Source: Candidatus Heimdallarchaeota archaeon (lineage in GTDB: Archaea > Asgardarchaeota > Heimdallarchaeia > Heimdallarchaeales > Heimdallarchaeaceae). Taken from it: 64,000 nt of DNA. The notes under the pieces were generated by a model. That model had not been told where the DNA came from. It did not search any database and saw nothing but the letters and a program-made list of their open reading frames with translations. The stretch is from NCBI GenBank assembly GCA_018238545.1, contig JABCTC010000016.1, positions 10,950 to 74,949 on the forward strand, read 5' to 3'. How positions within the stretch are numbered: the stretch's first letter is position 1; each line of letters starts with the position of its first letter. A program made the position numbers and the translations under genes. Below are positions 1-64,000 of the stretch, in pieces.

Positions 1-1
1 A

Positions 2-490
2 AAGTTAGGATTTGCAGAAATAGGTATTTTCATCAGTCTTGGACCAGTTACTGTTTTCAGTGCATATTACATACAACAAGAGAAATTTTCTCCAATACCA
101 ATTTATGTGTCAATAATAGTAGGACTCCTAATCTCTTTAGTGCTATTTGTTAATCAGTTTCCAGATTACGAGGCAGATAAAGAATCTGGGAGAAGGAATT
201 TTATTGTTTTAGCTGGGAGAGAAATTTCCTCTATAGTATTTATCATTTTCTTGAGTTTAACTTATGTTATTCTTATAATATTAGTAATTCTCCAAATTCT
301 ACCCTACTTGAGCCTTATTGCTTTAGCATCTCTTCTATTTGCTGTGAAAGCTATGATAACAACCAGAAAATATTATGATGACTATTTAGCAATGATTCCA
401 GCTCAAGCTATGACTATACTTACAACCCTAGCTTTTACTGTTCTATTAGCTATTTCCCTATTTGTTGCTGGTGCAGTACGCACGTTATGA
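2..490 (+). CDS. menA: UbiA-family prenyltransferase, MenA-like (5' part lies outside the window)
   Basis: Frame is open from position 2 (KLGFAEIGIFISLGP...). Contains the NQFPDYEADKESGRR motif and several TM helices. Confidence 0.8.
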   Translation, partial: KLGFAEIGIFISLGPVTVFSAYYIQQEKFSPIPIYVSIIVGLLISLVLFVNQFPDYEADKESGRRNFIVLAGREISSIVFIIFLSLTYVILIILVILQILPYLSLIALASLLFAVKAMITTRKYYDDYLAMIPAQAMTILTTLAFTVLLAISLFVAGAVRTL

Positions 491-494
491 AACT

Positions 495-730
495 TGGTCA
501 AACTTGCCAGAGGCGGTCTAACCGTTGTTTAAGTGGGTCCCCTCACGTGCGTTGAGGGGAAGAATCATGAGGATCATGATTGGGGAAGGAAGGAAGGGAG
601 TGCGCATTTACTCCGACAACATTCCTGCCATTGCGCATCGTGCTGTATGGTTCAAGCTTTATTAACTGAGGGACAAGTGTTCAAACACTTGCGAACCATA
701 AATATGGCGAGTTTTCGCCAAGCACTACCC
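495..730 (-). ncRNA. Candidate structured non-coding RNA of unknown family
   Basis: GC-rich intergenic island with 8 or more nested stems. G-U-containing stems work only on the minus strand. TATA box about 25 nt upstream. 3' end uncertain. Confidence 0.6.
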
Positions 731-747
731 ATATATCAGCACTTTCC

Positions 748-755
748 TATATAAA
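748..755 (-). promoter_or_regulatory. Archaeal TATA box (TTTATATA) for the candidate ncRNA
   Basis: Plus-strand tatataaa; the usual ~25 nt spacing puts the start at G730, which is the 5' arm of the closing stem. Confidence 0.5.
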
Positions 756-883
756 CTCGTAGAAAAATGGAAGAAAATTGGAGAGATATTAACCATCACC
801 ACCTCAACATGCAATGAGGGACAACTCAGAGACTTCTGGCAAGATTGAATAAGATTTTAATCATCTGTTGCTTACGGTAAAAA

Positions 884-2155
884 CTATTCCCTTATTCTCT
901 CTTTATTTTTCATAACAATTTTTCCATCTTTGATTATCATATTTGTGTGATTAACCGCATATTGATATGGAAGCGAAGAGACACTAGGTAAATCTAGAAT
1001 CAGAACATCTGCATTCATTCCTAAATCAAGGCTACCAATTTGTTGTTCTCTGTTAAGCGATTTTGCTCCACCATAGGTTGCAGCTAATAGAGCTTCTTCT
1101 GGTAACATCTTCATCATAAAACAACCAAGAGCTACAACAAATTGCATATTTGTTAGATAACAATTAGGGTTAAAATCTGATGATAACGCTACTGTCACCT
1201 CTGCATCTTTAAACATATTATAATTTGCATATTTCTTTGACATTAGAACAAAAGGCGTTCCTGGGAGTAAATTTGCGACTACTCCTGCATCTGCCATAGA
1301 ACGAGCAGAAATTGCTTCTGCTTTTAAGAGATGGTCAGCAGATGTTGCACCAATGGTTGCAGCCATCAATGCGGCTCCGACATTTTCCATCTCGTCTGCA
1401 TGCACCCTTAGCTTGAAGTCGTTATCTAATGCTTCTTTCAGGAAATATTCAGATTCTTCAATTGAAAATGCACCTTGATCTGTCCAAATATCAACATATT
1501 CTGCTAAATTTCTTCTTTTGATTTCCGGCAAAAGAAGTATCATACTTTCAATATATTCCCATTGGTTTCCTATGAAATCTTCAGGTGTAACGTGACATCC
1601 CAAGAAGGTTGGTATAACATCTATTGGATGTTTTTCATTGACTTCATTTATTACTTCGAGGATTTTAATTTCGTCTTCGGCATTTAATCCATATCCAGAT
1701 TTTGCTTCAATTGTTGTAGTACCATGTACGAGCATCTCATCTAGTCGTTCCATAGCAAGTGCTACAAGTTCTTCTTTAGAAGCGGCTCGTGTCTGATTAA
1801 CTGTATAGGATATTCCTCCTCCGCCTTTAGAGATTTCAGAATAAGTCTTTCCTTGAATTTTCAAACTTAGCTCATGTGATCGGTCACCTGCAAAAACCAA
1901 ATGAGTATGAGAATCTACAAAACCAGGACATATAGTTTGTTTTGAACAATCAATTATCTCAAAATCGCTTCTTGTATACTCAGCTAGTATCCGAGAAGAA
2001 TCACCTATGGCTTCTATCACTCCATTACGTATTACTAAACTATCAGGAACTTCATTTGAGTAGATAGGTTCGTATTTCGTAACATTCCCTAGAAAAAGCT
2101 CAGAAGCGCTCGTTAGAATTATACCTTCTTTTTGATTAGAAATCATGATTGTCAT
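884..2155 (-). CDS. hutI: Imidazolonepropionase
   Basis: PGFVDSHTHLVFAG, GTTTIEAKSGYG, HADE, SADHL and SDFNP motifs. Confidence 0.95.
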   Translation of the reverse strand: MTIMISNQKEGIILTSASELFLGNVTKYEPIYSNEVPDSLVIRNGVIEAIGDSSRILAEYTRSDFEIIDCSKQTICPGFVDSHTHLVFAGDRSHELSLKIQGKTYSEISKGGGGISYTVNQTRAASKEELVALAMERLDEMLVHGTTTIEAKSGYGLNAEDEIKILEVINEVNEKHPIDVIPTFLGCHVTPEDFIGNQWEYIESMILLLPEIKRRNLAEYVDIWTDQGAFSIEESEYFLKEALDNDFKLRVHADEMENVGAALMAATIGATSADHLLKAEAISARSMADAGVVANLLPGTPFVLMSKKYANYNMFKDAEVTVALSSDFNPNCYLTNMQFVVALGCFMMKMLPEEALLAATYGGAKSLNREQQIGSLDLGMNADVLILDLPSVSSLPYQYAVNHTNMIIKDGKIVMKNKERIRE

Positions 2156-2265
2156 ATTTTTAAGAAAATGCGTTAATTTAAAGTTTACTTCAAACCATTA
2201 AAAAAAGGAAAATAAAGGAAATGAGTTTTTTATCGTTTACTCATTCAATTAATGCTTTAGAAGTT

Positions 2266-3789
2266 TCAGCCTAAGCTTCCAATTTCTTTTTCAACTTCTT
2301 CTAGAATTTCGCAAGATTTGACCAATTCTTTCATGTTGGTATGATCATCATACAATGGTCTGTCTATATCTAGGAACTCTACATGGCGTCTGATAACCTC
2401 TTTGGCCTTAGTGACACCATCACCGAATTTAAACTCTCGAAAGTCCAAAGCTTGAGCAGCAGCCATAAATTCTATTCCCAAAACACCATACGCATTATCC
2501 ATTATTTGGAAGTTCTTTATAGCTGTATTCATACCCATAGACACAAAATCTTCTTGATCTGCAGCAGCAGGTATTGATTGAATACTTGCAGGCATAGATA
2601 GTATCCTCATTTCAACGATTTGCATATCAGCAGTATATTGACTAAGCATCAACCCCGACATTAAACCTGCTCCTTTTGATAAAAAGGGTGGTAATCCCAC
2701 GCTTAGAGCTGGGTGGTTTAATCTATTCATCCTTCTTTCAGACATTACACAAACCATTGTTATAGCAGCTCCAATCATATCCATAGGTAAACATACAGGA
2801 GTTCCTTGGAAATTGGCACCGGTTATCTGAATGTTCTCATCTGGGAAGAAGACTGGATTATCCCCTACACCGTTCAACTCTATTTCAACCTGAGATCTAG
2901 CCCAGGCTAGAGCATCATGAACTGCACCTAGTACTTGGGGTGCTGAACGCATGGAATATGCATCTTGAACCTTAACTTTAAGTCTCCCTTCATACAAATC
3001 TCCACCCTTGAAAAGTTTGGTTAATGATTTTGCACATCTTACTGCACCTGGAAAACCACGAGCTTCATGTAACAGCGGAGTGTATGGTTTCATATTTCCC
3101 ATTAAAGCTTCAATAGACATTGCACAAGCAATTTCTGCTTGTTTTATGAACCTAAGAGAATCATAAAGGAAGATTGCACTCATAGCTGTAAGAAGATTTG
3201 AACCGTTAATTGCTGCTAAACCATCTCGTGCTTTTAACCCTGGAACTTCAATACCTGCCTTATCCATGGCTTCTTTACCCTCAAGTAATTCACCTTTATA
3301 ATACGCTTTTCCTTCACCCATTAGTAAGAGTGCAATTTGTGACATAGGTGCTAAATCACCAGATGCACCAACAGATCCTTTTTGGCAGACAAATGGAGTT
3401 AGCCCTTTATTTAACATTGCAACTAGTGTTTCAGCAATAATTGGTCTATTTCCTGAATTACCATGGGCTAGAACATTAATTCTACCTAGCATTGCACCAC
3501 GTACATATTCAATAGGTGCTGGATCCCCTATGCCTGCGGCATGGTTATAAATTAGATATTTTTGAAATAAACCAACTTCTTCATCAGTTAGTACAACTTC
3601 GGAAAATTCTCCAATTCCAGTGTTCACACCGTACATAATTTCTCCAGCACTAATTTTTTCTTCTAGCATTGCTCGACATTTTACCATCCTTGCCATTGCA
3701 TCAGGATGTAACTCGACTTTTTCATTATGTCGTGCTACCTTTACAACATCTTCAATTGTTAATTCTGAACCTTTTATAATATAAGTCAT
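2266..3789 (-). CDS. MIO-dependent aromatic amino acid ammonia-lyase (HAL/PAL family), substrate uncertain
   Basis: YGVNTG, GSVGASGDLAP (ASG forms MIO) and QDAYSMR motifs. Specificity motifs (YNH, NFQG, QEDFVS) differ from canonical HAL. Confidence 0.9.
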   Translation of the reverse strand: MTYIIKGSELTIEDVVKVARHNEKVELHPDAMARMVKCRAMLEEKISAGEIMYGVNTGIGEFSEVVLTDEEVGLFQKYLIYNHAAGIGDPAPIEYVRGAMLGRINVLAHGNSGNRPIIAETLVAMLNKGLTPFVCQKGSVGASGDLAPMSQIALLLMGEGKAYYKGELLEGKEAMDKAGIEVPGLKARDGLAAINGSNLLTAMSAIFLYDSLRFIKQAEIACAMSIEALMGNMKPYTPLLHEARGFPGAVRCAKSLTKLFKGGDLYEGRLKVKVQDAYSMRSAPQVLGAVHDALAWARSQVEIELNGVGDNPVFFPDENIQITGANFQGTPVCLPMDMIGAAITMVCVMSERRMNRLNHPALSVGLPPFLSKGAGLMSGLMLSQYTADMQIVEMRILSMPASIQSIPAAADQEDFVSMGMNTAIKNFQIMDNAYGVLGIEFMAAAQALDFREFKFGDGVTKAKEVIRRHVEFLDIDRPLYDDHTNMKELVKSCEILEEVEKEIGSLG

Positions 3790-3969
3790 ATTCTAATCCC
3801 TTGATATGATTTAGAAAGACGATATGTCTTTCATTTAAAATTTTTGTCCATTGGATTTGGATAATTACACGATGGATATATTTGTACACTTTTAGGTTTT
3901 GTATAATTATCCTCAATGTTAGAAAACGTAATGGATAAATAGCACAAAACAAAATGAGTGTAGGTAATA

Positions 3970-5511
3970 ATGGAACATGAAGATATCATTTTAGATGGAG
4001 ATTCTCTTTCAATTAATAGTTTGATTGAAGTTACTAGGTTTGGAAGAAAAGTAAGAATTGGTGAGGAAGCAAAAAAGAGAATTGAAAAAGCAAGAGAGAT
4101 CTTAGAGGATAAGCTTGAGAAGAATGAAACCATGTATGGTATTTCAACAGGTTTTGGAAAACTTTCTGGCACAATTATATCTCCATCAGAAAGAGAAATA
4201 CTTCAAAAGAATATTATTAGATCACATAGTATAGGTTTTGGTCCTTACCTTCCTGATGAAATTGTTTTAGGATCAATGGTTATAGAACTTAATTCCTTCT
4301 GCAAAGGAGGTAGTGGAATTAGATTCAAAACTGTGGAAATGCTCAAGAATCTAATTAACAACAATGTCATACCATTAGTACCCAGTATTGGTTCTCTAGG
4401 AGCTAGCGGTGATTTATCCCCGCTTGCATATATTGCAAGAGTTCTCATAGGAGAGGGGGAGGCAAAATATGAAAACAAAGTGCAAAAGAGTTCTGATATC
4501 CTTTCGAAACTCAAGTTATCACCTATCAAACTACATGCAAAAGAAGGGATTTCGCTAATAAATGGGACACATGTACTAACTTCATTTGCTGCTCATGTTG
4601 TTCTTGATTCAGAAAACATTTTGAAGAATTCTGTACTTGCCATAGGATTAACATTAGAAACTTTTGACGGAAATGTTAATGCATTTTCTTCATTTATTAT
4701 GAATCTTCGTCCTCATAAAGGGCAGATGAGATTTGCCAAATCTGTTCTTAATGTTCTTGCAGGTAGTGATTTGCTTACTAAACAACCTAAAAGAATTCAA
4801 GATCCATATTCAATTAGATGCTCACCTCAAGTCCATGGAGCAATTCTAGATGTAATTGAACATAGTAAAAAACTAGTAGAAATTGAAATCAACTCAACCA
4901 CTGATAACCCCTTGATAGATCAGGCAACATCAGATGTGGTATCTGGGGGGAATTTTCATGGAGAACCAATTGGATTAGCGATGGATTATTTGGCTATAGC
5001 TATGACCGAACTAGGTAACATATCTGAAAGAAGAGTAAACCTCCTATTAGACGCTTCAATATCAGGACTACCTTCTTTTCTTTGTGAAAATCCTGGCTTA
5101 AATTCTGGTTTAATGATGATACAATATGCTGACGCAGCTTTATCGGGAGAAAATAAAATACTTTCATCACCAGCTTCTATAGATAATACCTCTGTATCTG
5201 CAAACCAAGAAGATCATGTTTCAATGGGGTTAACAGCTAGTAAGAAAGCTTACCATTTGGTGAAGAATGTGGCTCAAATGGTTGGGATTGAGATTTATAC
5301 AGCATGTCAAGGTTTAGAGTTTGTGGAAAACAGAACTCTATCAGATATTCTTAGTAATATTTACTCATATATTCGAGAAAAAATACCTCCACTGAAGGAT
5401 GATAAGCTATTTGATGAAGAAGTGTATTGGGTCATAGATCAAATAGAAAACAGATCATTTATCAAAATTGCTGAAAAAAGTATTGGGAGAATCCTTGGTG
5501 ATGTCTTGTGA
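3970..5511 (+). CDS. hutH: Histidine ammonia-lyase
   Basis: YGISTGFG, RSH, GSLGASGDL, GGNFHGEP and SANQEDHVSMG, all typical of HAL. Confidence 0.92.
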   Translation: MEHEDIILDGDSLSINSLIEVTRFGRKVRIGEEAKKRIEKAREILEDKLEKNETMYGISTGFGKLSGTIISPSEREILQKNIIRSHSIGFGPYLPDEIVLGSMVIELNSFCKGGSGIRFKTVEMLKNLINNNVIPLVPSIGSLGASGDLSPLAYIARVLIGEGEAKYENKVQKSSDILSKLKLSPIKLHAKEGISLINGTHVLTSFAAHVVLDSENILKNSVLAIGLTLETFDGNVNAFSSFIMNLRPHKGQMRFAKSVLNVLAGSDLLTKQPKRIQDPYSIRCSPQVHGAILDVIEHSKKLVEIEINSTTDNPLIDQATSDVVSGGNFHGEPIGLAMDYLAIAMTELGNISERRVNLLLDASISGLPSFLCENPGLNSGLMMIQYADAALSGENKILSSPASIDNTSVSANQEDHVSMGLTASKKAYHLVKNVAQMVGIEIYTACQGLEFVENRTLSDILSNIYSYIREKIPPLKDDKLFDEEVYWVIDQIENRSFIKIAEKSIGRILGDVL

Positions 5512-6365
5512 CGATAGCAGTTATTGGAGACATTCACGGTTCACTCAACAATCTAAGTAGACTTATTCCAAAAATCAAACATGCAAAGGCACTTTTTGTT
5601 ACGGGAGATATCACAGGTACGATTTCATACTCTTTAATTGTGAAATCAATACTTGAAACCAAAACCATTTCCCGTGAAAAATATACTGACCTTGTCTATG
5701 GAAAATATAGGGAGAAGTTTGTTAAATTTCAAATTAAATCAGCAGTTAAATTTCTTAAGCTTGTTCGGAAATTGGAGTATCCTGTATTCTTTACGCACGG
5801 AAACAGTGAGACTGAAGAGGTTAGAGAATTTTTCACATCACAATCTAAAGACAATGATAACTTATACTACTTAGGTAATTCCGTTATCAGACATGATGAA
5901 TGGATAATTACTGGATATGGATATTGTTCTCCAGCTGTTTATAGAAAAGCTTTGCAGACACCTGGAGAGAAGGAAAACAATGAAATCATCAAAGAATTGC
6001 AAACTTTGGAAACTAAGTTATTAAGCATTAATTCAGATATTGATTATACTAAATTTGCTTTGTTTCATGAACCTCCATACAATACAAAAGCAGATTATCT
6101 CCCATTTCTGAAAACGCATGGGGGTAGCAAAAATATTCTCGCCCATATTAATCGTGTAAAGTATGATTATGTTTTTGCAGGTCATATTCATGAATCTCAA
6201 GGGTATGAGACTAGGGAAGGATCAACAATCCTGAATCCTGGAGCTTTAGTGAATGCTCAATGGGCTATCTTAAAACTCAAAGAAAAAACCGTGCAATGCA
6301 ACAAATTACTGTCGCTTTTCAATCTGAAGAGTTTCATCTATAATACTCGCCAACATTATCAATGA
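5508..6365 (+). CDS. Calcineurin-like metallophosphoesterase
   Basis: GDIHG, GD, GNSE, HEPP and GHIHE motifs. Start overlaps the hutH stop. Confidence 0.88.
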   Translation: MTIAVIGDIHGSLNNLSRLIPKIKHAKALFVTGDITGTISYSLIVKSILETKTISREKYTDLVYGKYREKFVKFQIKSAVKFLKLVRKLEYPVFFTHGNSETEEVREFFTSQSKDNDNLYYLGNSVIRHDEWIITGYGYCSPAVYRKALQTPGEKENNEIIKELQTLETKLLSINSDIDYTKFALFHEPPYNTKADYLPFLKTHGGSKNILAHINRVKYDYVFAGHIHESQGYETREGSTILNPGALVNAQWAILKLKEKTVQCNKLLSLFNLKSFIYNTRQHYQ

Positions 6366-6434
6366 TGCTACTGGTAAGGTAAAAGAATAAACCACAATAT
6401 TAATAAGGATTTATTTTTACTCAAAAGTAGGTAA

Positions 6435-7586
6435 TTGTTCAGAGTGATGATGATGATACCAGTTGTTGATGTAGATATTAAAGAAAAAGAAGTTCAAGCA
6501 GTTCAAGATGTAGTAAGGAGCAAGTATTTAGTGGAAGGGAAGAATGCGCGTTCCTTTGAACAAAAGTTTTCTGATTTTACGGGAACAAAACATGTTACAA
6601 CTGTAGTTAATGGAACTAGTGCTTTGCACCTAGCGTTGACAGCTTTAGATATTGGTCCAAAAGATGAAGTAATTACAACACCATTTACATTTATAGCATC
6701 TTCAAACTCAATTCTCTTTACTGGAGCAATTCCAGTTTTTGTTGACGTAGATCCTGAAACATATAACATAGACCCTGAGAAAATCGAAAATAGCATTACA
6801 AAAAACACCAAAGCAATAATGCCAGTTCATATCTTCGGAAATCCTTGCGACATGGGCGCTATAAAAGACATAGCTGAGGACAGGAATCTAGTTGTAATAG
6901 AGGATTGTGCTCAGGCACACGGAGCATCTATTGATGGTAAGCATGTTGGTAATTTCAGTGAAGTATCAGGATATTCATTTTATGGAACAAAGAATCTTGT
7001 TGGAGGAGAAGGAGGAGCAGTTACAACAAATAATGAAGAATTATTTGAGAAGATAAAGAGCACAAAAAATCATGGCAGAAGTCCTGCAGGTGGTTATTCA
7101 CACCATTTAATTGGTTACAATTATCGTATGACAGATATGACAGCTGCAATAATGAATGTACAAATGGACAGAGCAAAAGAAATCTTATCAAAAAGACATC
7201 ATAATGGAGATAAATATAGAGAGCTCCTCAAAGATACCGAAGAGATTCAATTACAAAAAATCTTACCAGGAAATCAACACTCAGACTATATAATGGCGCC
7301 TATTATTATGAATGATGGTGTGTCTCAAGAACAGATAATCGAGTATCTTAAGTCAAAGAAGATAGGATCAAGAACAATCTATTCTATATTAGCATATCAA
7401 CAACCATGTTATATGGATTTGTCAAAGTGGGCTTTATCCAGAGTTATCGAGTATCCAGATTATTCCATTGTTAAATGCTCAGTAGCTGAAAACATTGCAA
7501 AACAGCATTTTGAACTACCGATGGTTACTTCCTTGACCGAAGAAAACGTAGATTACATTGCAGAAACCCTTAAACAATACTTTTAA
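6435..7586 (+). CDS. DegT/DnrJ/EryC1/StrS PLP-dependent sugar aminotransferase (true start probably one of the ATGs at 6447-6453)
   Basis: NGTSALH, EDCAQAHG, SFYGTKNL..GEGG and GYNYRM motifs. Confidence 0.93.
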   Translation: MFRVMMMIPVVDVDIKEKEVQAVQDVVRSKYLVEGKNARSFEQKFSDFTGTKHVTTVVNGTSALHLALTALDIGPKDEVITTPFTFIASSNSILFTGAIPVFVDVDPETYNIDPEKIENSITKNTKAIMPVHIFGNPCDMGAIKDIAEDRNLVVIEDCAQAHGASIDGKHVGNFSEVSGYSFYGTKNLVGGEGGAVTTNNEELFEKIKSTKNHGRSPAGGYSHHLIGYNYRMTDMTAAIMNVQMDRAKEILSKRHHNGDKYRELLKDTEEIQLQKILPGNQHSDYIMAPIIMNDGVSQEQIIEYLKSKKIGSRTIYSILAYQQPCYMDLSKWALSRVIEYPDYSIVKCSVAENIAKQHFELPMVTSLTEENVDYIAETLKQYF

Positions 7587-7676
7587 CTTGATCCCCTGAG
7601 CTAGAAGTTCGCACTTTTTTTCTTATAACTGATTAATAGTTCCGAAAACCTTTTTTGAGCAAAAAGATAATTAGGT

Positions 7677-8588
7677 ATGAATAACATGAGTGGTACGAAT
7701 GAGGATGATTTTCCTCTTTATATGTCATCAGTTAACGTAAAAGAAGATAAAAACGTCGAACTAGAGCTAACGTATAGTGGAGAGTATACAGGAATTGACA
7801 ATATTTTTCTTATTGGAAATAAAAATGGTCTTGTATCTGATTTAGGCAAGGCAAAGGTTTTTACAAAAGAAGAGGAACCATTTGTCACTTTCAAAATTAC
7901 TATCCCAATATGGGAAGACGGTAATTTTCAAGCAGTGGTTGAGAAAGAGGGAAAATACATCTATGAGCCAGGAGAAGCTCATAACATAGTATTTAGGGGG
8001 CGCGGTATTTTTCTAGATCTTCGAAAAATATTTCATTTAACTTCGGATGTCAAACCACCAAAAGGTGAAAAAGTATCCAAAAAAGATAAAAAAGCAATAA
8101 AAGCTCAAGAGGAGATTCAAATCGAAGACAGTGGATTACCTCAGGCCTACGATGAAGAAAACATGTTATCACTCATGCCCCGTGACTTCAAAATTTTTGG
8201 TCCAGATATGAAAAACAACATGCTTCAATTGTTAGATTACTTAGCAAATTCAAAATGTAAGCAACTTATTTGTGATAGAGTTATACTCCCAGATATCGCT
8301 AGATCTTTGAAACAATGTATCGCTCAAGAAGGAAGAGCATCCGTTTATGATATCTGTTTTCCAGTCATAATTTTTATTGAAAAAGCATTGATTCTAAGTG
8401 GAATGATACACAAAGAAGTTGTTGATGAAGAGAATCTGCAGAGATATCAAAAAGAAGTTGTCAATAATATTCCTGAAATCGTTAAAAGAATCAAGAATAC
8501 AGAATTTCGTAATTCAACGGATTTAATAAAGAAAGAATATGACGACGATGTTCATGAACTACGAAATAGGTTAAGAGAAGAAATTTAG
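7677..8588 (+). CDS. Hypothetical protein (beta-rich N-terminus, Lys-rich linker, helical C-terminus)
   Basis: 303-aa ORF filling the gap between genes; no family recognised. Confidence 0.7.
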   Translation: MNNMSGTNEDDFPLYMSSVNVKEDKNVELELTYSGEYTGIDNIFLIGNKNGLVSDLGKAKVFTKEEEPFVTFKITIPIWEDGNFQAVVEKEGKYIYEPGEAHNIVFRGRGIFLDLRKIFHLTSDVKPPKGEKVSKKDKKAIKAQEEIQIEDSGLPQAYDEENMLSLMPRDFKIFGPDMKNNMLQLLDYLANSKCKQLICDRVILPDIARSLKQCIAQEGRASVYDICFPVIIFIEKALILSGMIHKEVVDEENLQRYQKEVVNNIPEIVKRIKNTEFRNSTDLIKKEYDDDVHELRNRLREEI

Positions 8589-9709
8589 TTTACTTGAACA
8601 TATATTTTCTTCAATTTATATTGATGATAACCAATCAGTACTCTAATGAAACCATTCTTGATATTCTCAAAAGTTACAGGTTGTTCCAAATCGATTTCAA
8701 GCTTATCAATAGTTGTTAATTTCTGCTCTGAAGAGACGACGATTAATTGAAACATTGAAACTCTATTTAGAACTCTTGAACTAATTTGTTGATTACCTCG
8801 TCCTAATAGAAAACCTTGACCTCCAATAGGTGTCAGTATAACTTTTACTTCTTTTTCAACAGTAATCTTGTGCAATTGCTCTTCATTAACATCTCTGTGT
8901 TTTATTTTACCATCTATAAGTACATCAATGCCTAGTAATGTTTTCTCAATATCGATGGCTTTCATAATATGGTATACTGTACTTCCTGTACCCAATATTA
9001 CTATACCCTTGAGAATATCATATTCATTAACTAATTCTTCGAAAAGAGGATAAAAATCTTCGATAACTCCTCCAGAAGAAGAAATTTTTCCTCCTTGAAT
9101 TAAGCCTGTTTTTTGAGGAACAATTAATTGACCAAAAAGAGAAGATTGTACCCTATTCTCCCTGAACAATTCTTCGTTTACATCCATAACATCTTCTGGA
9201 GCTAGAACGAGCTCTTCATGAACCATTTCATCAAGAATCTCTCCCAAATCGTTTGGTCTATACAAAAAACAACCACTAAACATCTTTACACCAGAAGGGA
9301 TTCCCAAGGCAGGAATTTGATCTCCAACTACGGAAGCAACATCTCTAGCTGTTCCATCTCCACCAACAAAAAGGATTAAATCTAAATCTAACTTCAAAAA
9401 CGCCTTACAAGCTTCTTGTGTGTCATTTGCGGTTGTTCGTTGTTTGGAAGGATTGAACACAAGTTCGCTCTTGAAATCATAGTTGGAAAGAATAGATTTG
9501 CCCATTGGATCATCACAATAATAGAAGGATATAGGAAGAGACGAGTCTATTGAGTCTAAAGCTTGTTCCACTCTTTCAAAAGCGTAAGTTTCGCCACTTT
9601 CAAAGAATCCCCAAGCTTCTTGAATAAGATCAGTGCCTTTCCAAGCCTTTTTTCCACCAAGACCAGCAATAGGATTAATAATAAAACCAATTTTAAGCAT
9701 TAGGAACAA
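8585..9709 (-). CDS. ATP-NAD kinase/AcoX family protein
   Basis: GFIINPIAGLGG, GGDGTARD, GIPSGVKMFS and GGQGFLLGRGNQQ motifs. Confidence 0.9.
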   Translation of the reverse strand: MFLMLKIGFIINPIAGLGGKKAWKGTDLIQEAWGFFESGETYAFERVEQALDSIDSSLPISFYYCDDPMGKSILSNYDFKSELVFNPSKQRTTANDTQEACKAFLKLDLDLILFVGGDGTARDVASVVGDQIPALGIPSGVKMFSGCFLYRPNDLGEILDEMVHEELVLAPEDVMDVNEELFRENRVQSSLFGQLIVPQKTGLIQGGKISSSGGVIEDFYPLFEELVNEYDILKGIVILGTGSTVYHIMKAIDIEKTLLGIDVLIDGKIKHRDVNEEQLHKITVEKEVKVILTPIGGQGFLLGRGNQQISSRVLNRVSMFQLIVVSSEQKLTTIDKLEIDLEQPVTFENIKNGFIRVLIGYHQYKLKKIYVQVN

Positions 9710-9766
9710 AATATTTCAGTAGTTAGATTAAACTTTCTATTGAGCATTAAGAAAGTGTTAAATTTT

Positions 9767-10186
9767 TTATTTCTCCTCTTTAGAAGGAGTTGGTTTTTCT
9801 TTAGTTTTAACTGATTTCTTTTTCTTAGGGGATGGAAAGTAGAGATCAATAAGTTTTGAGAAACCCACTTTTTTTTCATACCGCTTCTCAACAACCATTT
9901 TGTGTAAAAAGAAAACACCAACCAATACTACAATGATTATAGCATATCCAAAAAGAGCTAGTAGAGGATTATATGCTAAGAAATTAGAATTAACATCATT
10001 TATGAACATAGGGTAAGCAAACATAGATATCAACCAGATTAGTCCCCAGATGCTAAAAGTAACAAGGATATTATGAAGAGAGAAATCACTTAGAATGAAG
10101 AGGAATAAAACGGTAATCAAAATAGCAATAAGCAAATAAGCACCACCGTAAAAAAGCAAAAGCTCTCTTTTCTTAAAGTCAGTCAC
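9767..10186 (-). CDS. Small 3-TM membrane protein with a basic C-terminal tail
   Basis: Three hydrophobic segments; no family recognised. Confidence 0.65.
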   Translation of the reverse strand: MTDFKKRELLLFYGGAYLLIAILITVLFLFILSDFSLHNILVTFSIWGLIWLISMFAYPMFINDVNSNFLAYNPLLALFGYAIIIVVLVGVFFLHKMVVEKRYEKKVGFSKLIDLYFPSPKKKKSVKTKEKPTPSKEEK

Positions 10187-10240
10187 AAGATTATGAAAGT
10201 GAAGATAGTTTTAAATTTAACTAATGGTCTGCTTTTTGTT

Positions 10241-10909
10241 TCAAGGATGTATTTTCTGTTTGGATAAATAGGCAAGTGAAATGAAAGAGAGTAAGACGAT
10301 AATCAGAGTCATAGAAGTGGAACTAACAGAATCATCAACAGAATCAACAGTATAGATAGTTGTTCCCCAGGTAGGAGGGATAGGTTCTTGAAAGATAATA
10401 GTTTCCTCGAATGTTCTGATAACATAGGTGGAAAAGGATACAACTGTATAATAACCTTCATAGTAAAAATCCAAATCAACCCAGAAAGCATAATGACCAT
10501 AAGGAAGAGTGACCAAATCTGTAGAATTAACAATTACAACAAGATCAGTAAAAGTAGTTGTCAATCCGGGTTCAAAAAGAAAGGTATTCGGTGCGGGATA
10601 AACTCCCCGAGGGATAGAGAGATCTAAAGACACATTATCTGGTCGAAAATCACCGCTAACATTAACCAGATTCTGATTAGGAGTGTGAATTTCAATACTT
10701 TGAGAATATGGATTCCAAACTTCATATAAAATTGGAAAAGTGAAGTAAGTGATAGTAGCATAATCAATAACCTCTCTTAATGGAGACCAAGGAAAATCAG
10801 TTATCTTAAAATCTATAATAATTTCATCAGAGGGCGAGTATAAGGAAAAAGCAGAATTACAACAGAAAAGAAAAAGAAGAATAAGTGGGAACATTTTGGG
10901 AAAGGACAA
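10241..10909 (-). CDS. Exported protein with a C-terminal membrane anchor
   Basis: Signal-peptide-like N-terminus, beta-rich body, S/T/D linker, terminal TM followed by basic residues. Confidence 0.7.
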   Translation of the reverse strand: MSFPKMFPLILLFLFCCNSAFSLYSPSDEIIIDFKITDFPWSPLREVIDYATITYFTFPILYEVWNPYSQSIEIHTPNQNLVNVSGDFRPDNVSLDLSIPRGVYPAPNTFLFEPGLTTTFTDLVVIVNSTDLVTLPYGHYAFWVDLDFYYEGYYTVVSFSTYVIRTFEETIIFQEPIPPTWGTTIYTVDSVDDSVSSTSMTLIIVLLSFISLAYLSKQKIHP

Positions 10910-11309
10910 CTATTTCACTAGAAAAAGAAGGTAAAGGCAGTAAAAAACATTTCCAAAAATAAGAAGAAAATTTTTGTTGCAATAACCAAAAATGCAAATT
11001 TTCAACAAATAGTAGCGAGAAAATTTAAATTCTCACACAATTTTTGGAAAGGTATATATAGGAAAAATGGCATATAATATTGCTAGAACGTTAGAGTCTG
11101 ACAAATTCCCAAAAAAAGGGAAGGAATTCATACGTATTGACAATATGTATGGAAACGGCTTGAAACTCATTAGAGTAGAGGTATTTGGTTCTCCTAAAAG
11201 TTTATAAGGACTGATGATAGGAGAGAATAACACAATAAAAAATTACGACTCTTAGAGAGGCTCTAATGAGTAAGACAACCAAGGATAACTTGGTTGAAAG
11301 TAAAAATAG

Positions 11310-11597
11310 GTGAAAATCATGAAAAGACGCAAACTTCCTCGTGGTGGAGAAGATATCATGAAGGTCCTGGATATTAGTGGACCAATGACACAAAAGCAGA
11401 TATTGGGTTCTGTCGACCAGCCTGAAAGAACTGTAAGATATGGTATTAGAAGGTTATTAGAAAAAGGAATCCTAAAGAAAATGTCCAATTTATCCGATAT
11501 GAGATCGGTATATTACTATCTTGATTTAGATATTCGCGCAAATTTCGAATTCTTAGTTAGTTCTAAGGAAAAAGTAGAAGTTTCTCAGACAAATTAA
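11310..11597 (+). CDS. Winged-helix (MarR/ArsR-like) transcription regulator
   Basis: GPMTQKQI...ERTVRYGIRRLLEKG..DMRSVYY pattern. GGTGA Shine-Dalgarno suggests the real start is ATG at 11319. Confidence 0.85.
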   Translation: MKIMKRRKLPRGGEDIMKVLDISGPMTQKQILGSVDQPERTVRYGIRRLLEKGILKKMSNLSDMRSVYYYLDLDIRANFEFLVSSKEKVEVSQTN

Positions 11598-11758
11598 TCT
11601 TATTTACTTTTGGGTCTTTTGGCCCCTTTATTCCGGGAGTGGGAGAGGGATTTTTTTTCCTTTTTTTATATTTGTTTCTTCTTGTTTTCTTTTTTTTGAG
11701 TGGTTTTTTTCTCTCTAACAAAATATATATTAAAGTTAGTTCCTATGCCTTATTTGTT

Positions 11759-12070
11759 ATGAGTGATATATCTCCCCTAACTGAAATTACCAATCTCAAA
11801 TCTCTTGCAAACTGGATGCAGAATGTAATCAAAGCTTATGAAAGTGGAGCCATTAATAAAAAGACTGCTGCTGCTTTAGCCAAAAGGACTTTGAAAAAAT
11901 TCAATAATTACATTGCAAAACCTGAAGAGAGCGAAAATTACGAGAAATTATCAGATTTATGTACATCACTTTCTACTATTCAGAGATCAGAGGGGAACTT
12001 CGAAACGTTTTATTTAGAAAGTTTGAAAGAAGAATTGGATATTTTGCTAAAAACTCTAATGGGGGTATAG
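11759..12070 (+). CDS. Small helical hypothetical protein co-transcribed with the GTPase
   Basis: Start moved to ATG 11759 because the track's upstream extension runs through a T-tract. Stop is 1 nt before the GTPase ATG. Confidence 0.7.
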   Translation: MSDISPLTEITNLKSLANWMQNVIKAYESGAINKKTAAALAKRTLKKFNNYIAKPEESENYEKLSDLCTSLSTIQRSEGNFETFYLESLKEELDILLKTLMGV

Positions 12071-12071
12071 A

Positions 12072-12614
12072 ATGAGCAGTTCCCAACCAGATTATAATTT
12101 TAAGATCCTTCTTCTAGGTAGTGCAGCTGTTGGAAAAACCAGTCTGGTACAGAGATTTGTTCATGATCGATTTGATTCCAGTTACTTGATGACAATTGGT
12201 ATGGAACCATCTGAAAAACGTGTACATCTTAAAGATGGAACAAAAGTAGCCTTATCCATTTGGGATTTAGCAGGTCAAGATAGATTTCGTTTCATCAGAC
12301 CTACTTTTTACAAAGGTGCAAAGGCGGCAATTCTTGTTTTCGATTTAACACGCTCAACAACTCTGAAGGATATTAAAAAATGGGATAAAGAATTCATTGA
12401 CAATTGTGGCTCTAAAGTTGTCAAAATTCTAGTTGGCAACAAAGAAGACCTTCAGAAGGAGAGAGCTATTTCAGAGTCAGAGTGTGAAGCGATGAACAAG
12501 AAAATTAAGAGCAAAATACAGTTCAATACAAGTGCCTTATCTGGAAAACATGTAGATGAAGCATTTTCAAAGATAGCTGAATTATTAGTTGAACAAGCTA
12601 AAGAGATGGATTAA
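12072..12614 (+). CDS. Rab-like small GTPase (Ras superfamily)
   Basis: G1 GSAAVGKTS, G2 TIG, G3 WDLAGQ, Rab-like RFRFIRPTFYKGA, G4 NKED, G5 TSAL. No C-terminal Cys. Confidence 0.95.
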   Translation: MSSSQPDYNFKILLLGSAAVGKTSLVQRFVHDRFDSSYLMTIGMEPSEKRVHLKDGTKVALSIWDLAGQDRFRFIRPTFYKGAKAAILVFDLTRSTTLKDIKKWDKEFIDNCGSKVVKILVGNKEDLQKERAISESECEAMNKKIKSKIQFNTSALSGKHVDEAFSKIAELLVEQAKEMD

Positions 12615-13237
12615 TCTTTCTCTTCTTTATCCCCTGTTTTTTCTACCTCAGAGTCACTTTCTTCTTCAAAGTCATCATCAAATAGTAACACACTATCTAA
12701 AACAGATTCTAGCAAAGGTCTATCAGGTGCATTAAGAAGAACATCTTGTGATTCAGAGACGCTCACGTCTAATGAAGAGAGATCTGCTCTGGGTCCTCTG
12801 GTTCGAGGTGTGGCAAATGTTGCGGTTCCGATATTCTTTATCATTGTTTTCATTGAAGAAATCTCGTCTTTTAATTCAGTGAAAGCAGGGAAATCATTAA
12901 GTTGATCTATCAGCTTATCTACCTTAGCCAAATCTTTCTTAGTTTTTTCTTCAAGTTTTTTCCCATTTTCTATAATCTTTGCCATTTTTCCTTCGGTAAC
13001 AGGAGAATTCATATGATTTATCGGTTGATAAACTCTCTCTGGAGGAGATGTCTGAGTTAGTTTGAAATCATCCAAAGTGCCAAATTGCTCTTTGTGATGA
13101 GATTTTATTGATTCTAAAATAGCTCTTTCTGGACTTCCATAGTGAGAAACAAGATCTTCTAGCATATCAAAGAATTCCATAGGGATAGGTAATTCTATGA
13201 TTCTTGCAATTCTTTGTCTTTGCTCATCACTATACAT
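12611..13237 (-). CDS. Hypothetical protein: ribbon-helix-helix-like N-terminus, coiled coil, acidic tail
   Basis: IIELPIP.EFFDMLEDLVSHYG.SPERAILESI resembles an RHH domain. Start taken at ATG 13237. Confidence 0.6.
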   Translation of the reverse strand: MYSDEQRQRIARIIELPIPMEFFDMLEDLVSHYGSPERAILESIKSHHKEQFGTLDDFKLTQTSPPERVYQPINHMNSPVTEGKMAKIIENGKKLEEKTKKDLAKVDKLIDQLNDFPAFTELKDEISSMKTMIKNIGTATFATPRTRGPRADLSSLDVSVSESQDVLLNAPDRPLLESVLDSVLLFDDDFEEESDSEVEKTGDKEEKD

Positions 13238-13391
13238 TAAACAGCCTCTAAGATTCAATTCTACTCTTTAACTTAAGATAGATTTCTCTATATATAGTAT
13301 TTATTACTGCTACGTTATTATATCTAAAGTTTTTTGGGTTTATTCTTTAAAAATGCACAAATTTAAAAGTTTAATTTTTTTAGATGAATTA

Positions 13392-14099
13392 ATGACTGAT
13401 GAGAAAAAAACCATTTTGGCTTGTTTTGCACATCCAGATGATGAGATTGGTTGTATTGGCACGCTTTCAAATCATGTTGACAAAGGAGATCAAGTTATCT
13501 TAGCTTGGACAACAAGTGGTGAAATGGCTTCCCACTTCGATAATATGTCTTTCAATGAGGTCAAAAAAATCAGAGAAGAACAAGGGCAAGCAGTAGGAGA
13601 GATTGTTGGAAGCAAGACTATGTTCTTAGGGTATGGAGATACTTCTGTTAGATCAACAAGAGACAGTGCTCTAAAAATGGCTAAAGTAATAGCAGAAGTA
13701 AAACCTGACGCAATAATCACATGGTCAATGAACACCAGACATCCGGACCATAGAGGAACAGCAAACATTCTTTATGACGCGTTGACATATGCCCGTATTC
13801 CAATAATAACAAACCCTCTTGACGCCTATAGACCACCTTTGCACAGCCCAATTTTTATGTATCATGAAGAATTATCACCTTTACCTACTGTTTATGTAGA
13901 TGTAACAGAAAATTTTGAAAAGGTCAGAAAAGTTGCTAAACTTTACGGAGATTTTTACAATTGGCAACAAGTAGATGATTGGATTGACGTTGGACGACGA
14001 TCTAATGGGTTAAAATGTGGAGTTAGATACGCAGAAAAATATAATATACTAACAAGATACCCACCTGTAGACAAATTATTACCTATTAACAAAGACTAA
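13392..14099 (+). CDS. PIG-L/LmbE family N-acetylglucosaminyl deacetylase
   Basis: AHPDDE, TSGE and HPDH motifs. Confidence 0.92.
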   Translation: MTDEKKTILACFAHPDDEIGCIGTLSNHVDKGDQVILAWTTSGEMASHFDNMSFNEVKKIREEQGQAVGEIVGSKTMFLGYGDTSVRSTRDSALKMAKVIAEVKPDAIITWSMNTRHPDHRGTANILYDALTYARIPIITNPLDAYRPPLHSPIFMYHEELSPLPTVYVDVTENFEKVRKVAKLYGDFYNWQQVDDWIDVGRRSNGLKCGVRYAEKYNILTRYPPVDKLLPINKD

Positions 14100-14175
14100 C
14101 TAGAGACTAAATTTTTTCAAGTAAAAATAATGGAAAAAAATAGTGAGTGAAAAGGCAAGCCCTTTTCAGCTCTTT

Positions 14176-14889
14176 TTAAATTGAAAGCTTGTTCTGATTT
14201 TTAGATGTAGACAATCTTCTCAGATAAGTATAAGACACAAAGAGGATAACACTAGCTACCATTAATGCAATTCCAAAGTAAATGTAAAGATGGCCATTAA
14301 TGAAATAGTTTACTCCATCGATTATATGAGATGATGTAACCATAAATGGTTGAATAAATAAGCCCATCCCAATACTCATCAGCATTAATGAAACAGTAGA
14401 GATTATAGTAGTCTTAGTATCTATTTTTTCTGTGCTATCTGAAGAAAATTTCGAAGGTGCTTCTGAATCTCTTTCGGAAGTTTTGAATCTAAGTTCGTAG
14501 AACGGCGGAAGCAACAATAATAATAGAACGATTCCATAAACAACTGTCCTCATTAGAGAAGGAGAAAATGACATCCCATTGCTTATCACCAAAAGTGAGG
14601 GAATTAGTCCACTAGCTAAACCAACAACACTTGTTGCTAAAGCAACAGGATAAAACCATGTCTTCCTAGAAATTAATGCCCAGATTAAGCCTCCAGAAAC
14701 TATAGCAGCTACATAAGTTAGAAGCGTGGTTATTATGAAAACCCATTGTAATTCATTCATTATGTAAAGGGCGCTAGATGTATCAGTTGTCGGATTAAAT
14801 GTCGGACAACTACTACCAATAGCACTTACTATTCCAATAAATGCTGCAAAGCTTTCAAAAACTATCAATGTTCTTATTTTTCCTTTCAT
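14176..14889 (-). CDS. Multi-pass membrane protein
   Basis: About 6 hydrophobic segments. Confidence 0.7.
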   Translation of the reverse strand: MKGKIRTLIVFESFAAFIGIVSAIGSSCPTFNPTTDTSSALYIMNELQWVFIITTLLTYVAAIVSGGLIWALISRKTWFYPVALATSVVGLASGLIPSLLVISNGMSFSPSLMRTVVYGIVLLLLLLPPFYELRFKTSERDSEAPSKFSSDSTEKIDTKTTIISTVSLMLMSIGMGLFIQPFMVTSSHIIDGVNYFINGHLYIYFGIALMVASVILFVSYTYLRRLSTSKNQNKLSI

Positions 14890-14978
14890 ATATTAACCTC
14901 AATATTAATTAGCATGTTTTATTTTTTAGATTTTTAAAGTTTCTCCGAATTAGCCTATTCAACGCCTTCAAGAACAAA

Positions 14979-14996
14979 TGTGCATGCGTATGCACA
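14979..14996. promoter_or_regulatory. Palindromic operator candidate TGTGCAT-N4-ATGCACA
   Basis: Perfect 7-bp inverted repeat between divergent genes, just upstream of the TATA-like ttttataata at ~15005. Confidence 0.5.
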
Positions 14997-15071
14997 CTGA
15001 ATGCTTTTATAATAGGATTGTTGGAAAGAATTTATATTCGCTTCAAATATTAGTTTTAAGAAGTGTATTAG

Positions 15072-15746
15072 GTGAAAAATATGTTTATGACAGATATTCT
15101 TGGACTTGTACTGTTATTAACAACAGGTGTTGTTGCACTTCTAATGTGCATCTGGCTAATTATTGATTATGCAAAAAACAGAAAACCATACCATATCCTT
15201 TGGGCTATAAGTATGGCCGTTTTATTTGTATCTGGTGTCTTAATCATCCTATTTGATTGGGGTGTTCTTGAAAACGCACTGGTTCCTGCTGTGGCAGCAT
15301 TAATTCCAGTAGGTTTTGCGACAGGTTTGCTATATGTAACATTTGAAAATAGATGGTATGCTAGAATTTTTGGCGTTTTGGAGGTTCTACTAATAATTAC
15401 TCTTGTATTTTTACGTTATTTTGCAGAAGATCTATCAACTGCTTTCATAATGATAATTCACATTCCTGCAGGACTTGCTATTGTAATCCTACCAATTTAC
15501 ACAGCGATTATCAAAGATACGGAAATGACCAGTATTATGTTCAGCATAGGCGGTTTGTTAATTTCAATTGGTGGAGCTTTGCTTGCTTTCCTAAAATTAG
15601 GTAGTGCCATCTTATCCGCAGAGACAATTTTCCTCATATTACCAGGTTTGCTTCTTATCGTAGGTGCCCTGATCTCTCTAGGAATAATATTCCCAACAAA
15701 ATGGAGACCAACATTTGAGATATTTAATAAGAAGCAAAATATTTAA
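15072..15746 (+). CDS. 7-TM membrane protein (likely start ATG 15081)
   Basis: Seven hydrophobic helices; first gene of a three-gene run ending in heme O synthase. Confidence 0.75.
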   Translation: MKNMFMTDILGLVLLLTTGVVALLMCIWLIIDYAKNRKPYHILWAISMAVLFVSGVLIILFDWGVLENALVPAVAALIPVGFATGLLYVTFENRWYARIFGVLEVLLIITLVFLRYFAEDLSTAFIMIIHIPAGLAIVILPIYTAIIKDTEMTSIMFSIGGLLISIGGALLAFLKLGSAILSAETIFLILPGLLLIVGALISLGIIFPTKWRPTFEIFNKKQNI

Positions 15747-15787
15747 AGCAGAATATTTGATAAAAGCAAAAAGGCGGTAAAAAAGAT

Positions 15788-17290
15788 ATGTCAAATAACG
15801 AATCTGATGAAAGTAAAACATTTTCAGGTCGATTTCAAGGTATGCTTAGATATGGTTTTGGTACCTACAAGGGATTAGTTACGTTAATTATTGCTTATTT
15901 AACCCTAACTATCCTTTTCTTAGGTACTTTTTCACAACCAATCGTAGAGATTATTGGAAAACCTATAATACCGATAGTATTAGACGATGCATTCCAAGTA
16001 AGTCGAATAATTATGTTATATCACTCAATTGCGATGCCATTTTTGGCAGCTGTTGTTTTCTTAGTTTTGGATACTTGCAATGTTCGAGAGAAGTTTAAAC
16101 CTCATGTCAAATGGCCAATTTTAACTGGTTCTCTACTAACTTCAACAATGGGTTTGACTTTTGCATATATATTACAACGGAATATGATTGTTCATGCATT
16201 TTTTATTCTTGGACTTTGTCTAGTTTTCTATGGTGGTGTAGTTTTGCTTATTGGAACCTTCCCAACAAAGAATTTTCCTGATTATGAGAAAAACAAAGAT
16301 GGTCCTTATTTAGGTAGATTAAACCTAGAACAGCTAAATATAATGTTAGTAGCTTTTTGCTTGTTAATTACAGCTTCAATAGCAGCTATTGTGGGGGCAG
16401 ATATTGGTAATTCGCAAGGACTATTTACAGACCCTCCACAAGTGTTTTCTTCTCCTTGGACACAAGTGTTTTATTTTCCATTTTTAGCAGAAGAATGGCT
16501 TAGATTTGAACATGAGACTTTGCCGTATCTCCGTATGATTATAGCTCATCTTCATAACATGCTAGCTATGATAGATGTAGCGGTACTATTGATAGTATTT
16601 CGTCGCATTAAGGTCACTAAACTATGGTACCTTGTGGCCAACATTTTAGTAATCCCCGGAACTTTAATTACATCTATCGGAGCTTGGTTAGTTGTTCCTG
16701 GTTATGAGGATGCGCATGTAATCATCAATGTAGGCGCAGCTTTCTTGCTATCTGCCAGTTTGATTTTAGTTATATTTGGATTTATACAGATTAGCAAAAA
16801 AGTTCTCGGAGAAAATTATGAGACAGCATCTATTTGGAAGCGTTTTATATCTATCTTCAAAGATTCTGTAAACTTTGGTCTTTACTGGCTATTTATTTGG
16901 GTTAACTTTGTGGTAACTGCTCCTGGAGTTTATACTGCACTTAATCTAGAGTATGTTAGGTCTCAACCTTGGATTCAAGAACGCACCTTTGCTTCAGGCC
17001 ATTGGCATGTCTTAGCAACTTTGACTGCAATGATGGTTTTACTTTTCTATATCGATCTCATAAATATGAAAGGTATTTTGCGCACAATCATAGGATGGTT
17101 CGTTACAGTTGGTGGTCTATTGGGCTTTGGAGCTGCTTTGTATTTCATGATGGTTGACAATACTAGTTCTTTTGCCACTATAGTAACCGATATAGGATTA
17201 TTTGCGCTATTCGCAGCAATAGGCATTTTCTGTATATACCAATTAGTCAAGATACTAAAAGGGGATAGAAGCAAGGAAATAGAACAATAG
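15788..17290 (+). CDS. About 12-TM His-containing membrane protein, remotely like heme-copper oxidase subunit I
   Basis: Intramembrane His motifs YHS, VHA, AHLH, AHV and GHWH; adjacent to cyoE. Confidence 0.55.
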   Translation: MSNNESDESKTFSGRFQGMLRYGFGTYKGLVTLIIAYLTLTILFLGTFSQPIVEIIGKPIIPIVLDDAFQVSRIIMLYHSIAMPFLAAVVFLVLDTCNVREKFKPHVKWPILTGSLLTSTMGLTFAYILQRNMIVHAFFILGLCLVFYGGVVLLIGTFPTKNFPDYEKNKDGPYLGRLNLEQLNIMLVAFCLLITASIAAIVGADIGNSQGLFTDPPQVFSSPWTQVFYFPFLAEEWLRFEHETLPYLRMIIAHLHNMLAMIDVAVLLIVFRRIKVTKLWYLVANILVIPGTLITSIGAWLVVPGYEDAHVIINVGAAFLLSASLILVIFGFIQISKKVLGENYETASIWKRFISIFKDSVNFGLYWLFIWVNFVVTAPGVYTALNLEYVRSQPWIQERTFASGHWHVLATLTAMMVLLFYIDLINMKGILRTIIGWFVTVGGLLGFGAALYFMMVDNTSSFATIVTDIGLFALFAAIGIFCIYQLVKILKGDRSKEIEQ

Positions 17291-17310
17291 ATACTAAAGG
17301 AAAATGAGAA

Positions 17311-18237
17311 ATGGCGAATCCAGAACAATTTCCAGTTATAACCGGAGAGGAGGTAAGAACCACAAGCAATAGGTTCTTATCCCTTCGTTTATATCTAGGT
17401 TTAATAAAAGAGAAGCAGACAATATTACTAGTTTTCACTTCGATGCTAGCATACTTAATATCTGCTTATCCGTTTATTTCACTTTCTGATTGTCTCTGGC
17501 TTCTCTTTTCCATATTTTTGGCTGTATCAGGTACAACTCTGTTAAACATGTATATTGATAGGGACATAGATAAAATAATGGAACGAACTAAAGATAGAGC
17601 GCTTCCTAGTGGTAAAACATCTCCACAATCTGTTGTAGGACATGGAATTCTCTATACAGTTTCAGGAATCGTGTTTGCAGGTGTTTTTCTTAACCTAACG
17701 GTTATGATCATAATTTTTCTAGGATTCTTTTTTGATATAGTAATCTATTCAATGTGGTTGAAAAGAAAAACTCGCTTTTCCATTATTTTTGGTGGAATTG
17801 CTGGGGGGTTACCTGCACTTGCGGGAAGAGTTGTGTTTACTGGACAAATTGATTTAATCGGAATTCTGATGGGAGTTTTTATTTTATCATGGATACCTTT
17901 GCACATACTTACGCTTGCATTATTGCCAAAAACATTAGAAGATTACAAAAATGCTGGAGTACCAATGTGGCCTGTAGTGAGAAGCAAAAAAGAGACAATT
18001 ATCGTTATTACAATATCCGCACTCATCAGTTCACTCACGGCTATTGTTATCAGTATACTTCTCAATATTTACATCGCGATTACTATAGTAGTTGTTTTTG
18101 CTGGGCTTATCCTAATTAGTTTATCAATCATGAATCTCATTAAACCAGCAGAGAAAACTACTAAATTCATTTTTATGGGTGCGTCACTGTTTATGGTTAT
18201 TGCATTTTTACTCTGGTTCATTGGCAAAGTCATTTAA
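17311..18237 (+). CDS. cyoE: Protoheme IX farnesyltransferase (heme O synthase)
   Basis: NMYIDRDIDKIMERTKDRALPSG, YSMWLKR, GGIAGGLPAL, WIPLH and DYKNAGVPM motifs. Confidence 0.93.
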   Translation: MANPEQFPVITGEEVRTTSNRFLSLRLYLGLIKEKQTILLVFTSMLAYLISAYPFISLSDCLWLLFSIFLAVSGTTLLNMYIDRDIDKIMERTKDRALPSGKTSPQSVVGHGILYTVSGIVFAGVFLNLTVMIIIFLGFFFDIVIYSMWLKRKTRFSIIFGGIAGGLPALAGRVVFTGQIDLIGILMGVFILSWIPLHILTLALLPKTLEDYKNAGVPMWPVVRSKKETIIVITISALISSLTAIVISILLNIYIAITIVVVFAGLILISLSIMNLIKPAEKTTKFIFMGASLFMVIAFLLWFIGKVI

Positions 18238-18382
18238 TAATTTTCTAGAGCCATAGAATCTCCAGAATTATTTATGAAAAATATTTATCACTAAATATTT
18301 TCTCTATTAGAATTATAAGCAAGAGTTGTGTAAAAATACACTTAAGAAGTAGTTTTTTACCATTAAATCTGTTGAGATACTT

Positions 18383-18772
18383 ATGACTGCGGACGATGCA
18401 TTAGACAAAATCAGGAAAAAAAAGGCTCAAGAGCTTCTTGAAATTGCTAATCTGAGAAAGCAGCGGATGGAAGAGCTAAAGAAATCTGAGCAAGCTCCAG
18501 CTAGTGTTGAAGAGAAAGATAAACTAGCTTTGATGAGGTTCTTTTTAGTTCCAGAAGCTTATGATTATTGGTCCAGTCTCTATGAGAATCAAAACAAAAA
18601 AGTTACCGCCGAAACTATTTTTAAAAATCTACTATATATGGTTAAAATTGGTTATATGGAAGGTAAACAAATCACTAGATTAGGAATAAAGAAGCTTGAA
18701 AGAGAAATTGAGGGCATACCTCCATCAATCACTATTAAAAGGAAAGGAGAGAAGGAAAGAACTGTAGATTGA
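18383..18772 (+). CDS. Divergent PDCD5/TFAR19-family protein
   Basis: DDALDKIRKKKAQEL start, L.PEA, and C-terminal ITIKRK. Confidence 0.65.
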   Translation: MTADDALDKIRKKKAQELLEIANLRKQRMEELKKSEQAPASVEEKDKLALMRFFLVPEAYDYWSSLYENQNKKVTAETIFKNLLYMVKIGYMEGKQITRLGIKKLEREIEGIPPSITIKRKGEKERTVD

Positions 18773-18780
18773 AACTATTT

Positions 18781-19065
18781 CTACTTTCTTCTTTCAGAAC
18801 TCTTGTAAAATATGACTAATTTCTCTTTATAGTGTTCTCTTAATCTTAGTATAACTTCATCAATATCCTTGTTTGAATCATTCTTACTAGATTGAACTGG
18901 AATGACAAGTTTATCATAACTACTTGTTTTCTTAGTTTCTACTTCTTGTACAATTTTATCTCTAAACAATAAAATTCTATCTCCTTTAATTTCAATTGAA
19001 TTATAAAATGGAGTAATGTCTGTGTCTACTTCTTCACAGATTTGGTTAACTACATCATAAATCAT
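18781..19065 (-). CDS. Hypothetical protein
   Basis: 94-aa ORF preceded by a GGGGTG Shine-Dalgarno-like sequence. Confidence 0.6.
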   Translation of the reverse strand: MIYDVVNQICEEVDTDITPFYNSIEIKGDRILLFRDKIVQEVETKKTSSYDKLVIPVQSSKNDSNKDIDEVILRLREHYKEKLVIFYKSSERRK

Positions 19066-19327
19066 TTAGGCACCCCTTGCGTATATTTTGCTCTGTTTTG
19101 GGCAGAAATAATTAGTAATTAATCATTCTACCTATCATAAAAATCGTAATCTCATAGTTAAGACATCATAATACATAGAGAATATCGGCATGTGTAAATA
19201 GCAGGAATTTTTGCAGTTTTAGAGATAGCAGTGTAGCGCATAATTATATAATAGTTGCAAATCATTTGACAAGCTTTAATAATGAATAAGTCAATAATGA
19301 AATTAGAAAAGCAAAGGTGAAAATAAA

Positions 19328-19564
19328 ATGAGAATTAGTGTCGTTACTGCAATAGGAGGAGGGTCATTGGAGCTGGACGTGGATCCCCAATCAACAGTAG
19401 CTCAATTAAAGAGAGAAGTTTCAAAAAAGAAAAAGATTCCAGCTAATACCGTGATTATCGTGTTTCATGGAAAACAACTAGATGATAGCGATATTTTGAA
19501 GCAAACTGGTATGATGGATGGAGATAAATGCTATCTAATTGCCAGAACTAAAGGCGGTTATTGA
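19328..19564 (+). CDS. Ubiquitin-like modifier, precursor ending GG-Y
   Basis: Beta-grasp pattern (LDVDPQSTVAQLK, IVFHGKQLDD) and C-terminal RTKGGY. Confidence 0.93.
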   Translation: MRISVVTAIGGGSLELDVDPQSTVAQLKREVSKKKKIPANTVIIVFHGKQLDDSDILKQTGMMDGDKCYLIARTKGGY

Positions 19565-19701
19565 TTAAAAGCCAAATCCCTTTCTTATTTTGATTTTACA
19601 GTTTTATTCATATTTAAGTAGAATTTCAATTTTCTGAGTTTTCAATATTGTTTTAGCTGTTCAAAAAGAAACATATATCAGAAAACAATAGTATCATATC
19701 G

Positions 19702-20718
19702 TTGGTTTGTGATTTAATGGTAGATGATCGTTACTCTAGACAGCAACTGATTCCTGGTTGGAACCAAGAAACTCTTTCTGAGAGCACTATAGTTCTCGTT
19801 GGGGTTGGTGCAATTGGAAGTTACGTAGGAACCATTCTTGTATCATCTGGTATTGGGAAACTAATAATAATAGACTTTGACACGATAGAAACATCTAATC
19901 TCAACAGACAGCTATTATATCGTGATGCTGATGTAGGAAACTCTAAATCAGAAACTGCCGCAAAAAGATTGAAGGAATTAAATCCAGAGGTAGACATCGA
20001 GTTCTATCATAAGAAGATGGAAAAGGTTTCTGTATCAGTATATGAGGAAGCAGATGTAATAGTCTCTTGTTTAGATACATTTCTGGGACGTAGGTGGATT
20101 AATTCAATGGCTATCAGAGTGAAAAAACCGTTAGTCACAGGAGGTATGTTTGCTTTTTTGGGAAACGCTCAAGTCATCATCCCTTACGAAACGGCGTGTT
20201 TTGAATGTCAACCTTTAGTTCCTGAAGAAGAATTAGCTCAAGCCTGTACACCTTTTGGTGAGGAAAGAAAAAAAGAAAGGGGAGAAATCGAGAAAGAACC
20301 TCCTCTTCCAGCTGTTGCAACATTATCGTCAATTATTGGAGGCATCATGGCTCAGGAAGCCTTGAAACTGACACTAAATATTGGTAATCATCTTCAGAAC
20401 TATCTTTTTTATGATGGATTAAATAATGCAACTACCATTTTGGAATTGGTTCGATCTGAAGAATGTCCTACTTGTGGAGAGTTATATAAGCTTGAACAGA
20501 TAGAATTTGTAGCTCATTCAGATGAAACAGTTAAAGAGTTAGAAGTTCGGTTAGCCTTAACTTATGGATTGGAAAAACCAGAATTAATGATAAAAGGAAA
20601 ATTATTAGATTCAAATGCATTAATCAAAGATTCTATCTCTAAAGGAAAAGAAACAGTGTTTGTTCTAGATAAAAATCTTGCAAAACCGATAAAAATTATA
20701 CTTCAGATAACGGAATGA
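19702..20718 (+). CDS. Ubiquitin-activating E1-like enzyme (ThiF/UBA3-like) with C-terminal ubiquitin-fold domain (likely start ATG 19717)
   Basis: DRYSRQ, GVGAIG, SNLNRQ, CFEC and CPTC Zn sites, putative catalytic QACTP. Confidence 0.92.
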   Translation: MVCDLMVDDRYSRQQLIPGWNQETLSESTIVLVGVGAIGSYVGTILVSSGIGKLIIIDFDTIETSNLNRQLLYRDADVGNSKSETAAKRLKELNPEVDIEFYHKKMEKVSVSVYEEADVIVSCLDTFLGRRWINSMAIRVKKPLVTGGMFAFLGNAQVIIPYETACFECQPLVPEEELAQACTPFGEERKKERGEIEKEPPLPAVATLSSIIGGIMAQEALKLTLNIGNHLQNYLFYDGLNNATTILELVRSEECPTCGELYKLEQIEFVAHSDETVKELEVRLALTYGLEKPELMIKGKLLDSNALIKDSISKGKETVFVLDKNLAKPIKIILQITE

Positions 20719-20745
20719 ACTGAGTTTTTGCTTTAATTTTACAAA

Positions 20746-22209
20746 TTGAATGCAATGTTTTTTAAAGTTTCATTGTCATCATTTGATATAGAGAATTATA
20801 ATAAGGTGAGACAAATATCTACAGATGATTACATCCTTGCAAATGAAACGCAGTTAATATATGAAAATGCAGCAGGATTCGAACCAGTAAGAGGTAATCT
20901 TAAACACTGGAAAGGTTATGTAGGAACAATTGAAGGAACTGAAATTCCTATCTTTGCAAATATTTTCATTCAAGATGGGTTCCCCGATATAGCTCCTTTT
21001 GTTGATATTACACCAAAAGTGAATCATCCAAATACTGACGATGATGGAACCTTGAGCATTAAAATATTAGTAGAATGGAACAGAAGTTATCATGTTCATG
21101 ACGTAATTAATGATACAAAGCAACTTTTTACACGTGTTCCAGCCAAGCCATATAAAACAAAGAAATCAAGGAAAAAGGAAAGATATACAGGGTTACAAAG
21201 AGCTACCATTCCTGTCAGACAGCTTCCTCAAGTTGAAATGGTTACAACTAGAAAAGAAACTACTACAGAGACTGAAAAACGGAAAATTGAAGATACAATT
21301 ATGGATTATCAATCAAAGATTGACGATATAGGTAAAAAAATTGAGAAGGAAAGAACCTCTTTACTAAAAGAAGGTGGTATCAAAGTTGATAGATCAGATA
21401 AAGAAATATCAATCTCCTTAGAAGAAAATCTTAAAGCTGAAAGTTACGCAATTCAAGATACTCTAGAAGTACTCCAAGAAAAATTTGAAGATGGAGACAT
21501 GACAACTGTGGATTTCCTGAAATTATATAAACGGTACTCTAAAAATGGTTATAAAGCTGAAAAACAGCACAATCATGTCAAAGCGAGTGGTAGTATGTCA
21601 AAACTAGATGAAAGAAATCTTGAATTAGAAGCTAACCTTTATGCCTCAATTGTAACACTAGATAATCTTGCTATAAGTTATGAAAATAATGAAATAGATC
21701 AGATTGCATATAGAAAGCAATTACGTTCTCTCATTAGAAGTATTTTCAAATCACGAATGCAACTAGAAAAAGTTGGATTCCAACTTGAAAACTTTATCAA
21801 AAAAGAGAAGTTAGATAGCAAATATCCTAAAGGCATTCGTCATCTTCGTGTAGCTGAAGGAGTTGAAACTGCTGATGCAATATCTATACCTTTTGACTCG
21901 TTGAAGAAAATGCCCACAAAAACTGCGGATTATGTCGCTTCTGCAATTGAATTGATCGATTTAACAAGACTTCGTTCGGTAGCCAGAGCAGATTTACTGT
22001 TAGCAGATATGGATGAGATGTTACACATTCTCAAAACATTTCCATCAATTCCTAAAGATCATTGGGTTATTGAAGATATCAGTAATTGGCGTAAAATCAT
22101 TGGCAAATACAAACCTGAAGAGGTAATAAAGGAAGAAGATTGTGAAAAACTCGAATTCCAAGCAGCAAGATGGCTGAATGATTTTCGACGAGTTCTCAAA
22201 GAATTATAA
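20746..22209 (+). CDS. ESCRT-I: UEV-coiled coil-steadiness box (Vps23/TSG101-like) fused to Vps28-like domain
   Basis: E2-like FPDIAP...HPNTDDDGTLSIKIL with the catalytic Cys replaced by Ser; FEDGDMTTVDFLKLY steadiness box; Vps28-like ANLYASIVTLDNLAISYEN. Confidence 0.85.
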   Translation: MNAMFFKVSLSSFDIENYNKVRQISTDDYILANETQLIYENAAGFEPVRGNLKHWKGYVGTIEGTEIPIFANIFIQDGFPDIAPFVDITPKVNHPNTDDDGTLSIKILVEWNRSYHVHDVINDTKQLFTRVPAKPYKTKKSRKKERYTGLQRATIPVRQLPQVEMVTTRKETTTETEKRKIEDTIMDYQSKIDDIGKKIEKERTSLLKEGGIKVDRSDKEISISLEENLKAESYAIQDTLEVLQEKFEDGDMTTVDFLKLYKRYSKNGYKAEKQHNHVKASGSMSKLDERNLELEANLYASIVTLDNLAISYENNEIDQIAYRKQLRSLIRSIFKSRMQLEKVGFQLENFIKKEKLDSKYPKGIRHLRVAEGVETADAISIPFDSLKKMPTKTADYVASAIELIDLTRLRSVARADLLLADMDEMLHILKTFPSIPKDHWVIEDISNWRKIIGKYKPEEVIKEEDCEKLEFQAARWLNDFRRVLKEL

Positions 22210-22287
22210 TAAACGAAGAAGGATATATTCCCTCTTCTTACAATTCTTTTCAGATGAGGTCTATCGAAACATAACCAGGTGATTTGA

Positions 22288-22593
22288 CTGCTAGAAAAAA
22301 ACGTTAATGACGCACAATTTACCAACATAAGACAGTTATTATTTGAATTAATCAATCTTATAGAGATTAAAATAGACGTTGGTTACATCCTTGAAGAGAT
22401 AGAGGAGATTACTTTAGAAATCGGGAAAATTAACCAAAAGGGAGAGAGATTGGGAGATGAGATGAAAGAGGTGTATAAATCTCTTTATAGAAAATACAAG
22501 AACAAGCTTGCCGCATTCCTTTCCCCACGGGAAGCAAATCAAATAATGGGAAAAATAAAGAATTGGATACAAATTTTACCAACTATCTTCTAG
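22288..22593 (+). CDS. Unannotated 101-aa helical protein within the ESCRT cluster (CTG start)
   Basis: Stop-free frame filling the gap, with AGGTGA at 22277-22282 five nt before the CTG. Confidence 0.7.
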   Translation: MLEKNVNDAQFTNIRQLLFELINLIEIKIDVGYILEEIEEITLEIGKINQKGERLGDEMKEVYKSLYRKYKNKLAAFLSPREANQIMGKIKNWIQILPTIF

Positions 22594-22636
22594 TTTTTTC
22601 CGACTAATTTTTATTTATTTGAGAAGATATAAATAA

Positions 22637-23392
22637 GTGCTATACAATTACTATTTGGAGATTGAAGTGGGTTTAAGAGACATAGAGAAAAAAATCAAGA
22701 TAAAATCTGCTTTCCAAGTAAAAGATGCTGAATTAATGATTCAAGAATTACAGCAAATGATGGATAATATTCAAGTTATTAAGAAACAGTTGAAAAAATT
22801 CGAGAAAAAATATGGTGATAAAATCTCGGAGAACAAAGAATATTATGACAAACTTGCAGGTTTACGAGACGAATTAGGATTACCTGCAGAAATTGGTCGT
22901 TTTGATTGGAAAGAAGCACCTACACTCAAAGATAAATTAACAGGTAAAGGGTTTTACGATATTTTGGCAAATGAAATACTGGAACTAGGTCAGAGTTCGA
23001 CTCCAGATAATGGAGGCATCATGTCAGTAGGAGAATTATTTACTCAATTAAACAAAATCAGACCAGGAAGAATGGTTTCAATTGATGACATGTATAGATC
23101 TATTGAGAAACTTATCAATTCTAAACTCATTAGACCATACAAAAACCTTGAATCTGGTGTCAAAATCATAGAATTTACTCCAGTTGAGTTCAGCCCAGAT
23201 CACGATATCATATTGAGCTATGCATCAAGATCAGGGTATGTAACAAAAGAAAATCTTTTGATGAAAACTGACTGGTCAGAAGAAAGAATTGATAGATGTT
23301 TAACATTCTTTGAAGAAAACGGTATTGCAAGAGTAGATAGAAGCTATTCTGAAGGCACGAAATTTTGGTTCCCTGGTTTACTAGGGATGTAG
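22637..23392 (+). CDS. ESCRT-II Vps22/Vps36 (EAP30) family (likely start at VGLRDI)
   Basis: FEKKYGDKISEN, FYDILANEILE, NGGIMSVGELF, tandem winged helices and terminal FWFPGL. Confidence 0.9.
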   Translation: MLYNYYLEIEVGLRDIEKKIKIKSAFQVKDAELMIQELQQMMDNIQVIKKQLKKFEKKYGDKISENKEYYDKLAGLRDELGLPAEIGRFDWKEAPTLKDKLTGKGFYDILANEILELGQSSTPDNGGIMSVGELFTQLNKIRPGRMVSIDDMYRSIEKLINSKLIRPYKNLESGVKIIEFTPVEFSPDHDIILSYASRSGYVTKENLLMKTDWSEERIDRCLTFFEENGIARVDRSYSEGTKFWFPGLLGM

Positions 23393-23399
23393 TTTTTTT

Positions 23400-24155
23400 C
23401 TAAAAAACTTTATCAGCTTCAAATTGAATTATCGTTTTTTCTTTATTCAACCATTTTGCTACTTTGTTTTCAACTAGCATTTCACAAACTATTATCAAAT
23501 CATCTGCTGGCAAATCACTCCATTGTTGTTGAAGTTGTGAAAGATCAAAAAGTGAGTGTATTTCTACTACTCTCCCTGTTTCAATCATGAAATCTAACAA
23601 ATTATCTGCCCATTCTTCATTTGTTTTCCAGTAAATACGAGCTCGTGTTTTTGTTTTCTCATCTAACCATTTAGCTACACTCTGCTTAACAAGATGATCT
23701 ATAACCTCTCGAACTTGCTTCAAAGACATCTTCTTATTGTTTATAGTATTATTAAATGGATGAACATTTCGGATTTCATTAATATTAATGATGTGAATAA
23801 CAAAAATACGACTATAGTCAAGAACTATTGCTGACCAGCTTTCAAGCCAAGATTCAACTTGTGATTCTTTCTTTGGTTTAATATACATCCATGGAGCTTT
23901 TACCCACTTTGGTAAACTGTCCTCAAATTCAACTTCTAAAAATGCTCTTTGTTCTTTTGAAAGATCTACTTTTGTAATAGCCTTAACAACAGGCATAGTA
24001 GTTTTTAGGTCTTCTTCAGTAATTTCCAACCCCTTGATACTTGCTTCAATTAGCTTAAGTTTATTATCGGAAATTTCTTTTTCTTCCTTAAGTTTCTTAA
24101 CGTCTAATTTTTCAGTACGTTCCTTATCATTTTTTTTCTTTTTAAGGGTAGACAT
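23400..24155 (-). CDS. ESCRT-II Vps25 family with a charged N-terminal extension
   Basis: LPKWVKAPWMY...WLESWSAIVLDY, PFNNTIN and IYWKTNEEWAD match the Vps25 pattern. Confidence 0.88.
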   Translation of the reverse strand: MSTLKKKKNDKERTEKLDVKKLKEEKEISDNKLKLIEASIKGLEITEEDLKTTMPVVKAITKVDLSKEQRAFLEVEFEDSLPKWVKAPWMYIKPKKESQVESWLESWSAIVLDYSRIFVIHIININEIRNVHPFNNTINNKKMSLKQVREVIDHLVKQSVAKWLDEKTKTRARIYWKTNEEWADNLLDFMIETGRVVEIHSLFDLSQLQQQWSDLPADDLIIVCEMLVENKVAKWLNKEKTIIQFEADKVF

Positions 24156-24172
24156 GAGTTAGACCTCTAGTT

Positions 24173-25345
24173 TTAAGCACTACTACCGAATTCTTCGTTC
24201 CATTTGTCGTATCTATCTACTTCTTCATCACTGATTGATGGGCTGATAGCTTCTATTGCTTCTAAGAAATCATCTTGTGTAACTGAACGTGCTTTTATAG
24301 TTGTATCAGTAATTGCTCCAGCCATGTCTAACTCTCTGATAGGTGTCATTATTGCTTCTCTGCACACCATTGCAATATCAGCACCAGAGTAACAATCAGT
24401 TATTTCTGCTAAAATAGAAAAGTCAACCTCAGAACACATTTCTATACCTCTTGTGTTATATTTGTAGATTGCTTCTCTAGCTTCAAGGTCTGGTAAAGGT
24501 ATGTAAATACGTCGTTCAAATCTCCTTCTAAAAGCACCATCTATTGCTTCTGGTAAGTTTGTCGCACCTACAGTAACAATACGATCTGTTTCTGAACTAG
24601 ATAAACCATCCATTGCAGTTAATAACTCAGTTTTAACCCGACGCATAGCATCATGTTCTCCTCCCCTTGCTCCTGCTAATGCATCCACTTCATCAATGAA
24701 GATAATACTTGGCTGTTTTTCACGAGCGAGAGTAAACAATGTTTTTACTAATTTCTCTGATTCACCTAACCACTTAGATATAATCGAAGATGCGCTAACA
24801 TTGAAAAAAGTAGCCTCAACTTCAGCCGCTGTAGCCTTTGCTAACAGAGTTTTTCCACAACCGGGAGGACCAAATAACAAAATCCCCTTCCAAGGTCTTC
24901 GTGCTCCTGAAAAAAGATCTGGACGCATTAAAGGCAACACTATTGCTTCCCTCAATGTTTGTTTAGCATTTTCTAATCCTGCAATGTCTTTCAGTGTGAC
25001 TGAAGGTTTCTCTGTAACGATAATATCAGAAATAGCTCCCGATAATTTATCATCTGTGTCATCATCGCCAGCTGTTGACTTCTTCTCTTTCCGTTTTTGA
25101 AGTAATCCTCGCAACTCCTTTGAACGAGCTAAATACATCTCCGCTTTCTTTTTCAAAGTTCGAGCAATTTGAGGGTTACGTTCAAATCTAATAGCTTTCA
25201 TTAAAGCTTCAGCTGCATCCAAATAATAAGGAATAGCCTCACTATAGTTTTTTTCTTTATCAAAAGTATAAGCTTTTAAAGCAAATTCTCTAGCATGATC
25301 TATTAAGCCTTGTGCTGACACGTGAGTCACAACCGTTTTTTTCAA
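24173..25345 (-). CDS. vps4: Vps4 AAA ATPase (MIT + AAA; likely start GTG 25321)
   Basis: N-terminal MIT domain, RRPWKGILLFGPPGCGKT, IFIDEVD, RRRFERRIYIPLP and terminal WNEEFG. Confidence 0.95.
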   Translation of the reverse strand: MKKTVVTHVSAQGLIDHAREFALKAYTFDKEKNYSEAIPYYLDAAEALMKAIRFERNPQIARTLKKKAEMYLARSKELRGLLQKRKEKKSTAGDDDTDDKLSGAISDIIVTEKPSVTLKDIAGLENAKQTLREAIVLPLMRPDLFSGARRPWKGILLFGPPGCGKTLLAKATAAEVEATFFNVSASSIISKWLGESEKLVKTLFTLAREKQPSIIFIDEVDALAGARGGEHDAMRRVKTELLTAMDGLSSSETDRIVTVGATNLPEAIDGAFRRRFERRIYIPLPDLEAREAIYKYNTRGIEMCSEVDFSILAEITDCYSGADIAMVCREAIMTPIRELDMAGAITDTTIKARSVTQDDFLEAIEAISPSISDEEVDRYDKWNEEFGSSA

Positions 25346-25445
25346 GTTCTATACTATTATTATTATTATCATCAGATATAAAGGTTTTATTTTACTTTTT
25401 ACTGTTCTCCACTTTCCCTTTAAAAATAAAAATAAAAAGGAAGAT

Positions 25446-26099
25446 TTAATCTTCACTCATTTTTTTCTTCAACGATTCAAGCTCTTCTTCAAGATCTGAT
25501 GTGTCTTCTTCCTTTTCACCTGAGACACCAGCTGGTGTTACGGGTAATCCAGAAATATCGGGCAAACTTGTTGTTGTTCCAAGATCCATTTCAGCCTCTA
25601 GCTGTGCTAATTGATCATCAATAGCAGCATCATCTTCAAAATCTAGAATTCCTTCTGATAAACTTGGATCAGATAGTGCTTCAGTCATCATTTCAATTTG
25701 ATCACGTTGTTCCATAACTGTATCCATAACGCGTTCTGTACGTTCTGGAGATACTTGCTTGATTTTCTCGCCAACTACTTTTGTGCCAATTTCCATTGCT
25801 TTAACAGTATCAGCAGTTGATGTTGCTGTTTGGATACCATCTATCTGAGCTTGAAGGTTCATAACAGTATTATGAAGAGAGTTGAGACGTTTCATGAAAA
25901 CTGCTCTTCTTTTGAGGGCTGATCTTGCTCCAGCTTTATTGCCAGTTTGAAGCATTTTAGCAGCTAATATTTTCTGCTCATCTGCTTGTCTTTCAAGATT
26001 TCTTGCCTCATGTTCCATTCTATTCATTTGTGCCTTGAGTGTTGAAAGAGCATCAGCATCTTCCTTACGTTTTTTGCCAAAGAGCCAATTTTTAACCAT
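25446..26099 (-). CDS. ESCRT-III, Vps20/32/60 (Snf7)-class
   Basis: NWLFGKK amphipathic start, KAGARSALKRR, MIM2-like LPVTP and C-terminal DLEEELESLK. Confidence 0.9.
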   Translation of the reverse strand: MVKNWLFGKKRKEDADALSTLKAQMNRMEHEARNLERQADEQKILAAKMLQTGNKAGARSALKRRAVFMKRLNSLHNTVMNLQAQIDGIQTATSTADTVKAMEIGTKVVGEKIKQVSPERTERVMDTVMEQRDQIEMMTEALSDPSLSEGILDFEDDAAIDDQLAQLEAEMDLGTTTSLPDISGLPVTPAGVSGEKEEDTSDLEEELESLKKKMSED

Positions 26100-26113
26100 T
26101 ATTTATCACCTAT

Positions 26114-26728
26114 TTAATCTTCTTCTCTTTTTCTTAGCTTTTGGATTTCTTGTTCTAAATCATCTGTTTCTACAACACCTACAGAAGGCAATCCTGCTTG
26201 TGTTGAGACACCTAATTCAACAGCTGTTTTTTCTATTAAACGATCTACTTCAGCTGGATCAGTGTCTGAAATCAATAAATCATCTATACCATCCTCAATA
26301 GTACCAGTAGATTCCTCAATACCATCAATAGAACCTTCCATATCCTGGATTACTCTATCTAAATCTGGTATTTGTAACTGTTCATTAGCTGCTCTGAGAG
26401 CGGATGCTACACCGTGCATTTCTGCCGCCATACTGGCAGCAGTATCTGATCGTTCGAGTTTGAAAATTAAACCGTTTATTCTAGATACTAATTTTTGATA
26501 TCCAAATTCCCAACGTTGATTTCGAACAATATCTGTAGCAAACAATCTCGCAGACTCTAAATCTCCTCGTTGAATACTTTGTTTCATTTTCAATTGCATC
26601 TTAGATTCGTCACGTTCAAGCTTTCTTTGAGCTCTTTCTAATCGACGAACAGTTAATCTTAGATTTACTATGTGGTCACGAGGGTTTTTCTTTGAACCCA
26701 ATAGCCATCCCATAAAATTTCCGAACAT
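26114..26728 (-). CDS. ESCRT-III, Vps2/24/46-class
   Basis: LRLTVRRLER..LERDE, GDLESARLFATDIVR and C-terminal MIM1-like DLEQEIQKLR. Confidence 0.9.
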   Translation of the reverse strand: MFGNFMGWLLGSKKNPRDHIVNLRLTVRRLERAQRKLERDESKMQLKMKQSIQRGDLESARLFATDIVRNQRWEFGYQKLVSRINGLIFKLERSDTAASMAAEMHGVASALRAANEQLQIPDLDRVIQDMEGSIDGIEESTGTIEDGIDDLLISDTDPAEVDRLIEKTAVELGVSTQAGLPSVGVVETDDLEQEIQKLRKREED

Positions 26729-26879
26729 CTATCTCACTGTCTAATTTGTTAAGTTATACCTATTTAAGCTTTCGTTGTTATTATATCTATTGTTTTAAAC
26801 TCACATACATAAAGAAGGGTCCTTTCGAAATTTTTAAATTCAGATACTTAAAATAGAGCATGAAAATAGGTGATAATCT

Positions 26880-27191
26880 ATGCTCATGAATAAAAAAACA
26901 GCAAAATTAGCAGTGATAATCTTTAGCATTGCCGGAGCTATAATGTTGATGTCGACAGGTGTTCTTGCACAAGATCCCCCATCGGATAATTATTTAAAAC
27001 CAATTGGAGCAGCCCTTGCAATAGGGATTGCTGGAGCAGCAGCAGCAATAGCAATGGGAATGGCAGGAAGTGCTGCAATAGGTGCCATAGTTGAAAATCC
27101 TGAATTATTCGGAAAAGCTTTTCTCTTCATTGTACTTATTGAAGCGGTAGCTATTTATGGGCTGCTTGTGGCAATTCTGATAGTATTCTAA
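26880..27191 (+). CDS. atpK: A/V-type ATPase proteolipid subunit c/K, with signal-like N-terminus
   Basis: GAALAIGIAG...ENPELFGKAFLFIVLIEAVAIYGLLVA with the conserved Glu. Lacks the Gln and E-S/T Na+ signature, so probably H+-coupled. Confidence 0.92.
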   Translation: MLMNKKTAKLAVIIFSIAGAIMLMSTGVLAQDPPSDNYLKPIGAALAIGIAGAAAAIAMGMAGSAAIGAIVENPELFGKAFLFIVLIEAVAIYGLLVAILIVF

Positions 27192-27217
27192 TCCCACAAT
27201 CTTTTCTTATTTTTTGG

Positions 27218-27598
27218 GTGGAATTTATGACTGATACTAACAAAATACAATCTCCAGCAGCTATTAAGCTTGCTTCAATTAAAGATTTAGTGAAAATGAT
27301 GATTTTCAGTGTAGGAACTGAAAGACCTGCAGGATACATAGGATATTTTAGAAATAATGAAAAATCTTTTTATTTCATTTTTAATACAAGTTTAGGATAT
27401 TACGAACTTAATGCACTTCCTTTTGTAATCTGGGTTGAAGACTCCAAGGAACTTGAAACAGCATTTATCAGATATAGAACATCTCCTGTTGAAGAGATGG
27501 AATTTTCTGATTTTGCAGCAGATCCAAAATGGGTTACTTTACCAGTAATTGCTTTTGAAGAAATGCCTGAATTTCTTAAGGTCTGGAAAAAGAAGTAG
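27218..27598 (+). CDS. Conserved archaeal hypothetical protein (resembles a crenarchaeal-type small protein)
   Basis: IKLASIKDL...YYELNALP...PVIAFEEMPEFL pattern recognised from memory only. Confidence 0.6.
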   Translation: MEFMTDTNKIQSPAAIKLASIKDLVKMMIFSVGTERPAGYIGYFRNNEKSFYFIFNTSLGYYELNALPFVIWVEDSKELETAFIRYRTSPVEEMEFSDFAADPKWVTLPVIAFEEMPEFLKVWKKK

Positions 27599-27605
27599 TC
27601 TAGGT

Positions 27606-27905
27606 TTAACCAATTTTTTCACTACATTTTGGACAGAATTTATCTTCTTTCTTTATTTTTTCGCCACATTTGGAACAGAATTTGTTAACTTTCTTCTTTC
27701 TCAGTATGATTATTTGAATTATTGCCACTAATAAACCAATACTTCCTAAACAGACCAGAATAATGTAAGCGTAATTGGTAGGAGTTGGTGTTTTTATTAT
27801 GCCAAATAACCCATAACCGAGGGCAGCAATTCCAACAATCAACTCAGTAACTATCCAAGTATATTTATCAAAGACACTTTTCTTCTTAGGCATAACACTC
27901 ATCAC
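27606..27905 (-). CDS. 2-TM protein with C-terminal zinc ribbon
   Basis: FCSKCG...FCPKCS. Confidence 0.8.
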   Translation of the reverse strand: MMSVMPKKKSVFDKYTWIVTELIVGIAALGYGLFGIIKTPTPTNYAYIILVCLGSIGLLVAIIQIIILRKKKVNKFCSKCGEKIKKEDKFCPKCSEKIG

Positions 27906-27936
27906 AACAAAAGAATGCTAGTATTTATGCCTTTTC

Positions 27937-29337
27937 TCAAATCTCCCACATATCATCGAATTCATCGCTTTTTCTGCGAATATCTTCCATTTGTTGTTTC
28001 AAACGATTGTGTTCGACAGTAAGTTTACTCAATAGTCCATCTATGCCTCTTGTACTTCTTCCTCCATATCTTCGAGATTGATTTAAACGATGAACCTTAC
28101 GTTCTACCGCTAGCAGTTGTTCAAACAGCTTGTTGAACTTTGCATCTTGACCCTCTCTCCAATATAACTCCTTTTTCAGTTCACGTTTGTTCAGCAGGTA
28201 GGATCGTAGATGATTATGGTTACGTTGAATATTGCTCTTGAGTTCACTTATTGTGAGTGAGTAATCTTTGAGATCTTCGATTATTGAAGATTTATGAATA
28301 GAAAAATCAATATAATTGTCCACTAATTGAAAATAAGTTAAAATCTGTTCTAGTGTCGCTTTTCGACCATATAAAACGTATGAATCCAATCGAGTTTTGA
28401 ATCTGAAAGTTTTTCCTGATAGCAATTTTGAAATGTATTTTTTATTAATAATATAAGATAAACTAATAGCTTCTTTTGTTATTAATTTTACAGAAAACAA
28501 TCCCTTTTCTCGCAACAAATAGAGGTTTTGGCTTGTGAAAACAAGAAGATACTTTTTAGCAATTTTACTGTTTTTCTTTAACCAGACACGAGGAATTACA
28601 GCTATAAGTTCTTCTTTTTCATTATCTGGAAGTAATTGATGTATTTTTTTTAGAAATCCAAACTGGAACTTCAAATAGTTTACTTTCTGGTCGAGTATAT
28701 CAAAATCAGCTTCAATTCCCTCAAATTTATTTTCTAACGTATTATCCAAAAGCTTCAAGCGGTTTTCCATCAAAACTAAAATTTCTTCTGCTTTCTCAAT
28801 ATTGTTCAGGTTCGTATATCTCATATAACCAATATTGCGAAGCTTCTCATCCATCATAGTAAAAGTTTCATTTTCAAACTTTACAAGATGATCTATGAAA
28901 GTTGCGATTTTACTTCTAAGGAGCGTTATTTCATCTTCAACATCTGCGAAAAGCATTATTTTCGCTTTTCTGATTTCGTAAACAGTATCAACAACTTCAA
29001 CATAGTGTTTAGTAAGTTTCCATACTTTGGATAATTTCTTATGTAGAAGAGTTACAGCAGAAAAAATTAGCTGAGGTAACTGTTGATAATATAGCAAACC
29101 GTCCTCTACTGAAGCAGATTTACACCAATCGCAACGGTGAACAGGTTCATGCCTAGTTGTTGTTGTTTCTTTTCCACAAGTGGGACAATTTTGTTCATAA
29201 CAGTCTTCCTCACAGTTATCACAATAGTACACAGTGTTTGAGATTATTATGTGATCTGAACAAAGTTTCCTCTTACATGATTTACAATAATATTGTGCAG
29301 GACTACTGCAAAAACTACAATTTGCTATAGCAGGCAT
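27937..29337 (-). CDS. Zn-finger (B-box-like) / coiled-coil / PH-like domain protein
   Basis: CSFC..YYCKSCKRKLCSDH plus further CxxC pairs, a long heptad region, and a LLVFTSQNLYLL PH-like core. Confidence 0.65.
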   Translation of the reverse strand: MPAIANCSFCSSPAQYYCKSCKRKLCSDHIIISNTVYYCDNCEEDCYEQNCPTCGKETTTTRHEPVHRCDWCKSASVEDGLLYYQQLPQLIFSAVTLLHKKLSKVWKLTKHYVEVVDTVYEIRKAKIMLFADVEDEITLLRSKIATFIDHLVKFENETFTMMDEKLRNIGYMRYTNLNNIEKAEEILVLMENRLKLLDNTLENKFEGIEADFDILDQKVNYLKFQFGFLKKIHQLLPDNEKEELIAVIPRVWLKKNSKIAKKYLLVFTSQNLYLLREKGLFSVKLITKEAISLSYIINKKYISKLLSGKTFRFKTRLDSYVLYGRKATLEQILTYFQLVDNYIDFSIHKSSIIEDLKDYSLTISELKSNIQRNHNHLRSYLLNKRELKKELYWREGQDAKFNKLFEQLLAVERKVHRLNQSRRYGGRSTRGIDGLLSKLTVEHNRLKQQMEDIRRKSDEFDDMWEI

Positions 29338-29501
29338 TATAACACCTATTTTAGTAAAATATCAAAAATTACTTTATTTAGGGATGTAATATCTGGGAAA
29401 TAGTATACTGCGTCCAACTTCAAAACAATGTGTGTAATAGTCAAACCAATACTTTTATTTTTTGGGAGTTATCTTTTATTTATCACAGCAGGGAATAAGA
29501 T

Positions 29502-30707
29502 ATGAAGATATCAGAAAGAACTGAAAAATTTAGCTATGCTATCCGAGATGTTCTAACCGTAGCAGCAGAAGTTGAAGCACAAGGACATGAAATCATTAAA
29601 CTAAATATAGGCGATCCAATAAAGTATGGCTTTAAAACCCCAAAACTACTCACTGAACCTTTGAAGTATGCAGAAGAGGAGAACTATAATTTCTATGCCA
29701 ACTCCCAAGGACTTCCAGAATTTAGAGAAGCAGTAACCATATATGAAAATGGCAAACATGGAGTAAGTGTCACAGCAGACAAAGTTGTTGCAACAGCGGG
29801 TGTGTCTGAGGGCATACAGATGACATTCATGGCTTTCACAAATCCAGGAGATAATGTAGTTATACCAGGTATTCATTATCCTAGTTATTCAGGAAATGCT
29901 ACAATTTTTGATACGAAAATTCAATATTATAAAACAGTAGTTCAAGATAATTTTTATCCAGATGCAGAGCACATCAGATCTTTAATGAATGATAAGACAA
30001 AACTTGTCTTCCTCAACAGTCCAAATAATCCTACAGGATCAGTTTATCCAGAAAAAGTGCTAAAGGAAATCGTCGATGTTGTTGGAGAATATGATGCATG
30101 TATCGTTTCAGATGAAACCTATGATGGATTAATATTAGATGAAGGACTGAAACACATAGCAACTGCAAAAGTTGCAAAAGATGTTCCAGTAATTGCATAC
30201 AACGGCTTTAGCAAGGTGTTTTTAGCTCCAGGATGGAGGCTTGGATATGCCTACTTACACGATCCTGAAAATAAAGTAGAGGGACCTTGGGAAGGTTTGA
30301 ATAAACTCACAAGAATCAGGTTGTGTGCATCTACACCTTTACAAAAAGCTGGAGCTGAAGCACTGAAACAGGATTTAAGTTCCTATCTCCCCGAAACAAT
30401 CCGAATACTACGCGAAAGAAGGGACTTGATGTATAATAGGTTAGTAGAGATGGAAGGAATAACTGTCTTCAAACCAGAAGCAGCATTCTACATTTTCCCT
30501 GTTCTAGATATGGAACAGTTTACTTGGAAAAATGATAAGGAATTTGTTTTTGACCTACTTCGTAAGAAACACGTTCTATCGGTTTTTGGCTCGGGATTTG
30601 GTCCTTATGGTGAAAATGGTTTCAGAATGGTGTATCTTCCAACATTGAATCAAATAGAGAATGCGATGAATAGATTGGAAGACTTACTAAACGTCTCTCG
30701 GATCTAA
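29502..30707 (+). CDS. Class I/II PLP aminotransferase (alanine aminotransferase-like)
   Basis: LNIGDP, NSPNNPTG, DETY and FSKVFLAPGWRLG motifs. Confidence 0.92.
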   Translation: MKISERTEKFSYAIRDVLTVAAEVEAQGHEIIKLNIGDPIKYGFKTPKLLTEPLKYAEEENYNFYANSQGLPEFREAVTIYENGKHGVSVTADKVVATAGVSEGIQMTFMAFTNPGDNVVIPGIHYPSYSGNATIFDTKIQYYKTVVQDNFYPDAEHIRSLMNDKTKLVFLNSPNNPTGSVYPEKVLKEIVDVVGEYDACIVSDETYDGLILDEGLKHIATAKVAKDVPVIAYNGFSKVFLAPGWRLGYAYLHDPENKVEGPWEGLNKLTRIRLCASTPLQKAGAEALKQDLSSYLPETIRILRERRDLMYNRLVEMEGITVFKPEAAFYIFPVLDMEQFTWKNDKEFVFDLLRKKHVLSVFGSGFGPYGENGFRMVYLPTLNQIENAMNRLEDLLNVSRI

Positions 30708-31682
30708 TAGTTTTTCTTTTTCTTTTCTTTTTAAAATATACTTTTTGATTTTTGGAGAGAAGGAAGTTATGATTACTCCAGTTAAAATTATCCCTGCATA
30801 GAGAATAGTAAGAGGCGCAGGGAATTGATTAGAAAAGAACATTGCAAGAATTGTTGCACCAATTGGTTCACCTAATATTGCAACTCCAACCACAAATGCT
30901 GGGAGTTTTTTTAAAGAATAATTGTAAGTTGCATGACCAATTAACGAAGGACCTACAGCTGATAGAATAAATAAAACAAAAACAATTAATGGAAATACAA
31001 ATAGTTCAAAATTTTCAAACTTGTTATAGATCAAGCAATAAATAAAGAGAAAGAATGCAGATGATAGATTTACAAAAGCAAAATATGGCCAAAGAGGAGC
31101 ATTCTGTAAAACTTTCTTTCCAATTAGAAAATAGAAGGTAATGGTTAAAGCACCGATTAACGATAATACTACTCCAAGTAATGAGTTGAATTGATCAGTA
31201 GAACCATTAGATGAACTGAAGGCTAATAAAACACCTCCCATTACTGCTAATCCAATGCCTATCATTCCAAAATAATTAATTTTTTCTTTGAAAAAAATAT
31301 AACCAAATACAGCTAGGAAAATTGGAACAGTGTCAACAAGAGTTGTAGATATAGCAATAGAAGTAAAACCAAGTGAAACAAACCAAGAAGCAAAATGAAT
31401 TGCTAATAGTAAACCTGCAAGGACATACCAATGGGTTTTTCTCAAAGTAGATTTCTGGATTATCCAGTTAATCTTTTTTTTGCGAAATGAAAGAAGAAGA
31501 GCTCCAATCCCTGCAAATAAAGTCCGATACATCGCAGTAACTTCATATTTAACACCATATGTTACATTAAGTTCCACTACAATAATTGCAGAAAATGAGA
31601 CAGCAACCACTGCAATGAGAAGCAACAGAAAGGGAAAGATTAATTGAAACTTTGATTTTTCATTTTCTTCATTATGCTCCAA
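30687..31682 (-). CDS. EamA/DMT family transporter
   Basis: About 10 TM helices; HFASW, GHATYN and GEPIGA motifs. Confidence 0.9.
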   Translation of the reverse strand: MEHNEENEKSKFQLIFPFLLLLIAVVAVSFSAIIVVELNVTYGVKYEVTAMYRTLFAGIGALLLSFRKKKINWIIQKSTLRKTHWYVLAGLLLAIHFASWFVSLGFTSIAISTTLVDTVPIFLAVFGYIFFKEKINYFGMIGIGLAVMGGVLLAFSSSNGSTDQFNSLLGVVLSLIGALTITFYFLIGKKVLQNAPLWPYFAFVNLSSAFFLFIYCLIYNKFENFELFVFPLIVFVLFILSAVGPSLIGHATYNYSLKKLPAFVVGVAILGEPIGATILAMFFSNQFPAPLTILYAGIILTGVIITSFSPKIKKYILKRKEKEKLLDPRDV

Positions 31683-32901
31683 ACTTGTGCACCAATCTCA
31701 TCTCGTTTAATGCTATACCCATTAAATACTTACCTACAACATGCCCCAATGAACCTTTAATCGCATAAGATTCACCGAATTTTTCAACTTCGTCTCTTCT
31801 ACAATCTGAAGAATAGATGACTACTGGTACAGGATCTGCAGAATGATCCTTGAAACTACATGGGGTACTATGATCTCCAGTAACCATTATAACAATCTCT
31901 TGATCAAAATTCTCAGGTAGAAACCTATACAATTCTTTGTCAACTTTTTCTATAAAATGTGCTTTTGCCATATAGTCTCCATCATGAGAAAGATTATCTG
32001 TTCCCTTCACATGTGCAAAAACAAAATCATAATTCTTTAGGTTCTCAAGTGTAACCTCAAATTTTGCTTCTAGATTGGTATCTATGCCTCCAGTTAGTCT
32101 TTCATCTTCAATAATATCCATCCCTAGCATTCGAGCGATGCCTTTATAGAGCCCACCTCCAGCAACACAAGCTGATTCAAGACAATATTCCTCTTCAAAA
32201 TTTGGTACTTTAGGTACTTTACCAGCCCCTCTAATTAATAAAAAGTTGGCAGGTAAAAGCCCTTCTTGCACTCTTTCATCATTAATTACAGCCTTTGATA
32301 AGATATCTCTTGCCTTCATTACGTAAGTAGTAAGAACACGAGCGGTCTTTTGAGATTCAAAACTTTCGTCTAATGGTTTGCAAGTTGGTGGTTCTTTTCC
32401 TTCAACCTTCGGATCATTACCATATATTTTATCAGTCAACCCTTCTCCTCGAAGAACCAAAGCTGCTCGGTGTTCAGTTCCAGCCTTGAGTAAAAATTTT
32501 ATTCCATCAATCTCAATTCCTTCAAGAAGATTCGATAACTCTTCTGTTCCAGTTTTTATTCTACCAGCTCTTCTATCAGTAATAACACCATTGTCATCTA
32601 TTGTAGCAAAGTTGACTCTAAATGCAATATCTCCTTCTTTAACTTCTAATCCAACTCCTGCAGCTTCAAAGGGTCCTCTACCAGTGTAATATTCATAGGG
32701 GTTTACACCAAAAAGCGCTAAGTGTGCGGTATCACTACCTGGAGTTACCCCAGGTGCAATAACATGCAATAGACCATTCATTCCCAAGGAGGCTATTTTA
32801 TCTAAATTGGGAGTATTTGCATATTCAAGTGGAGTTTTTCCACCCAAATCAGGTATTGGTCGATCTCCAAGACCATCCAATACTATAAACAAAAGCTTCA
32901 T
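31672..32901 (-). CDS. apgM: Archaeal 2,3-BPG-independent phosphoglycerate mutase
   Basis: LDGLGDRP, PGSDTAH, DRRAGRI, HVKGTD..SHDG and GDHSTP motifs. Confidence 0.95.
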   Translation of the reverse strand: MKLLFIVLDGLGDRPIPDLGGKTPLEYANTPNLDKIASLGMNGLLHVIAPGVTPGSDTAHLALFGVNPYEYYTGRGPFEAAGVGLEVKEGDIAFRVNFATIDDNGVITDRRAGRIKTGTEELSNLLEGIEIDGIKFLLKAGTEHRAALVLRGEGLTDKIYGNDPKVEGKEPPTCKPLDESFESQKTARVLTTYVMKARDILSKAVINDERVQEGLLPANFLLIRGAGKVPKVPNFEEEYCLESACVAGGGLYKGIARMLGMDIIEDERLTGGIDTNLEAKFEVTLENLKNYDFVFAHVKGTDNLSHDGDYMAKAHFIEKVDKELYRFLPENFDQEIVIMVTGDHSTPCSFKDHSADPVPVVIYSSDCRRDEVEKFGESYAIKGSLGHVVGKYLMGIALNEMRLVHKFGA

Positions 32902-33092
32902 GATATGGTTAAATATGTTATCTAATAAAATGTTTCCATTTTTTCTGTTTTTCTTTCATTTTAAATATAATTGATTATTAGTGGTAGTTTTCTGTTATCA
33001 TATGTTAGCACGATAGTTTAACTTATTCCCGTTTTCTGGTTTCAATAAACTTAATAGTATAACGTTTGTTAATAATTAACTAGAAGGAACTG

Positions 33093-33488
33093 GTGAACAT
33101 AATGTCTATAGATTTAACAGCATCACAAAAAAAACAATTAGTTAAAATACTGAAACAAATTTCATTAGGTTGCGATTTAGAGGCGTTAGCTGTCGTTAAT
33201 GCAGAAGGTATCAAAGTTGCATTTTTTTCGGAGAAGGGAACAGATCCTGATTTACTCAGTGCGGTCTCTTCAGCGGTACTTTCCACAGGAAAAATGGTAA
33301 CTAGTAATTTAGAGCATGGTATTTTAGAGCTAGTATTAATAAGAGGAGAAGAAGGTTTCACAATATTAGCAGGTGCATCAGATTATATATTAATAGGCGC
33401 TAGCAGGGATTTACACAATGTTGGACTAGCTATGCAAGTTATTAAGCGATATGTGCCAGAAACAATAGAAGCTTTGTCGGAAAACTAA
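33093..33488 (+). CDS. Roadblock/LC7 domain protein (likely start ATG 33102)
   Basis: AVVNAEGIKVA, LLSAVSSAVLS, L..VLIRGEEG and NVGL motifs. Confidence 0.88.
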   Translation: MNIMSIDLTASQKKQLVKILKQISLGCDLEALAVVNAEGIKVAFFSEKGTDPDLLSAVSSAVLSTGKMVTSNLEHGILELVLIRGEEGFTILAGASDYILIGASRDLHNVGLAMQVIKRYVPETIEALSEN

Positions 33489-33530
33489 ACTATCGCTAAT
33501 TTTTATCAATTTTTTAAGAAAGAAGAATAA

Positions 33531-34523
33531 CTAGAAAATCCCATAAAATAGTAGATTGTCTCTAATTTCGGATTCAGCAAATCCTGCACTTACTCCAACA
33601 ATTATTCTGATAACATCCATTACTTCTGCAAGTTTTAATTCAAAGAATCCTATTAAAGCATCTGTTTCAAATACAGTTCCAAATCTAAAGGTCTTTTTCC
33701 AATATTTTAGCAAGTATTTCTCAACAGCAAATTCGAGGTCATGCAAAGGAATATCTTTTGCATTAATGTATCTTGAAAAAACAGCCTTATACGGTTGATA
33801 ATTATACTTTGAAAGTACTTCCGAAACACTAGTAGATTTCAGAGCTTTAGCTATAAACTTATTTGGCAGGATGTATCTATATGCAGGTATTCCCAAAGTT
33901 ATACATCTAGAAAGAGCTAGGATGTTTTTCATGTTAACATATGTTTCATATTTGTGAGAAACTTTTGGAAGTGTAGTATAGATATATTGATCTATTGCAG
34001 ACTCTATAGGAGTGAAGCGTTCAGTTTCTTCAAATTCAATGTAAGCTTCCCGTAATTGCTTTTGAAGATTTGAATCTTTTTGAGATGAGATAATTTTAGT
34101 TATGGGCATCAAAAGTAGTTTAGTATAATAATCTATGGTGTAGCCAGCTACAGGTACAATACGGGTCATAATATCATCATGTTTCATTCCTACATGAATG
34201 CCTTGTAATATTATTCGTAAATTTTCTGCGTTGTATCTTTCACTAAACAGTCTAATTTTCTTCTTAACTGAAGATGATGTTTGATTATAAAACTTAACTA
34301 ATAGTTCAGCGAAATTTGTTTTTAGTTTCCTTGCAACATCTTCAAGTTGTGTTTCGAAGTTAAGATGTCCTATTATGGAATCATATCTTGTTTGGGTAAA
34401 TGCTGCTCTTAGTTCCTTAAGATTTTTGGAGGATAATAAAAGACTCAATTGGGACTTTGTAAGTACATTCCCAACTATCCCATGAGCCCTGCCTAGTAGA
34501 TAACTTATATCACCGAACGACAT
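33531..34523 (-). CDS. atpC: A/V-type ATPase subunit C (AC39, eukaryotic subunit d homologue)
   Basis: YLLGRAHG start, YNAENLRIILQG and EVMDVIRIIVG...EIRDNL end. Directly follows subunit I. Confidence 0.85.
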   Translation of the reverse strand: MSFGDISYLLGRAHGIVGNVLTKSQLSLLLSSKNLKELRAAFTQTRYDSIIGHLNFETQLEDVARKLKTNFAELLVKFYNQTSSSVKKKIRLFSERYNAENLRIILQGIHVGMKHDDIMTRIVPVAGYTIDYYTKLLLMPITKIISSQKDSNLQKQLREAYIEFEETERFTPIESAIDQYIYTTLPKVSHKYETYVNMKNILALSRCITLGIPAYRYILPNKFIAKALKSTSVSEVLSKYNYQPYKAVFSRYINAKDIPLHDLEFAVEKYLLKYWKKTFRFGTVFETDALIGFFELKLAEVMDVIRIIVGVSAGFAESEIRDNLLFYGIF

Positions 34524-34524
34524 T

Positions 34525-37500
34525 TCAACTACCTTTTGCTGGTACTAATTCGATAAAGGATAGATTTTCTTTAAGAGGGGTGTAAATTTTGCCATCACCG
34601 ACATAGAATTTTGAGAAAAATTCTACCCAATGAAGCCTTAAAGTATTCAAGAAGGACAATAAACCTTCGATAGGCACAATTATGAATAGGCCCATTGCTA
34701 TTCCAACAACCCACCATAGCCAAGATTGAGCTAGTGGTGCCACTAATACTACTGGTGTTAATGCTTCAAGAGGAAAACCAAGGGTCATAATTACAGAAGA
34801 GACAGTTATCATATTGTCTATTCCTGTAAGAGTAAATGGTAACGCGCTTAAAATTGCATGAACTAGAAGCAATGCCATGATTCGGCTGAAGGATAAGGTA
34901 TTGGAAACAAGAGCAATTATATGATCAACTGCATCCATAATACCATCTGACTTTGCGTGAATATATTCAAGAACAAACAATACAGGAACCAAGCCTACCA
35001 GAAAGATAGCCCAAGAGGGGAACAAAGGCAATGTCCAATGATCTACATTTAAGATTATTGCAACGAAATGAGATTGAACACCATCTGCCATGATATTATA
35101 TAGCATTGCAAATATTCCAATGTATACTATTGAAAGTGTTAATGGAGCACCCCATGAGGCAAAACCATGCCCATACTTAATGTTTTGATAGATTTTCAAC
35201 CATATTCCGATTTGAATGATAAGGAAACCAAGAAGTAAAGCGACAACAAGAAGCAATTTAGTTTCATGTAATGGATTAACTAAAGGTATCCAGTTAATGC
35301 TAATACTGTGAAAAAGATGAGGTAAGAATTCTTCATCACCCAATAAAGATCCAAACAATATTCCAAAGAATGCTGCTGCTGAGCCACAGAAAATTAATAA
35401 CTCGCTACCGGAATATAGATACCCTGATATTGATTCACTAGGTTGAATCTTCTTCCTTCGTTTTCTAATAGCAAGAAATGCACCTATTAAAGCAAGCATT
35501 ATACCATGTCCTAAATCAGCAAACATGACACCGAAAAGTAAAGGAAAAGTGAATTTCATGACATTGTAGGGGTCAACCTCATGAGGATTTGGTTGACCTA
35601 TTCCCCCAATAATTCCTCCAATAGCACCAAATAATTTACCTCTTTTTGTAATAGATGGATTTGGAAGAGGTACCTTGTCTGTAATAGTTATATTAATCTT
35701 AAAATTCAATTCTTTTTCTTTTTCAAATAGGGGTTCCATGGCAAAACTTGGAATCCAGCCCCATAAAATCACTTTACCTTCAGAAACTTGACAGATTTCT
35801 TCTGTAGTAATCCTATCCAATTCTACAGAGATTAGTTCTTCAACTGCAGCTATTCTATCATTGGTTTCTTTAGTAAGTTCGGTTAATCTATTTTCCAATT
35901 GCTCAATATTCAGAGTGAGTTCATTCTTTTTGTTTTCGAGTGAATCTTCTTGCTGAAGTAATTCTATATCATATTCGATTGGTTGAAAAGTATATTCATT
36001 CAATACTCTGGAGATTGCTGTCTTATATTCCTTTAGCGCCAAAATAAACAAATTCTTCTCGCTCTTTTTTGAACCTAAAGACTCTGTTGCCCAGAACATT
36101 ATATTGCTATTTGTAACTTCATTTAAAAAGAACTTAACCGCTTTGAGATGGTTCTTTGGAATTGAACCCAAGAATGTAACTGTTTGAGAACCTCCTTCAG
36201 ATAACATGAATTCCATACCTTCACCCTTCATCACTTCTATTGTAGGGAGAAATAATTCAAGCTGATTTATTTCTTTTTTCAATTGATTGTATTCTGTGAA
36301 GGTTGTTTCAACTTCTTTCTCGTAATTATTAAGAAAGTTCTCTATAAATGCTTTAGAATGAGCTAAATCGTCAACAATTTGGAATTGTTCACAAGAATTT
36401 TCATCTGATTTCTTTAGATTTAACATCTCTCTGATTTTCTTTACTCTTGCATGATATTGTGTAAATTCTATACGTCTCTTGGTAATAGAATCAATTGTAA
36501 TAGTGTCCAAAGAACCAATCTTTACTGGATGAATTGAATTCAAAGAACGAATAAATGAGATAAGCTGACGGGTGTATTTACTTTTAGTCACCATTTTTAC
36601 AAAAGAAGCTTTTTTCGGGAAAAATGGTCCACCTTCAGGTTCAACTCCCCTATGAGACAAGCTTGGTACATGTTTCTCCTTTTCTTTTTGAATCATTTCA
36701 GGTTTTGCTATTTTCAGCTCATCATCCTCTTTCTTTGTTTTCTTATATGAAAATGGAACATCATCAAGTACAGAAAATTTAGGCTGAATCTTCAGTGATT
36801 CTATGTCATTTACAAAAGTTTCGTAATTTTTATTCGTTACCCATCCCCAGATTGTAAACATTTCTTCATCTGTTCGACCTTTTTCTTCTATTGTTTGAAG
36901 AATGATTTCGGTTTTTATTGAATCAATGTAGAAAACAATTGTCTTGGTTAGGTCTACTAAGTATCCTTCTAATTTTTGTTCTATTTTTTCCAATTCAGAA
37001 TTTATCATGGAATATAGATCACTTACTGTTGTCGAAGATGTATAATCTTCAATAGTTTTGAGTGACGATAAGTCTAAATTTGTAGGTTCAAAATGATTTT
37101 GTTCAAGAAGTTCTTCTACATTTTCTTTTAAGTCCATTAAGGAAATACAGATTATTGTTTTGGTTTTCCTTCCTTCAGTTGCGACACTCCATAAAAATAT
37201 CTTTCCACCAGTAATTTCATTTAAATAAAAACGAATTAGTTCTTCATAGGATGAAGGAATTTCACCGTAAATAGTAAATGTTTTGGAATTGGAAGATAGA
37301 AGATCAATTGTAAATTTATCTTTCTCAATTTGACGTTTGAATTTGTTTAAACCTGCAAGGATACGCTCTTCCTTCTTTAATTGCTTATGTTTGGTAACTT
37401 GAATTGATATTGCTTCTTCATGTTGGTCAATAAACGATTCTATTTCACTTTGCAGTGTTGAAACGTCTAAGATTTTCTCAAAAGAGTATTTCTCTTCTGC

Positions 37501-37722
37501 TGCAAAATCATCAAAAGGTATTTTGATTAAATTCCCTATCTTCACCAAGCGAAAGAAACAATTTTCAAGTTTATCCTTCGTTTCTTGTATTCTTGCTTGC
37601 TCTTTTGGACTTTGAGGATCTACTATAATCTGGTCATAGTAATCTAAAGTAACAATTTTTCTAAGTAAGTTTAAGGTATTGTCCTTTGGAACCTGTATTT
37701 TAGATAAAACGACTTTTGCCAT
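34525..37722 (-). CDS. atpI: A/V-type ATPase subunit a/I with duplicated N-terminal soluble domain
   Basis: EVDP...FPLLFGVMFADLGHG, SNTLSFSRIMAL (essential Arg) and LRLHWVEFFSKFY. 1065 aa long. Confidence 0.93.
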   Translation of the reverse strand: MAKVVLSKIQVPKDNTLNLLRKIVTLDYYDQIIVDPQSPKEQARIQETKDKLENCFFRLVKIGNLIKIPFDDFAAEEKYSFEKILDVSTLQSEIESFIDQHEEAISIQVTKHKQLKKEERILAGLNKFKRQIEKDKFTIDLLSSNSKTFTIYGEIPSSYEELIRFYLNEITGGKIFLWSVATEGRKTKTIICISLMDLKENVEELLEQNHFEPTNLDLSSLKTIEDYTSSTTVSDLYSMINSELEKIEQKLEGYLVDLTKTIVFYIDSIKTEIILQTIEEKGRTDEEMFTIWGWVTNKNYETFVNDIESLKIQPKFSVLDDVPFSYKKTKKEDDELKIAKPEMIQKEKEKHVPSLSHRGVEPEGGPFFPKKASFVKMVTKSKYTRQLISFIRSLNSIHPVKIGSLDTITIDSITKRRIEFTQYHARVKKIREMLNLKKSDENSCEQFQIVDDLAHSKAFIENFLNNYEKEVETTFTEYNQLKKEINQLELFLPTIEVMKGEGMEFMLSEGGSQTVTFLGSIPKNHLKAVKFFLNEVTNSNIMFWATESLGSKKSEKNLFILALKEYKTAISRVLNEYTFQPIEYDIELLQQEDSLENKKNELTLNIEQLENRLTELTKETNDRIAAVEELISVELDRITTEEICQVSEGKVILWGWIPSFAMEPLFEKEKELNFKINITITDKVPLPNPSITKRGKLFGAIGGIIGGIGQPNPHEVDPYNVMKFTFPLLFGVMFADLGHGIMLALIGAFLAIRKRRKKIQPSESISGYLYSGSELLIFCGSAAAFFGILFGSLLGDEEFLPHLFHSISINWIPLVNPLHETKLLLVVALLLGFLIIQIGIWLKIYQNIKYGHGFASWGAPLTLSIVYIGIFAMLYNIMADGVQSHFVAIILNVDHWTLPLFPSWAIFLVGLVPVLFVLEYIHAKSDGIMDAVDHIIALVSNTLSFSRIMALLLVHAILSALPFTLTGIDNMITVSSVIMTLGFPLEALTPVVLVAPLAQSWLWWVVGIAMGLFIIVPIEGLLSFLNTLRLHWVEFFSKFYVGDGKIYTPLKENLSFIELVPAKGS

Positions 37723-37915
37723 CTATTTGCACCAATAGCTACTATAATCACGAATAGAGAATTTTCACGGATTTTAAAATGTTCCTCTGTGGCAGAAGAA
37801 ATCAGAAATAGTATCTCTCTAAAGAAAGAGTAATATTAGTTCACATAACACGTTAACTATTATAAAATGGAAGTTAGGAAAAGAAAAAAAAGGAAAAAAA
37901 AGCATTTTAGGTATG

Positions 37916-39715
37916 TTAATTTTTATATTTCTTGAAAGCTATCATGGCGGCTAATCCTAGAAAGGATAAGAAGACTAAACCAGCGATACTGGTCTCGGTT
38001 GGGATTTCAAACTCTATTTCGAATCCAGCGTCTTCAACAAGAGATCGTGCAACATCTAAATCGTAGGTGTATGGTTCAAGTGTATCGTCATAACCAACGA
38101 CTGAATCAGGCACGGAAGTTGTAGCTGGTGCACCAAGACCATTCAAAATCTCGTCAACAATGATGTCACGAGGAGTTGCATGACTGATTGCTTGTCTAAT
38201 GAATTTAGCTGCTTCAGCAGTTCCTACTGGAGTTAGTTCTCCGGTTCCAAGGATTGGATGTTTCATATTAACTGACATTTCTTGGTGTGAAGGATCCTTA
38301 ACTAAAACACCTTCAATACCTGTAACACCTTCAAAATCAGATAGGTCTGGGAAGTATTGTGCATCCATAATGTCAATCTCACCTGACATTAACGAAGCAA
38401 CAGCACTATCTTTACCAGAAATGAAAGTAAGATAGAAGTGTTCCAGAGTTAATGGTGTTCCATGCCAATATGGATTAGGTATGCAATGTGCAATGCTTAG
38501 AATTGGATCATAGTCTGCTAACATCATAGGACCACAAGACATGACTAGAGCGTCACCTACATTTGCTCCTGGGTCTAATGGAACTTCGTTGAATATATCA
38601 TAACCATGTGCACTGATTGCTGCTTCAACTTTTGTTTTTTGAATAAGAGGGTTGTACATGAGACTTTCAGCTAAATTGAAAACACCAGTTAATTCGAAGA
38701 GAAGTTCTCCACCGGCTACATCAGGACCAACAACTGATATTGAATCATTTGATGCAAACCAGTATGTGTAAGTTCCATATGAACCAGAACCAACTGCAGG
38801 AGTCATATGCAATTCATAGCTGTATTCAACATCTGAAGGTAAGACAGAATCACCATTACTAAATTTAGCATTAGGATCTAATGATAGCGAGATGTTAATT
38901 TTGTCGTTGATAATCTCGGAAACAGTCCAACTACTACCTATTTCAGGCTCCCATCCGTGTGTAACTGGGGCGCGTTTAGCAGGAGAACCGTATACACCTT
39001 GCATCCATTGTAAATCATAATATGATGAAAGTACATAGTAATTGGGTTCTTTGAGATCTGCTGGTACAGCGTATTTGATGATATGATCTGCTGGGTCATC
39101 CCAGTTTTCTACACGTTGGTTAGAACTTGCTATTAACAAATCATCAATTCCGGTTAAACCTTCTTTGAAACCAAAGAGAGATCTTGGATAGACAAGGGCT
39201 ATTCCTGGAACGTCTTCATAGATTATGCTTTGTAGTTGATATCCTAACTCAGCACGAGCTGTGGGATCAACTTCTACCATAAATTCATCTAAAAGATTAT
39301 CATATACATGATTGCTATATTGATAGTGATTATCTCCATAAGGGGTAATAGCAGATGTTTCATACAAGGATTGCAAATTCAGGTCTAAATCCCATGACCA
39401 ACCTACGAACAGAATATCGTATCCACCTTCTGCATAAGTTGGAATGTAATCAAAATCTATCAAAGGATAATCCCATGTTCTTGGGGCAATGTTTCCCCAT
39501 CCTGTAGATTCATGGAAGGATATACCAATACCAATTTTTGGTAGGGTTTGTTCCATTAACAGTGACCATTGATTACGTGCAGGGCTAGTATTTGGAGAAA
39601 GAAGGTTTATTGAAAATGCTGTCCTAATTTCTGTATCAGCCGATGTAGGTATTATCAATGGTGACATACAAAATAGCACCAGTAGTGCTACACCAATAAA
39701 GGGTTTTTTATTCAT
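37916..39715 (-). CDS. Family-5 (OppA/DppA-like) ABC substrate-binding protein, circularly permuted, C-terminally anchored
   Basis: AKFSNGDSVLPSDVEYSY, CGPM, L.SGEID and IRQAISHA motifs; signal peptide and terminal TM followed by KKYKN. Confidence 0.88.
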   Translation of the reverse strand: MNKKPFIGVALLVLFCMSPLIIPTSADTEIRTAFSINLLSPNTSPARNQWSLLMEQTLPKIGIGISFHESTGWGNIAPRTWDYPLIDFDYIPTYAEGGYDILFVGWSWDLDLNLQSLYETSAITPYGDNHYQYSNHVYDNLLDEFMVEVDPTARAELGYQLQSIIYEDVPGIALVYPRSLFGFKEGLTGIDDLLIASSNQRVENWDDPADHIIKYAVPADLKEPNYYVLSSYYDLQWMQGVYGSPAKRAPVTHGWEPEIGSSWTVSEIINDKINISLSLDPNAKFSNGDSVLPSDVEYSYELHMTPAVGSGSYGTYTYWFASNDSISVVGPDVAGGELLFELTGVFNLAESLMYNPLIQKTKVEAAISAHGYDIFNEVPLDPGANVGDALVMSCGPMMLADYDPILSIAHCIPNPYWHGTPLTLEHFYLTFISGKDSAVASLMSGEIDIMDAQYFPDLSDFEGVTGIEGVLVKDPSHQEMSVNMKHPILGTGELTPVGTAEAAKFIRQAISHATPRDIIVDEILNGLGAPATTSVPDSVVGYDDTLEPYTYDLDVARSLVEDAGFEIEFEIPTETSIAGLVFLSFLGLAAMIAFKKYKN

Positions 39716-40064
39716 TTTTGTTTTCCACCTTTTAATTTTTCCACCGAAGGCGTAAACCTTTCAGTAGATTAACCACACGTCACATTAGGCACTTATTAAC
39801 GTTTTACCGTTATTTTAATAATTAGATTATCAGTGTTTTAATTATTGAAATGCATTGATAGCAGGAAAATGAGGAGTTGGGAAGCATAAGGAGCATTTCA
39901 CAAAAAAAGGAGCTCAGTTTAATCATTAGAAAGAAGCATTCTCACAGATTAAGACTGTGTTCTCTATTAGAGATAAGAGTGTTGTTTGACACGAGAAAGT
40001 TGGAAACGCAGAATTTTTATTAGATTAATATGTTATTAATTATAACAAGCATTCTGCAAAGTGG

Positions 40065-40916
40065 ATGACGGGGATAATTATGAAGATTGAGTTTATACTT
40101 CAAAGCGAGGGACAAGAATATAGCTTTGAGGTAGAATCAAACGTTGAGGAACTTAATCTTGCGTGTTTATCCATAAACAAAATTAATCTAGAATCGTTAG
40201 AATATTGTAATAACATCAAGAAAATAGATCTTAGTAATAATAATTTATCTAGTATTGATTTACTACCTGTAGTCAACTGCAAGAAATTTAAAAGCCTAGA
40301 CTTGAGCAATAATCGGCTCTTATCTATAAACCTTAGTCCTTTGAAATACTGTAAAGAATTAGAGGTAATAAATCTCCAAAATAACTTCTTAGAAAGTTTG
40401 AATCTCAAACCGCTTTATAAAAATGTTAAAATAAAAATCATAAATATGGATAATAATCTTCTTAGAGAAGTAAACTTCAGAAAAGAAACAGAGTGGAAAG
40501 CCATAGAAGAAATTCGTCTATTCAGTAATGAAATTGAAAAGATAGATTTTAAATTTCTTGAAAAAAGCAAGAATCTTCGAGAGCTAGATTTAGGTGACAA
40601 TAAGCTTAGGAAAGTAAAACTTGATCCGCTTTCCAGAGACAATAAGCTTTCAGCAATTTCATTAGAAAGAAATCTCCTAAAGAATATAGATTTAAGGGGG
40701 ATGGGAGAGAAGAAGAAATATGTTTTGTGCACAGACCCGAATGTGGAAATTCAAAGCATGTCAGAAATTAAATCAAAAAACAAACCTACCATAGTATACT
40801 CTAAGGGGAGTTTCTATTCAGAAGAACAAGAAAAGAGGCTGGATGAGTTTTTCAAAGAAGAGAAAAGAGAGAGAAAAGAAAGTAGAAAAGCACTTCTTAA
40901 GAGGAATTCCATCTAG
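40065..40916 (+). CDS. Leucine-rich repeat protein
   Basis: About 7-8 22-residue repeats of LxxLxLxxNxLxxIxLxPL type. Confidence 0.92.
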   Translation: MTGIIMKIEFILQSEGQEYSFEVESNVEELNLACLSINKINLESLEYCNNIKKIDLSNNNLSSIDLLPVVNCKKFKSLDLSNNRLLSINLSPLKYCKELEVINLQNNFLESLNLKPLYKNVKIKIINMDNNLLREVNFRKETEWKAIEEIRLFSNEIEKIDFKFLEKSKNLRELDLGDNKLRKVKLDPLSRDNKLSAISLERNLLKNIDLRGMGEKKKYVLCTDPNVEIQSMSEIKSKNKPTIVYSKGSFYSEEQEKRLDEFFKEEKRERKESRKALLKRNSI

Positions 40917-41176
40917 AACAAACTAGAGTCGTATTAACATTGAATCTAGCAAATATTTTCGATTATTTCTCTCAGAATTTAATTTAAATTTTTTTTTCTA
41001 GATAGTTGTGTAAAAAAAAGGCGAGTAGACCAAGAGTCTTATGATGGGCTTATAAAAGCTACGTTAGTAATAGTAGTGTACGTGGCTAATACTATCAAAA
41101 CACTTAATAAAAAAAACATGTGTAGTGAATCCATAAGACCACAATTAATATTAACTAAATAAAAAGGTGACAAAAT

Positions 41177-42313
41177 TTGGAAGAGATGATACAAAACAAA
41201 CCGCTTGTTATCGATAATGGTACGGGCTTTACCAAAAACGGTTTTGCTGGAGAAGATCAACCTAGAAGCGTTTTTCCAACGATCATTGGTTATCCTAAAT
41301 ATCAGATAATCATGACCGATGTAGAACATTACGTTCGCGAATATTACATAGGCGAAGAAGCTATCAACCTACGAGGTGTTTTGAAGCTTGTTTATCCTGT
41401 TGAGCATGGACAAGTTCAAGATTGGGATGCTATGGAACGCATTTGGCATTATACTTTCTATAATGACTTACGTGTTAATCCTAATGAACATCCTATTCTG
41501 TTAACTGAACCTCCTTTGAATAAAAATCAAAACAAAGAGAAAATGGCAGAATTAATGTTTGATACATTCAATGTACCTGCAATGTATATCTCAATGCAGG
41601 CTATTCTATCCCTATACGCATCAGGTCGTACAACTGGTATAGTTGTAGACTCTGGTGATGGTGTTACACACATTGTTCCTGTCTATGAAGGTTTCGCAAT
41701 TGCTCACGCCATTCATCGTTCTGATATCGGTGGTCGTGATGTAACTGACTATTTGAGAAGATTACTCCGACAACGTGGATATTCACTTTCTAGCAGTGCT
41801 GAGAGAGAAATTGTCCGTGACATTAAAGAACGTCTTTGCTATGTAGCTTTAGATCCTGAAAAAGAATTGAAGCTAGCTGAGAAAGTTTCTGGAATGGAAA
41901 AGACATACACTCTACCTGATGGTGAAACATTAACCATTGGTGCTGAGAGATTCATGGCCCCTGAATTGTTCTTCAATCCTGGAGCTATTGGTTCTGAAGA
42001 GAATGCATTAGATGAATTAATTTACAGATCCATTCAAAACTGTGATGTCGATCTTCGAAGAGATCTATACGCCAATATCGTATTATCAGGCGGATCTACA
42101 ATGTTCCCAGGTCTAAAAGAACGTCTCCACAAGGAGCTTACTGAATTAGTACCTGAAACAATGGAAGTAAAAATCATTGCCCCCCCTGAAAGAAGATATT
42201 CTGTTTGGATTGGTGGAAGTATCTTAAGTTCCCTTAAGACATTCGCAAAACTGTGGGTTACCAAGAAAGAATACAAAGAAATTGGTGTTACCGCAGTTTA
42301 CCGCTGTATCTAA
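41177..42313 (+). CDS. Asgard actin (Lokiactin-type)
   Basis: [41 protein letters not shown] and [16 protein letters not shown] motifs. Confidence 0.98.
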
Positions 42314-42457
42314 GACATAATCCCTCTTTTTCCTTCTTTTTCTTTATTATCTTTAACTTCATGCTGAAAATAGATTCAATCCTTTCCCTTTTATCAAAAC
42401 ATTTATTTTTCATCTTCAAAAGCATTGTTTAGAGATTATTAGATTAGAGGATTTAAA

Positions 42458-42799
42458 ATGGCACAACCACAATTGACACCAGAACAACAAGAAAGCCTTC
42501 AACGTTACCAACAACTAGCTCAGCAATTAGAGATAATTGGAAGACAAATCCAGCAATTAGAAATGGAAAAAAGGGATTTAGAGATAGCTAAAAAGGAAAC
42601 TAAAGAGTTGGATAATTCTGCAGTTATTTATCGTTCAGCAGGTAGGTTATTATTTAAAACAAGCCTTGAAGACGTGACTAAATATGTAGCAGAAGAATAT
42701 GAGAAGGTTGAAGTAAGAATTGCTTCATTGACAAAACGACAGAATAAAATGGTCGCATCTTTTAAAGAGTTACAAACAGAACTTTCTGGGAGTCAATAA
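42458..42799 (+). CDS. pfdB: Prefoldin beta subunit
   Basis: Coiled coil, IYRSAGRLLFK hairpin, coiled coil. Confidence 0.9.
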   Translation: MAQPQLTPEQQESLQRYQQLAQQLEIIGRQIQQLEMEKRDLEIAKKETKELDNSAVIYRSAGRLLFKTSLEDVTKYVAEEYEKVEVRIASLTKRQNKMVASFKELQTELSGSQ

Positions 42800-42838
42800 T
42801 CCCAGCACAGAGTTTTAAACAAAAAGGGTTGAAAGTTT

Positions 42839-43144
42839 ATGGATTTAGATATAACTGATATTGGACTTAAATCTTTGTCCAATGATGAGCTTGAAGAGAT
42901 AGTAACAATAGTTGACAACAAGTTAGAATTATTTCTTCAAAATCATAAATATTGGAAACTCTTAACTGATTTTGGGGTTATTGTAAGTTTATCCCAGGAT
43001 TCCGACAATGTTCTCACTCTAATCCTAGACTTCGACATATCTGGTGGTTTATCTTCTTTACATTTAGATGAACTTCAACAAGAGGTTTATGAATACTCAC
43101 AAGAGGCGTTAAAGGAGGAATTGCTCTGTCGGAAAAATTCTTAG
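42839..43144 (+). CDS. DUF3194-like acidic protein
   Basis: IGLKSLSNDELEEI start, and position between pfdB and DHH as in the conserved archaeal cluster. Confidence 0.6.
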   Translation: MDLDITDIGLKSLSNDELEEIVTIVDNKLELFLQNHKYWKLLTDFGVIVSLSQDSDNVLTLILDFDISGGLSSLHLDELQQEVYEYSQEALKEELLCRKNS

Positions 43145-44136
43145 ATATCATAAAGATCTATCAAAAAGAAAATTTTTCTCATGTAGGAATCTTTGCTCAC
43201 CAAAATGCAGATCCTGATGCAATTGCAAGTGTAGTCGGACTAAAATACATATTAAAGCAATATTTTCCGAAATCGAAATTTACCATGTTCGCACATTCAA
43301 TTAGTACAATATCAAAAAAACTACTTTCAATCGGAAATGAATTGTTTCAAAGTGATACTGTGCCTAACGACCTTGATATCATTTTCATCTGCGATGCCAA
43401 TAATATTCAACAGCTTGGTAATATCTCATTAAATGATTTCACTTCTCAAAAGAAGCCAATCATTGTAATAGATCATCATGTAAAGATAGAACAATCAGAT
43501 GAGATTACTCATTCAATAGTCAATGCTGAGACATCAACCGCTGAAATGATAGGAAAAATATATGAAAAATTAGAAATAGCATTAGAACCTAAAATTGCTA
43601 CATTTTTGCTTACAGGTATTCTTTTTGATACTCGAAGATTCATCTATAGAACAGCATCAACTTTTGATACTGTTCAATTTTTAATACAAAGTGGAGGCAA
43701 TTACGAGAAAGCACTCTCTATTTTACAAATAGAGCCAAGTGATTCAGAGAAAATTGCTAGATTAAAAGGAGCAACAAGAACAATAATTCATAAAGAAGGA
43801 ACTTACATTTATGCTTTTACTCATATTAGTTCTTATGAATCATCGTTAGCACGAGCATTAATTGGATTAGGAGCTAGCTTTGCGGTCGTATTAGCTGTTC
43901 CTTCTGATACTCAGTTCCGCGTCAGTATGAGGTGTACCAAAACTTTTGCAGAAGGAAATAAAATCTCTCTTGGAAATCTAGCAAATGTGATTTCTGCTCA
44001 ATTTGAGGGATCGGGTGGAGGTCATCAAACTGCAGCGGGGATGAATTTTAATAGACCGAAGGAGTTTCCTAAGGATAAAAACAAAATTGTACAAATGCTT
44101 CTAAAAATGATGCTTAAAGAAATAAATCGGAAATAA
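43126..44136 (+). CDS. DHH/DHHA1 phosphoesterase (NrnA-like); start extended to CTG 43126
   Basis: Motif I (HQNADPDA) lies upstream of the track's ATG, in the same frame. DHH and GGGH motifs present; GGAGG at 43114-43118. Confidence 0.88.
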   Translation: MSEKFLDIIKIYQKENFSHVGIFAHQNADPDAIASVVGLKYILKQYFPKSKFTMFAHSISTISKKLLSIGNELFQSDTVPNDLDIIFICDANNIQQLGNISLNDFTSQKKPIIVIDHHVKIEQSDEITHSIVNAETSTAEMIGKIYEKLEIALEPKIATFLLTGILFDTRRFIYRTASTFDTVQFLIQSGGNYEKALSILQIEPSDSEKIARLKGATRTIIHKEGTYIYAFTHISSYESSLARALIGLGASFAVVLAVPSDTQFRVSMRCTKTFAEGNKISLGNLANVISAQFEGSGGGHQTAAGMNFNRPKEFPKDKNKIVQMLLKMMLKEINRK

Positions 44137-44156
44137 ATCATCTCTGGTGATCTAGA

Positions 44157-46388
44157 TTGAAAGAACCAATAATCTCTTTCGAGAATTTTTCTTGTCAATA
44201 CCATTTTCGTAACGAATGGGCACTTTCAGATATCAATCTAACGATTTCACAGGGGGAGTTCATAATAATCACAGGTTCAAGCGGCTCAGGAAAGAGTTCG
44301 CTATGTTACTCATTAGTTGGTCTCATACCCTTTTTCTATGCTGGAAAAACAAAGGGAGACGTATTTGTTGGAAAACAGAAGGTGCAAGATTCTTCTATTC
44401 TATACCTATCTAAAAGAATTGGATATATTCCACAACGCGTTGAAAATACACTGGTTACACCTTTTGTTCTGACTGAATTAGCTTTTCCATTGGAATATAG
44501 AGATATAAAAGAGGAGGTTGTTAATGAAAAGGTTCAATCAATTGCATTGAAATTACACATAAATAATTTACTGGAGAGTAATCCGCAGAAATTATCAGAG
44601 GGGCAAAAACAAAAAGTCGCGATTGCTTGTGGTTTGACTTCTAGTCCCAAAATAATTATAGCTGATGAGCCTTTAGCAAATCTTGATACCAACAACAAGA
44701 AAATGATCTGCTCACTTTTAGCTGAATTGAATAGAGAAGGAAAAACCATAATTGTATCGACCCATGATATTTCAAATTATCTGGATGTTGCAACAAGGGT
44801 TATTGAGATTAAGGAGGGGAAGATTGTAAGAGAAACTACAATAAAAAAAGAGAGAACGAATCTAAAAGAAATTGCAAGTATTCAGGAGAACGAGGAACTA
44901 AAAGAAATATCAATAAAAAGACAGTCTCTTACGCAAAAAAGCATTTTATCGGTAAAAAACCTTGAATTCGAGTTTCCAGAAGGTTTCAGAATAAATAACA
45001 TTTCTTTTTCATTCAACGAAGGGGAAGTTGTAGGGATTATAGGAGACAATGGATCAGGAAAGACAACAGTAGCAAAACTTCTTTGTGGTATATTAAAACC
45101 TACAAATGGTTCTATTAAGATTAAGGGGGTGGAATTCGAAGATTTGTCTTGGGAAGAAAGAGCTAAGTGTGTATCAATGGTTTTTCAGAACCCCGAAATT
45201 CAATTCTTTGAAGATAAGGTTAATCAAGAGATCGAATTAGTTAAGGAAAGTTTAGGAATCGAATCTAAGGGCTCAGACATTGAAATCTTACTTGAAAATA
45301 GTGGCTTAGAGAAGTACAAAGACCAGAATCCACATTCGCTCTCCCATGGTGAAAAGAGAAGGTTAGCTTTTATTGCTGCAATATACCACGACCCAGACAT
45401 CATTATTTTAGATGAAATCACAAATGGATTAGATATATCGAATAAAGAGTGGTTAGTTAACAAAATATGTGATTTAAGAAATGATAACAAAACCGTGGTT
45501 ATTATTTCACATGACTCATCTTGGTTGAAAGATTTTTGTAATAGATTATTCCTTTTGGAAGATGGATTTATAAGAGAAATAGAAAATCTTGAGAGTTTAG
45601 GATCGAGTACCAGTGAATATAAAGAAATTCCGAATCAAATTAGGAAAAAAAGTGAGGAAAAAGTATTATCTGAAATTGGCAGTAGATGGCACTTAGATCC
45701 TAGAACAAGAGTGGTGGTTGTACTAACATTGCTTATTTCAGCACTTTATGCAAGTAATGTTTATGTTTTAATTACATTGCTTCTCTTCTCAATTTCAATT
45801 TATATCACTGGTGAAATAAAACTGAGATTTCTAACTCAAGCTGTGTTTTTCCTTACAGTTTTTTCTATAATAGCTACTATAATCGCATTCTATAGTGGTA
45901 TTATAATTGACCCTCTTACAACATTTGTCCAAATAGAGGTAAGATTTGTAGTATCTCTGTTAGTAATAACTTGGTTCTTTAATTCCGTTAGTCCTTATGA
46001 ACTAGCAGTAGCTTTAGAAAAGATGTATCTTCCTGCAAAACTTGTGTGGCTAATTATCTCTATTTACCAATTTGTCCCTGTATTAAGTAAAGAAGCAACA
46101 GACATCAATTCCATCAGAAAATTGAAAGGATTAATAGGAAAAAGATTGAGTTTGAGGAGACAATATTACATCATGAAGAAAACTCTTCGTCCTTTAATGG
46201 CAGGATCAATAAACAGAGGCATAGATTTAGCAGAATCCATGGTTCTAAAAGGATTCGAACCTAAAAGAAGAAAAAATCACATTTTGGATGTTCATATAAA
46301 GATAATTGATATTGTAATAATAATAATGGTTCTTACAATATTGGGTTTAGCTATCTATTTTACTGTTTATTATTCTGCACTTGTGTAA
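44157..46388 (+). CDS. ECF transporter fusion: two ABC ATPase domains plus EcfT
   Basis: GSSGSGKS/LSEGQKQ/ADEP and GDNGSGKT/LSHGEKR/LDE, then LDPRT and a TM CbiQ/EcfT domain. Confidence 0.9.
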   Translation: MKEPIISFENFSCQYHFRNEWALSDINLTISQGEFIIITGSSGSGKSSLCYSLVGLIPFFYAGKTKGDVFVGKQKVQDSSILYLSKRIGYIPQRVENTLVTPFVLTELAFPLEYRDIKEEVVNEKVQSIALKLHINNLLESNPQKLSEGQKQKVAIACGLTSSPKIIIADEPLANLDTNNKKMICSLLAELNREGKTIIVSTHDISNYLDVATRVIEIKEGKIVRETTIKKERTNLKEIASIQENEELKEISIKRQSLTQKSILSVKNLEFEFPEGFRINNISFSFNEGEVVGIIGDNGSGKTTVAKLLCGILKPTNGSIKIKGVEFEDLSWEERAKCVSMVFQNPEIQFFEDKVNQEIELVKESLGIESKGSDIEILLENSGLEKYKDQNPHSLSHGEKRRLAFIAAIYHDPDIIILDEITNGLDISNKEWLVNKICDLRNDNKTVVIISHDSSWLKDFCNRLFLLEDGFIREIENLESLGSSTSEYKEIPNQIRKKSEEKVLSEIGSRWHLDPRTRVVVVLTLLISALYASNVYVLITLLLFSISIYITGEIKLRFLTQAVFFLTVFSIIATIIAFYSGIIIDPLTTFVQIEVRFVVSLLVITWFFNSVSPYELAVALEKMYLPAKLVWLIISIYQFVPVLSKEATDINSIRKLKGLIGKRLSLRRQYYIMKKTLRPLMAGSINRGIDLAESMVLKGFEPKRRKNHILDVHIKIIDIVIIIMVLTILGLAIYFTVYYSALV

Positions 46389-46998
46389 TTAATTTGAGAA
46401 CATCCTTTTGGATTTCAGAAATTTCTTTAGTTGCATCAAGTTTTATTATTAATTTGGGGAACCTTTCTGCAAGCAATAAATAAATAGACTTAACTTTTTT
46501 CAGACTTTCTTCTTTCTCAAAAGTGTTTACGCCTTCCGTTCTTTCAGATGAAATCCTTTCTAGAGCTACATCAACAGGCAAATCCAAAAATATCACTAAG
46601 TGAGGTGCAATTGCAATTTTTTCATTCTCCTCTAAGATATATTGCCAATCAAGTCCTCTTGCACCTTGATAAGCAACTGAAGAGAAGTAGTATCTGTCAG
46701 TAACAACAATTTTTCCAGCTTTGAGTAAAGGAATCACCTCACTCTTCACATGATATATTCTATCTTCCAGAAAGAGTCTAAATTCATCTTTAACAGGTAA
46801 TCTAGTAGGAGCAAAAAAGCTATCACGAAGTTTTTTTCCTGGTTCAGACCACCTTGTTGGTTCAGTTGTATAAACTGCATCATATCCTAAAGTGCGAAGT
46901 CGTTCAACTATTAATTTTGAATGGGTGGTTTTCCCTGAACCATCAATCCCTTCAAAACAGATAAACAATCCTGGACTGGAAGCATCAGACATTATCAC
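46360..46998 (-). CDS. tmk: Thymidylate kinase
   Basis: FEGIDGSGKTT, EP and DRYYFSSVAYQG motifs. Confidence 0.95.
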   Translation of the reverse strand: MIMSDASSPGLFICFEGIDGSGKTTHSKLIVERLRTLGYDAVYTTEPTRWSEPGKKLRDSFFAPTRLPVKDEFRLFLEDRIYHVKSEVIPLLKAGKIVVTDRYYFSSVAYQGARGLDWQYILEENEKIAIAPHLVIFLDLPVDVALERISSERTEGVNTFEKEESLKKVKSIYLLLAERFPKLIIKLDATKEISEIQKDVLKLITQVQNNKQ

Positions 46999-47057
46999 TC
47001 ATTGAAAATGAATGAAATAAAACAGTTTTGGTGACCAACTTATAGAAGTAAAGAAAA

Positions 47058-47717
47058 TCATATTTTGACAAGTTTTTTCTTACATTCTGGGCATCTGTTA
47101 TCTACAGGAGTTACATCTTTAAAACAATTCCAACAGATAATTGTTGTTTCAGAAACTCCTTTATTCAAAGATTGAAGAATGGCTTTAAGCTGTTCTGTCA
47201 AGATTTCTGCTTTTTCAATTTCATTTTTCTTTTGATACGAACGTACTATACCACTAGTAAAATAAAAAACTAAGAATATTCCAAGAATTCCAAGGGAAAC
47301 ATAACCAACAGTAGACAGAGGGTTCCCAGTATCAGGTAGAAAACTTAGAAGGGAGGAACCTACGAAACCAATGATAAAAAACAGCCACCAGAAACGGAAA
47401 ATTGAACCAAAAAATGATCTTTGTCGGTTACCTTGGTTTGTCCTCTTCAGTCTATTGGAAATGAGTTTATCAATTGAAAAGAAATCAATACGAGTTAGTT
47501 CGATATTGACTAAATTACCAGTTCGATCAAGCTTAATATGAAAATCAAGTAACCATTGATAGGAATTCTGAACTACACGCAAGGTTTGATATTGTAAGTA
47601 GTCTTCTTTTGGTTTTTTAACTTTATAATCTAACTCCTTAAGTTTAGATTCTACTTCCTGCATGATAGTTTGAATGTCTTGTTCACTACAATGAACTTCT
47701 ATTCTTCCTAGTACCAT
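47058..47717 (-). CDS. 2-TM membrane protein with C-terminal zinc ribbon
   Basis: CWNC...CPEC at the C-terminus. Confidence 0.72.
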   Translation of the reverse strand: MVLGRIEVHCSEQDIQTIMQEVESKLKELDYKVKKPKEDYLQYQTLRVVQNSYQWLLDFHIKLDRTGNLVNIELTRIDFFSIDKLISNRLKRTNQGNRQRSFFGSIFRFWWLFFIIGFVGSSLLSFLPDTGNPLSTVGYVSLGILGIFLVFYFTSGIVRSYQKKNEIEKAEILTEQLKAILQSLNKGVSETTIICWNCFKDVTPVDNRCPECKKKLVKI

Positions 47718-47856
47718 ATAGCAAGTATCAGAATGGCTATCTATTTGAATTTTTGCTCTATAGAATTACAAGTAGAGGCGAAAATTCAGAGAAATGTTTA
47801 AATTCAAAGTTTTTTCGTTAAGATTACCTAAGGCTAGATTTCGTTAGGATAAAATA

Positions 47857-49230
47857 ATGAGTGATTACATGTTTTCTGAAAGCTTCCAAACCATGATGGA
47901 TTATGCAGAAAAAGCTCTTGAAGCTAGTTCATTTGATTCTTATGAGATGAGCTGTATTGATAGACTTCATTCTCTTACGCGTTTTGCTAACTCAACGATA
48001 CATCAAAATGTCTCTGACCATACTTATAGATTTATGTTTCGGGCTTCAAAAGGCAAACGTATTGGATCTAATTCTTTAACCACTTTGACAGAAAAGGCAA
48101 TTGACGATACAATAGATCAGTTAACAAATGTGCTCGAATTTGTGCCTGAAATCCCCTTCTTTCAAGGATTTCCAGAAATGAAAAACGATCAAATACCAAA
48201 GGTTATAGCTACAGGAAACCTATTAGATGAGTTTCAGAGGGCAGACATGGTTGAATCAGCTGTAAATTCAGCCGAAGAGGTAGATAAGGATGCCAATTTA
48301 GCTGGATCGGTATACATAACAGATCTACGGTTTCGCATACTTAACTCAAATGCTATTGATTTATCTCATCAGCTTACATACAACGGAATGATTGTTAATT
48401 CACTTACAGAAAAAGAGAACAAGGGATTCGGAAAAGAAGAACAAGTTGTAAGGGATCCATCAGAATTTAATCCAGAAGAACTTGCACGCAAAGCTACAGA
48501 ACTCTCTGTTAGTACATGTTCCGCCAAAGATTACGAACTTGGCGATTATGAGGTAATTTTATCACCGTCAGCTGTTAGTACACTTGTTCGCTTTCTAGCT
48601 TTTGGTTTTAATGGAACAGGGTATCATGAATCTCAGAGTTTTGTAGCTGATCAGATAGGGGCACAAGTATTTGATAAGAAAATTACTCTTCAAGATGATC
48701 CTCTAAATACTGAAACAATTTTAGCGACCCCATTTGATGGAGAAGGAGTAGCTAAAAAACCACTTTATATTGTAGAAGAGGGTGTTCCAAAATCAATTAT
48801 CTACAACAGTTTCACTTCAGCTCGATACCTTAATGATAAGGATCAAACCACAGGACACCAAGTTATACCTTTCTCTGATTATGTTTTTGGATGGGTGATG
48901 CCCAACAATCTTACTCTGTACACAAGAGATTCTTCACTTGTTGAGATGTATGAAGAAACAAAACGAGGGTTTTTCGTAAACCGATTACATTACACAAACT
49001 TTGTTAATAGAAGATTAGGTGCAATTACAGGACTTACAAGAGATGGTTTGCTCTATATCGAAGATGGTGAAATAATCTCTGCGGCAAGGAACTTCCGGTT
49101 TACTGATAAAATATCTGACATCCTCAGTAATGTGCCTCTTATTGGAGATACTCTCGATACAAATATCACAACTAGATGTCCACCATTGAAATTGAATTCT
49201 TTGAAGTTCACTGGAAAAAGCACACATTAA
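47857..49230 (+). CDS. TldD/PmbA family protein (PmbA/TldE-like)
   Basis: TRFANSTIHQN, GDYEVILSP.AV, PFDGEG and TGLTRDG motifs. No HE..GH motif. Confidence 0.9.
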   Translation: MSDYMFSESFQTMMDYAEKALEASSFDSYEMSCIDRLHSLTRFANSTIHQNVSDHTYRFMFRASKGKRIGSNSLTTLTEKAIDDTIDQLTNVLEFVPEIPFFQGFPEMKNDQIPKVIATGNLLDEFQRADMVESAVNSAEEVDKDANLAGSVYITDLRFRILNSNAIDLSHQLTYNGMIVNSLTEKENKGFGKEEQVVRDPSEFNPEELARKATELSVSTCSAKDYELGDYEVILSPSAVSTLVRFLAFGFNGTGYHESQSFVADQIGAQVFDKKITLQDDPLNTETILATPFDGEGVAKKPLYIVEEGVPKSIIYNSFTSARYLNDKDQTTGHQVIPFSDYVFGWVMPNNLTLYTRDSSLVEMYEETKRGFFVNRLHYTNFVNRRLGAITGLTRDGLLYIEDGEIISAARNFRFTDKISDILSNVPLIGDTLDTNITTRCPPLKLNSLKFTGKSTH

Positions 49231-49276
49231 CTTTGGATTATTTGGTAAACTTGTAACTCATTGTATATACAGGTAG

Positions 49277-50248
49277 ATGTGTATGTTAAACAAGGTAGAA
49301 GAAACATATAATAGAATAAAAGATAGAATTAATCAAACACCAGTTATGAAATCTTCAACTCTTAATGAAATGCTAAACTGCAATTGCTATTTCAAACTTG
49401 AAAACTTCCAAAAAACTGGTTCTTTTAAAATTCGAGGAGCTCTCAACGCATTAACTAATCTTACACCTGAGCTAAAAGATAAAGGAGTTACTACACACTC
49501 TTCAGGTAACTTTGCTCAAGCACTCTCTCTAGCATCATCTTTAGCTGAAGTGAAAGCCGTAGTTGTTATGCCAGAAAATGCCCCTAAGATCAAAGTTGCG
49601 GCCACTAAAAATTATGGTGCAGAAGTAATATTTTGTGGCAATAAATCAGGAGATAGAGAAAAAGCTGTTCAAGAGCTCATCGATAAATATGGTTATACTT
49701 TGATCCATTCATCCAACGACATAGATATAATTTACGGCCAAGGAACAGCCACATACGAGTTGATAAAAGAAGTAGGTAAATTGGACTATGTTTTTGCTCC
49801 TTGTGGAGGAGCAGGATTACTTTCAGGAACAGCAATAGCTGCTAAAAGCCTAAACAAAGAAACAAAAGTAATCGGTGTTGAACCTAAAAATGCAGATGAT
49901 GCGTACAGATCCTTGAGAGATGGTAGAATTTACCCTTCTATAGACCCCAAAACCATCGCAGATGGTTTAAAAACACAACTTGGCGATATTACTTTCAAAA
50001 TAGTACAAGAATATGTAGATGAAATAATAACAATAACTGAAGAAGAAATTGTTGATGCAATGGAATTCCTATGGTCAAGAATGAAATTGGTTGTTGAACC
50101 TTCAGGAGCGGTTTCTCTAGCGGGGGTGATGTCAGGAAAAATAGAAGTTCAATCAAAAAATGTTGGTATAATAATCTCCGGAGGCAATACAGACCTAACA
50201 GACTACTTCGAAGGTTGGAGAGAGAAAGTAGAAAAATTGAAACTCTAA
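49277..50248 (+). CDS. Threonine/serine dehydratase (serine-racemase-like), PLP fold II
   Basis: KLENFQKTGSFKIRGA, SSGNFAQ, GGAGLLSG and VEPSGA motifs. No ACT domain. Confidence 0.92.
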   Translation: MCMLNKVEETYNRIKDRINQTPVMKSSTLNEMLNCNCYFKLENFQKTGSFKIRGALNALTNLTPELKDKGVTTHSSGNFAQALSLASSLAEVKAVVVMPENAPKIKVAATKNYGAEVIFCGNKSGDREKAVQELIDKYGYTLIHSSNDIDIIYGQGTATYELIKEVGKLDYVFAPCGGAGLLSGTAIAAKSLNKETKVIGVEPKNADDAYRSLRDGRIYPSIDPKTIADGLKTQLGDITFKIVQEYVDEIITITEEEIVDAMEFLWSRMKLVVEPSGAVSLAGVMSGKIEVQSKNVGIIISGGNTDLTDYFEGWREKVEKLKL

Positions 50249-50290
50249 TTTAGATATTGTAAAAAAGAAAAAGAAAAAGAAAGAAAGGAT

Positions 50291-52711
50291 TTATGGTGTT
50301 TTTGATTTAATCTTTGGAACTATTACTTTTATGACTAACGCAGCAATACCACCAGCTACAACAAGACCAGCTGCAATAGATATACCGATTATAGCACCAG
50401 TAGAAAGACCGCCTAATGATGTGAAATCAATAGGCTTAATCTCTGTACAATTGTACGGAATAAATTCTATTGAAAATGTTCCATTGTAACCTGCGTGATT
50501 CACGCTAAACATGAAAATTAAATTGGGCGAGTATACACCAAATTCTACTTCCCATGTTACTTGCGAGAAATTAGAAGAATCATATTGTCTGAAGAAAGTA
50601 CCGTCAAAAGAATCAAGATAGTAATATTCATTCCAGACAGCACTTCTATAGAAGTAACTAGGTCTAATAGAATCAGGATTATCGTAGGTATAATACGTAC
50701 TATCACGTGTTCCATTGACTATAACAATCTTAATCTTATACCAAGTTAATTCTGGAACTGTAGCGTTAAAGAGGTATAAATCTCGATCATTAACAACATC
50801 TGTAAAGCTAGTAGAGTACGATCCTTCTCCAATTCCTGAAAGATTAGCATCGATGAAGTGAACATTTGTATTGTCAAAAGCTTCTGGTTTGCCAGGATCT
50901 TCTCTGATTCTTAGCAGGACTGATGTTTGGTTTACATAAGCATCTCCTTTAGTGGGCCAACTATAACCAGTATTATTGCAAACGTCTCTGATATATATTA
51001 ACAGATAACGCACACTATTTGGTCGAATTGTGAAAAATTCCAATGCTTGAGAATTATTACTTGGATATGCTTGGAATATTCCATCATCTTCTTGATTACC
51101 TAACACAAAATTACTTGTGTATGTATTTTTAGCGTAATCACCCACAAATAGCTGGTAAGATAAGTCAACTGTATAGTTATTTTGCATAGTCATACTGAAA
51201 TTGTAATTAACAAACGCAAAATTTGCCATTTCAAATTTGAGAAGTTTGTAATTTGATACATCTCCATTCTCCTGTTCCAAATTGAAAGACATTGATGTAG
51301 TGTTAAACAACTCGAAATCAATCGCATTAAACTCAAGGTTGAAGTCATAGCTACTGATAACAGGTCTAAGGAAGGAATAGTATCCTGGATCAAGCATAAT
51401 TTTAGCAGCGTCTTCACCGTATTGTTCTAAATCATAACTTTGACCTCTCATTAAACCAGATTCCTCATGTTTAACTAACCAAACATCTGTTGTTCCGCCT
51501 AGAGAATAGTTTAGATAAATCATTTGTTTTTGCTCAATATTGATTCCAAAATTAATCATATCGTCTTGGTATTGATATTGTTGTCCTTCTTCTAGAAGTG
51601 GAACTTCAATGTCTCTAATGGATAATAGGTAATCAAATTCAATATAATCTATATTATCTGTTTCAGCTGTTATATAGACCAAAACTTGTGTATCAAATTC
51701 GAAGTGTAAATCAAATTTTTCAAATGATCCAGTACCTAAAGTAAAGTCCAAGAAACTGTAGTATGAACCTTCTTCATAATATACTAAAGGTACTACAATA
51801 TGAGCCCTTGTAGTTATTGAGTTATCAAATCTTATATATTTGAATTGATAATCTCCTTGAGACACATCAAAATAGTACGCGTGAACAGTTTCTTTCTTCA
51901 GATTATCTTCAAAGAGATTCTTTGTTTCATTCCAGATTAGATCAGGTTTGTTTAGGAAATACCCTGAAACCGGGATATTAACAGATCCTCTCGAAACAGA
52001 AATGTCTCTCGGCTTAATTATTATGTAGTTATCAGACGAGGAATAGAAAAACAGTTCATAATCACCTCTTCCTCTTGAAGCTAGTAGTTGTACATCTCTA
52101 GAAATACCATTTATCGTATCTGCAGCTGCTAACTGTTCTTCAAAGTAGAAATAATAAGTGAGTGAATCAGTTGTTTTAATATTCAGATCATATATATCAT
52201 CAGCTTTCAAAGTAACAATATATCTGTAAAGAACCTCAGCTTCCAATTCAAGTGCAGTTTCTTTGTTAAGGAGGAGTTCTCCTTGATTTTTTACACCAAC
52301 AGTGAAATTAAGATTTGGTCCTGTACCTGTATTATTGAATGCCTGGATATAAGTTGGGAAATTTATCCATTTATCGTCTTCCTTCACAAATTGATTATTG
52401 CTTTGATAGTAAAGTGAAGTAAAAGACGCTCGGAAATCTTTAGAGCTATTCGCCATATTTTGTGTTGTTGACCCAAGTGGTTCCCTGACATATCTTATAT
52501 CTGTATCATATTGTGCTTCTAAATACTGATTTTCCATTGCATGATTACCGGTTAATACTCCATAACCTGTGTTATCATACTCCTGTAAAGTCACTGTTTG
52601 TGTTACATCCCAGTCATAAGCTTTAGTTCTAACAGAGGAAAAACTTGAAGAGATAAACAATATAACAACGACTAAACTTAGTAAGGTTAATCTTTGTTGA
52701 TTTCTTTTCAT
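50291..52711 (-). CDS. Large exported surface protein with C-terminal TM anchor
   Basis: Signal peptide, Y/N/D-rich beta body with many N-x-S/T sequons, and GLSTGAIIGISIAAG TM. Confidence 0.8.
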   Translation of the reverse strand: MKRNQQRLTLLSLVVVILFISSSFSSVRTKAYDWDVTQTVTLQEYDNTGYGVLTGNHAMENQYLEAQYDTDIRYVREPLGSTTQNMANSSKDFRASFTSLYYQSNNQFVKEDDKWINFPTYIQAFNNTGTGPNLNFTVGVKNQGELLLNKETALELEAEVLYRYIVTLKADDIYDLNIKTTDSLTYYFYFEEQLAAADTINGISRDVQLLASRGRGDYELFFYSSSDNYIIIKPRDISVSRGSVNIPVSGYFLNKPDLIWNETKNLFEDNLKKETVHAYYFDVSQGDYQFKYIRFDNSITTRAHIVVPLVYYEEGSYYSFLDFTLGTGSFEKFDLHFEFDTQVLVYITAETDNIDYIEFDYLLSIRDIEVPLLEEGQQYQYQDDMINFGINIEQKQMIYLNYSLGGTTDVWLVKHEESGLMRGQSYDLEQYGEDAAKIMLDPGYYSFLRPVISSYDFNLEFNAIDFELFNTTSMSFNLEQENGDVSNYKLLKFEMANFAFVNYNFSMTMQNNYTVDLSYQLFVGDYAKNTYTSNFVLGNQEDDGIFQAYPSNNSQALEFFTIRPNSVRYLLIYIRDVCNNTGYSWPTKGDAYVNQTSVLLRIREDPGKPEAFDNTNVHFIDANLSGIGEGSYSTSFTDVVNDRDLYLFNATVPELTWYKIKIVIVNGTRDSTYYTYDNPDSIRPSYFYRSAVWNEYYYLDSFDGTFFRQYDSSNFSQVTWEVEFGVYSPNLIFMFSVNHAGYNGTFSIEFIPYNCTEIKPIDFTSLGGLSTGAIIGISIAAGLVVAGGIAALVIKVIVPKIKSKTP

Positions 52712-52813
52712 TTAAATCAAAGAAACGTATATTTATTTGACTAAAAAAGCATTATGTTTCTTTCCATGTCAATTTGTTGAATAACTCTGCTTTGAGCTCT
52801 TGAAGAAACGCTT

Positions 52814-53221
52814 TTAGCCACCACTTACATGAACATATCTTGGTTGAATTTTCACTAATACTCTAACTTCTCCCTCTTGAAGAGGGTATTCTGGTCTACC
52901 AAAGTATCGTTCTGAGAGTTTATTGATATGCTTATGAGCACCATTTTCAGTTACTTCTATTACTTCTCCTTGAATAGCAATGTAGCGATAAGGATTAGAT
53001 TGATCTAATACATTAATAGCAACTTTTGCTCCCTTAGACATGTTTCGAGCCTTCTTTCTACCTCTAGCTGTATTCACCAAGATATGGTTATTTAATTTAT
53101 CATAATCTATCCACATTGGTGTTACTTGAGGAGAACCATCAGGATTAATGGTAGCTACACTAGCTACATTTTTACTCAGTAATAAATCATGAAACGCTTC
53201 ATTTATCTTCATTATTATCAA
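52814..53221 (-). CDS. PPOX-class (putative F420-dependent) oxidoreductase
   Basis: ATINPDGSPQVTPMW, NTARGRKK and NPYRY motifs. Confidence 0.9.
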   Translation of the reverse strand: MIIMKINEAFHDLLLSKNVASVATINPDGSPQVTPMWIDYDKLNNHILVNTARGRKKARNMSKGAKVAINVLDQSNPYRYIAIQGEVIEVTENGAHKHINKLSERYFGRPEYPLQEGEVRVLVKIQPRYVHVSGG

Positions 53222-53267
53222 ATAACAGCTATCTAAATTTCTAATAAACCTAGGTTATTTACAAAAT

Positions 53268-54683
53268 TCATTTGGATACATTGTTTAAATTCTGTGGATT
53301 TACATTTGCAAATCTGTAAAATTTCGTGTAAATGACAATCAAAGTAGTTGTTATTAAGAGAAAAATGCCTGAACCTGTCATTGTGATAACAACTCCAATA
53401 GTATCAGCAGTTATACCAGAAAGTGAGAAACATATGACTGTGAAAACTTGTATGTAAGCATTTACAACACTATATGCTCTTCCTCGTACTTCATTTGGAA
53501 CATTTTCTGCAAATAACGCATTAATTGCTAAGCTGAACATACCATTTAGAACACCCATTACAAAACCTATAATCAAAATTGCAAAAAATCCTGGTTGGAA
53601 GAGGAAAGAGAAATAATAACCGGCAATAGCGACTGAGCCGAGAAAGATAGCTATTGGTCTCCCTATGATTTTCTCTAAAGCACCGAAAGACAATGTCCCT
53701 ATAATTGACCCTAGAGCTATAACAGCACCAATGTATCCATATTCAATATCAGCCAAATCTTTCAAACCATTTCTGAAAAGAGGATTAAATATACGAAACG
53801 TGTTTTCTGGCGTATTAAAATACTGAATGGCAATTGCATTGAAACGTATTTCATAAAGATATGGAAGTAATAAGGGGCCTGCGAAAGCTGTTCCAATTAT
53901 TAAAAACGTGAACATTAAGATAAGTAATCTAACTATCTTGTTTTTCAGGAGAAAAACTACACCTTCTTTGAAATCAGAGAGAACTGTTTTGAATGTAAGT
54001 AATTCATTTTTATCTCTCGAAGCGGAAGGGATGTCTATGATAACAAGTATCAAAGCAGATACAAAGAAGCAACCACTGGTTATCCAAAATGTTGATGCCT
54101 TAAAAACAATATAAAGCGGAGCAGCAAAAAGTGGACCTATAACTGCTAAGGTTTGAAAAACTAATTGACTTAACGAAATTGCTTTTACATATAATCTCAT
54201 ACCTGTAATCTCAGGTATTGCAGCGGATCTAGGTGCAACAAAAGTTGCAGAAGCGGCACCTAAAATAAAAGCTATAGCAGCAATTCCATAGATGTTTGAT
54301 ATGAAGGGGAGGGTCAATACAGCTAAACCTCGTACAATATCAGCCCCAATCATCAATGCTTTTCTACTAATTCTGTCTGCAAATACCCCTGCGATTGGTC
54401 CGATTATAATCCAAGGTATAGTTTGAGCTGCTAGGATTAGAGTCATTGATGTAATAGATAAAGTGATCTCGTAAACATACAATTGTATCGCAATGCGAAA
54501 CACCGCATCTCCAAAATTGCTGAAGAATTGTCCAGATAGAAGTTTCATGAAATTCTTGTTCTTAAAAACCTCGCCATAAGTAGGTTCTTTGTGAGATGCT
54601 TCATCCAAAACCTTACTCTTGGAATCAACAGATGAACCTACAATTTTTTCTGGGGGGTCATAATCATCATCCATTGAATCCAC
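53268..54683 (-). CDS. MFS transporter (DHA3/MefA-like)
   Basis: GQFFSNFGD, GVFADRISRK and VPNEVRGR motifs. Confidence 0.92.
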   Translation of the reverse strand: MDSMDDDYDPPEKIVGSSVDSKSKVLDEASHKEPTYGEVFKNKNFMKLLSGQFFSNFGDAVFRIAIQLYVYEITLSITSMTLILAAQTIPWIIIGPIAGVFADRISRKALMIGADIVRGLAVLTLPFISNIYGIAAIAFILGAASATFVAPRSAAIPEITGMRLYVKAISLSQLVFQTLAVIGPLFAAPLYIVFKASTFWITSGCFFVSALILVIIDIPSASRDKNELLTFKTVLSDFKEGVVFLLKNKIVRLLILMFTFLIIGTAFAGPLLLPYLYEIRFNAIAIQYFNTPENTFRIFNPLFRNGLKDLADIEYGYIGAVIALGSIIGTLSFGALEKIIGRPIAIFLGSVAIAGYYFSFLFQPGFFAILIIGFVMGVLNGMFSLAINALFAENVPNEVRGRAYSVVNAYIQVFTVICFSLSGITADTIGVVITMTGSGIFLLITTTLIVIYTKFYRFANVNPQNLNNVSK

Positions 54684-54811
54684 GTTTTAAAATTATGTTA
54701 AACGGGAAATACCTAACACTTATAAATTTGATGTAATTATTCTGAGGTTGATACTCGAGAATATTTTCTCTATTGAAAAACTTAATAAATAGTTATAATG
54801 CAGTCCATATA

Positions 54812-54979
54812 GGAGACCAAAATGGGGTATCGTTTTCTTCTTAACTAAAAGGAAGGATGATTGCTTTAGAGGTCTTCAGGTTTTTTGTGCCTTTTACAGT
54901 AAAATTATATCAATAAGTAACTCTTTTAATACAATGTTTTGGTTTTTTATAAAAACACGTGGTGCTAGCTGTATTAGAA
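54812..54979 (+). promoter_or_regulatory. Candidate structured 5' leader (or small RNA) upstream of leuS
   Basis: Long G-U-rich hairpin at 54812-54877 and a second stem-loop at 54924-54979, downstream of a TATA-like sequence at ~54781-54797. Confidence 0.45.
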
Positions 54980-55015
54980 ACAATAAAACTAACACAATTC
55001 TAGGTGAATTAAAAA

Positions 55016-57943
55016 ATGACTTTTCTGGATGAAATACGTCAAATTGAAAAAAAATGGCAGAAAAAATGGCAAGAAGATCAGATTTTCGTTGGAAAAATAG
55101 ATCACTCCAGACCTAAATGGTTTATTACATTACCTTATCCCTATGCCTCTGGAGCATTTCATCTAGGCCATGCAAGAACTTACAATTTAGGAGATGTTAT
55201 TACTAGATTTAAAAGACAACGGGGGAACAACGTACTATGGCCTATGGCTTTTCATATCACTGGAACTCCTGTTCTTTCAGTATCATGGAAAATCAAGAAT
55301 AAAGACGAAAAAGAATGGCAAAAATACCGTGATTACGTTTCAATTTATGAGAATGATAAAAAGAAAATTGATGAAGCAGTCGCTACATTTGAAAAACCTG
55401 AAAATGTTGCAACATATTTCGCTAACAAAATAATCAATGATTTTCTTGGGATGGGGTTCTCAATAGATGATACTAAACAGTTTACCACTGGTGATTTAGA
55501 ATATAATAAATTCATTGAATGGCAATATGGTATTCTCAACGATAAGAATCTTATCACGAAAGGAGCATATCCAATTCTTTGGTGCGTAAATGACAAAAAT
55601 GCTGTCGGTGAAGACGACATCAAAGATGGTGATGAGGTTAAAGTCGAGGTTAACGAGTTTGTTGGTATTAAATTTGAACTCGATAATGGAACATTTCTTG
55701 TAGCAGCTACTTTAAGACCTGAAACTATCTTCGGAGCAACCAACATTTGGATTCATCCTGATGCTGATTATGAAGAAATACAAATTGATAACGAAAGATG
55801 GATTGTCTCTGAAGAAGCAACCATAAAACTCATGGAACAAGATCATAAGATTGATGTTCGAAGGAAGTTGAAAGGAAAAGAACTTGTTAATCAAGAAGCC
55901 ACCGTTCCAATAACTGAGTCGAAAATTCCCATATATCCTGCAACATTTGTTGATACAGATCATGCAACAGGAATAGTATATAGTGTTCCAGCACATGCCC
56001 CCTATGATTATGCAGCACTAGCAGATCTACAACAAGATGAAGAAACAATTAAAGATTATAATCTTAATAGAGATTTACTGAGAGAGATCAAACCAATATC
56101 ACTAATTACAGTCAAAGGATATGGTGAGTTTCCTGCAGTAGAATTGTGTAAAAAATTTGGTGTCAAGAGTCAGAAGGACAGAGATAAATTAGAAAAAGCC
56201 ACTCAAACAATTTACAAAGATGAATTCTATTCCGGTATAATGAGAGAGAACACTGGAGAGTTTAAAGGGTTAAAAGTAGAAAAGGCAAAGGATGTTGTTG
56301 CTGATAAATTAAGATCTAACAATCTGGCAGCTGAAATATACGAAACCTCAAGAAAAGCTTTTTGTCGTTGTGGAGCTCAAGTCATAGTAGCTGTTTTGCA
56401 AGAACAGTATTTCCTAAATTATGGAGATGAAAAATGGAAAGAAACAGCTTTCAAAGCATTAAATTCTATGAGTATTATACCTGAAAAATATCGTTTAACA
56501 TTCGAAAATACCTTTAATTGGTTAGATAAGAGACCATGTGTCAGAAAGAGAGGTTTAGGCACTGAGTTTCCTTTAACAAAAGGTGAAGGTTGGATTATAG
56601 AATCTTTAAGTGATTCTGTCATTTATATGGCATTTTACACAGTAATCCAAATTATAAAAGAAAATCAAATCAAACCCGAACAGTTAAAGCCAGAGTTGTT
56701 TGATTTTGTTTTCTTAGACAAAGGAAGTATAGAAAAGGTGATGAAAAGCACAGCAATTTCGGAAGGTTCTATCAAAAAAATGAAGGAATCATTTGAATAT
56801 TGGTATCCAAATGATTTCCGTCATACAGCAATAACACATATCTCTAACCATCTTTCGTTTACCATTTTCCATCATGTAGCTATTTTCCCAGAAAAATATT
56901 GGGTTAAAGCTTTTTCACTAAATGAAAACTTGATTAATAATGGTGAAGCAATGAGTAAAAGTAAAGGAAATGTAATCCCAATTGCGCATATACCAGAAAA
57001 ATACAGTGTAGATTTGACAAGGTTACATCTAGCATCCGTTGCGACAGCTGATTCAGTATTAGATTGGAGAGAAGCTGAGGTTAATTATGCTCAACAGCGG
57101 TTAAAGAGGTTCTGGGAATATGCAACAAGTGTAACAAGCGTCGAGAAAAAGGCGATTGATCTCTCATTTCCTTCAAAGATACTAGTATCTTCAGTTAATT
57201 CAAATCTGAAAAAAGCTCTAGATGCAATGGAAAATTACAATGTTCGAGATTTCATATTAAATGCGTTTTTCACTAATTTACGAGCAATAGATGACTATGT
57301 AAAATTAGCAGAACATATCCAAAAAGAAGAAACAGAAATTGTTCTAAGGACAATTATTGAAAAAATGGTTCTCATCATGTCACCTGTTATCCCTCATCTA
57401 TGTGAAGAACTATATGAGAGGATGAAAAATGCGCAATATGTTTCATTAGCTGAAATTCCTGACATAACCGTTAGTGAAGAGGACAAGTCGTATGCTTTAC
57501 AAGCAAAGTATTTGGCAAATTTACAAGAAGATATAGAACAAGTAATCAAATTGGTGAAATCAACTCCTAAGAAGATTCATATCTACATTAACGCTGAGTG
57601 GAAGAACAAGTTATATTATTTAGCTAAACTGATTTTCGAAGATGAAGCAGTTAACATTGGTAAAATTATGGCAGAAGCAAAACAGGTCACTGAACTAAGT
57701 AATAATATGAAAGATGTATCAGACATTGCTAAACAAATGATGAAAAATCCAAGCGTCTTCAGAATAGAAATGATTAGTTCCTCACAACAAAAGAGTGCTG
57801 TAGAAGAATACAAAGAGTTTCTGAGTCGAATCTTCAATGGAGCTGAGATAGTCATTCATGTTGAAAATCAAGAAGTGAGCTATGATCCTCAAAATAAAGC
57901 TAGAAAATCTCGACCGATGAAACCTGCGTTACTGTTGGAGTGA
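55016..57943 (+). CDS. leuS: Leucine--tRNA ligase (archaeal/eukaryotic type)
   Basis: PYPYASGAFHLGH, ATLRPETIFG, IESLSDSVIYMA and AMSKSKGN motifs. Confidence 0.97.
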   Translation: MTFLDEIRQIEKKWQKKWQEDQIFVGKIDHSRPKWFITLPYPYASGAFHLGHARTYNLGDVITRFKRQRGNNVLWPMAFHITGTPVLSVSWKIKNKDEKEWQKYRDYVSIYENDKKKIDEAVATFEKPENVATYFANKIINDFLGMGFSIDDTKQFTTGDLEYNKFIEWQYGILNDKNLITKGAYPILWCVNDKNAVGEDDIKDGDEVKVEVNEFVGIKFELDNGTFLVAATLRPETIFGATNIWIHPDADYEEIQIDNERWIVSEEATIKLMEQDHKIDVRRKLKGKELVNQEATVPITESKIPIYPATFVDTDHATGIVYSVPAHAPYDYAALADLQQDEETIKDYNLNRDLLREIKPISLITVKGYGEFPAVELCKKFGVKSQKDRDKLEKATQTIYKDEFYSGIMRENTGEFKGLKVEKAKDVVADKLRSNNLAAEIYETSRKAFCRCGAQVIVAVLQEQYFLNYGDEKWKETAFKALNSMSIIPEKYRLTFENTFNWLDKRPCVRKRGLGTEFPLTKGEGWIIESLSDSVIYMAFYTVIQIIKENQIKPEQLKPELFDFVFLDKGSIEKVMKSTAISEGSIKKMKESFEYWYPNDFRHTAITHISNHLSFTIFHHVAIFPEKYWVKAFSLNENLINNGEAMSKSKGNVIPIAHIPEKYSVDLTRLHLASVATADSVLDWREAEVNYAQQRLKRFWEYATSVTSVEKKAIDLSFPSKILVSSVNSNLKKALDAMENYNVRDFILNAFFTNLRAIDDYVKLAEHIQKEETEIVLRTIIEKMVLIMSPVIPHLCEELYERMKNAQYVSLAEIPDITVSEEDKSYALQAKYLANLQEDIEQVIKLVKSTPKKIHIYINAEWKNKLYYLAKLIFEDEAVNIGKIMAEAKQVTELSNNMKDVSDIAKQMMKNPSVFRIEMISSSQQKSAVEEYKEFLSRIFNGAEIVIHVENQEVSYDPQNKARKSRPMKPALLLE

Positions 57944-58226
57944 ATTTACTAGAGAGAACTGGAAAACTGAAAAAAATAAGTTGAAAAACCACATTCTCAA
58001 TTTTTCTATTTTCGCCTCTATATCCAGAATTTGATGTTCTTTCGCCATATAATATTGCTCAATGGATATATTTTTAAGTAATCACTAGAGAAAGAGTTTG
58101 CACATTGGGGCAGTTACAAAAACAGGCTAATATTATATGCTGATAGAAACACAGAAAGGTTAAATATAGCGCATAAATAATAAAGTTGTAACTACTAAAA
58201 ACCCTTCTACGCATGAGGATGAACGA

Positions 58227-58910
58227 ATGATGTTACCCAATTCGAAAATCGACGGAATTACCTTAAAAAAAATGATGATTACTGCTGCAAGTAACTTGGA
58301 GCAAACCAAAGAAGAAATTAACTCAATAAATGTATTCCCAATACCTGATGGAGATACTGGTGTTAATTTATTTTTAACAATTAGAACTGTTGTAGAGCAG
58401 TTTAATGAAATTAATCCTTCCTCTATACAAGAAGCAGCACAACTTATTACAAAAGGGAGTTTTCTAGGAGCTAAAGGAAATTCAGGAGTTATTATCTCCC
58501 AATTTTTCCAAGGTTTTAGCTCTGAAGTTGAAGAACATGATGAAGTAGGAATTGAAGAATTCGCTAATGCATTAGAAGCAGGAAGTGAATGGGCATATGA
58601 GGCAGTACTACATCCTACCGAGGGAACTATTTTAACAGTTATCAAAGATACCGCAGCAAAAGCTAAAACTATTGCAGCCAAGGGCGGAGATTGGACAGAA
58701 ATGATTACAGAAACTTATGCAACAGCTCTCAAATCATTAGAAAACACTCCAAATCTTTTACCTGTATTAAAAGAAGCTGGAGTTGTTGATGCTGGAGCAA
58801 TGGGATTTGTTAATGTCTGGTTAGGTTGGTGTTTCCAACTGATGGATAGTCTAGGCATTAAAATTGCTCATATCACAGAAGAATTCGAAAAATTACAAAA
58901 TGGCAACTAA
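58227..58910 (+). CDS. Stand-alone DAK2/DhaL domain (FakA-type N-terminal domain)
   Basis: INVFPIPDGDTG, GAKGNSG, EGTILTV and GVVDAGA motifs. Confidence 0.9.
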   Translation: MMLPNSKIDGITLKKMMITAASNLEQTKEEINSINVFPIPDGDTGVNLFLTIRTVVEQFNEINPSSIQEAAQLITKGSFLGAKGNSGVIISQFFQGFSSEVEEHDEVGIEEFANALEAGSEWAYEAVLHPTEGTILTVIKDTAAKAKTIAAKGGDWTEMITETYATALKSLENTPNLLPVLKEAGVVDAGAMGFVNVWLGWCFQLMDSLGIKIAHITEEFEKLQNGN

Positions 58911-58962
58911 GTGCCACTTTTCTTTACTTTAATTTGAAAAAAGAATAGAGCTGTTAAATCAG

Positions 58963-60882
58963 CTATTCATAATTTTTTATTTGATTTAACACTTGCTGTA
59001 CAAAGTCTTCGGGATTTACTCCAAATTCTACTTTGTTACCTCTTGATCTTACAGCTATTGTCTGAGATTTTATTTCTTTATCTCCAACATTGAGTATATA
59101 TGGTATCTTTTGCATAGTCGCTTGTCTTATCTTGTATTCCATTCTATCACCACTGAGATCAGTTTCAGCTCTTATTCCAACCTTTTTTAGATTAGCAGTT
59201 ATTTCCTTTGCATATTCAATATGATTGTCAGTGATTGGGATAACAACTGCTTGAATTGGGCTCAACCAAACTGGTAATTTCCCTGCATAATGCTCAATTA
59301 ATATTGCAAGAAATCTTTCAGTTGCACCATATATTACTCTATGAATAACGAAGGGTCTATGCTTTTGTCCATCTTCACCTATATAGTTTATATCAAATCT
59401 GTCTGGTAAATTGAAATCTACTTGAATAGTAGAAAGTTGCCATTTTCTACCAATTGCATCTTGAATATAGATATCTATCTTAGGACCATAAAAAGCTCCA
59501 TCTTTTTCTTTAATTTTGTAATCAATATTGACACGTTCCATAGCTTTCATCAGAGATTTTGTAGCATGATCCCACCCTTCATCAGTTCCAATAGCGCAGT
59601 CAGGCTTAGTACTGATGAAAAATTCCCACTTTTCAAAACCGAAAGTTTTGTAGAAATGATTCACCATCTCTATTACGCCAACGATTTCATCTTCGAGTTG
59701 ATCTGGAAGCATGAATAAATGTGCATCATCTTGTGTAAAACTCCTTATTCTAAATAATCCGTGTAAAACACCAGATAATTCATACCGATAGACAGTTCCC
59801 ATTTCAGAAAGTCTAACAGGTAATTCACGATAAGAGTAGGTTCGACGGTTATAAATCATCATATGTGCTGGACAATTCATTGGTTTCACATACCATTTTT
59901 CCCCTCGTAAATCTACAGGAAACATATGTTCTAAGAAATATTCAGTATGACCACTAGTTTTCCAAACCAATTCTTTGAAGATATGAGGGGTTTGAACAAT
60001 TTCATAACCAGCTTTCTTATGTTCCTCTTCCCAGAAATTTCTCATAACTTCAAGAATGGTTCTCCCTTTTGGGAATATTAAAGGCATTCCGGGACCCCAT
60101 TCATCAGCAGTGTCAAAAAGATCAAGTTGTTTTCCTAACACTCTATGATCTCGTTTCTTTGCTTCTTCTAGCATTTTCAAGTGCTTCTTGAGTTTTTTCT
60201 CGGAAGTGAAAGCTACACCATATATCCTTTGCAATGATTCACGCTCTGAATCTCCTCTCCAAAATGCTGAAGAAACATGCAGTATTTTGATTGCTTTTAC
60301 TTTGCTGGAACTGGGTATATGAGGACCTCTACATAAGTCTTTGAAATGTCCTTGATCATGAGAATAAAATGAAATGATCGCATCTTCAGATTCTTTGAGA
60401 ATTTCAACTTTGAACTTGTTCTTCTCTACAGTCTTATAATACTGAATAGCTTCTTCTTTTGTAACTTCTTCTCGCATAAATGGAGTATCTGCAGCAATAA
60501 CTTCTTCGACCTTTTGCTGTATTTTTTCTAGATCCTCTTGAGTAAATGGTTTTTCGATATAGAAATCATAGTAAAAACCAACTGGTTCAATACTTGGTCC
60601 TATAGTGGGTCGGGCTTCTGGAAACAAATCTACTACTGCTCCGGCCATGATATGTGCAGCGCTGTGATTTAGAACATGAAGGGAATCCTCTGACTTGTCT
60701 GTTAATATCTCAAGTTTGTCATCTTCATTGATTTTCTTATTTAAATCAACAAGTTGTCCATTCATCTTTGCTACAATCGCAGCTTCTGCTAATCGCGGAC
60801 TAATTTGTTGTGCCACATCATATACGGTTGCACCCTTTGGTACGTCAATTTTGCTACCATCTGGTAGTTCTACTTTAACCAT
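58963..60882 (-). CDS. thrS: Threonine--tRNA ligase, bacterial/eukaryotic type (TGS + editing domain)
   Basis: LPDGS TGS domain, HSAAH, DLCRGPH, KPMNCP, FTQDDAH and GAFYGPKID motifs. Confidence 0.97.
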   Translation of the reverse strand: MVKVELPDGSKIDVPKGATVYDVAQQISPRLAEAAIVAKMNGQLVDLNKKINEDDKLEILTDKSEDSLHVLNHSAAHIMAGAVVDLFPEARPTIGPSIEPVGFYYDFYIEKPFTQEDLEKIQQKVEEVIAADTPFMREEVTKEEAIQYYKTVEKNKFKVEILKESEDAIISFYSHDQGHFKDLCRGPHIPSSSKVKAIKILHVSSAFWRGDSERESLQRIYGVAFTSEKKLKKHLKMLEEAKKRDHRVLGKQLDLFDTADEWGPGMPLIFPKGRTILEVMRNFWEEEHKKAGYEIVQTPHIFKELVWKTSGHTEYFLEHMFPVDLRGEKWYVKPMNCPAHMMIYNRRTYSYRELPVRLSEMGTVYRYELSGVLHGLFRIRSFTQDDAHLFMLPDQLEDEIVGVIEMVNHFYKTFGFEKWEFFISTKPDCAIGTDEGWDHATKSLMKAMERVNIDYKIKEKDGAFYGPKIDIYIQDAIGRKWQLSTIQVDFNLPDRFDINYIGEDGQKHRPFVIHRVIYGATERFLAILIEHYAGKLPVWLSPIQAVVIPITDNHIEYAKEITANLKKVGIRAETDLSGDRMEYKIRQATMQKIPYILNVGDKEIKSQTIAVRSRGNKVEFGVNPEDFVQQVLNQIKNYE

Positions 60883-60908
60883 TTTATCACCAAAAAATTA
60901 TTGTTCAA

Positions 60909-60988
60909 GAGGACAGCGATCCTACTTAACTGTAGGTCATTAAAAAAACCATCAGGAAAGTGTTTCACATTCACCTAACATTATCCTC
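60909..60988 (-). promoter_or_regulatory. Candidate structured 5' leader of thrS (three-way junction)
   Basis: GAGGAUA/UGUCCUC closing stem enclosing two hairpins. Begins about 25 nt after TTTAAATA (61015-61008). Confidence 0.55.
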
Positions 60989-61133
60989 AAAATTTTTATC
61001 AATAATATATTTAAAAAAGTTATTACTTATTCATTTCCTAATCACAATCTTTAATACTCGTTTAGATTTTTCTTGAAACAGAAAAACCTAGAATGCTTTT
61101 AAAGTTGGTTTTGGATAAGAGGTAACAGATAGA

Positions 61134-62543
61134 ATGCAAAGAAAACACTTCGCAGGGCTCTCAGTTTTTCAAATGATGGCTATGTTTAGAAGAGGAATTT
61201 TCTACTTTTTCTTGAGCATTTATCTATATGAGTTTCTAGGAGTCTCAACTACAGAGATGACGCTCTTTGCAACTCTACCAATGATTGCTAATATTGTTGC
61301 ACAATCAGCTCTATGGGGGAGAATATCTGATAAATTTAAAAAACGTAGAATGTTAATCTTTTTTGGTGAAATTTTTGCTGCAGTAGGTTATTTAATTGTG
61401 TTCTGGATACACAATTCGGTTAATAAGGAGAAGGTAGGAGTTGGCCATATTGGAGATGTGATTTTCTCCCAATCTGAGATACTACTACATTACTCTGATC
61501 TAGCATCATCAGAAATCCAGAGTATGCTTCGAATGTCTGCTTATACTATCATAATTGGTTTTACCATTATTGAAGCAGGTTGGAGTAGCAGCAACCTTGG
61601 ATGGTCAACACTAATAGCTGATTTAACAAAGGAATCTGAAAGAAGCAAAGTAATGGGATTATTGCAGTTTATCGGAGGAATAGGGAATGTTTTGGGAGTA
61701 ACAGCGTGTGGGTTTCTTTATCAGAATGGATTAGGATTTTGGAAAGGGGATCTATTCTATATTTCTTCTGGCATAATGATCTTCAGCTTACTTGCCCTTT
61801 TCATAATCCCAGAGTCGTATGCTGATTTAGAGAATGAAACGAAGGCAGATAAAAAGAGCGTGAAAAATAATGATAACAGTGATGCTAAGATAAGAGTTCA
61901 AGATATCATCAATCAGAATTGGGCACGGAAATTATTTATTTGGCTAATAATAGTTTTAGCAATTGTGAATATAGGTGGAAATAGTATCGGACAACTAATT
62001 CAGATATATGTAAGATTACCAGATACGTTTAATTCCACGGACGTTATAGTAGCACAATTACGAAATATAAGTAGTATAGCAATGATAATTGGTGGGTTGG
62101 CTATCGGTTGGCTATCCACACGTTTTGGAGAAGTAAAGATGCTTTTAGTAGGATTTCTGATACTGTTCATTGGAACAATATCCTTGCCTTTTGCACCCCA
62201 TATCACCATATTTTTTATTTACATGGCTTTAAAAGGAGTTTCAAGAGTCTGGATACAAACAACTTCATACTCAATGGTTAATAGAATTGTACCTCTCGAG
62301 AAAAGAGGGAAGATGATGGGATACTATAATTCAGCATTTTATTTATCTTGGGGACTAGGAGGAACAATGATAACAGGTCCAATCGCAGATGCTCTAATAA
62401 ATCAAAACTATGGTGTGTCATTTTCATATGAGATTGCTTTTTACGTTGCTGCATTTTTAGTGTTGGTGGGTTTACTAATTTATTTGTTCAAGCGACCAAA
62501 CGATTTCAAGCTGCTATCTGAAGTGACCAGTGCAGATAAATAG
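61134..62543 (+). CDS. MFS transporter
   Basis: WGRISDKFKKRR, ERSKVMG and KRGKMMG motifs; about 12 TM helices. Confidence 0.9.
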   Translation: MQRKHFAGLSVFQMMAMFRRGIFYFFLSIYLYEFLGVSTTEMTLFATLPMIANIVAQSALWGRISDKFKKRRMLIFFGEIFAAVGYLIVFWIHNSVNKEKVGVGHIGDVIFSQSEILLHYSDLASSEIQSMLRMSAYTIIIGFTIIEAGWSSSNLGWSTLIADLTKESERSKVMGLLQFIGGIGNVLGVTACGFLYQNGLGFWKGDLFYISSGIMIFSLLALFIIPESYADLENETKADKKSVKNNDNSDAKIRVQDIINQNWARKLFIWLIIVLAIVNIGGNSIGQLIQIYVRLPDTFNSTDVIVAQLRNISSIAMIIGGLAIGWLSTRFGEVKMLLVGFLILFIGTISLPFAPHITIFFIYMALKGVSRVWIQTTSYSMVNRIVPLEKRGKMMGYYNSAFYLSWGLGGTMITGPIADALINQNYGVSFSYEIAFYVAAFLVLVGLLIYLFKRPNDFKLLSEVTSADK

Positions 62544-62551
62544 ATTGTTTC

Positions 62552-63541
62552 TTATTCGATGAAACTATAATTCTCAATTTTTATTCCTTTTTGGCGAACC
62601 ATACTTTGCATCAGTTCGGTTCCTTCAGCTTTTAGAATTCTAACTGGTATATCTGGAAAACGAGGGTGATTTGTTAATACTCTTGGTTTGAAGTTAACGA
62701 TTGCTTTTATATCGTCAAGTAGAGATTTAAGTGAAGCTTGTGTTCCAGCATATTTAGATCCTGCACACAAAATGATCACCTTAGTACTATTCCAAGGATT
62801 CGGCAGTAGTCCAATAATACCTGTCAACAAACCCAAATCTGAATGCTCACTATAGGTCTCATTTGTGAAAGAACTGTGAATGTTTTTGCTTAGAGGTGAG
62901 AGAAAACGTATTGGAAGACTGTCACCATATAAATCCATAATCTCTGAAGTTATTTTGTTAACTGCGCCTGAACCTATTACCAGCATATTTTCAGTTTTTA
63001 CTTGGGTTGTCTGATAATCCAATAAAGATTCAATTAGTATCTTATCAATTGGAATTTTCTTAATTTTTTGAGCCCAATAAGTAAGCATTTGTACTATTTC
63101 AGGAGTATAAAGAGCATCTATTGTACTTGCAGCATCTGTCATCCATGAACCATAAACCACCTTCAATTTGAAACTATCACCAAGAATTAGACAATCTGGA
63201 AAATCATCCCATGTATATTGAAAATCAAAACTAAGTTTAGCAGGCCACTCAATATCTTCGTGTTCAAGAAGCAAGTTTCTGAAGAATTCACTGGAAAGAA
63301 GTTCATGATTTGGCGAGTAAAAGACTCTATTTGAACTCCCTAGTTTAATTTCTTGTCTTCTAATTAGGTTTAGTTCAGTAAGCCTATCAAGTATATTATA
63401 TATGGTGCTTCTGTTCGTTATTGGTAAACGATTCAACAATTCAGTTGCCGATACAGAACGGGAAAATGAGATAATTTGTGAAAGAACCATTCTTCTCGAT
63501 GAGTCTGAAAGATACGAAGAAATCTCTTTATGTTCTGACAT
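62552..63541 (-). CDS. Winged-helix regulator fused to an S-layer-C-terminal-like alpha/beta domain; start moved to ATG 63541
   Basis: LSDSSRRMVL...SATEL...RSTIYNILDRLTELNLI winged helix; AGGAG upstream of MSEHK. Confidence 0.75.
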   Translation of the reverse strand: MSEHKEISSYLSDSSRRMVLSQIISFSRSVSATELLNRLPITNRSTIYNILDRLTELNLIRRQEIKLGSSNRVFYSPNHELLSSEFFRNLLLEHEDIEWPAKLSFDFQYTWDDFPDCLILGDSFKLKVVYGSWMTDAASTIDALYTPEIVQMLTYWAQKIKKIPIDKILIESLLDYQTTQVKTENMLVIGSGAVNKITSEIMDLYGDSLPIRFLSPLSKNIHSSFTNETYSEHSDLGLLTGIIGLLPNPWNSTKVIILCAGSKYAGTQASLKSLLDDIKAIVNFKPRVLTNHPRFPDIPVRILKAEGTELMQSMVRQKGIKIENYSFIE

Positions 63542-63589
63542 TGAATAAATTCTCCTTACATCTATAAAATGACTCATGATGCTTATTTG

Positions 63590-64000
63590 TTTTCTTGTCT
63601 TATTAGACAAAGCTAGGTACATGTCGTGCTTAGAGCTCATAATATAGGGCGAAGAGACTCTATACTCACTCTGAGTGGATACATCACGTATCCTCCTACC
63701 CCGTTCACCCTGCGTTTAGGTAGAGCTTTCGGATCGCTTTTTATCAGAATATTATATGCTGCATTAACGTCAGCATTTATCAAGTGACCAGCAGCAGAAC
63801 GGAACAGCCCTCGGTGGATTCTTTTTCCCTTGTACTTCTTACGATAACGTGGAAACTCATTATCCAGGAAACTGCTCTTAGAGGTGTATTGTTCAGGGAT
63901 GGTCTCAACTTTTATCCCTCGTTCTGTTCCTTTATATTTCAGGATCTCAATGATTTTCAAGTAAGGGATGGTGACGAACATCTGGGTGGTTTTCTTCCAG
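63590..64000 (-). mobile_element. Right part of an IS200/IS605-superfamily (TnpB) element; boundary approximate
   Basis: tnpB, higher GC than the flanks, and hairpins at the tnpB 3' end (GGATAC-N5-GTATCC, TTGTCT-N4-AGACAA). Confidence 0.65.
63637..63999 (-). CDS. tnpB: TnpB RNA-guided nuclease, C-terminal part (5' part lies outside the window)
   Basis: LKYKG..GIKV...EQYTSK, RGLF and INADVNAAYNI (RuvC-III). Frame is open to the window edge. Confidence 0.92.
   Translation of the reverse strand, partial: WKKTTQMFVTIPYLKIIEILKYKGTERGIKVETIPEQYTSKSSFLDNEFPRYRKKYKGKRIHRGLFRSAAGHLINADVNAAYNILIKSDPKALPKRRVNGVGGYVMYPLRVSIESLRPIL

Follow-up and report, generated by a model that had tools for sequence, protein, structure and literature searches.

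Positions 478-878 of the window, as we call the whole 64,000 nucleotide stretch of Candidatus Heimdallarchaeota DNA analysed here, carry on the minus strand what is probably a self-promoted, stand-alone omegaRNA gene borne by a non-autonomous mobile element (MITE), with its scaffold at 478-728 and its guide running from 477 downward. The region sits within a 393 nt gap separating two convergent genes, and its GC content is 0.49-0.53 compared with ~0.33 in the flanks. The element and its neighbours are laid out as follows.

2-490, plus strand: UbiA-like ORF, ending at 490.
884-2155, minus strand: HutI-like ORF.
478-878, minus strand: whole non-autonomous element (MITE), a derivative of an IS607-family insertion sequence (IS); 401 nt, bounded by similarity.
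874-878, minus strand: left junction, ACCGT; a conserved target motif and putative TAM that would hold the recombinase core dinucleotide.
829-878, minus strand: left end (LE); CTTGCCAG at 836-843 repeats, in inverted orientation, CTGGCAAG of the right end (RE, 503-510).
773-828, minus strand: variable spacer, pairwise identity 0.45.
729-772, minus strand: promoter block, comprising a T-rich/BRE-like stretch, the TATA box TTTATATA (748-755) and the region transcribed first.
478-728, minus strand: predicted omegaRNA-like scaffold of ~250 nt, its probable start at ~725-728.

Copies of the element are dispersed. A 266 nt query gave 33 matches in its own genome (G000), many of them running to contig ends, and the family is present in 20 of the 23 genomes of the genus and in none of the 16 outside it. 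The relatives bearing names are Candidatus Heimdallarchaeota MAGs of the Asgard lineage, in agreement with the Asgard origin proposed in an initial annotation made from this sequence. BLAST of positions 301-1100 against the element's own genome bounded the repeat at 477/478 and 877/878; a full second copy was found at C43:96164-96563 (95.5% identity), a diverged copy on C90 (80% identity) and about six further copies cut by contig ends. At least nine copies occupy unrelated sites in this genome. Among 18 aligned copies, similarity stops exactly at ACCGUAAGC... at one boundary and at ...CAUAACGUGCGU at the other, the flanks beyond being unrelated. Pairwise identity by segment, computed among 12 non-redundant diverged copies, was 0.28-0.31 for the flanks, 0.72 for the LE, 0.45 for the spacer, 0.76 for the promoter block, 0.76 for the 5′ RNA domain and 0.88 for the 3′ module. 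Copies are found in both orientations and are mostly intergenic, the window copy being antisense to the gene it interrupts. Twelve contig ends in G000 lie inside MITE copies (C37, C96, C51, C42, C123, C125, C56, C9, C82, C33, C16 and C124); the MITE contributes notably to the fragmentation of this MAG assembly.

The orthologous site lacks the element in the two closest relatives searched (G010 and G002), whose HutI proteins are 94% and 91% identical to that of the window. In both, the same two genes lie 16-19 nt apart and 401 nt are missing between them; the empty site reads TTTTACC-AT-ACTG and the window TTTTTACC-GT[element]GCGT-ACTG. Insertion replaced the final residues and stop codon of the UbiA-like protein. 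The end of this ORF at 478-490 (plus strand) is supplied by the element, the window protein finishing ...AGAVRTL* and those of the relatives without the insertion ...TATVW* and ...TAAIW*.

The 30 left junctions read A-C-Y-G-T (A in 27/30, C in 30/30), and TTTTACCA stands at the place of this target motif in the G010 and G002 empty sites. Wherever both ends could be read (the window, C71, C82 and C90), the Y of the left junction equals that of the right end, GYGU (GCGU or GUGU). YGT is found at both junctions, and a crossover at YG or at GT is indistinguishable from sequence; the motif fits a serine recombinase for which element and target must share a core dinucleotide (YG or GT), on which reading up to three terminal bases of each element end may be target-derived. 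The inverted 8-mers of LE and RE were read straight from the sequence. Terminal inverted repeats and a classical target-site duplication are absent from the window MITE, as is a transposase gene of its own, its open frames being short and non-conserved.

Both ends of the element recur in a larger IS. Some 18 further genomic places match only its last ~100 nt (window 478-573), and these short 3′ modules lie at the 3′ ends of ~640-aa ORFs that match guided_TnpB (E 3e-7) and a Cas12f1-like_TNB domain. On contig C71 an ORF for an IS607-family serine transposase (NF033518, E 2e-50) lies upstream of tnpB, and the LE of this tnpA/tnpB-bearing IS matches window 834-882 (left 49 nt; BLAST). Since both ends are shared with such an IS, the window element is a MITE of an IS607-family IS.

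A TnpB-like gene is present in all 23 genomes of the genus. The partner proteins are 638-648 aa long, with ~400 N-terminal aa that have no Pfam match (L028, from G000 C71, with a 647-aa protein encoded on its minus strand at 603-2546; L029; L030). The RuvC-I Asp and RuvC-II Glu are present and the RuvC-III Asp position is occupied by His, N-T-H standing in all copies seen where the TnpB/Cas12f RuvC-III motif is N-A-D. With His in place of this Asp, cleavage by the partner protein is not assured. TnpB branches with the same replacement have been described and their authors think that activity is kept (PMC10691335). The L030 element (G000 C106:15200-18900), which adjoins a host P-type-ATPase-like gene, is an IS with left-end motif, promoter, tnpB and right end; as it lacks tnpA, the family occurs in tnpA+tnpB, tnpB-only and gene-less forms. 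Distant paralogues were found in G003, G021, G012, G015, G009 and G004 (L083, L084, L085, L086, L090 and L091, respectively), several with a tRNA-like gene on the other strand ~60-120 nt past the right end (e.g. of the ...GGTGCGGGGAGGGAGATTCGAACTCCC... type).

An unannotated, multi-domain structured RNA on the minus strand had been proposed initially, and folding bears this out: the minus-strand fold reaches -83 kcal/mol (z = -4.06, 0/200 shuffles as good), the plus-strand fold z = -2.75. Covariation was assessed in the alignment of 18 diverged copies, 69-98% identical, where 97% of cells are paired overall; sliding the partners by 1-3 columns lowers this to 34-40%. As the copies are kin by descent, shuffle statistics overstate significance and these counts are descriptive only. 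Eight pairs are altered on both sides, and G.U cells outnumber A.C cells (44 vs 15), which favours the minus strand. The parts of the RNA, all on the minus strand, are listed from its 5′ end.

640-725: 5′ three-way-junction domain, made of P1-P4 and the single-stranded motif GUCCCUCAGUUA at 663-674.
721-725/640-644 (P1), 716-720/705-709 (P2), 693-700/646-653 (P3) and 686-690/675-679 (P4): helices of this domain, 94-99% paired.
597-636: H-type pseudoknot, GCGCA at 632-636 with UGCGC at 602-606, the loop of GGAG/CUCC (611-614/597-600).
581-596: pyrimidine tract CUUCCUUCCUUCCCCA; from about this point the sequence resembles the parent IS.
564-580: hairpin AUCAUGA-UCC-UCAUGAU, 98% paired, with one-sided variation only.
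538-560: 'nexus'-type hairpin UCCCCUCA/UGAGGGGA, with an invariant stem and the loop ACGCACG at 546-552.
490-530: final stem-loop of the scaffold, outer AAAC/GUUU and inner GGUUAGA/UUUGACC, 97-100% paired.
478-484: CGUGCGU, the final element bases and 3′ strand of the terminal pseudoknot.
458-477: predicted guide of inferred length, ACUGCACCAGCAACAAAUAG, lying antisense to the UbiA-like gene at its 3′ end.

Most of the helices drawn in the initial annotation are kept by compensatory changes in the 18 copies. Its four stems of the 5′ domain hold throughout, P2, P3 and P4 each having two double-changed pairs (six in the domain), and a second MITE family retains P3, P4 and the motif GUCCCUCAGUUA in a different sequence. 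The GGAG/CUCC stem is 97% paired, and the suggested pairing of its loop with upstream GCGCA is found in 15/18 copies, pair 94-127 being CG in 7 and UA in 8, with 3 unpaired in register. The hairpins at 564-580 and 538-560 are likewise kept in the copies, and the final stem-loop, which overlaps the putative TnpA site CTGGCAAG and direct repeats CAAGUUU, has U-A/U-G/C-G variation at one pair. Three of the pairings drawn fared worse. Variants of the proposed closing stem (727-730/535-538), which lies at or before the likely start, are uncompensated in the alignment; the UGGCAG/UUGUCG hairpin is only 63% paired; and for the supposed switch between GUCCCUCA and UGAGGGGAC the partner is invariant while variants of the motif are only partly compatible with it. 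RNAalifold returned a pairing between 633-636 and the distant 3′ end, which was set aside because the two pseudoknots have compensatory changes instead. No conserved ORF was found within 478-728. A 73-aa plus-strand ORF at 533-754 was considered as a coding candidate and rejected, as it is not retained in other copies.

The most telling feature is one that the initial annotation missed, namely the pairing of loop 546-552 with 478-484. The nexus loop ACGCACG is complementary to the final seven element bases, CGUGCGU, giving a terminal pseudoknot of 7 bp that is 100% paired in the 18-copy alignment. Over 46 copies loop and end covary at three positions (ACACACG/CGUGUGU in six copies, ACGUACG/CGUACGU in one and AUGCACG/CGUGCAU in one), and paralogues whose proteins are 40-49% identical have CGCAUG/CAUGCG, CGCAUA/UAUGCG, CACAUA/UAUGUG and CACAUG/CAUGUG. 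Pairing of the nexus loop with the 3′ end of the scaffold, before the guide, has been described as universal in TnpB omegaRNAs and Cas12 guide RNAs (10.1101/2023.11.20.567912), and in the reRNA of ISFba1 pseudoknots are essential for function (PMC11061315).

By analogy with these RNAs, the guide is predicted to occupy the flank from 477 downward. Scaffold conservation stops at 478, the transposon boundary, in all copies, and the flanks beyond are unrelated (identity 0.28). The guide flank of the window copy occurs nowhere else in the genome, and no two of the 27 right-end flanks in G000 are alike; when a second genomic target was sought for each guide, none turned up beyond its own flank, bar one incidental AT-rich match. 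The target motif fits the expectation that it should equal the TAM of the nuclease, as it does in CboIStron, which has the core GG and the motif TGGG (10.1101/2023.11.20.567912). Since the right junction presents GUGCGU before the guide, an occupied site would lack the motif.

A rival reading has the element serving only as a substrate of TnpA, its fold combining a relic of the tnpB transcript with recombinase sites acting at the DNA level and any transcript having no guide function. The two ends supply the requirements of TnpA (for CboIStron, an LE of 40 bp and an RE of 60 bp suffice; 10.1101/2023.11.20.567912), LE and RE hold inverted 8-mers and the 5′ domain appears to descend from tnpB sequence. 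Moreover, the 3′ module is also a recombinase substrate, and so its conservation alone does not show an RNA role. However, promoter and 5′ domain are conserved at 0.76 where the spacer has 0.45, and neither is needed for transposition; the helices are retained through compensatory and G.U changes; and loop and 3′ end covary across distant paralogues, which a protein-binding site would not require. We therefore consider a plain transposition substrate unlikely, though it is the strongest competitor of an omegaRNA gene.

The RNA would have its own promoter, as had been claimed from the sequence. The TATA box TTTATATA (748-755) lies 20 nt upstream of the conserved block GUAGUGCU, which starts at 728, and is found in every copy, the variants TTTAAATA and TTTACATA included. 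No copy of the three MITE subfamilies lacks it; the RNAs of the two further subfamilies differ, one (L019, L022) having a diverged 5′ domain and a minimal MITE (L023) passing from the promoter almost directly to the 3′ module. Conservation of the TATA block (0.76) does not extend to the adjoining spacer (0.45). A profile of the promoter block (nhmmer) found its homologue directly 5′ of the tnpB ATG (L030, E 1.4e-3; L029; L028). Searching with a profile of the complete IS gave three collinear segments of similarity to MITEs: IS positions 123-198 correspond to the MITE promoter, 992-1098 to P2-P4 with GUCCCUCAGUUA (marginal, E 0.013-0.17, and in one subfamily only) and 2101-2197 to the 3′ module. 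From this collinearity the MITE resembles a tnpB transcription unit that has undergone internal deletion; it would have retained its promoter, its guide scaffold and, between them, a constrained RNA module since reshaped as a three-way junction. Similarity to tnpB-bearing copies (nhmmer) sets in at about model position 146, and the pyrimidine tract CUUCCUUCCUUCCCCA aligns with the 3′ coding end of tnpB; the suggestion of an anti-Shine-Dalgarno sRNA found no support.

The middle piece lies within tnpB, ~1120 nt upstream of the right end, where a hairpin is followed by GUCCCUCAGUUA, and its synonymous-site identity is 0.88-0.89 compared with a background of ~0.55. This synonymously constrained mid-tnpB stretch seems to be the source of part of the extra 5′ domain. 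Synonymous identity is 0.8-0.9 (vs ~0.55) at tnpB codons ~79-85, 283-295 and 307-337 in L030 numbering; only the second of these stretches (FTLFDHFMQSVPQ, hairpin and GUCCCUCAGUUA) was linked to the MITE RNA.

The sharing of hairpin and motif between the MITE 5′ domain and the constrained part of tnpB would also suit a regulatory RNA of the transposon family, acting either as a decoy that titrates the TnpB-like protein or on tnpB mRNA through the common module. Such a role is improbable, because the guide scaffold is kept in full together with its boundary, more than a decoy would need, and because the motif has the polarity of the tnpB mRNA, to which no complementarity was found, and is not antisense to it.

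In Rfam, no match was obtained at gathering thresholds over the whole window, including to RAGATH-18, group I intron, RNase P and SRP models, and at E up to 10 only chance-level matches to unrelated families (SNORD28, PrrB/RsmZ, lncRNA) were returned over 400-900. The initial annotation had seen no hallmark of tRNA, 5S, SRP or RNase P, and no known family gave a strong match. The SNORD28-like C/D-box match (791-869, minus strand, in LE and spacer; 18 bits, E 3.4) is taken as chance, being far under threshold and in a region poorly conserved among subfamilies. An own promoter, strong structure and no Rfam family had suggested a stand-alone host ncRNA gene (a scaffold, ribozyme, anti-SD sRNA or template RNA), an interpretation now scarcely credible given at least nine copies at unrelated sites, a target motif, sharp transposon ends common to an IS and an orthologous site that is empty in the closest relatives searched; dispersed copies with target-site signatures were what the initial annotation itself had named as refuting it. 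Among the functions then suggested, a template-bearing RNA came nearest, in the form of a guide RNA; ribozyme and scaffold are without support. Equally remote is a self-splicing or self-cleaving RNA, that is a mini-IStron with a group I intron or other ribozyme: some IS607 elements do carry group I introns (10.1101/2023.11.20.567912) and the RNA is pseudoknotted, but no group I or other ribozyme model matched at E up to 10, the window copy is antisense to the gene it interrupts and copies lie in both orientations, mostly between genes. A group II intron or IStron was rejected on account of unfitting ends, the lack of a model match and the wrong orientation, and host RNase P or SRP RNA on account of copy number and the empty site.

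Taken together, these data favour a MITE-borne omegaRNA gene, for which we propose the following mechanism. The parent IS encodes a serine-recombinase TnpA and the 640-aa TnpB-like protein, and finishes with the ~100 nt right end. From it the MITE has both ends, the promoter of tnpB and, it appears, a remodelled stretch of the mid-tnpB transcript. Transcription would start at ~725-728 and cross the right boundary at 478 into the flank. The final ~100 nt would fold as a TnpB omegaRNA scaffold, with loop 546-552 paired to 478-484, and the next ~16-20 flank bases, from 477 downward, would serve as the guide. The TnpB-like protein made from full-length copies would bind and load this RNA in trans, and the complex would recognise, and possibly cleave, the unoccupied allele (ACYGT plus a guide match), favouring retention or homing of the MITE. 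TnpA, also in trans, would move the element via the core dinucleotide at ACYGT sites.

Further observations weigh against the guide reading. The 5′ 145 nt have no counterpart beside the scaffold of the parent IS, which implies that they are dispensable for a canonical omegaRNA and may serve otherwise, and the element has no built-in terminator or defined 3′ end. Our guess is that the extra 145 nt 5′ domain is an added protein-binding or stabilising module. A bolder idea, which we put forward tentatively and think less likely to be right than wrong, is that the guide RNA of the His-variant Asgard TnpB has a second functional module (hairpin plus GUCCCUCAGUUA), located mid-tnpB and ~1.1 kb from the scaffold in full-length elements and fused to it in cis in the MITEs. 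If so, the natural omegaRNA would be bipartite or extended and the MITE its compact single-chain form.

What appeared to be an orphan Asgard ncRNA has become a defined, testable system, which would consist of a compact promoter and guide-RNA cassette, for which the ACYGT motif and the place of the guide can be read off, together with a partner nuclease whose active site is unusual. Should the 5′ domain work in the RNA, it would show an enlarged TnpB using more RNA than the canonical scaffold, and would offer a natural single-chain design. There are also consequences for the annotation of Heimdall MAGs, as these elements break assemblies, alter gene ends and mimic host ncRNA genes.

As stand-alone mobilised omegaRNAs acting in trans have been described for OMEGA/TnpB (Altae-Tran et al. 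2021, as summarised in PMC10691335), the kind of system is already known. The window element differs from this kind in its transplanted tnpB promoter, its 145 nt 5′ extension, apparently derived from mid-tnpB, its Asgard host and its enlarged His-variant partner. Like the stand-alone RNAs of that summary, it has a predicted guide-RNA scaffold at a transposon right end that is mobilised without nuclease or transposase, in a genome that also holds effector-bearing copies, the new flank of each copy being the presumed guide. Unlike them, it has a copy of the tnpB promoter and a structured 5′ extension of 145 nt, in an Asgard host.

With CboIStron (10.1101/2023.11.20.567912) and ISFba1 (PMC11061315) the family shares a serine TnpA, an LE-adjacent target motif that should equal the TAM, a scaffold ending at the RE, and pairing of the first hairpin loop with the 3′ terminus immediately ahead of the guide; a core dinucleotide common to both junctions, YG or GT, would be a further likeness. 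ISFba1 carries a RAGATH-18-derived reRNA (PMC11061315), whereas the window RNA matches neither RAGATH-18 nor any other Rfam model. The motif here is ACYGT and not TGGG or AGGAG, there is no intron, and the partner has ~640 aa instead of ~390, with His for the RuvC-III Asp. In being short, gene-less and multicopy, with both ends and insertion polymorphism, the element resembles the MITEs/PATEs of IS200/IS605-IS607 and archaeal MITEs; unlike in these, most of its length is, by prediction, a selected, promoter-driven RNA and not just two ends, and terminal inverted repeats and a classical target-site duplication are lacking. Sense-overlapping transposon RNAs of archaea are known as sotRNAs. The archaeal IS200/IS605-associated omegaRNAs (PMC12558985) likewise cover the 3′ end of tnpB and continue as far as the right end; they are, however, made from tnpB-bearing copies, whereas the window element is tnpB-less and has a transplanted promoter.

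Follow-up and report, generated by a model that had tools for sequence, protein, structure and literature searches.

A tandemly doubled soluble arm on A/V-ATPase subunit I of Heimdallarchaeaceae: a probable parallel to eukaryotic subunit C

In the A/V-ATPase of Thermus, both lobes of the soluble arm of subunit I bind E-G stalks, one each, and the same arm is also able to clamp subunit d (PMC7367684). The eukaryotic V-ATPase has three stalks, for which E and G are each present three times (PMC3569449); in yeast the third of these is bound by the head of subunit C (Vma5) alone, and the foot of this subunit contacts stalk 2 and the arm of subunit a (PMC6131620). Subunit C and the third stalk have been reviewed as features found only in eukaryotes (PMC6131620; bioRxiv 10.64898/2026.10.01.756066). 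Regarding the relatives of the eukaryotic enzyme, its B subunits were reported to group with those of Asgard archaea, in a study in which Hodarchaeales served as the archaea predicted to be closest to eukaryotes (10.1101/2023.04.11.536006). No description of a subunit I with a doubled arm was found in the literature searched, which included few subscription papers.

The gene analyzed in this work is located at positions 34525-37722, on the minus strand, of a 64,000-nucleotide stretch of DNA (the window; positions 10,950 to 74,949 of contig JABCTC010000016.1, assembly GCA_018238545.1) from a Candidatus Heimdallarchaeota archaeon of the family Heimdallarchaeaceae. It encodes an A/V-ATPase subunit I/a of 1065 aa that matches the PF01496 profile with 125.8 bits, against a curated cut-off of 30.7. 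The extra soluble hairpin domain, R1 (aa 1-324; 36751..37722, minus strand; AlphaFold2 pLDDT 87.9, pTM 0.77), runs from a proximal lobe through a long helix to a distal lobe (aa ~145-215), and back through a second long helix to the proximal lobe. Its proximal lobe carries the R1-specific motif QxxVDPQxPxEQA (aa 31-43; 37594..37632, minus strand), defined by conservation in 27 sequences. A charged linker that is predicted to be disordered (aa 325-367; 36622..36750, minus strand; pLDDT below 50 for aa 340-370 in the AlphaFold2 model) leads to the membrane-adjacent soluble hairpin domain, R2 (aa 368-686; 35665..36621, minus strand), the more conservative copy with 51% mean identity. Across the 27 homologues, 44-48 aa separate P323 and F368. 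The membrane domain (aa 687-1065; 34525..35664, minus strand; PF01496) includes R947, H955, E1019 and R1029; of these, R947 and R1029, the arginine pair of the proton path, match Stv1 of yeast in the alignment and are invariant in the 27 homologues, where the mean identity of this domain is 70%.

R1 and R2 are clearly related to each other. BLASTP aligns them with 25% identity over 279 columns (E-value 8e-19), their local alignment score is 228 as compared with 45 +/- 7 (maximum 72) for 300 shuffles, and a profile-profile comparison of the two families with HHalign covers 315 columns from end to end (probability 99.96, E-value 7e-39). In the AlphaFold2 model both show the same order of strands and helices on either side of the low-confidence linker, and the models of both align to the arms of subunits a/I, that is, to the two-lobed soluble hairpin fold. 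At the nucleotide level the only trace of the repeat is a stretch of 42 nt with 71% identity at a distance of 1098 nt; since the two DNA copies have diverged almost fully, the repeat is old and does not represent a collapsed or doubled assembly. An assembly artefact is also excluded by the existence of over 25 full-length homologues, 1036-1076 aa in length, two of which come from complete genomes. An earlier note made from the sequence alone had described the 1065-aa frame, the paralogous halves with their matching motifs and a single intact membrane domain behind them, and had left room for an artefact; its description holds in every one of these points.

The gene for A-ATPase subunit C (330 aa; 33531..34523, minus strand; PF01992 E-value 1e-28) starts 1 nt past the stop codon of subunit I. 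This protein is the homologue of eukaryotic subunit d, and not of eukaryotic subunit C; it is referred to here as C/d. In 18 of 19 loci its gene comes immediately after that of the doubled subunit I, the remaining one being at a contig-cut edge or likewise coupled. The window also contains the gene for the proteolipid K/c (103 aa, one hairpin; 26880..27191, plus strand; PF00137 E-value 6e-19), which is single-copy in the closed genomes. The other partners are dispersed, with A, B, G, F and D on contig C102 and E on contig C18, so that the complete set A, B, C/d, D, E, F, G and K is present in the genome. A second ATPase set, with a normal subunit I of 676 aa, forms a compact operon on contig C39. 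This subunit I groups far from the doubled form, with families whose codes read as Lokiarchaeia-like. In this operon (8982-19834) D and E are separated by a gene for a universal stress protein, K has four helices, and AtpA, with 1150 aa, contains an intein that includes LAGLIDADG domains; operons of this type occur in many genomes of the genus and were not found in the closed Heimdallarchaeum genomes. The window further holds Vps4 together with two Snf7/ESCRT-III genes (24173-26728, minus strand), a roadblock gene (33093-33488, plus strand) and an actin gene (41177-42313, plus strand). Actin and roadblock genes are found near the I-C/d pair in most Heimdallarchaeaceae genomes, in variable order.

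In a survey across Asgard genomes, as the earlier note had proposed, the doubled form turned out to be confined to one family. It is present in 28 of 30 Heimdallarchaeaceae genomes: when 399 Asgard genomes were searched with an R1 profile, a full-length match (E-value of 1e-75 or lower) was obtained in the source genome and in 27 of the other 29 members of the family, the two without a match being 82% and 89% complete. The next-best matches were always the R2 of the same proteins (4e-45 at best; around 1e-31 or lower for complete R2 copies), and outside of the family nothing scored better than 2e-18. No doubled subunit I was seen in other Asgard families among these 399 genomes, and in a set of 64 subunit I proteins that sample 22 further families, the other orders of the class included, every one is single-domain, with 599-828 aa. 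In the phylum-wide PF01496 comparison frame lengths were given for the best matches only, so a distant and independent doubling may still exist elsewhere. In all intact genes R1 is fused to subunit I. A free-standing R1 was not found; the short matches correspond to partial or frameshifted genes, contig ends or short contigs. One gene is apparently split, with the break inside the membrane domain and a repeated segment, and in one MAG R1 is interrupted by a lone internal stop codon; neither loss of R1 nor a true fission was detected across the 28 genomes. Ca. Heimdallarchaeum aukensis and H. endolithica, whose genomes are complete, yielded no subunit I other than the doubled protein, which must therefore be the working stator there and not a spare one.

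Two other departures from the usual length of subunit I were observed. In Hecatellales and related Bathyarchaeia (L134, L137 and L141) the soluble region is about 490 aa long, some 160 aa above the usual, perhaps through a partial internal duplication or an insertion. In Jordarchaeia/Freyarchaeia (L048-L053 and L130) subunit I reaches 800-827 aa by an insertion of about 120-130 aa, located within the membrane domain and not in the soluble arm.

The history of the duplication was analyzed with separate trees of the soluble and membrane domains, built on archaeal subunits with the eukaryotic a and C sequences left out; short-arm lineages and near-duplicates were also left out of the arm tree. 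In the soluble-domain tree of 92 rows, each repeat forms a clade, R1 with a support of 100/100 and R2 with 98/90; the two group as sisters (100/100), the stem below them is long (1.04), and their joint clade adjoins the three other families of the order (96/73). The membrane-domain tree places Heimdallarchaeaceae as sister to the same three families (100/99). Forcing R2 to group with the sister families without R1 was rejected (p-AU 5.75e-7), and within Heimdallarchaeaceae the trees of R1 and R2 mirror each other. A search of 1.84 billion representatives identified P0042, a single-domain subunit I of 674 aa followed by C/d; by its arm this protein is the sister of R1+R2 (98/94), and by its membrane domain it belongs, on a long branch, to the same order-level clade. 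From both trees and the position of P0042 it follows that the arm was duplicated once, after the order had diversified and before the family did. By these phylogenies and the distribution of the doubled form, a single tandem duplication on the stem of Heimdallarchaeaceae, in a vertically inherited A-type ATP synthase/ATPase, is shown. The earlier note had considered that R1 could be a recent, lineage-specific duplicate of R2; lineage-specific it is, but the duplicate is as old as the family and not recent. Of the subunits I with one soluble domain, the nearest to the doubled form is that of an unplaced lineage recovered on long ENA contigs of up to 2.85 Mb (L232, L233 and L234); its gene is succeeded by C/d and by as many as five consecutive genes matching SocA/Panacea (PF13274).

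The two copies have been conserved to a similar degree, with a mean identity of 47% for R1 and 51% for R2 in the 27 homologues; in both, the lobes are more conserved than the helices, and the distal lobes reach 57% and 62%, respectively. The branches of R1 are the longer ones (2.10 vs 1.42). Seven residues of R1 (Q31, V34, P36, Q37, P39, E41 and Q42) are invariant in the 27 sequences, and D35, Q37 and P39 are present in 15/15 of a wider set that includes Ca. Heimdallarchaeum, where R2 has a different motif. R2 retains R385, E629, E634 and R637, which are near-universal in single-domain Asgard subunit I. R1 is devoid of this charged proximal cluster (in R1 numbering, R17, E267, E272 and R275), which persists in almost every single-domain subunit: R17 occurs in 39/43 outgroups and 15/15 R2 sequences, E267 in 43/43 and 14/15, and neither is among the common residues of R1. 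Conversely, the V34-D35-P36 loop is kept by the sister families and has been lost from R2; D35 itself is common to 11/11 of the sister sequences and to 0/15 of R2. In the distal lobe, R1, R2 and the outgroups agree in retaining G153, E169, T171, L206 and F211; these residues may belong to the core of the fold rather than to a binding face. R1 has also acquired invariant residues that are absent from R2 and the outgroups (Q10, Q31, Q37, P39, E41, E160, Y166, G282 and T284). The complementary loss of residues in R1 and R2 fits a division of the old contacts as well as it fits a new stalk.

The relationship of R1 to eukaryotic subunit C was evaluated by structure and by profile. The closest structure to the R1 model is the arm of the yeast a-subunit (Z 18.3, rmsd 3.8 Å, 305 residues), and R1 within a full-length model that was folded without R2 rows in the R1 columns gave the same result (Z 18.9). 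With Vma5 (PDB 1U7L) the alignment is colinear over 271 residues, with Z 7.3 and an rmsd of 11.2 Å in which the bend of the predicted model is uncertain; in the same wide search Stv1 reached Z 11.2. Foldseek TM values for R1 were 0.23-0.34 with C chains and up to 0.70 with a chains, Vma5 being matched with an E-value of 4e-7. Subunit C was absent among the best 50 of the Foldseek-seeded VIA list and appeared in the wide search. The subunit C profile, PF03223, matched neither R1 nor R2 alone, nor any protein of the source genome or of 29 genomes of the family at an E-value of 0.01; across the 399 Asgard genomes nothing exceeded the cut-off, and three sub-threshold matches came from other families. 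Profiles of R1 and R2 compared with PDB sequences retrieved no subunit C, only a weak match to Stv1 for R2, and the ESM Atlas yielded nothing beyond subunit I/a-like clusters. The predicted shape of R1 is the bent one of the a-type and differs from the long head-neck-foot form of subunit C, but the bend may reflect the training of AlphaFold on a-subunit structures. The extra copy thus has a complete a/I-type fold, and the topology that this fold has in common with Vma5, anticipated in the earlier note, is real; comparison of the repeats with both families, also suggested earlier, puts R1 nearest to the arm of subunit a. R1 shares the old fold kinship of the a-arm and C, and has no extra closeness to C.

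The explanation that best fits these data, to which we assign a probability of roughly 0.45, is that R2 is part of an ordinary two-stalk stator, while R1 adds to the collar and provides the anchor for a third E-G stalk, in convergence with subunit C. According to the conserved residues and the Thermus structure, R2 and the membrane domain would provide the proton path and anchor both ordinary E-G stalks, the proximal and the distal one. R1, predicted to fold as a second hairpin on a tether of 44-48 aa, could then reach either side of the ring. Its conserved distal lobe would dock a further E-G heterodimer, identical to the other two, and this stalk would extend to the A3B3 head at its third docking site, which is normally unoccupied; the rewritten proximal lobe would pack against R2, or against one of the R2 stalks, as its new partner. 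A docking role for R1 is suggested by the binding of stalks to both lobes in Thermus, by the distal-lobe residues that R1 has kept and by its colinearity with Vma5, in which the foot would correspond to the proximal lobe and the head to the distal lobe. The closed Ca. Heimdallarchaeum genomes encode one E, G, D and K each; given that eukaryotes use three copies of the same E and G, a third stalk would need no new gene, and its presence on the doubled subunit I is plausible. When R1 was modelled in complex with E (1-105) and G (5-106) of this genome, the individual runs yielded 0.47, 0.00 and 0.00, and the result was not counted either way. The duplication would have given rise, by convergence, to a covalently attached counterpart of subunit C, and not to its ancestor. 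Tentatively, Heimdallarchaeaceae may then have arrived at a three-stalk prokaryotic ATPase through arm duplication, an independent replay of the step, copying of the arm and docking of a third E-G stalk, from which eukaryotic subunit C may have come.

An enzyme with two stalks only, whose copies have divided the old contacts, is less likely and is the leading alternative. R2 would carry the stalks, and R1 would brace or brake the rotor through subunit d or the c-ring, as the single arm clamps the rotor in the isolated Thermus Vo, or would take one of the two stalk sites. The ancestral residues retained in a complementary manner by R1 and R2 speak for this division, as do the two jobs of the single Thermus arm, stalk docking and clamping of subunit d (PMC7367684), and the family-wide coupling of the subunit I gene with C/d. 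This pairing, however, also occurs in the single-domain sister lineage and is not special to the doubled form, and both lobes of R1 are maintained at a conservation similar to that of R2, more than one contact would need. It is improbable that R1 docks something outside the core enzyme, such as a neighboring ATPase in membrane-shaping dimers or rows, or a family-specific regulator or cytoskeletal partner; the new invariant residues and the long flexible tether would suit such a role, but no candidate partner gene travels along except C/d, and the actin, roadblock and SBP genes nearby are ordinary neighbors that shift in order. Still less probable is a duplication that became fixed with little new function, R1 being kept for folding or stability, or swapping with R2: R1 does evolve faster than R2 and has lost the universal charged cluster, but it shows no loss or true fission in 28 genomes, the length of the linker is fixed and each repeat has its own invariant motifs. 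Finally, the reading of the earlier note, in which R1 is the direct precursor of Vma5/ATP6V1C, a covalent proto-subunit C whose gene was inherited or acquired by eukaryotes and later split, is very improbable, because the matching topology (Foldseek E-value 4e-7, 271 residues), a host that belongs to Heimdallarchaeia and eukaryotic B subunits that group with Asgard are set against a lineage-specific R1+R2 clade (100/100; p-AU 5.75e-7) nested in one family, closest relatives and 64/64 subunits of 22 other families that are single-domain, an R1 much nearer to the a-arm than to C, the absence of a PF03223 signal and of a free R1 in the genomes searched, and predicted closest relatives of eukaryotes that are Hodarchaeales and not Heimdallarchaeaceae (10.1101/2023.04.11.536006).

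Compared with the known prokaryotic subunit I (Thermus thermophilus, PDB 6R0Z, 6LY9 and 5GAR; Meiothermus ruber N-terminal domain, PDB 3RRK; NCBIfam PRK05771), the doubled form has in common the membrane domain with the Arg pair, the two-lobed hairpin and the set of partners; it differs in having two hairpins in tandem instead of one, with 1036-1076 aa in contrast to the 599-828 aa seen elsewhere in Asgard, and it scores far below the cut-offs of the NCBIfam equivalog models. Two arms on the sole subunit I of a prokaryotic enzyme break the one-arm rule, whatever R1 does. Eukaryotic subunit a (Vph1/Stv1, ATP6V0A1-4) provides the best structural match of R1 and the best PDB sequence match (E-value 1e-22), but it has one soluble domain, and its collar is completed by the separate subunits C and H. 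Subunit C (Vma5, ATP6V1C, PF03223) has the same topology as R1 and would share with it the anchoring of a third stalk; it is a separate, elongated soluble polypeptide that is released on disassembly, whereas R1 is fused and derives from a family-level duplication. The doubled arm does not demonstrate an origin of eukaryotic subunit C in Heimdallarchaeaceae; most likely, it is a parallel to this eukaryotic collar subunit and not its ancestor.
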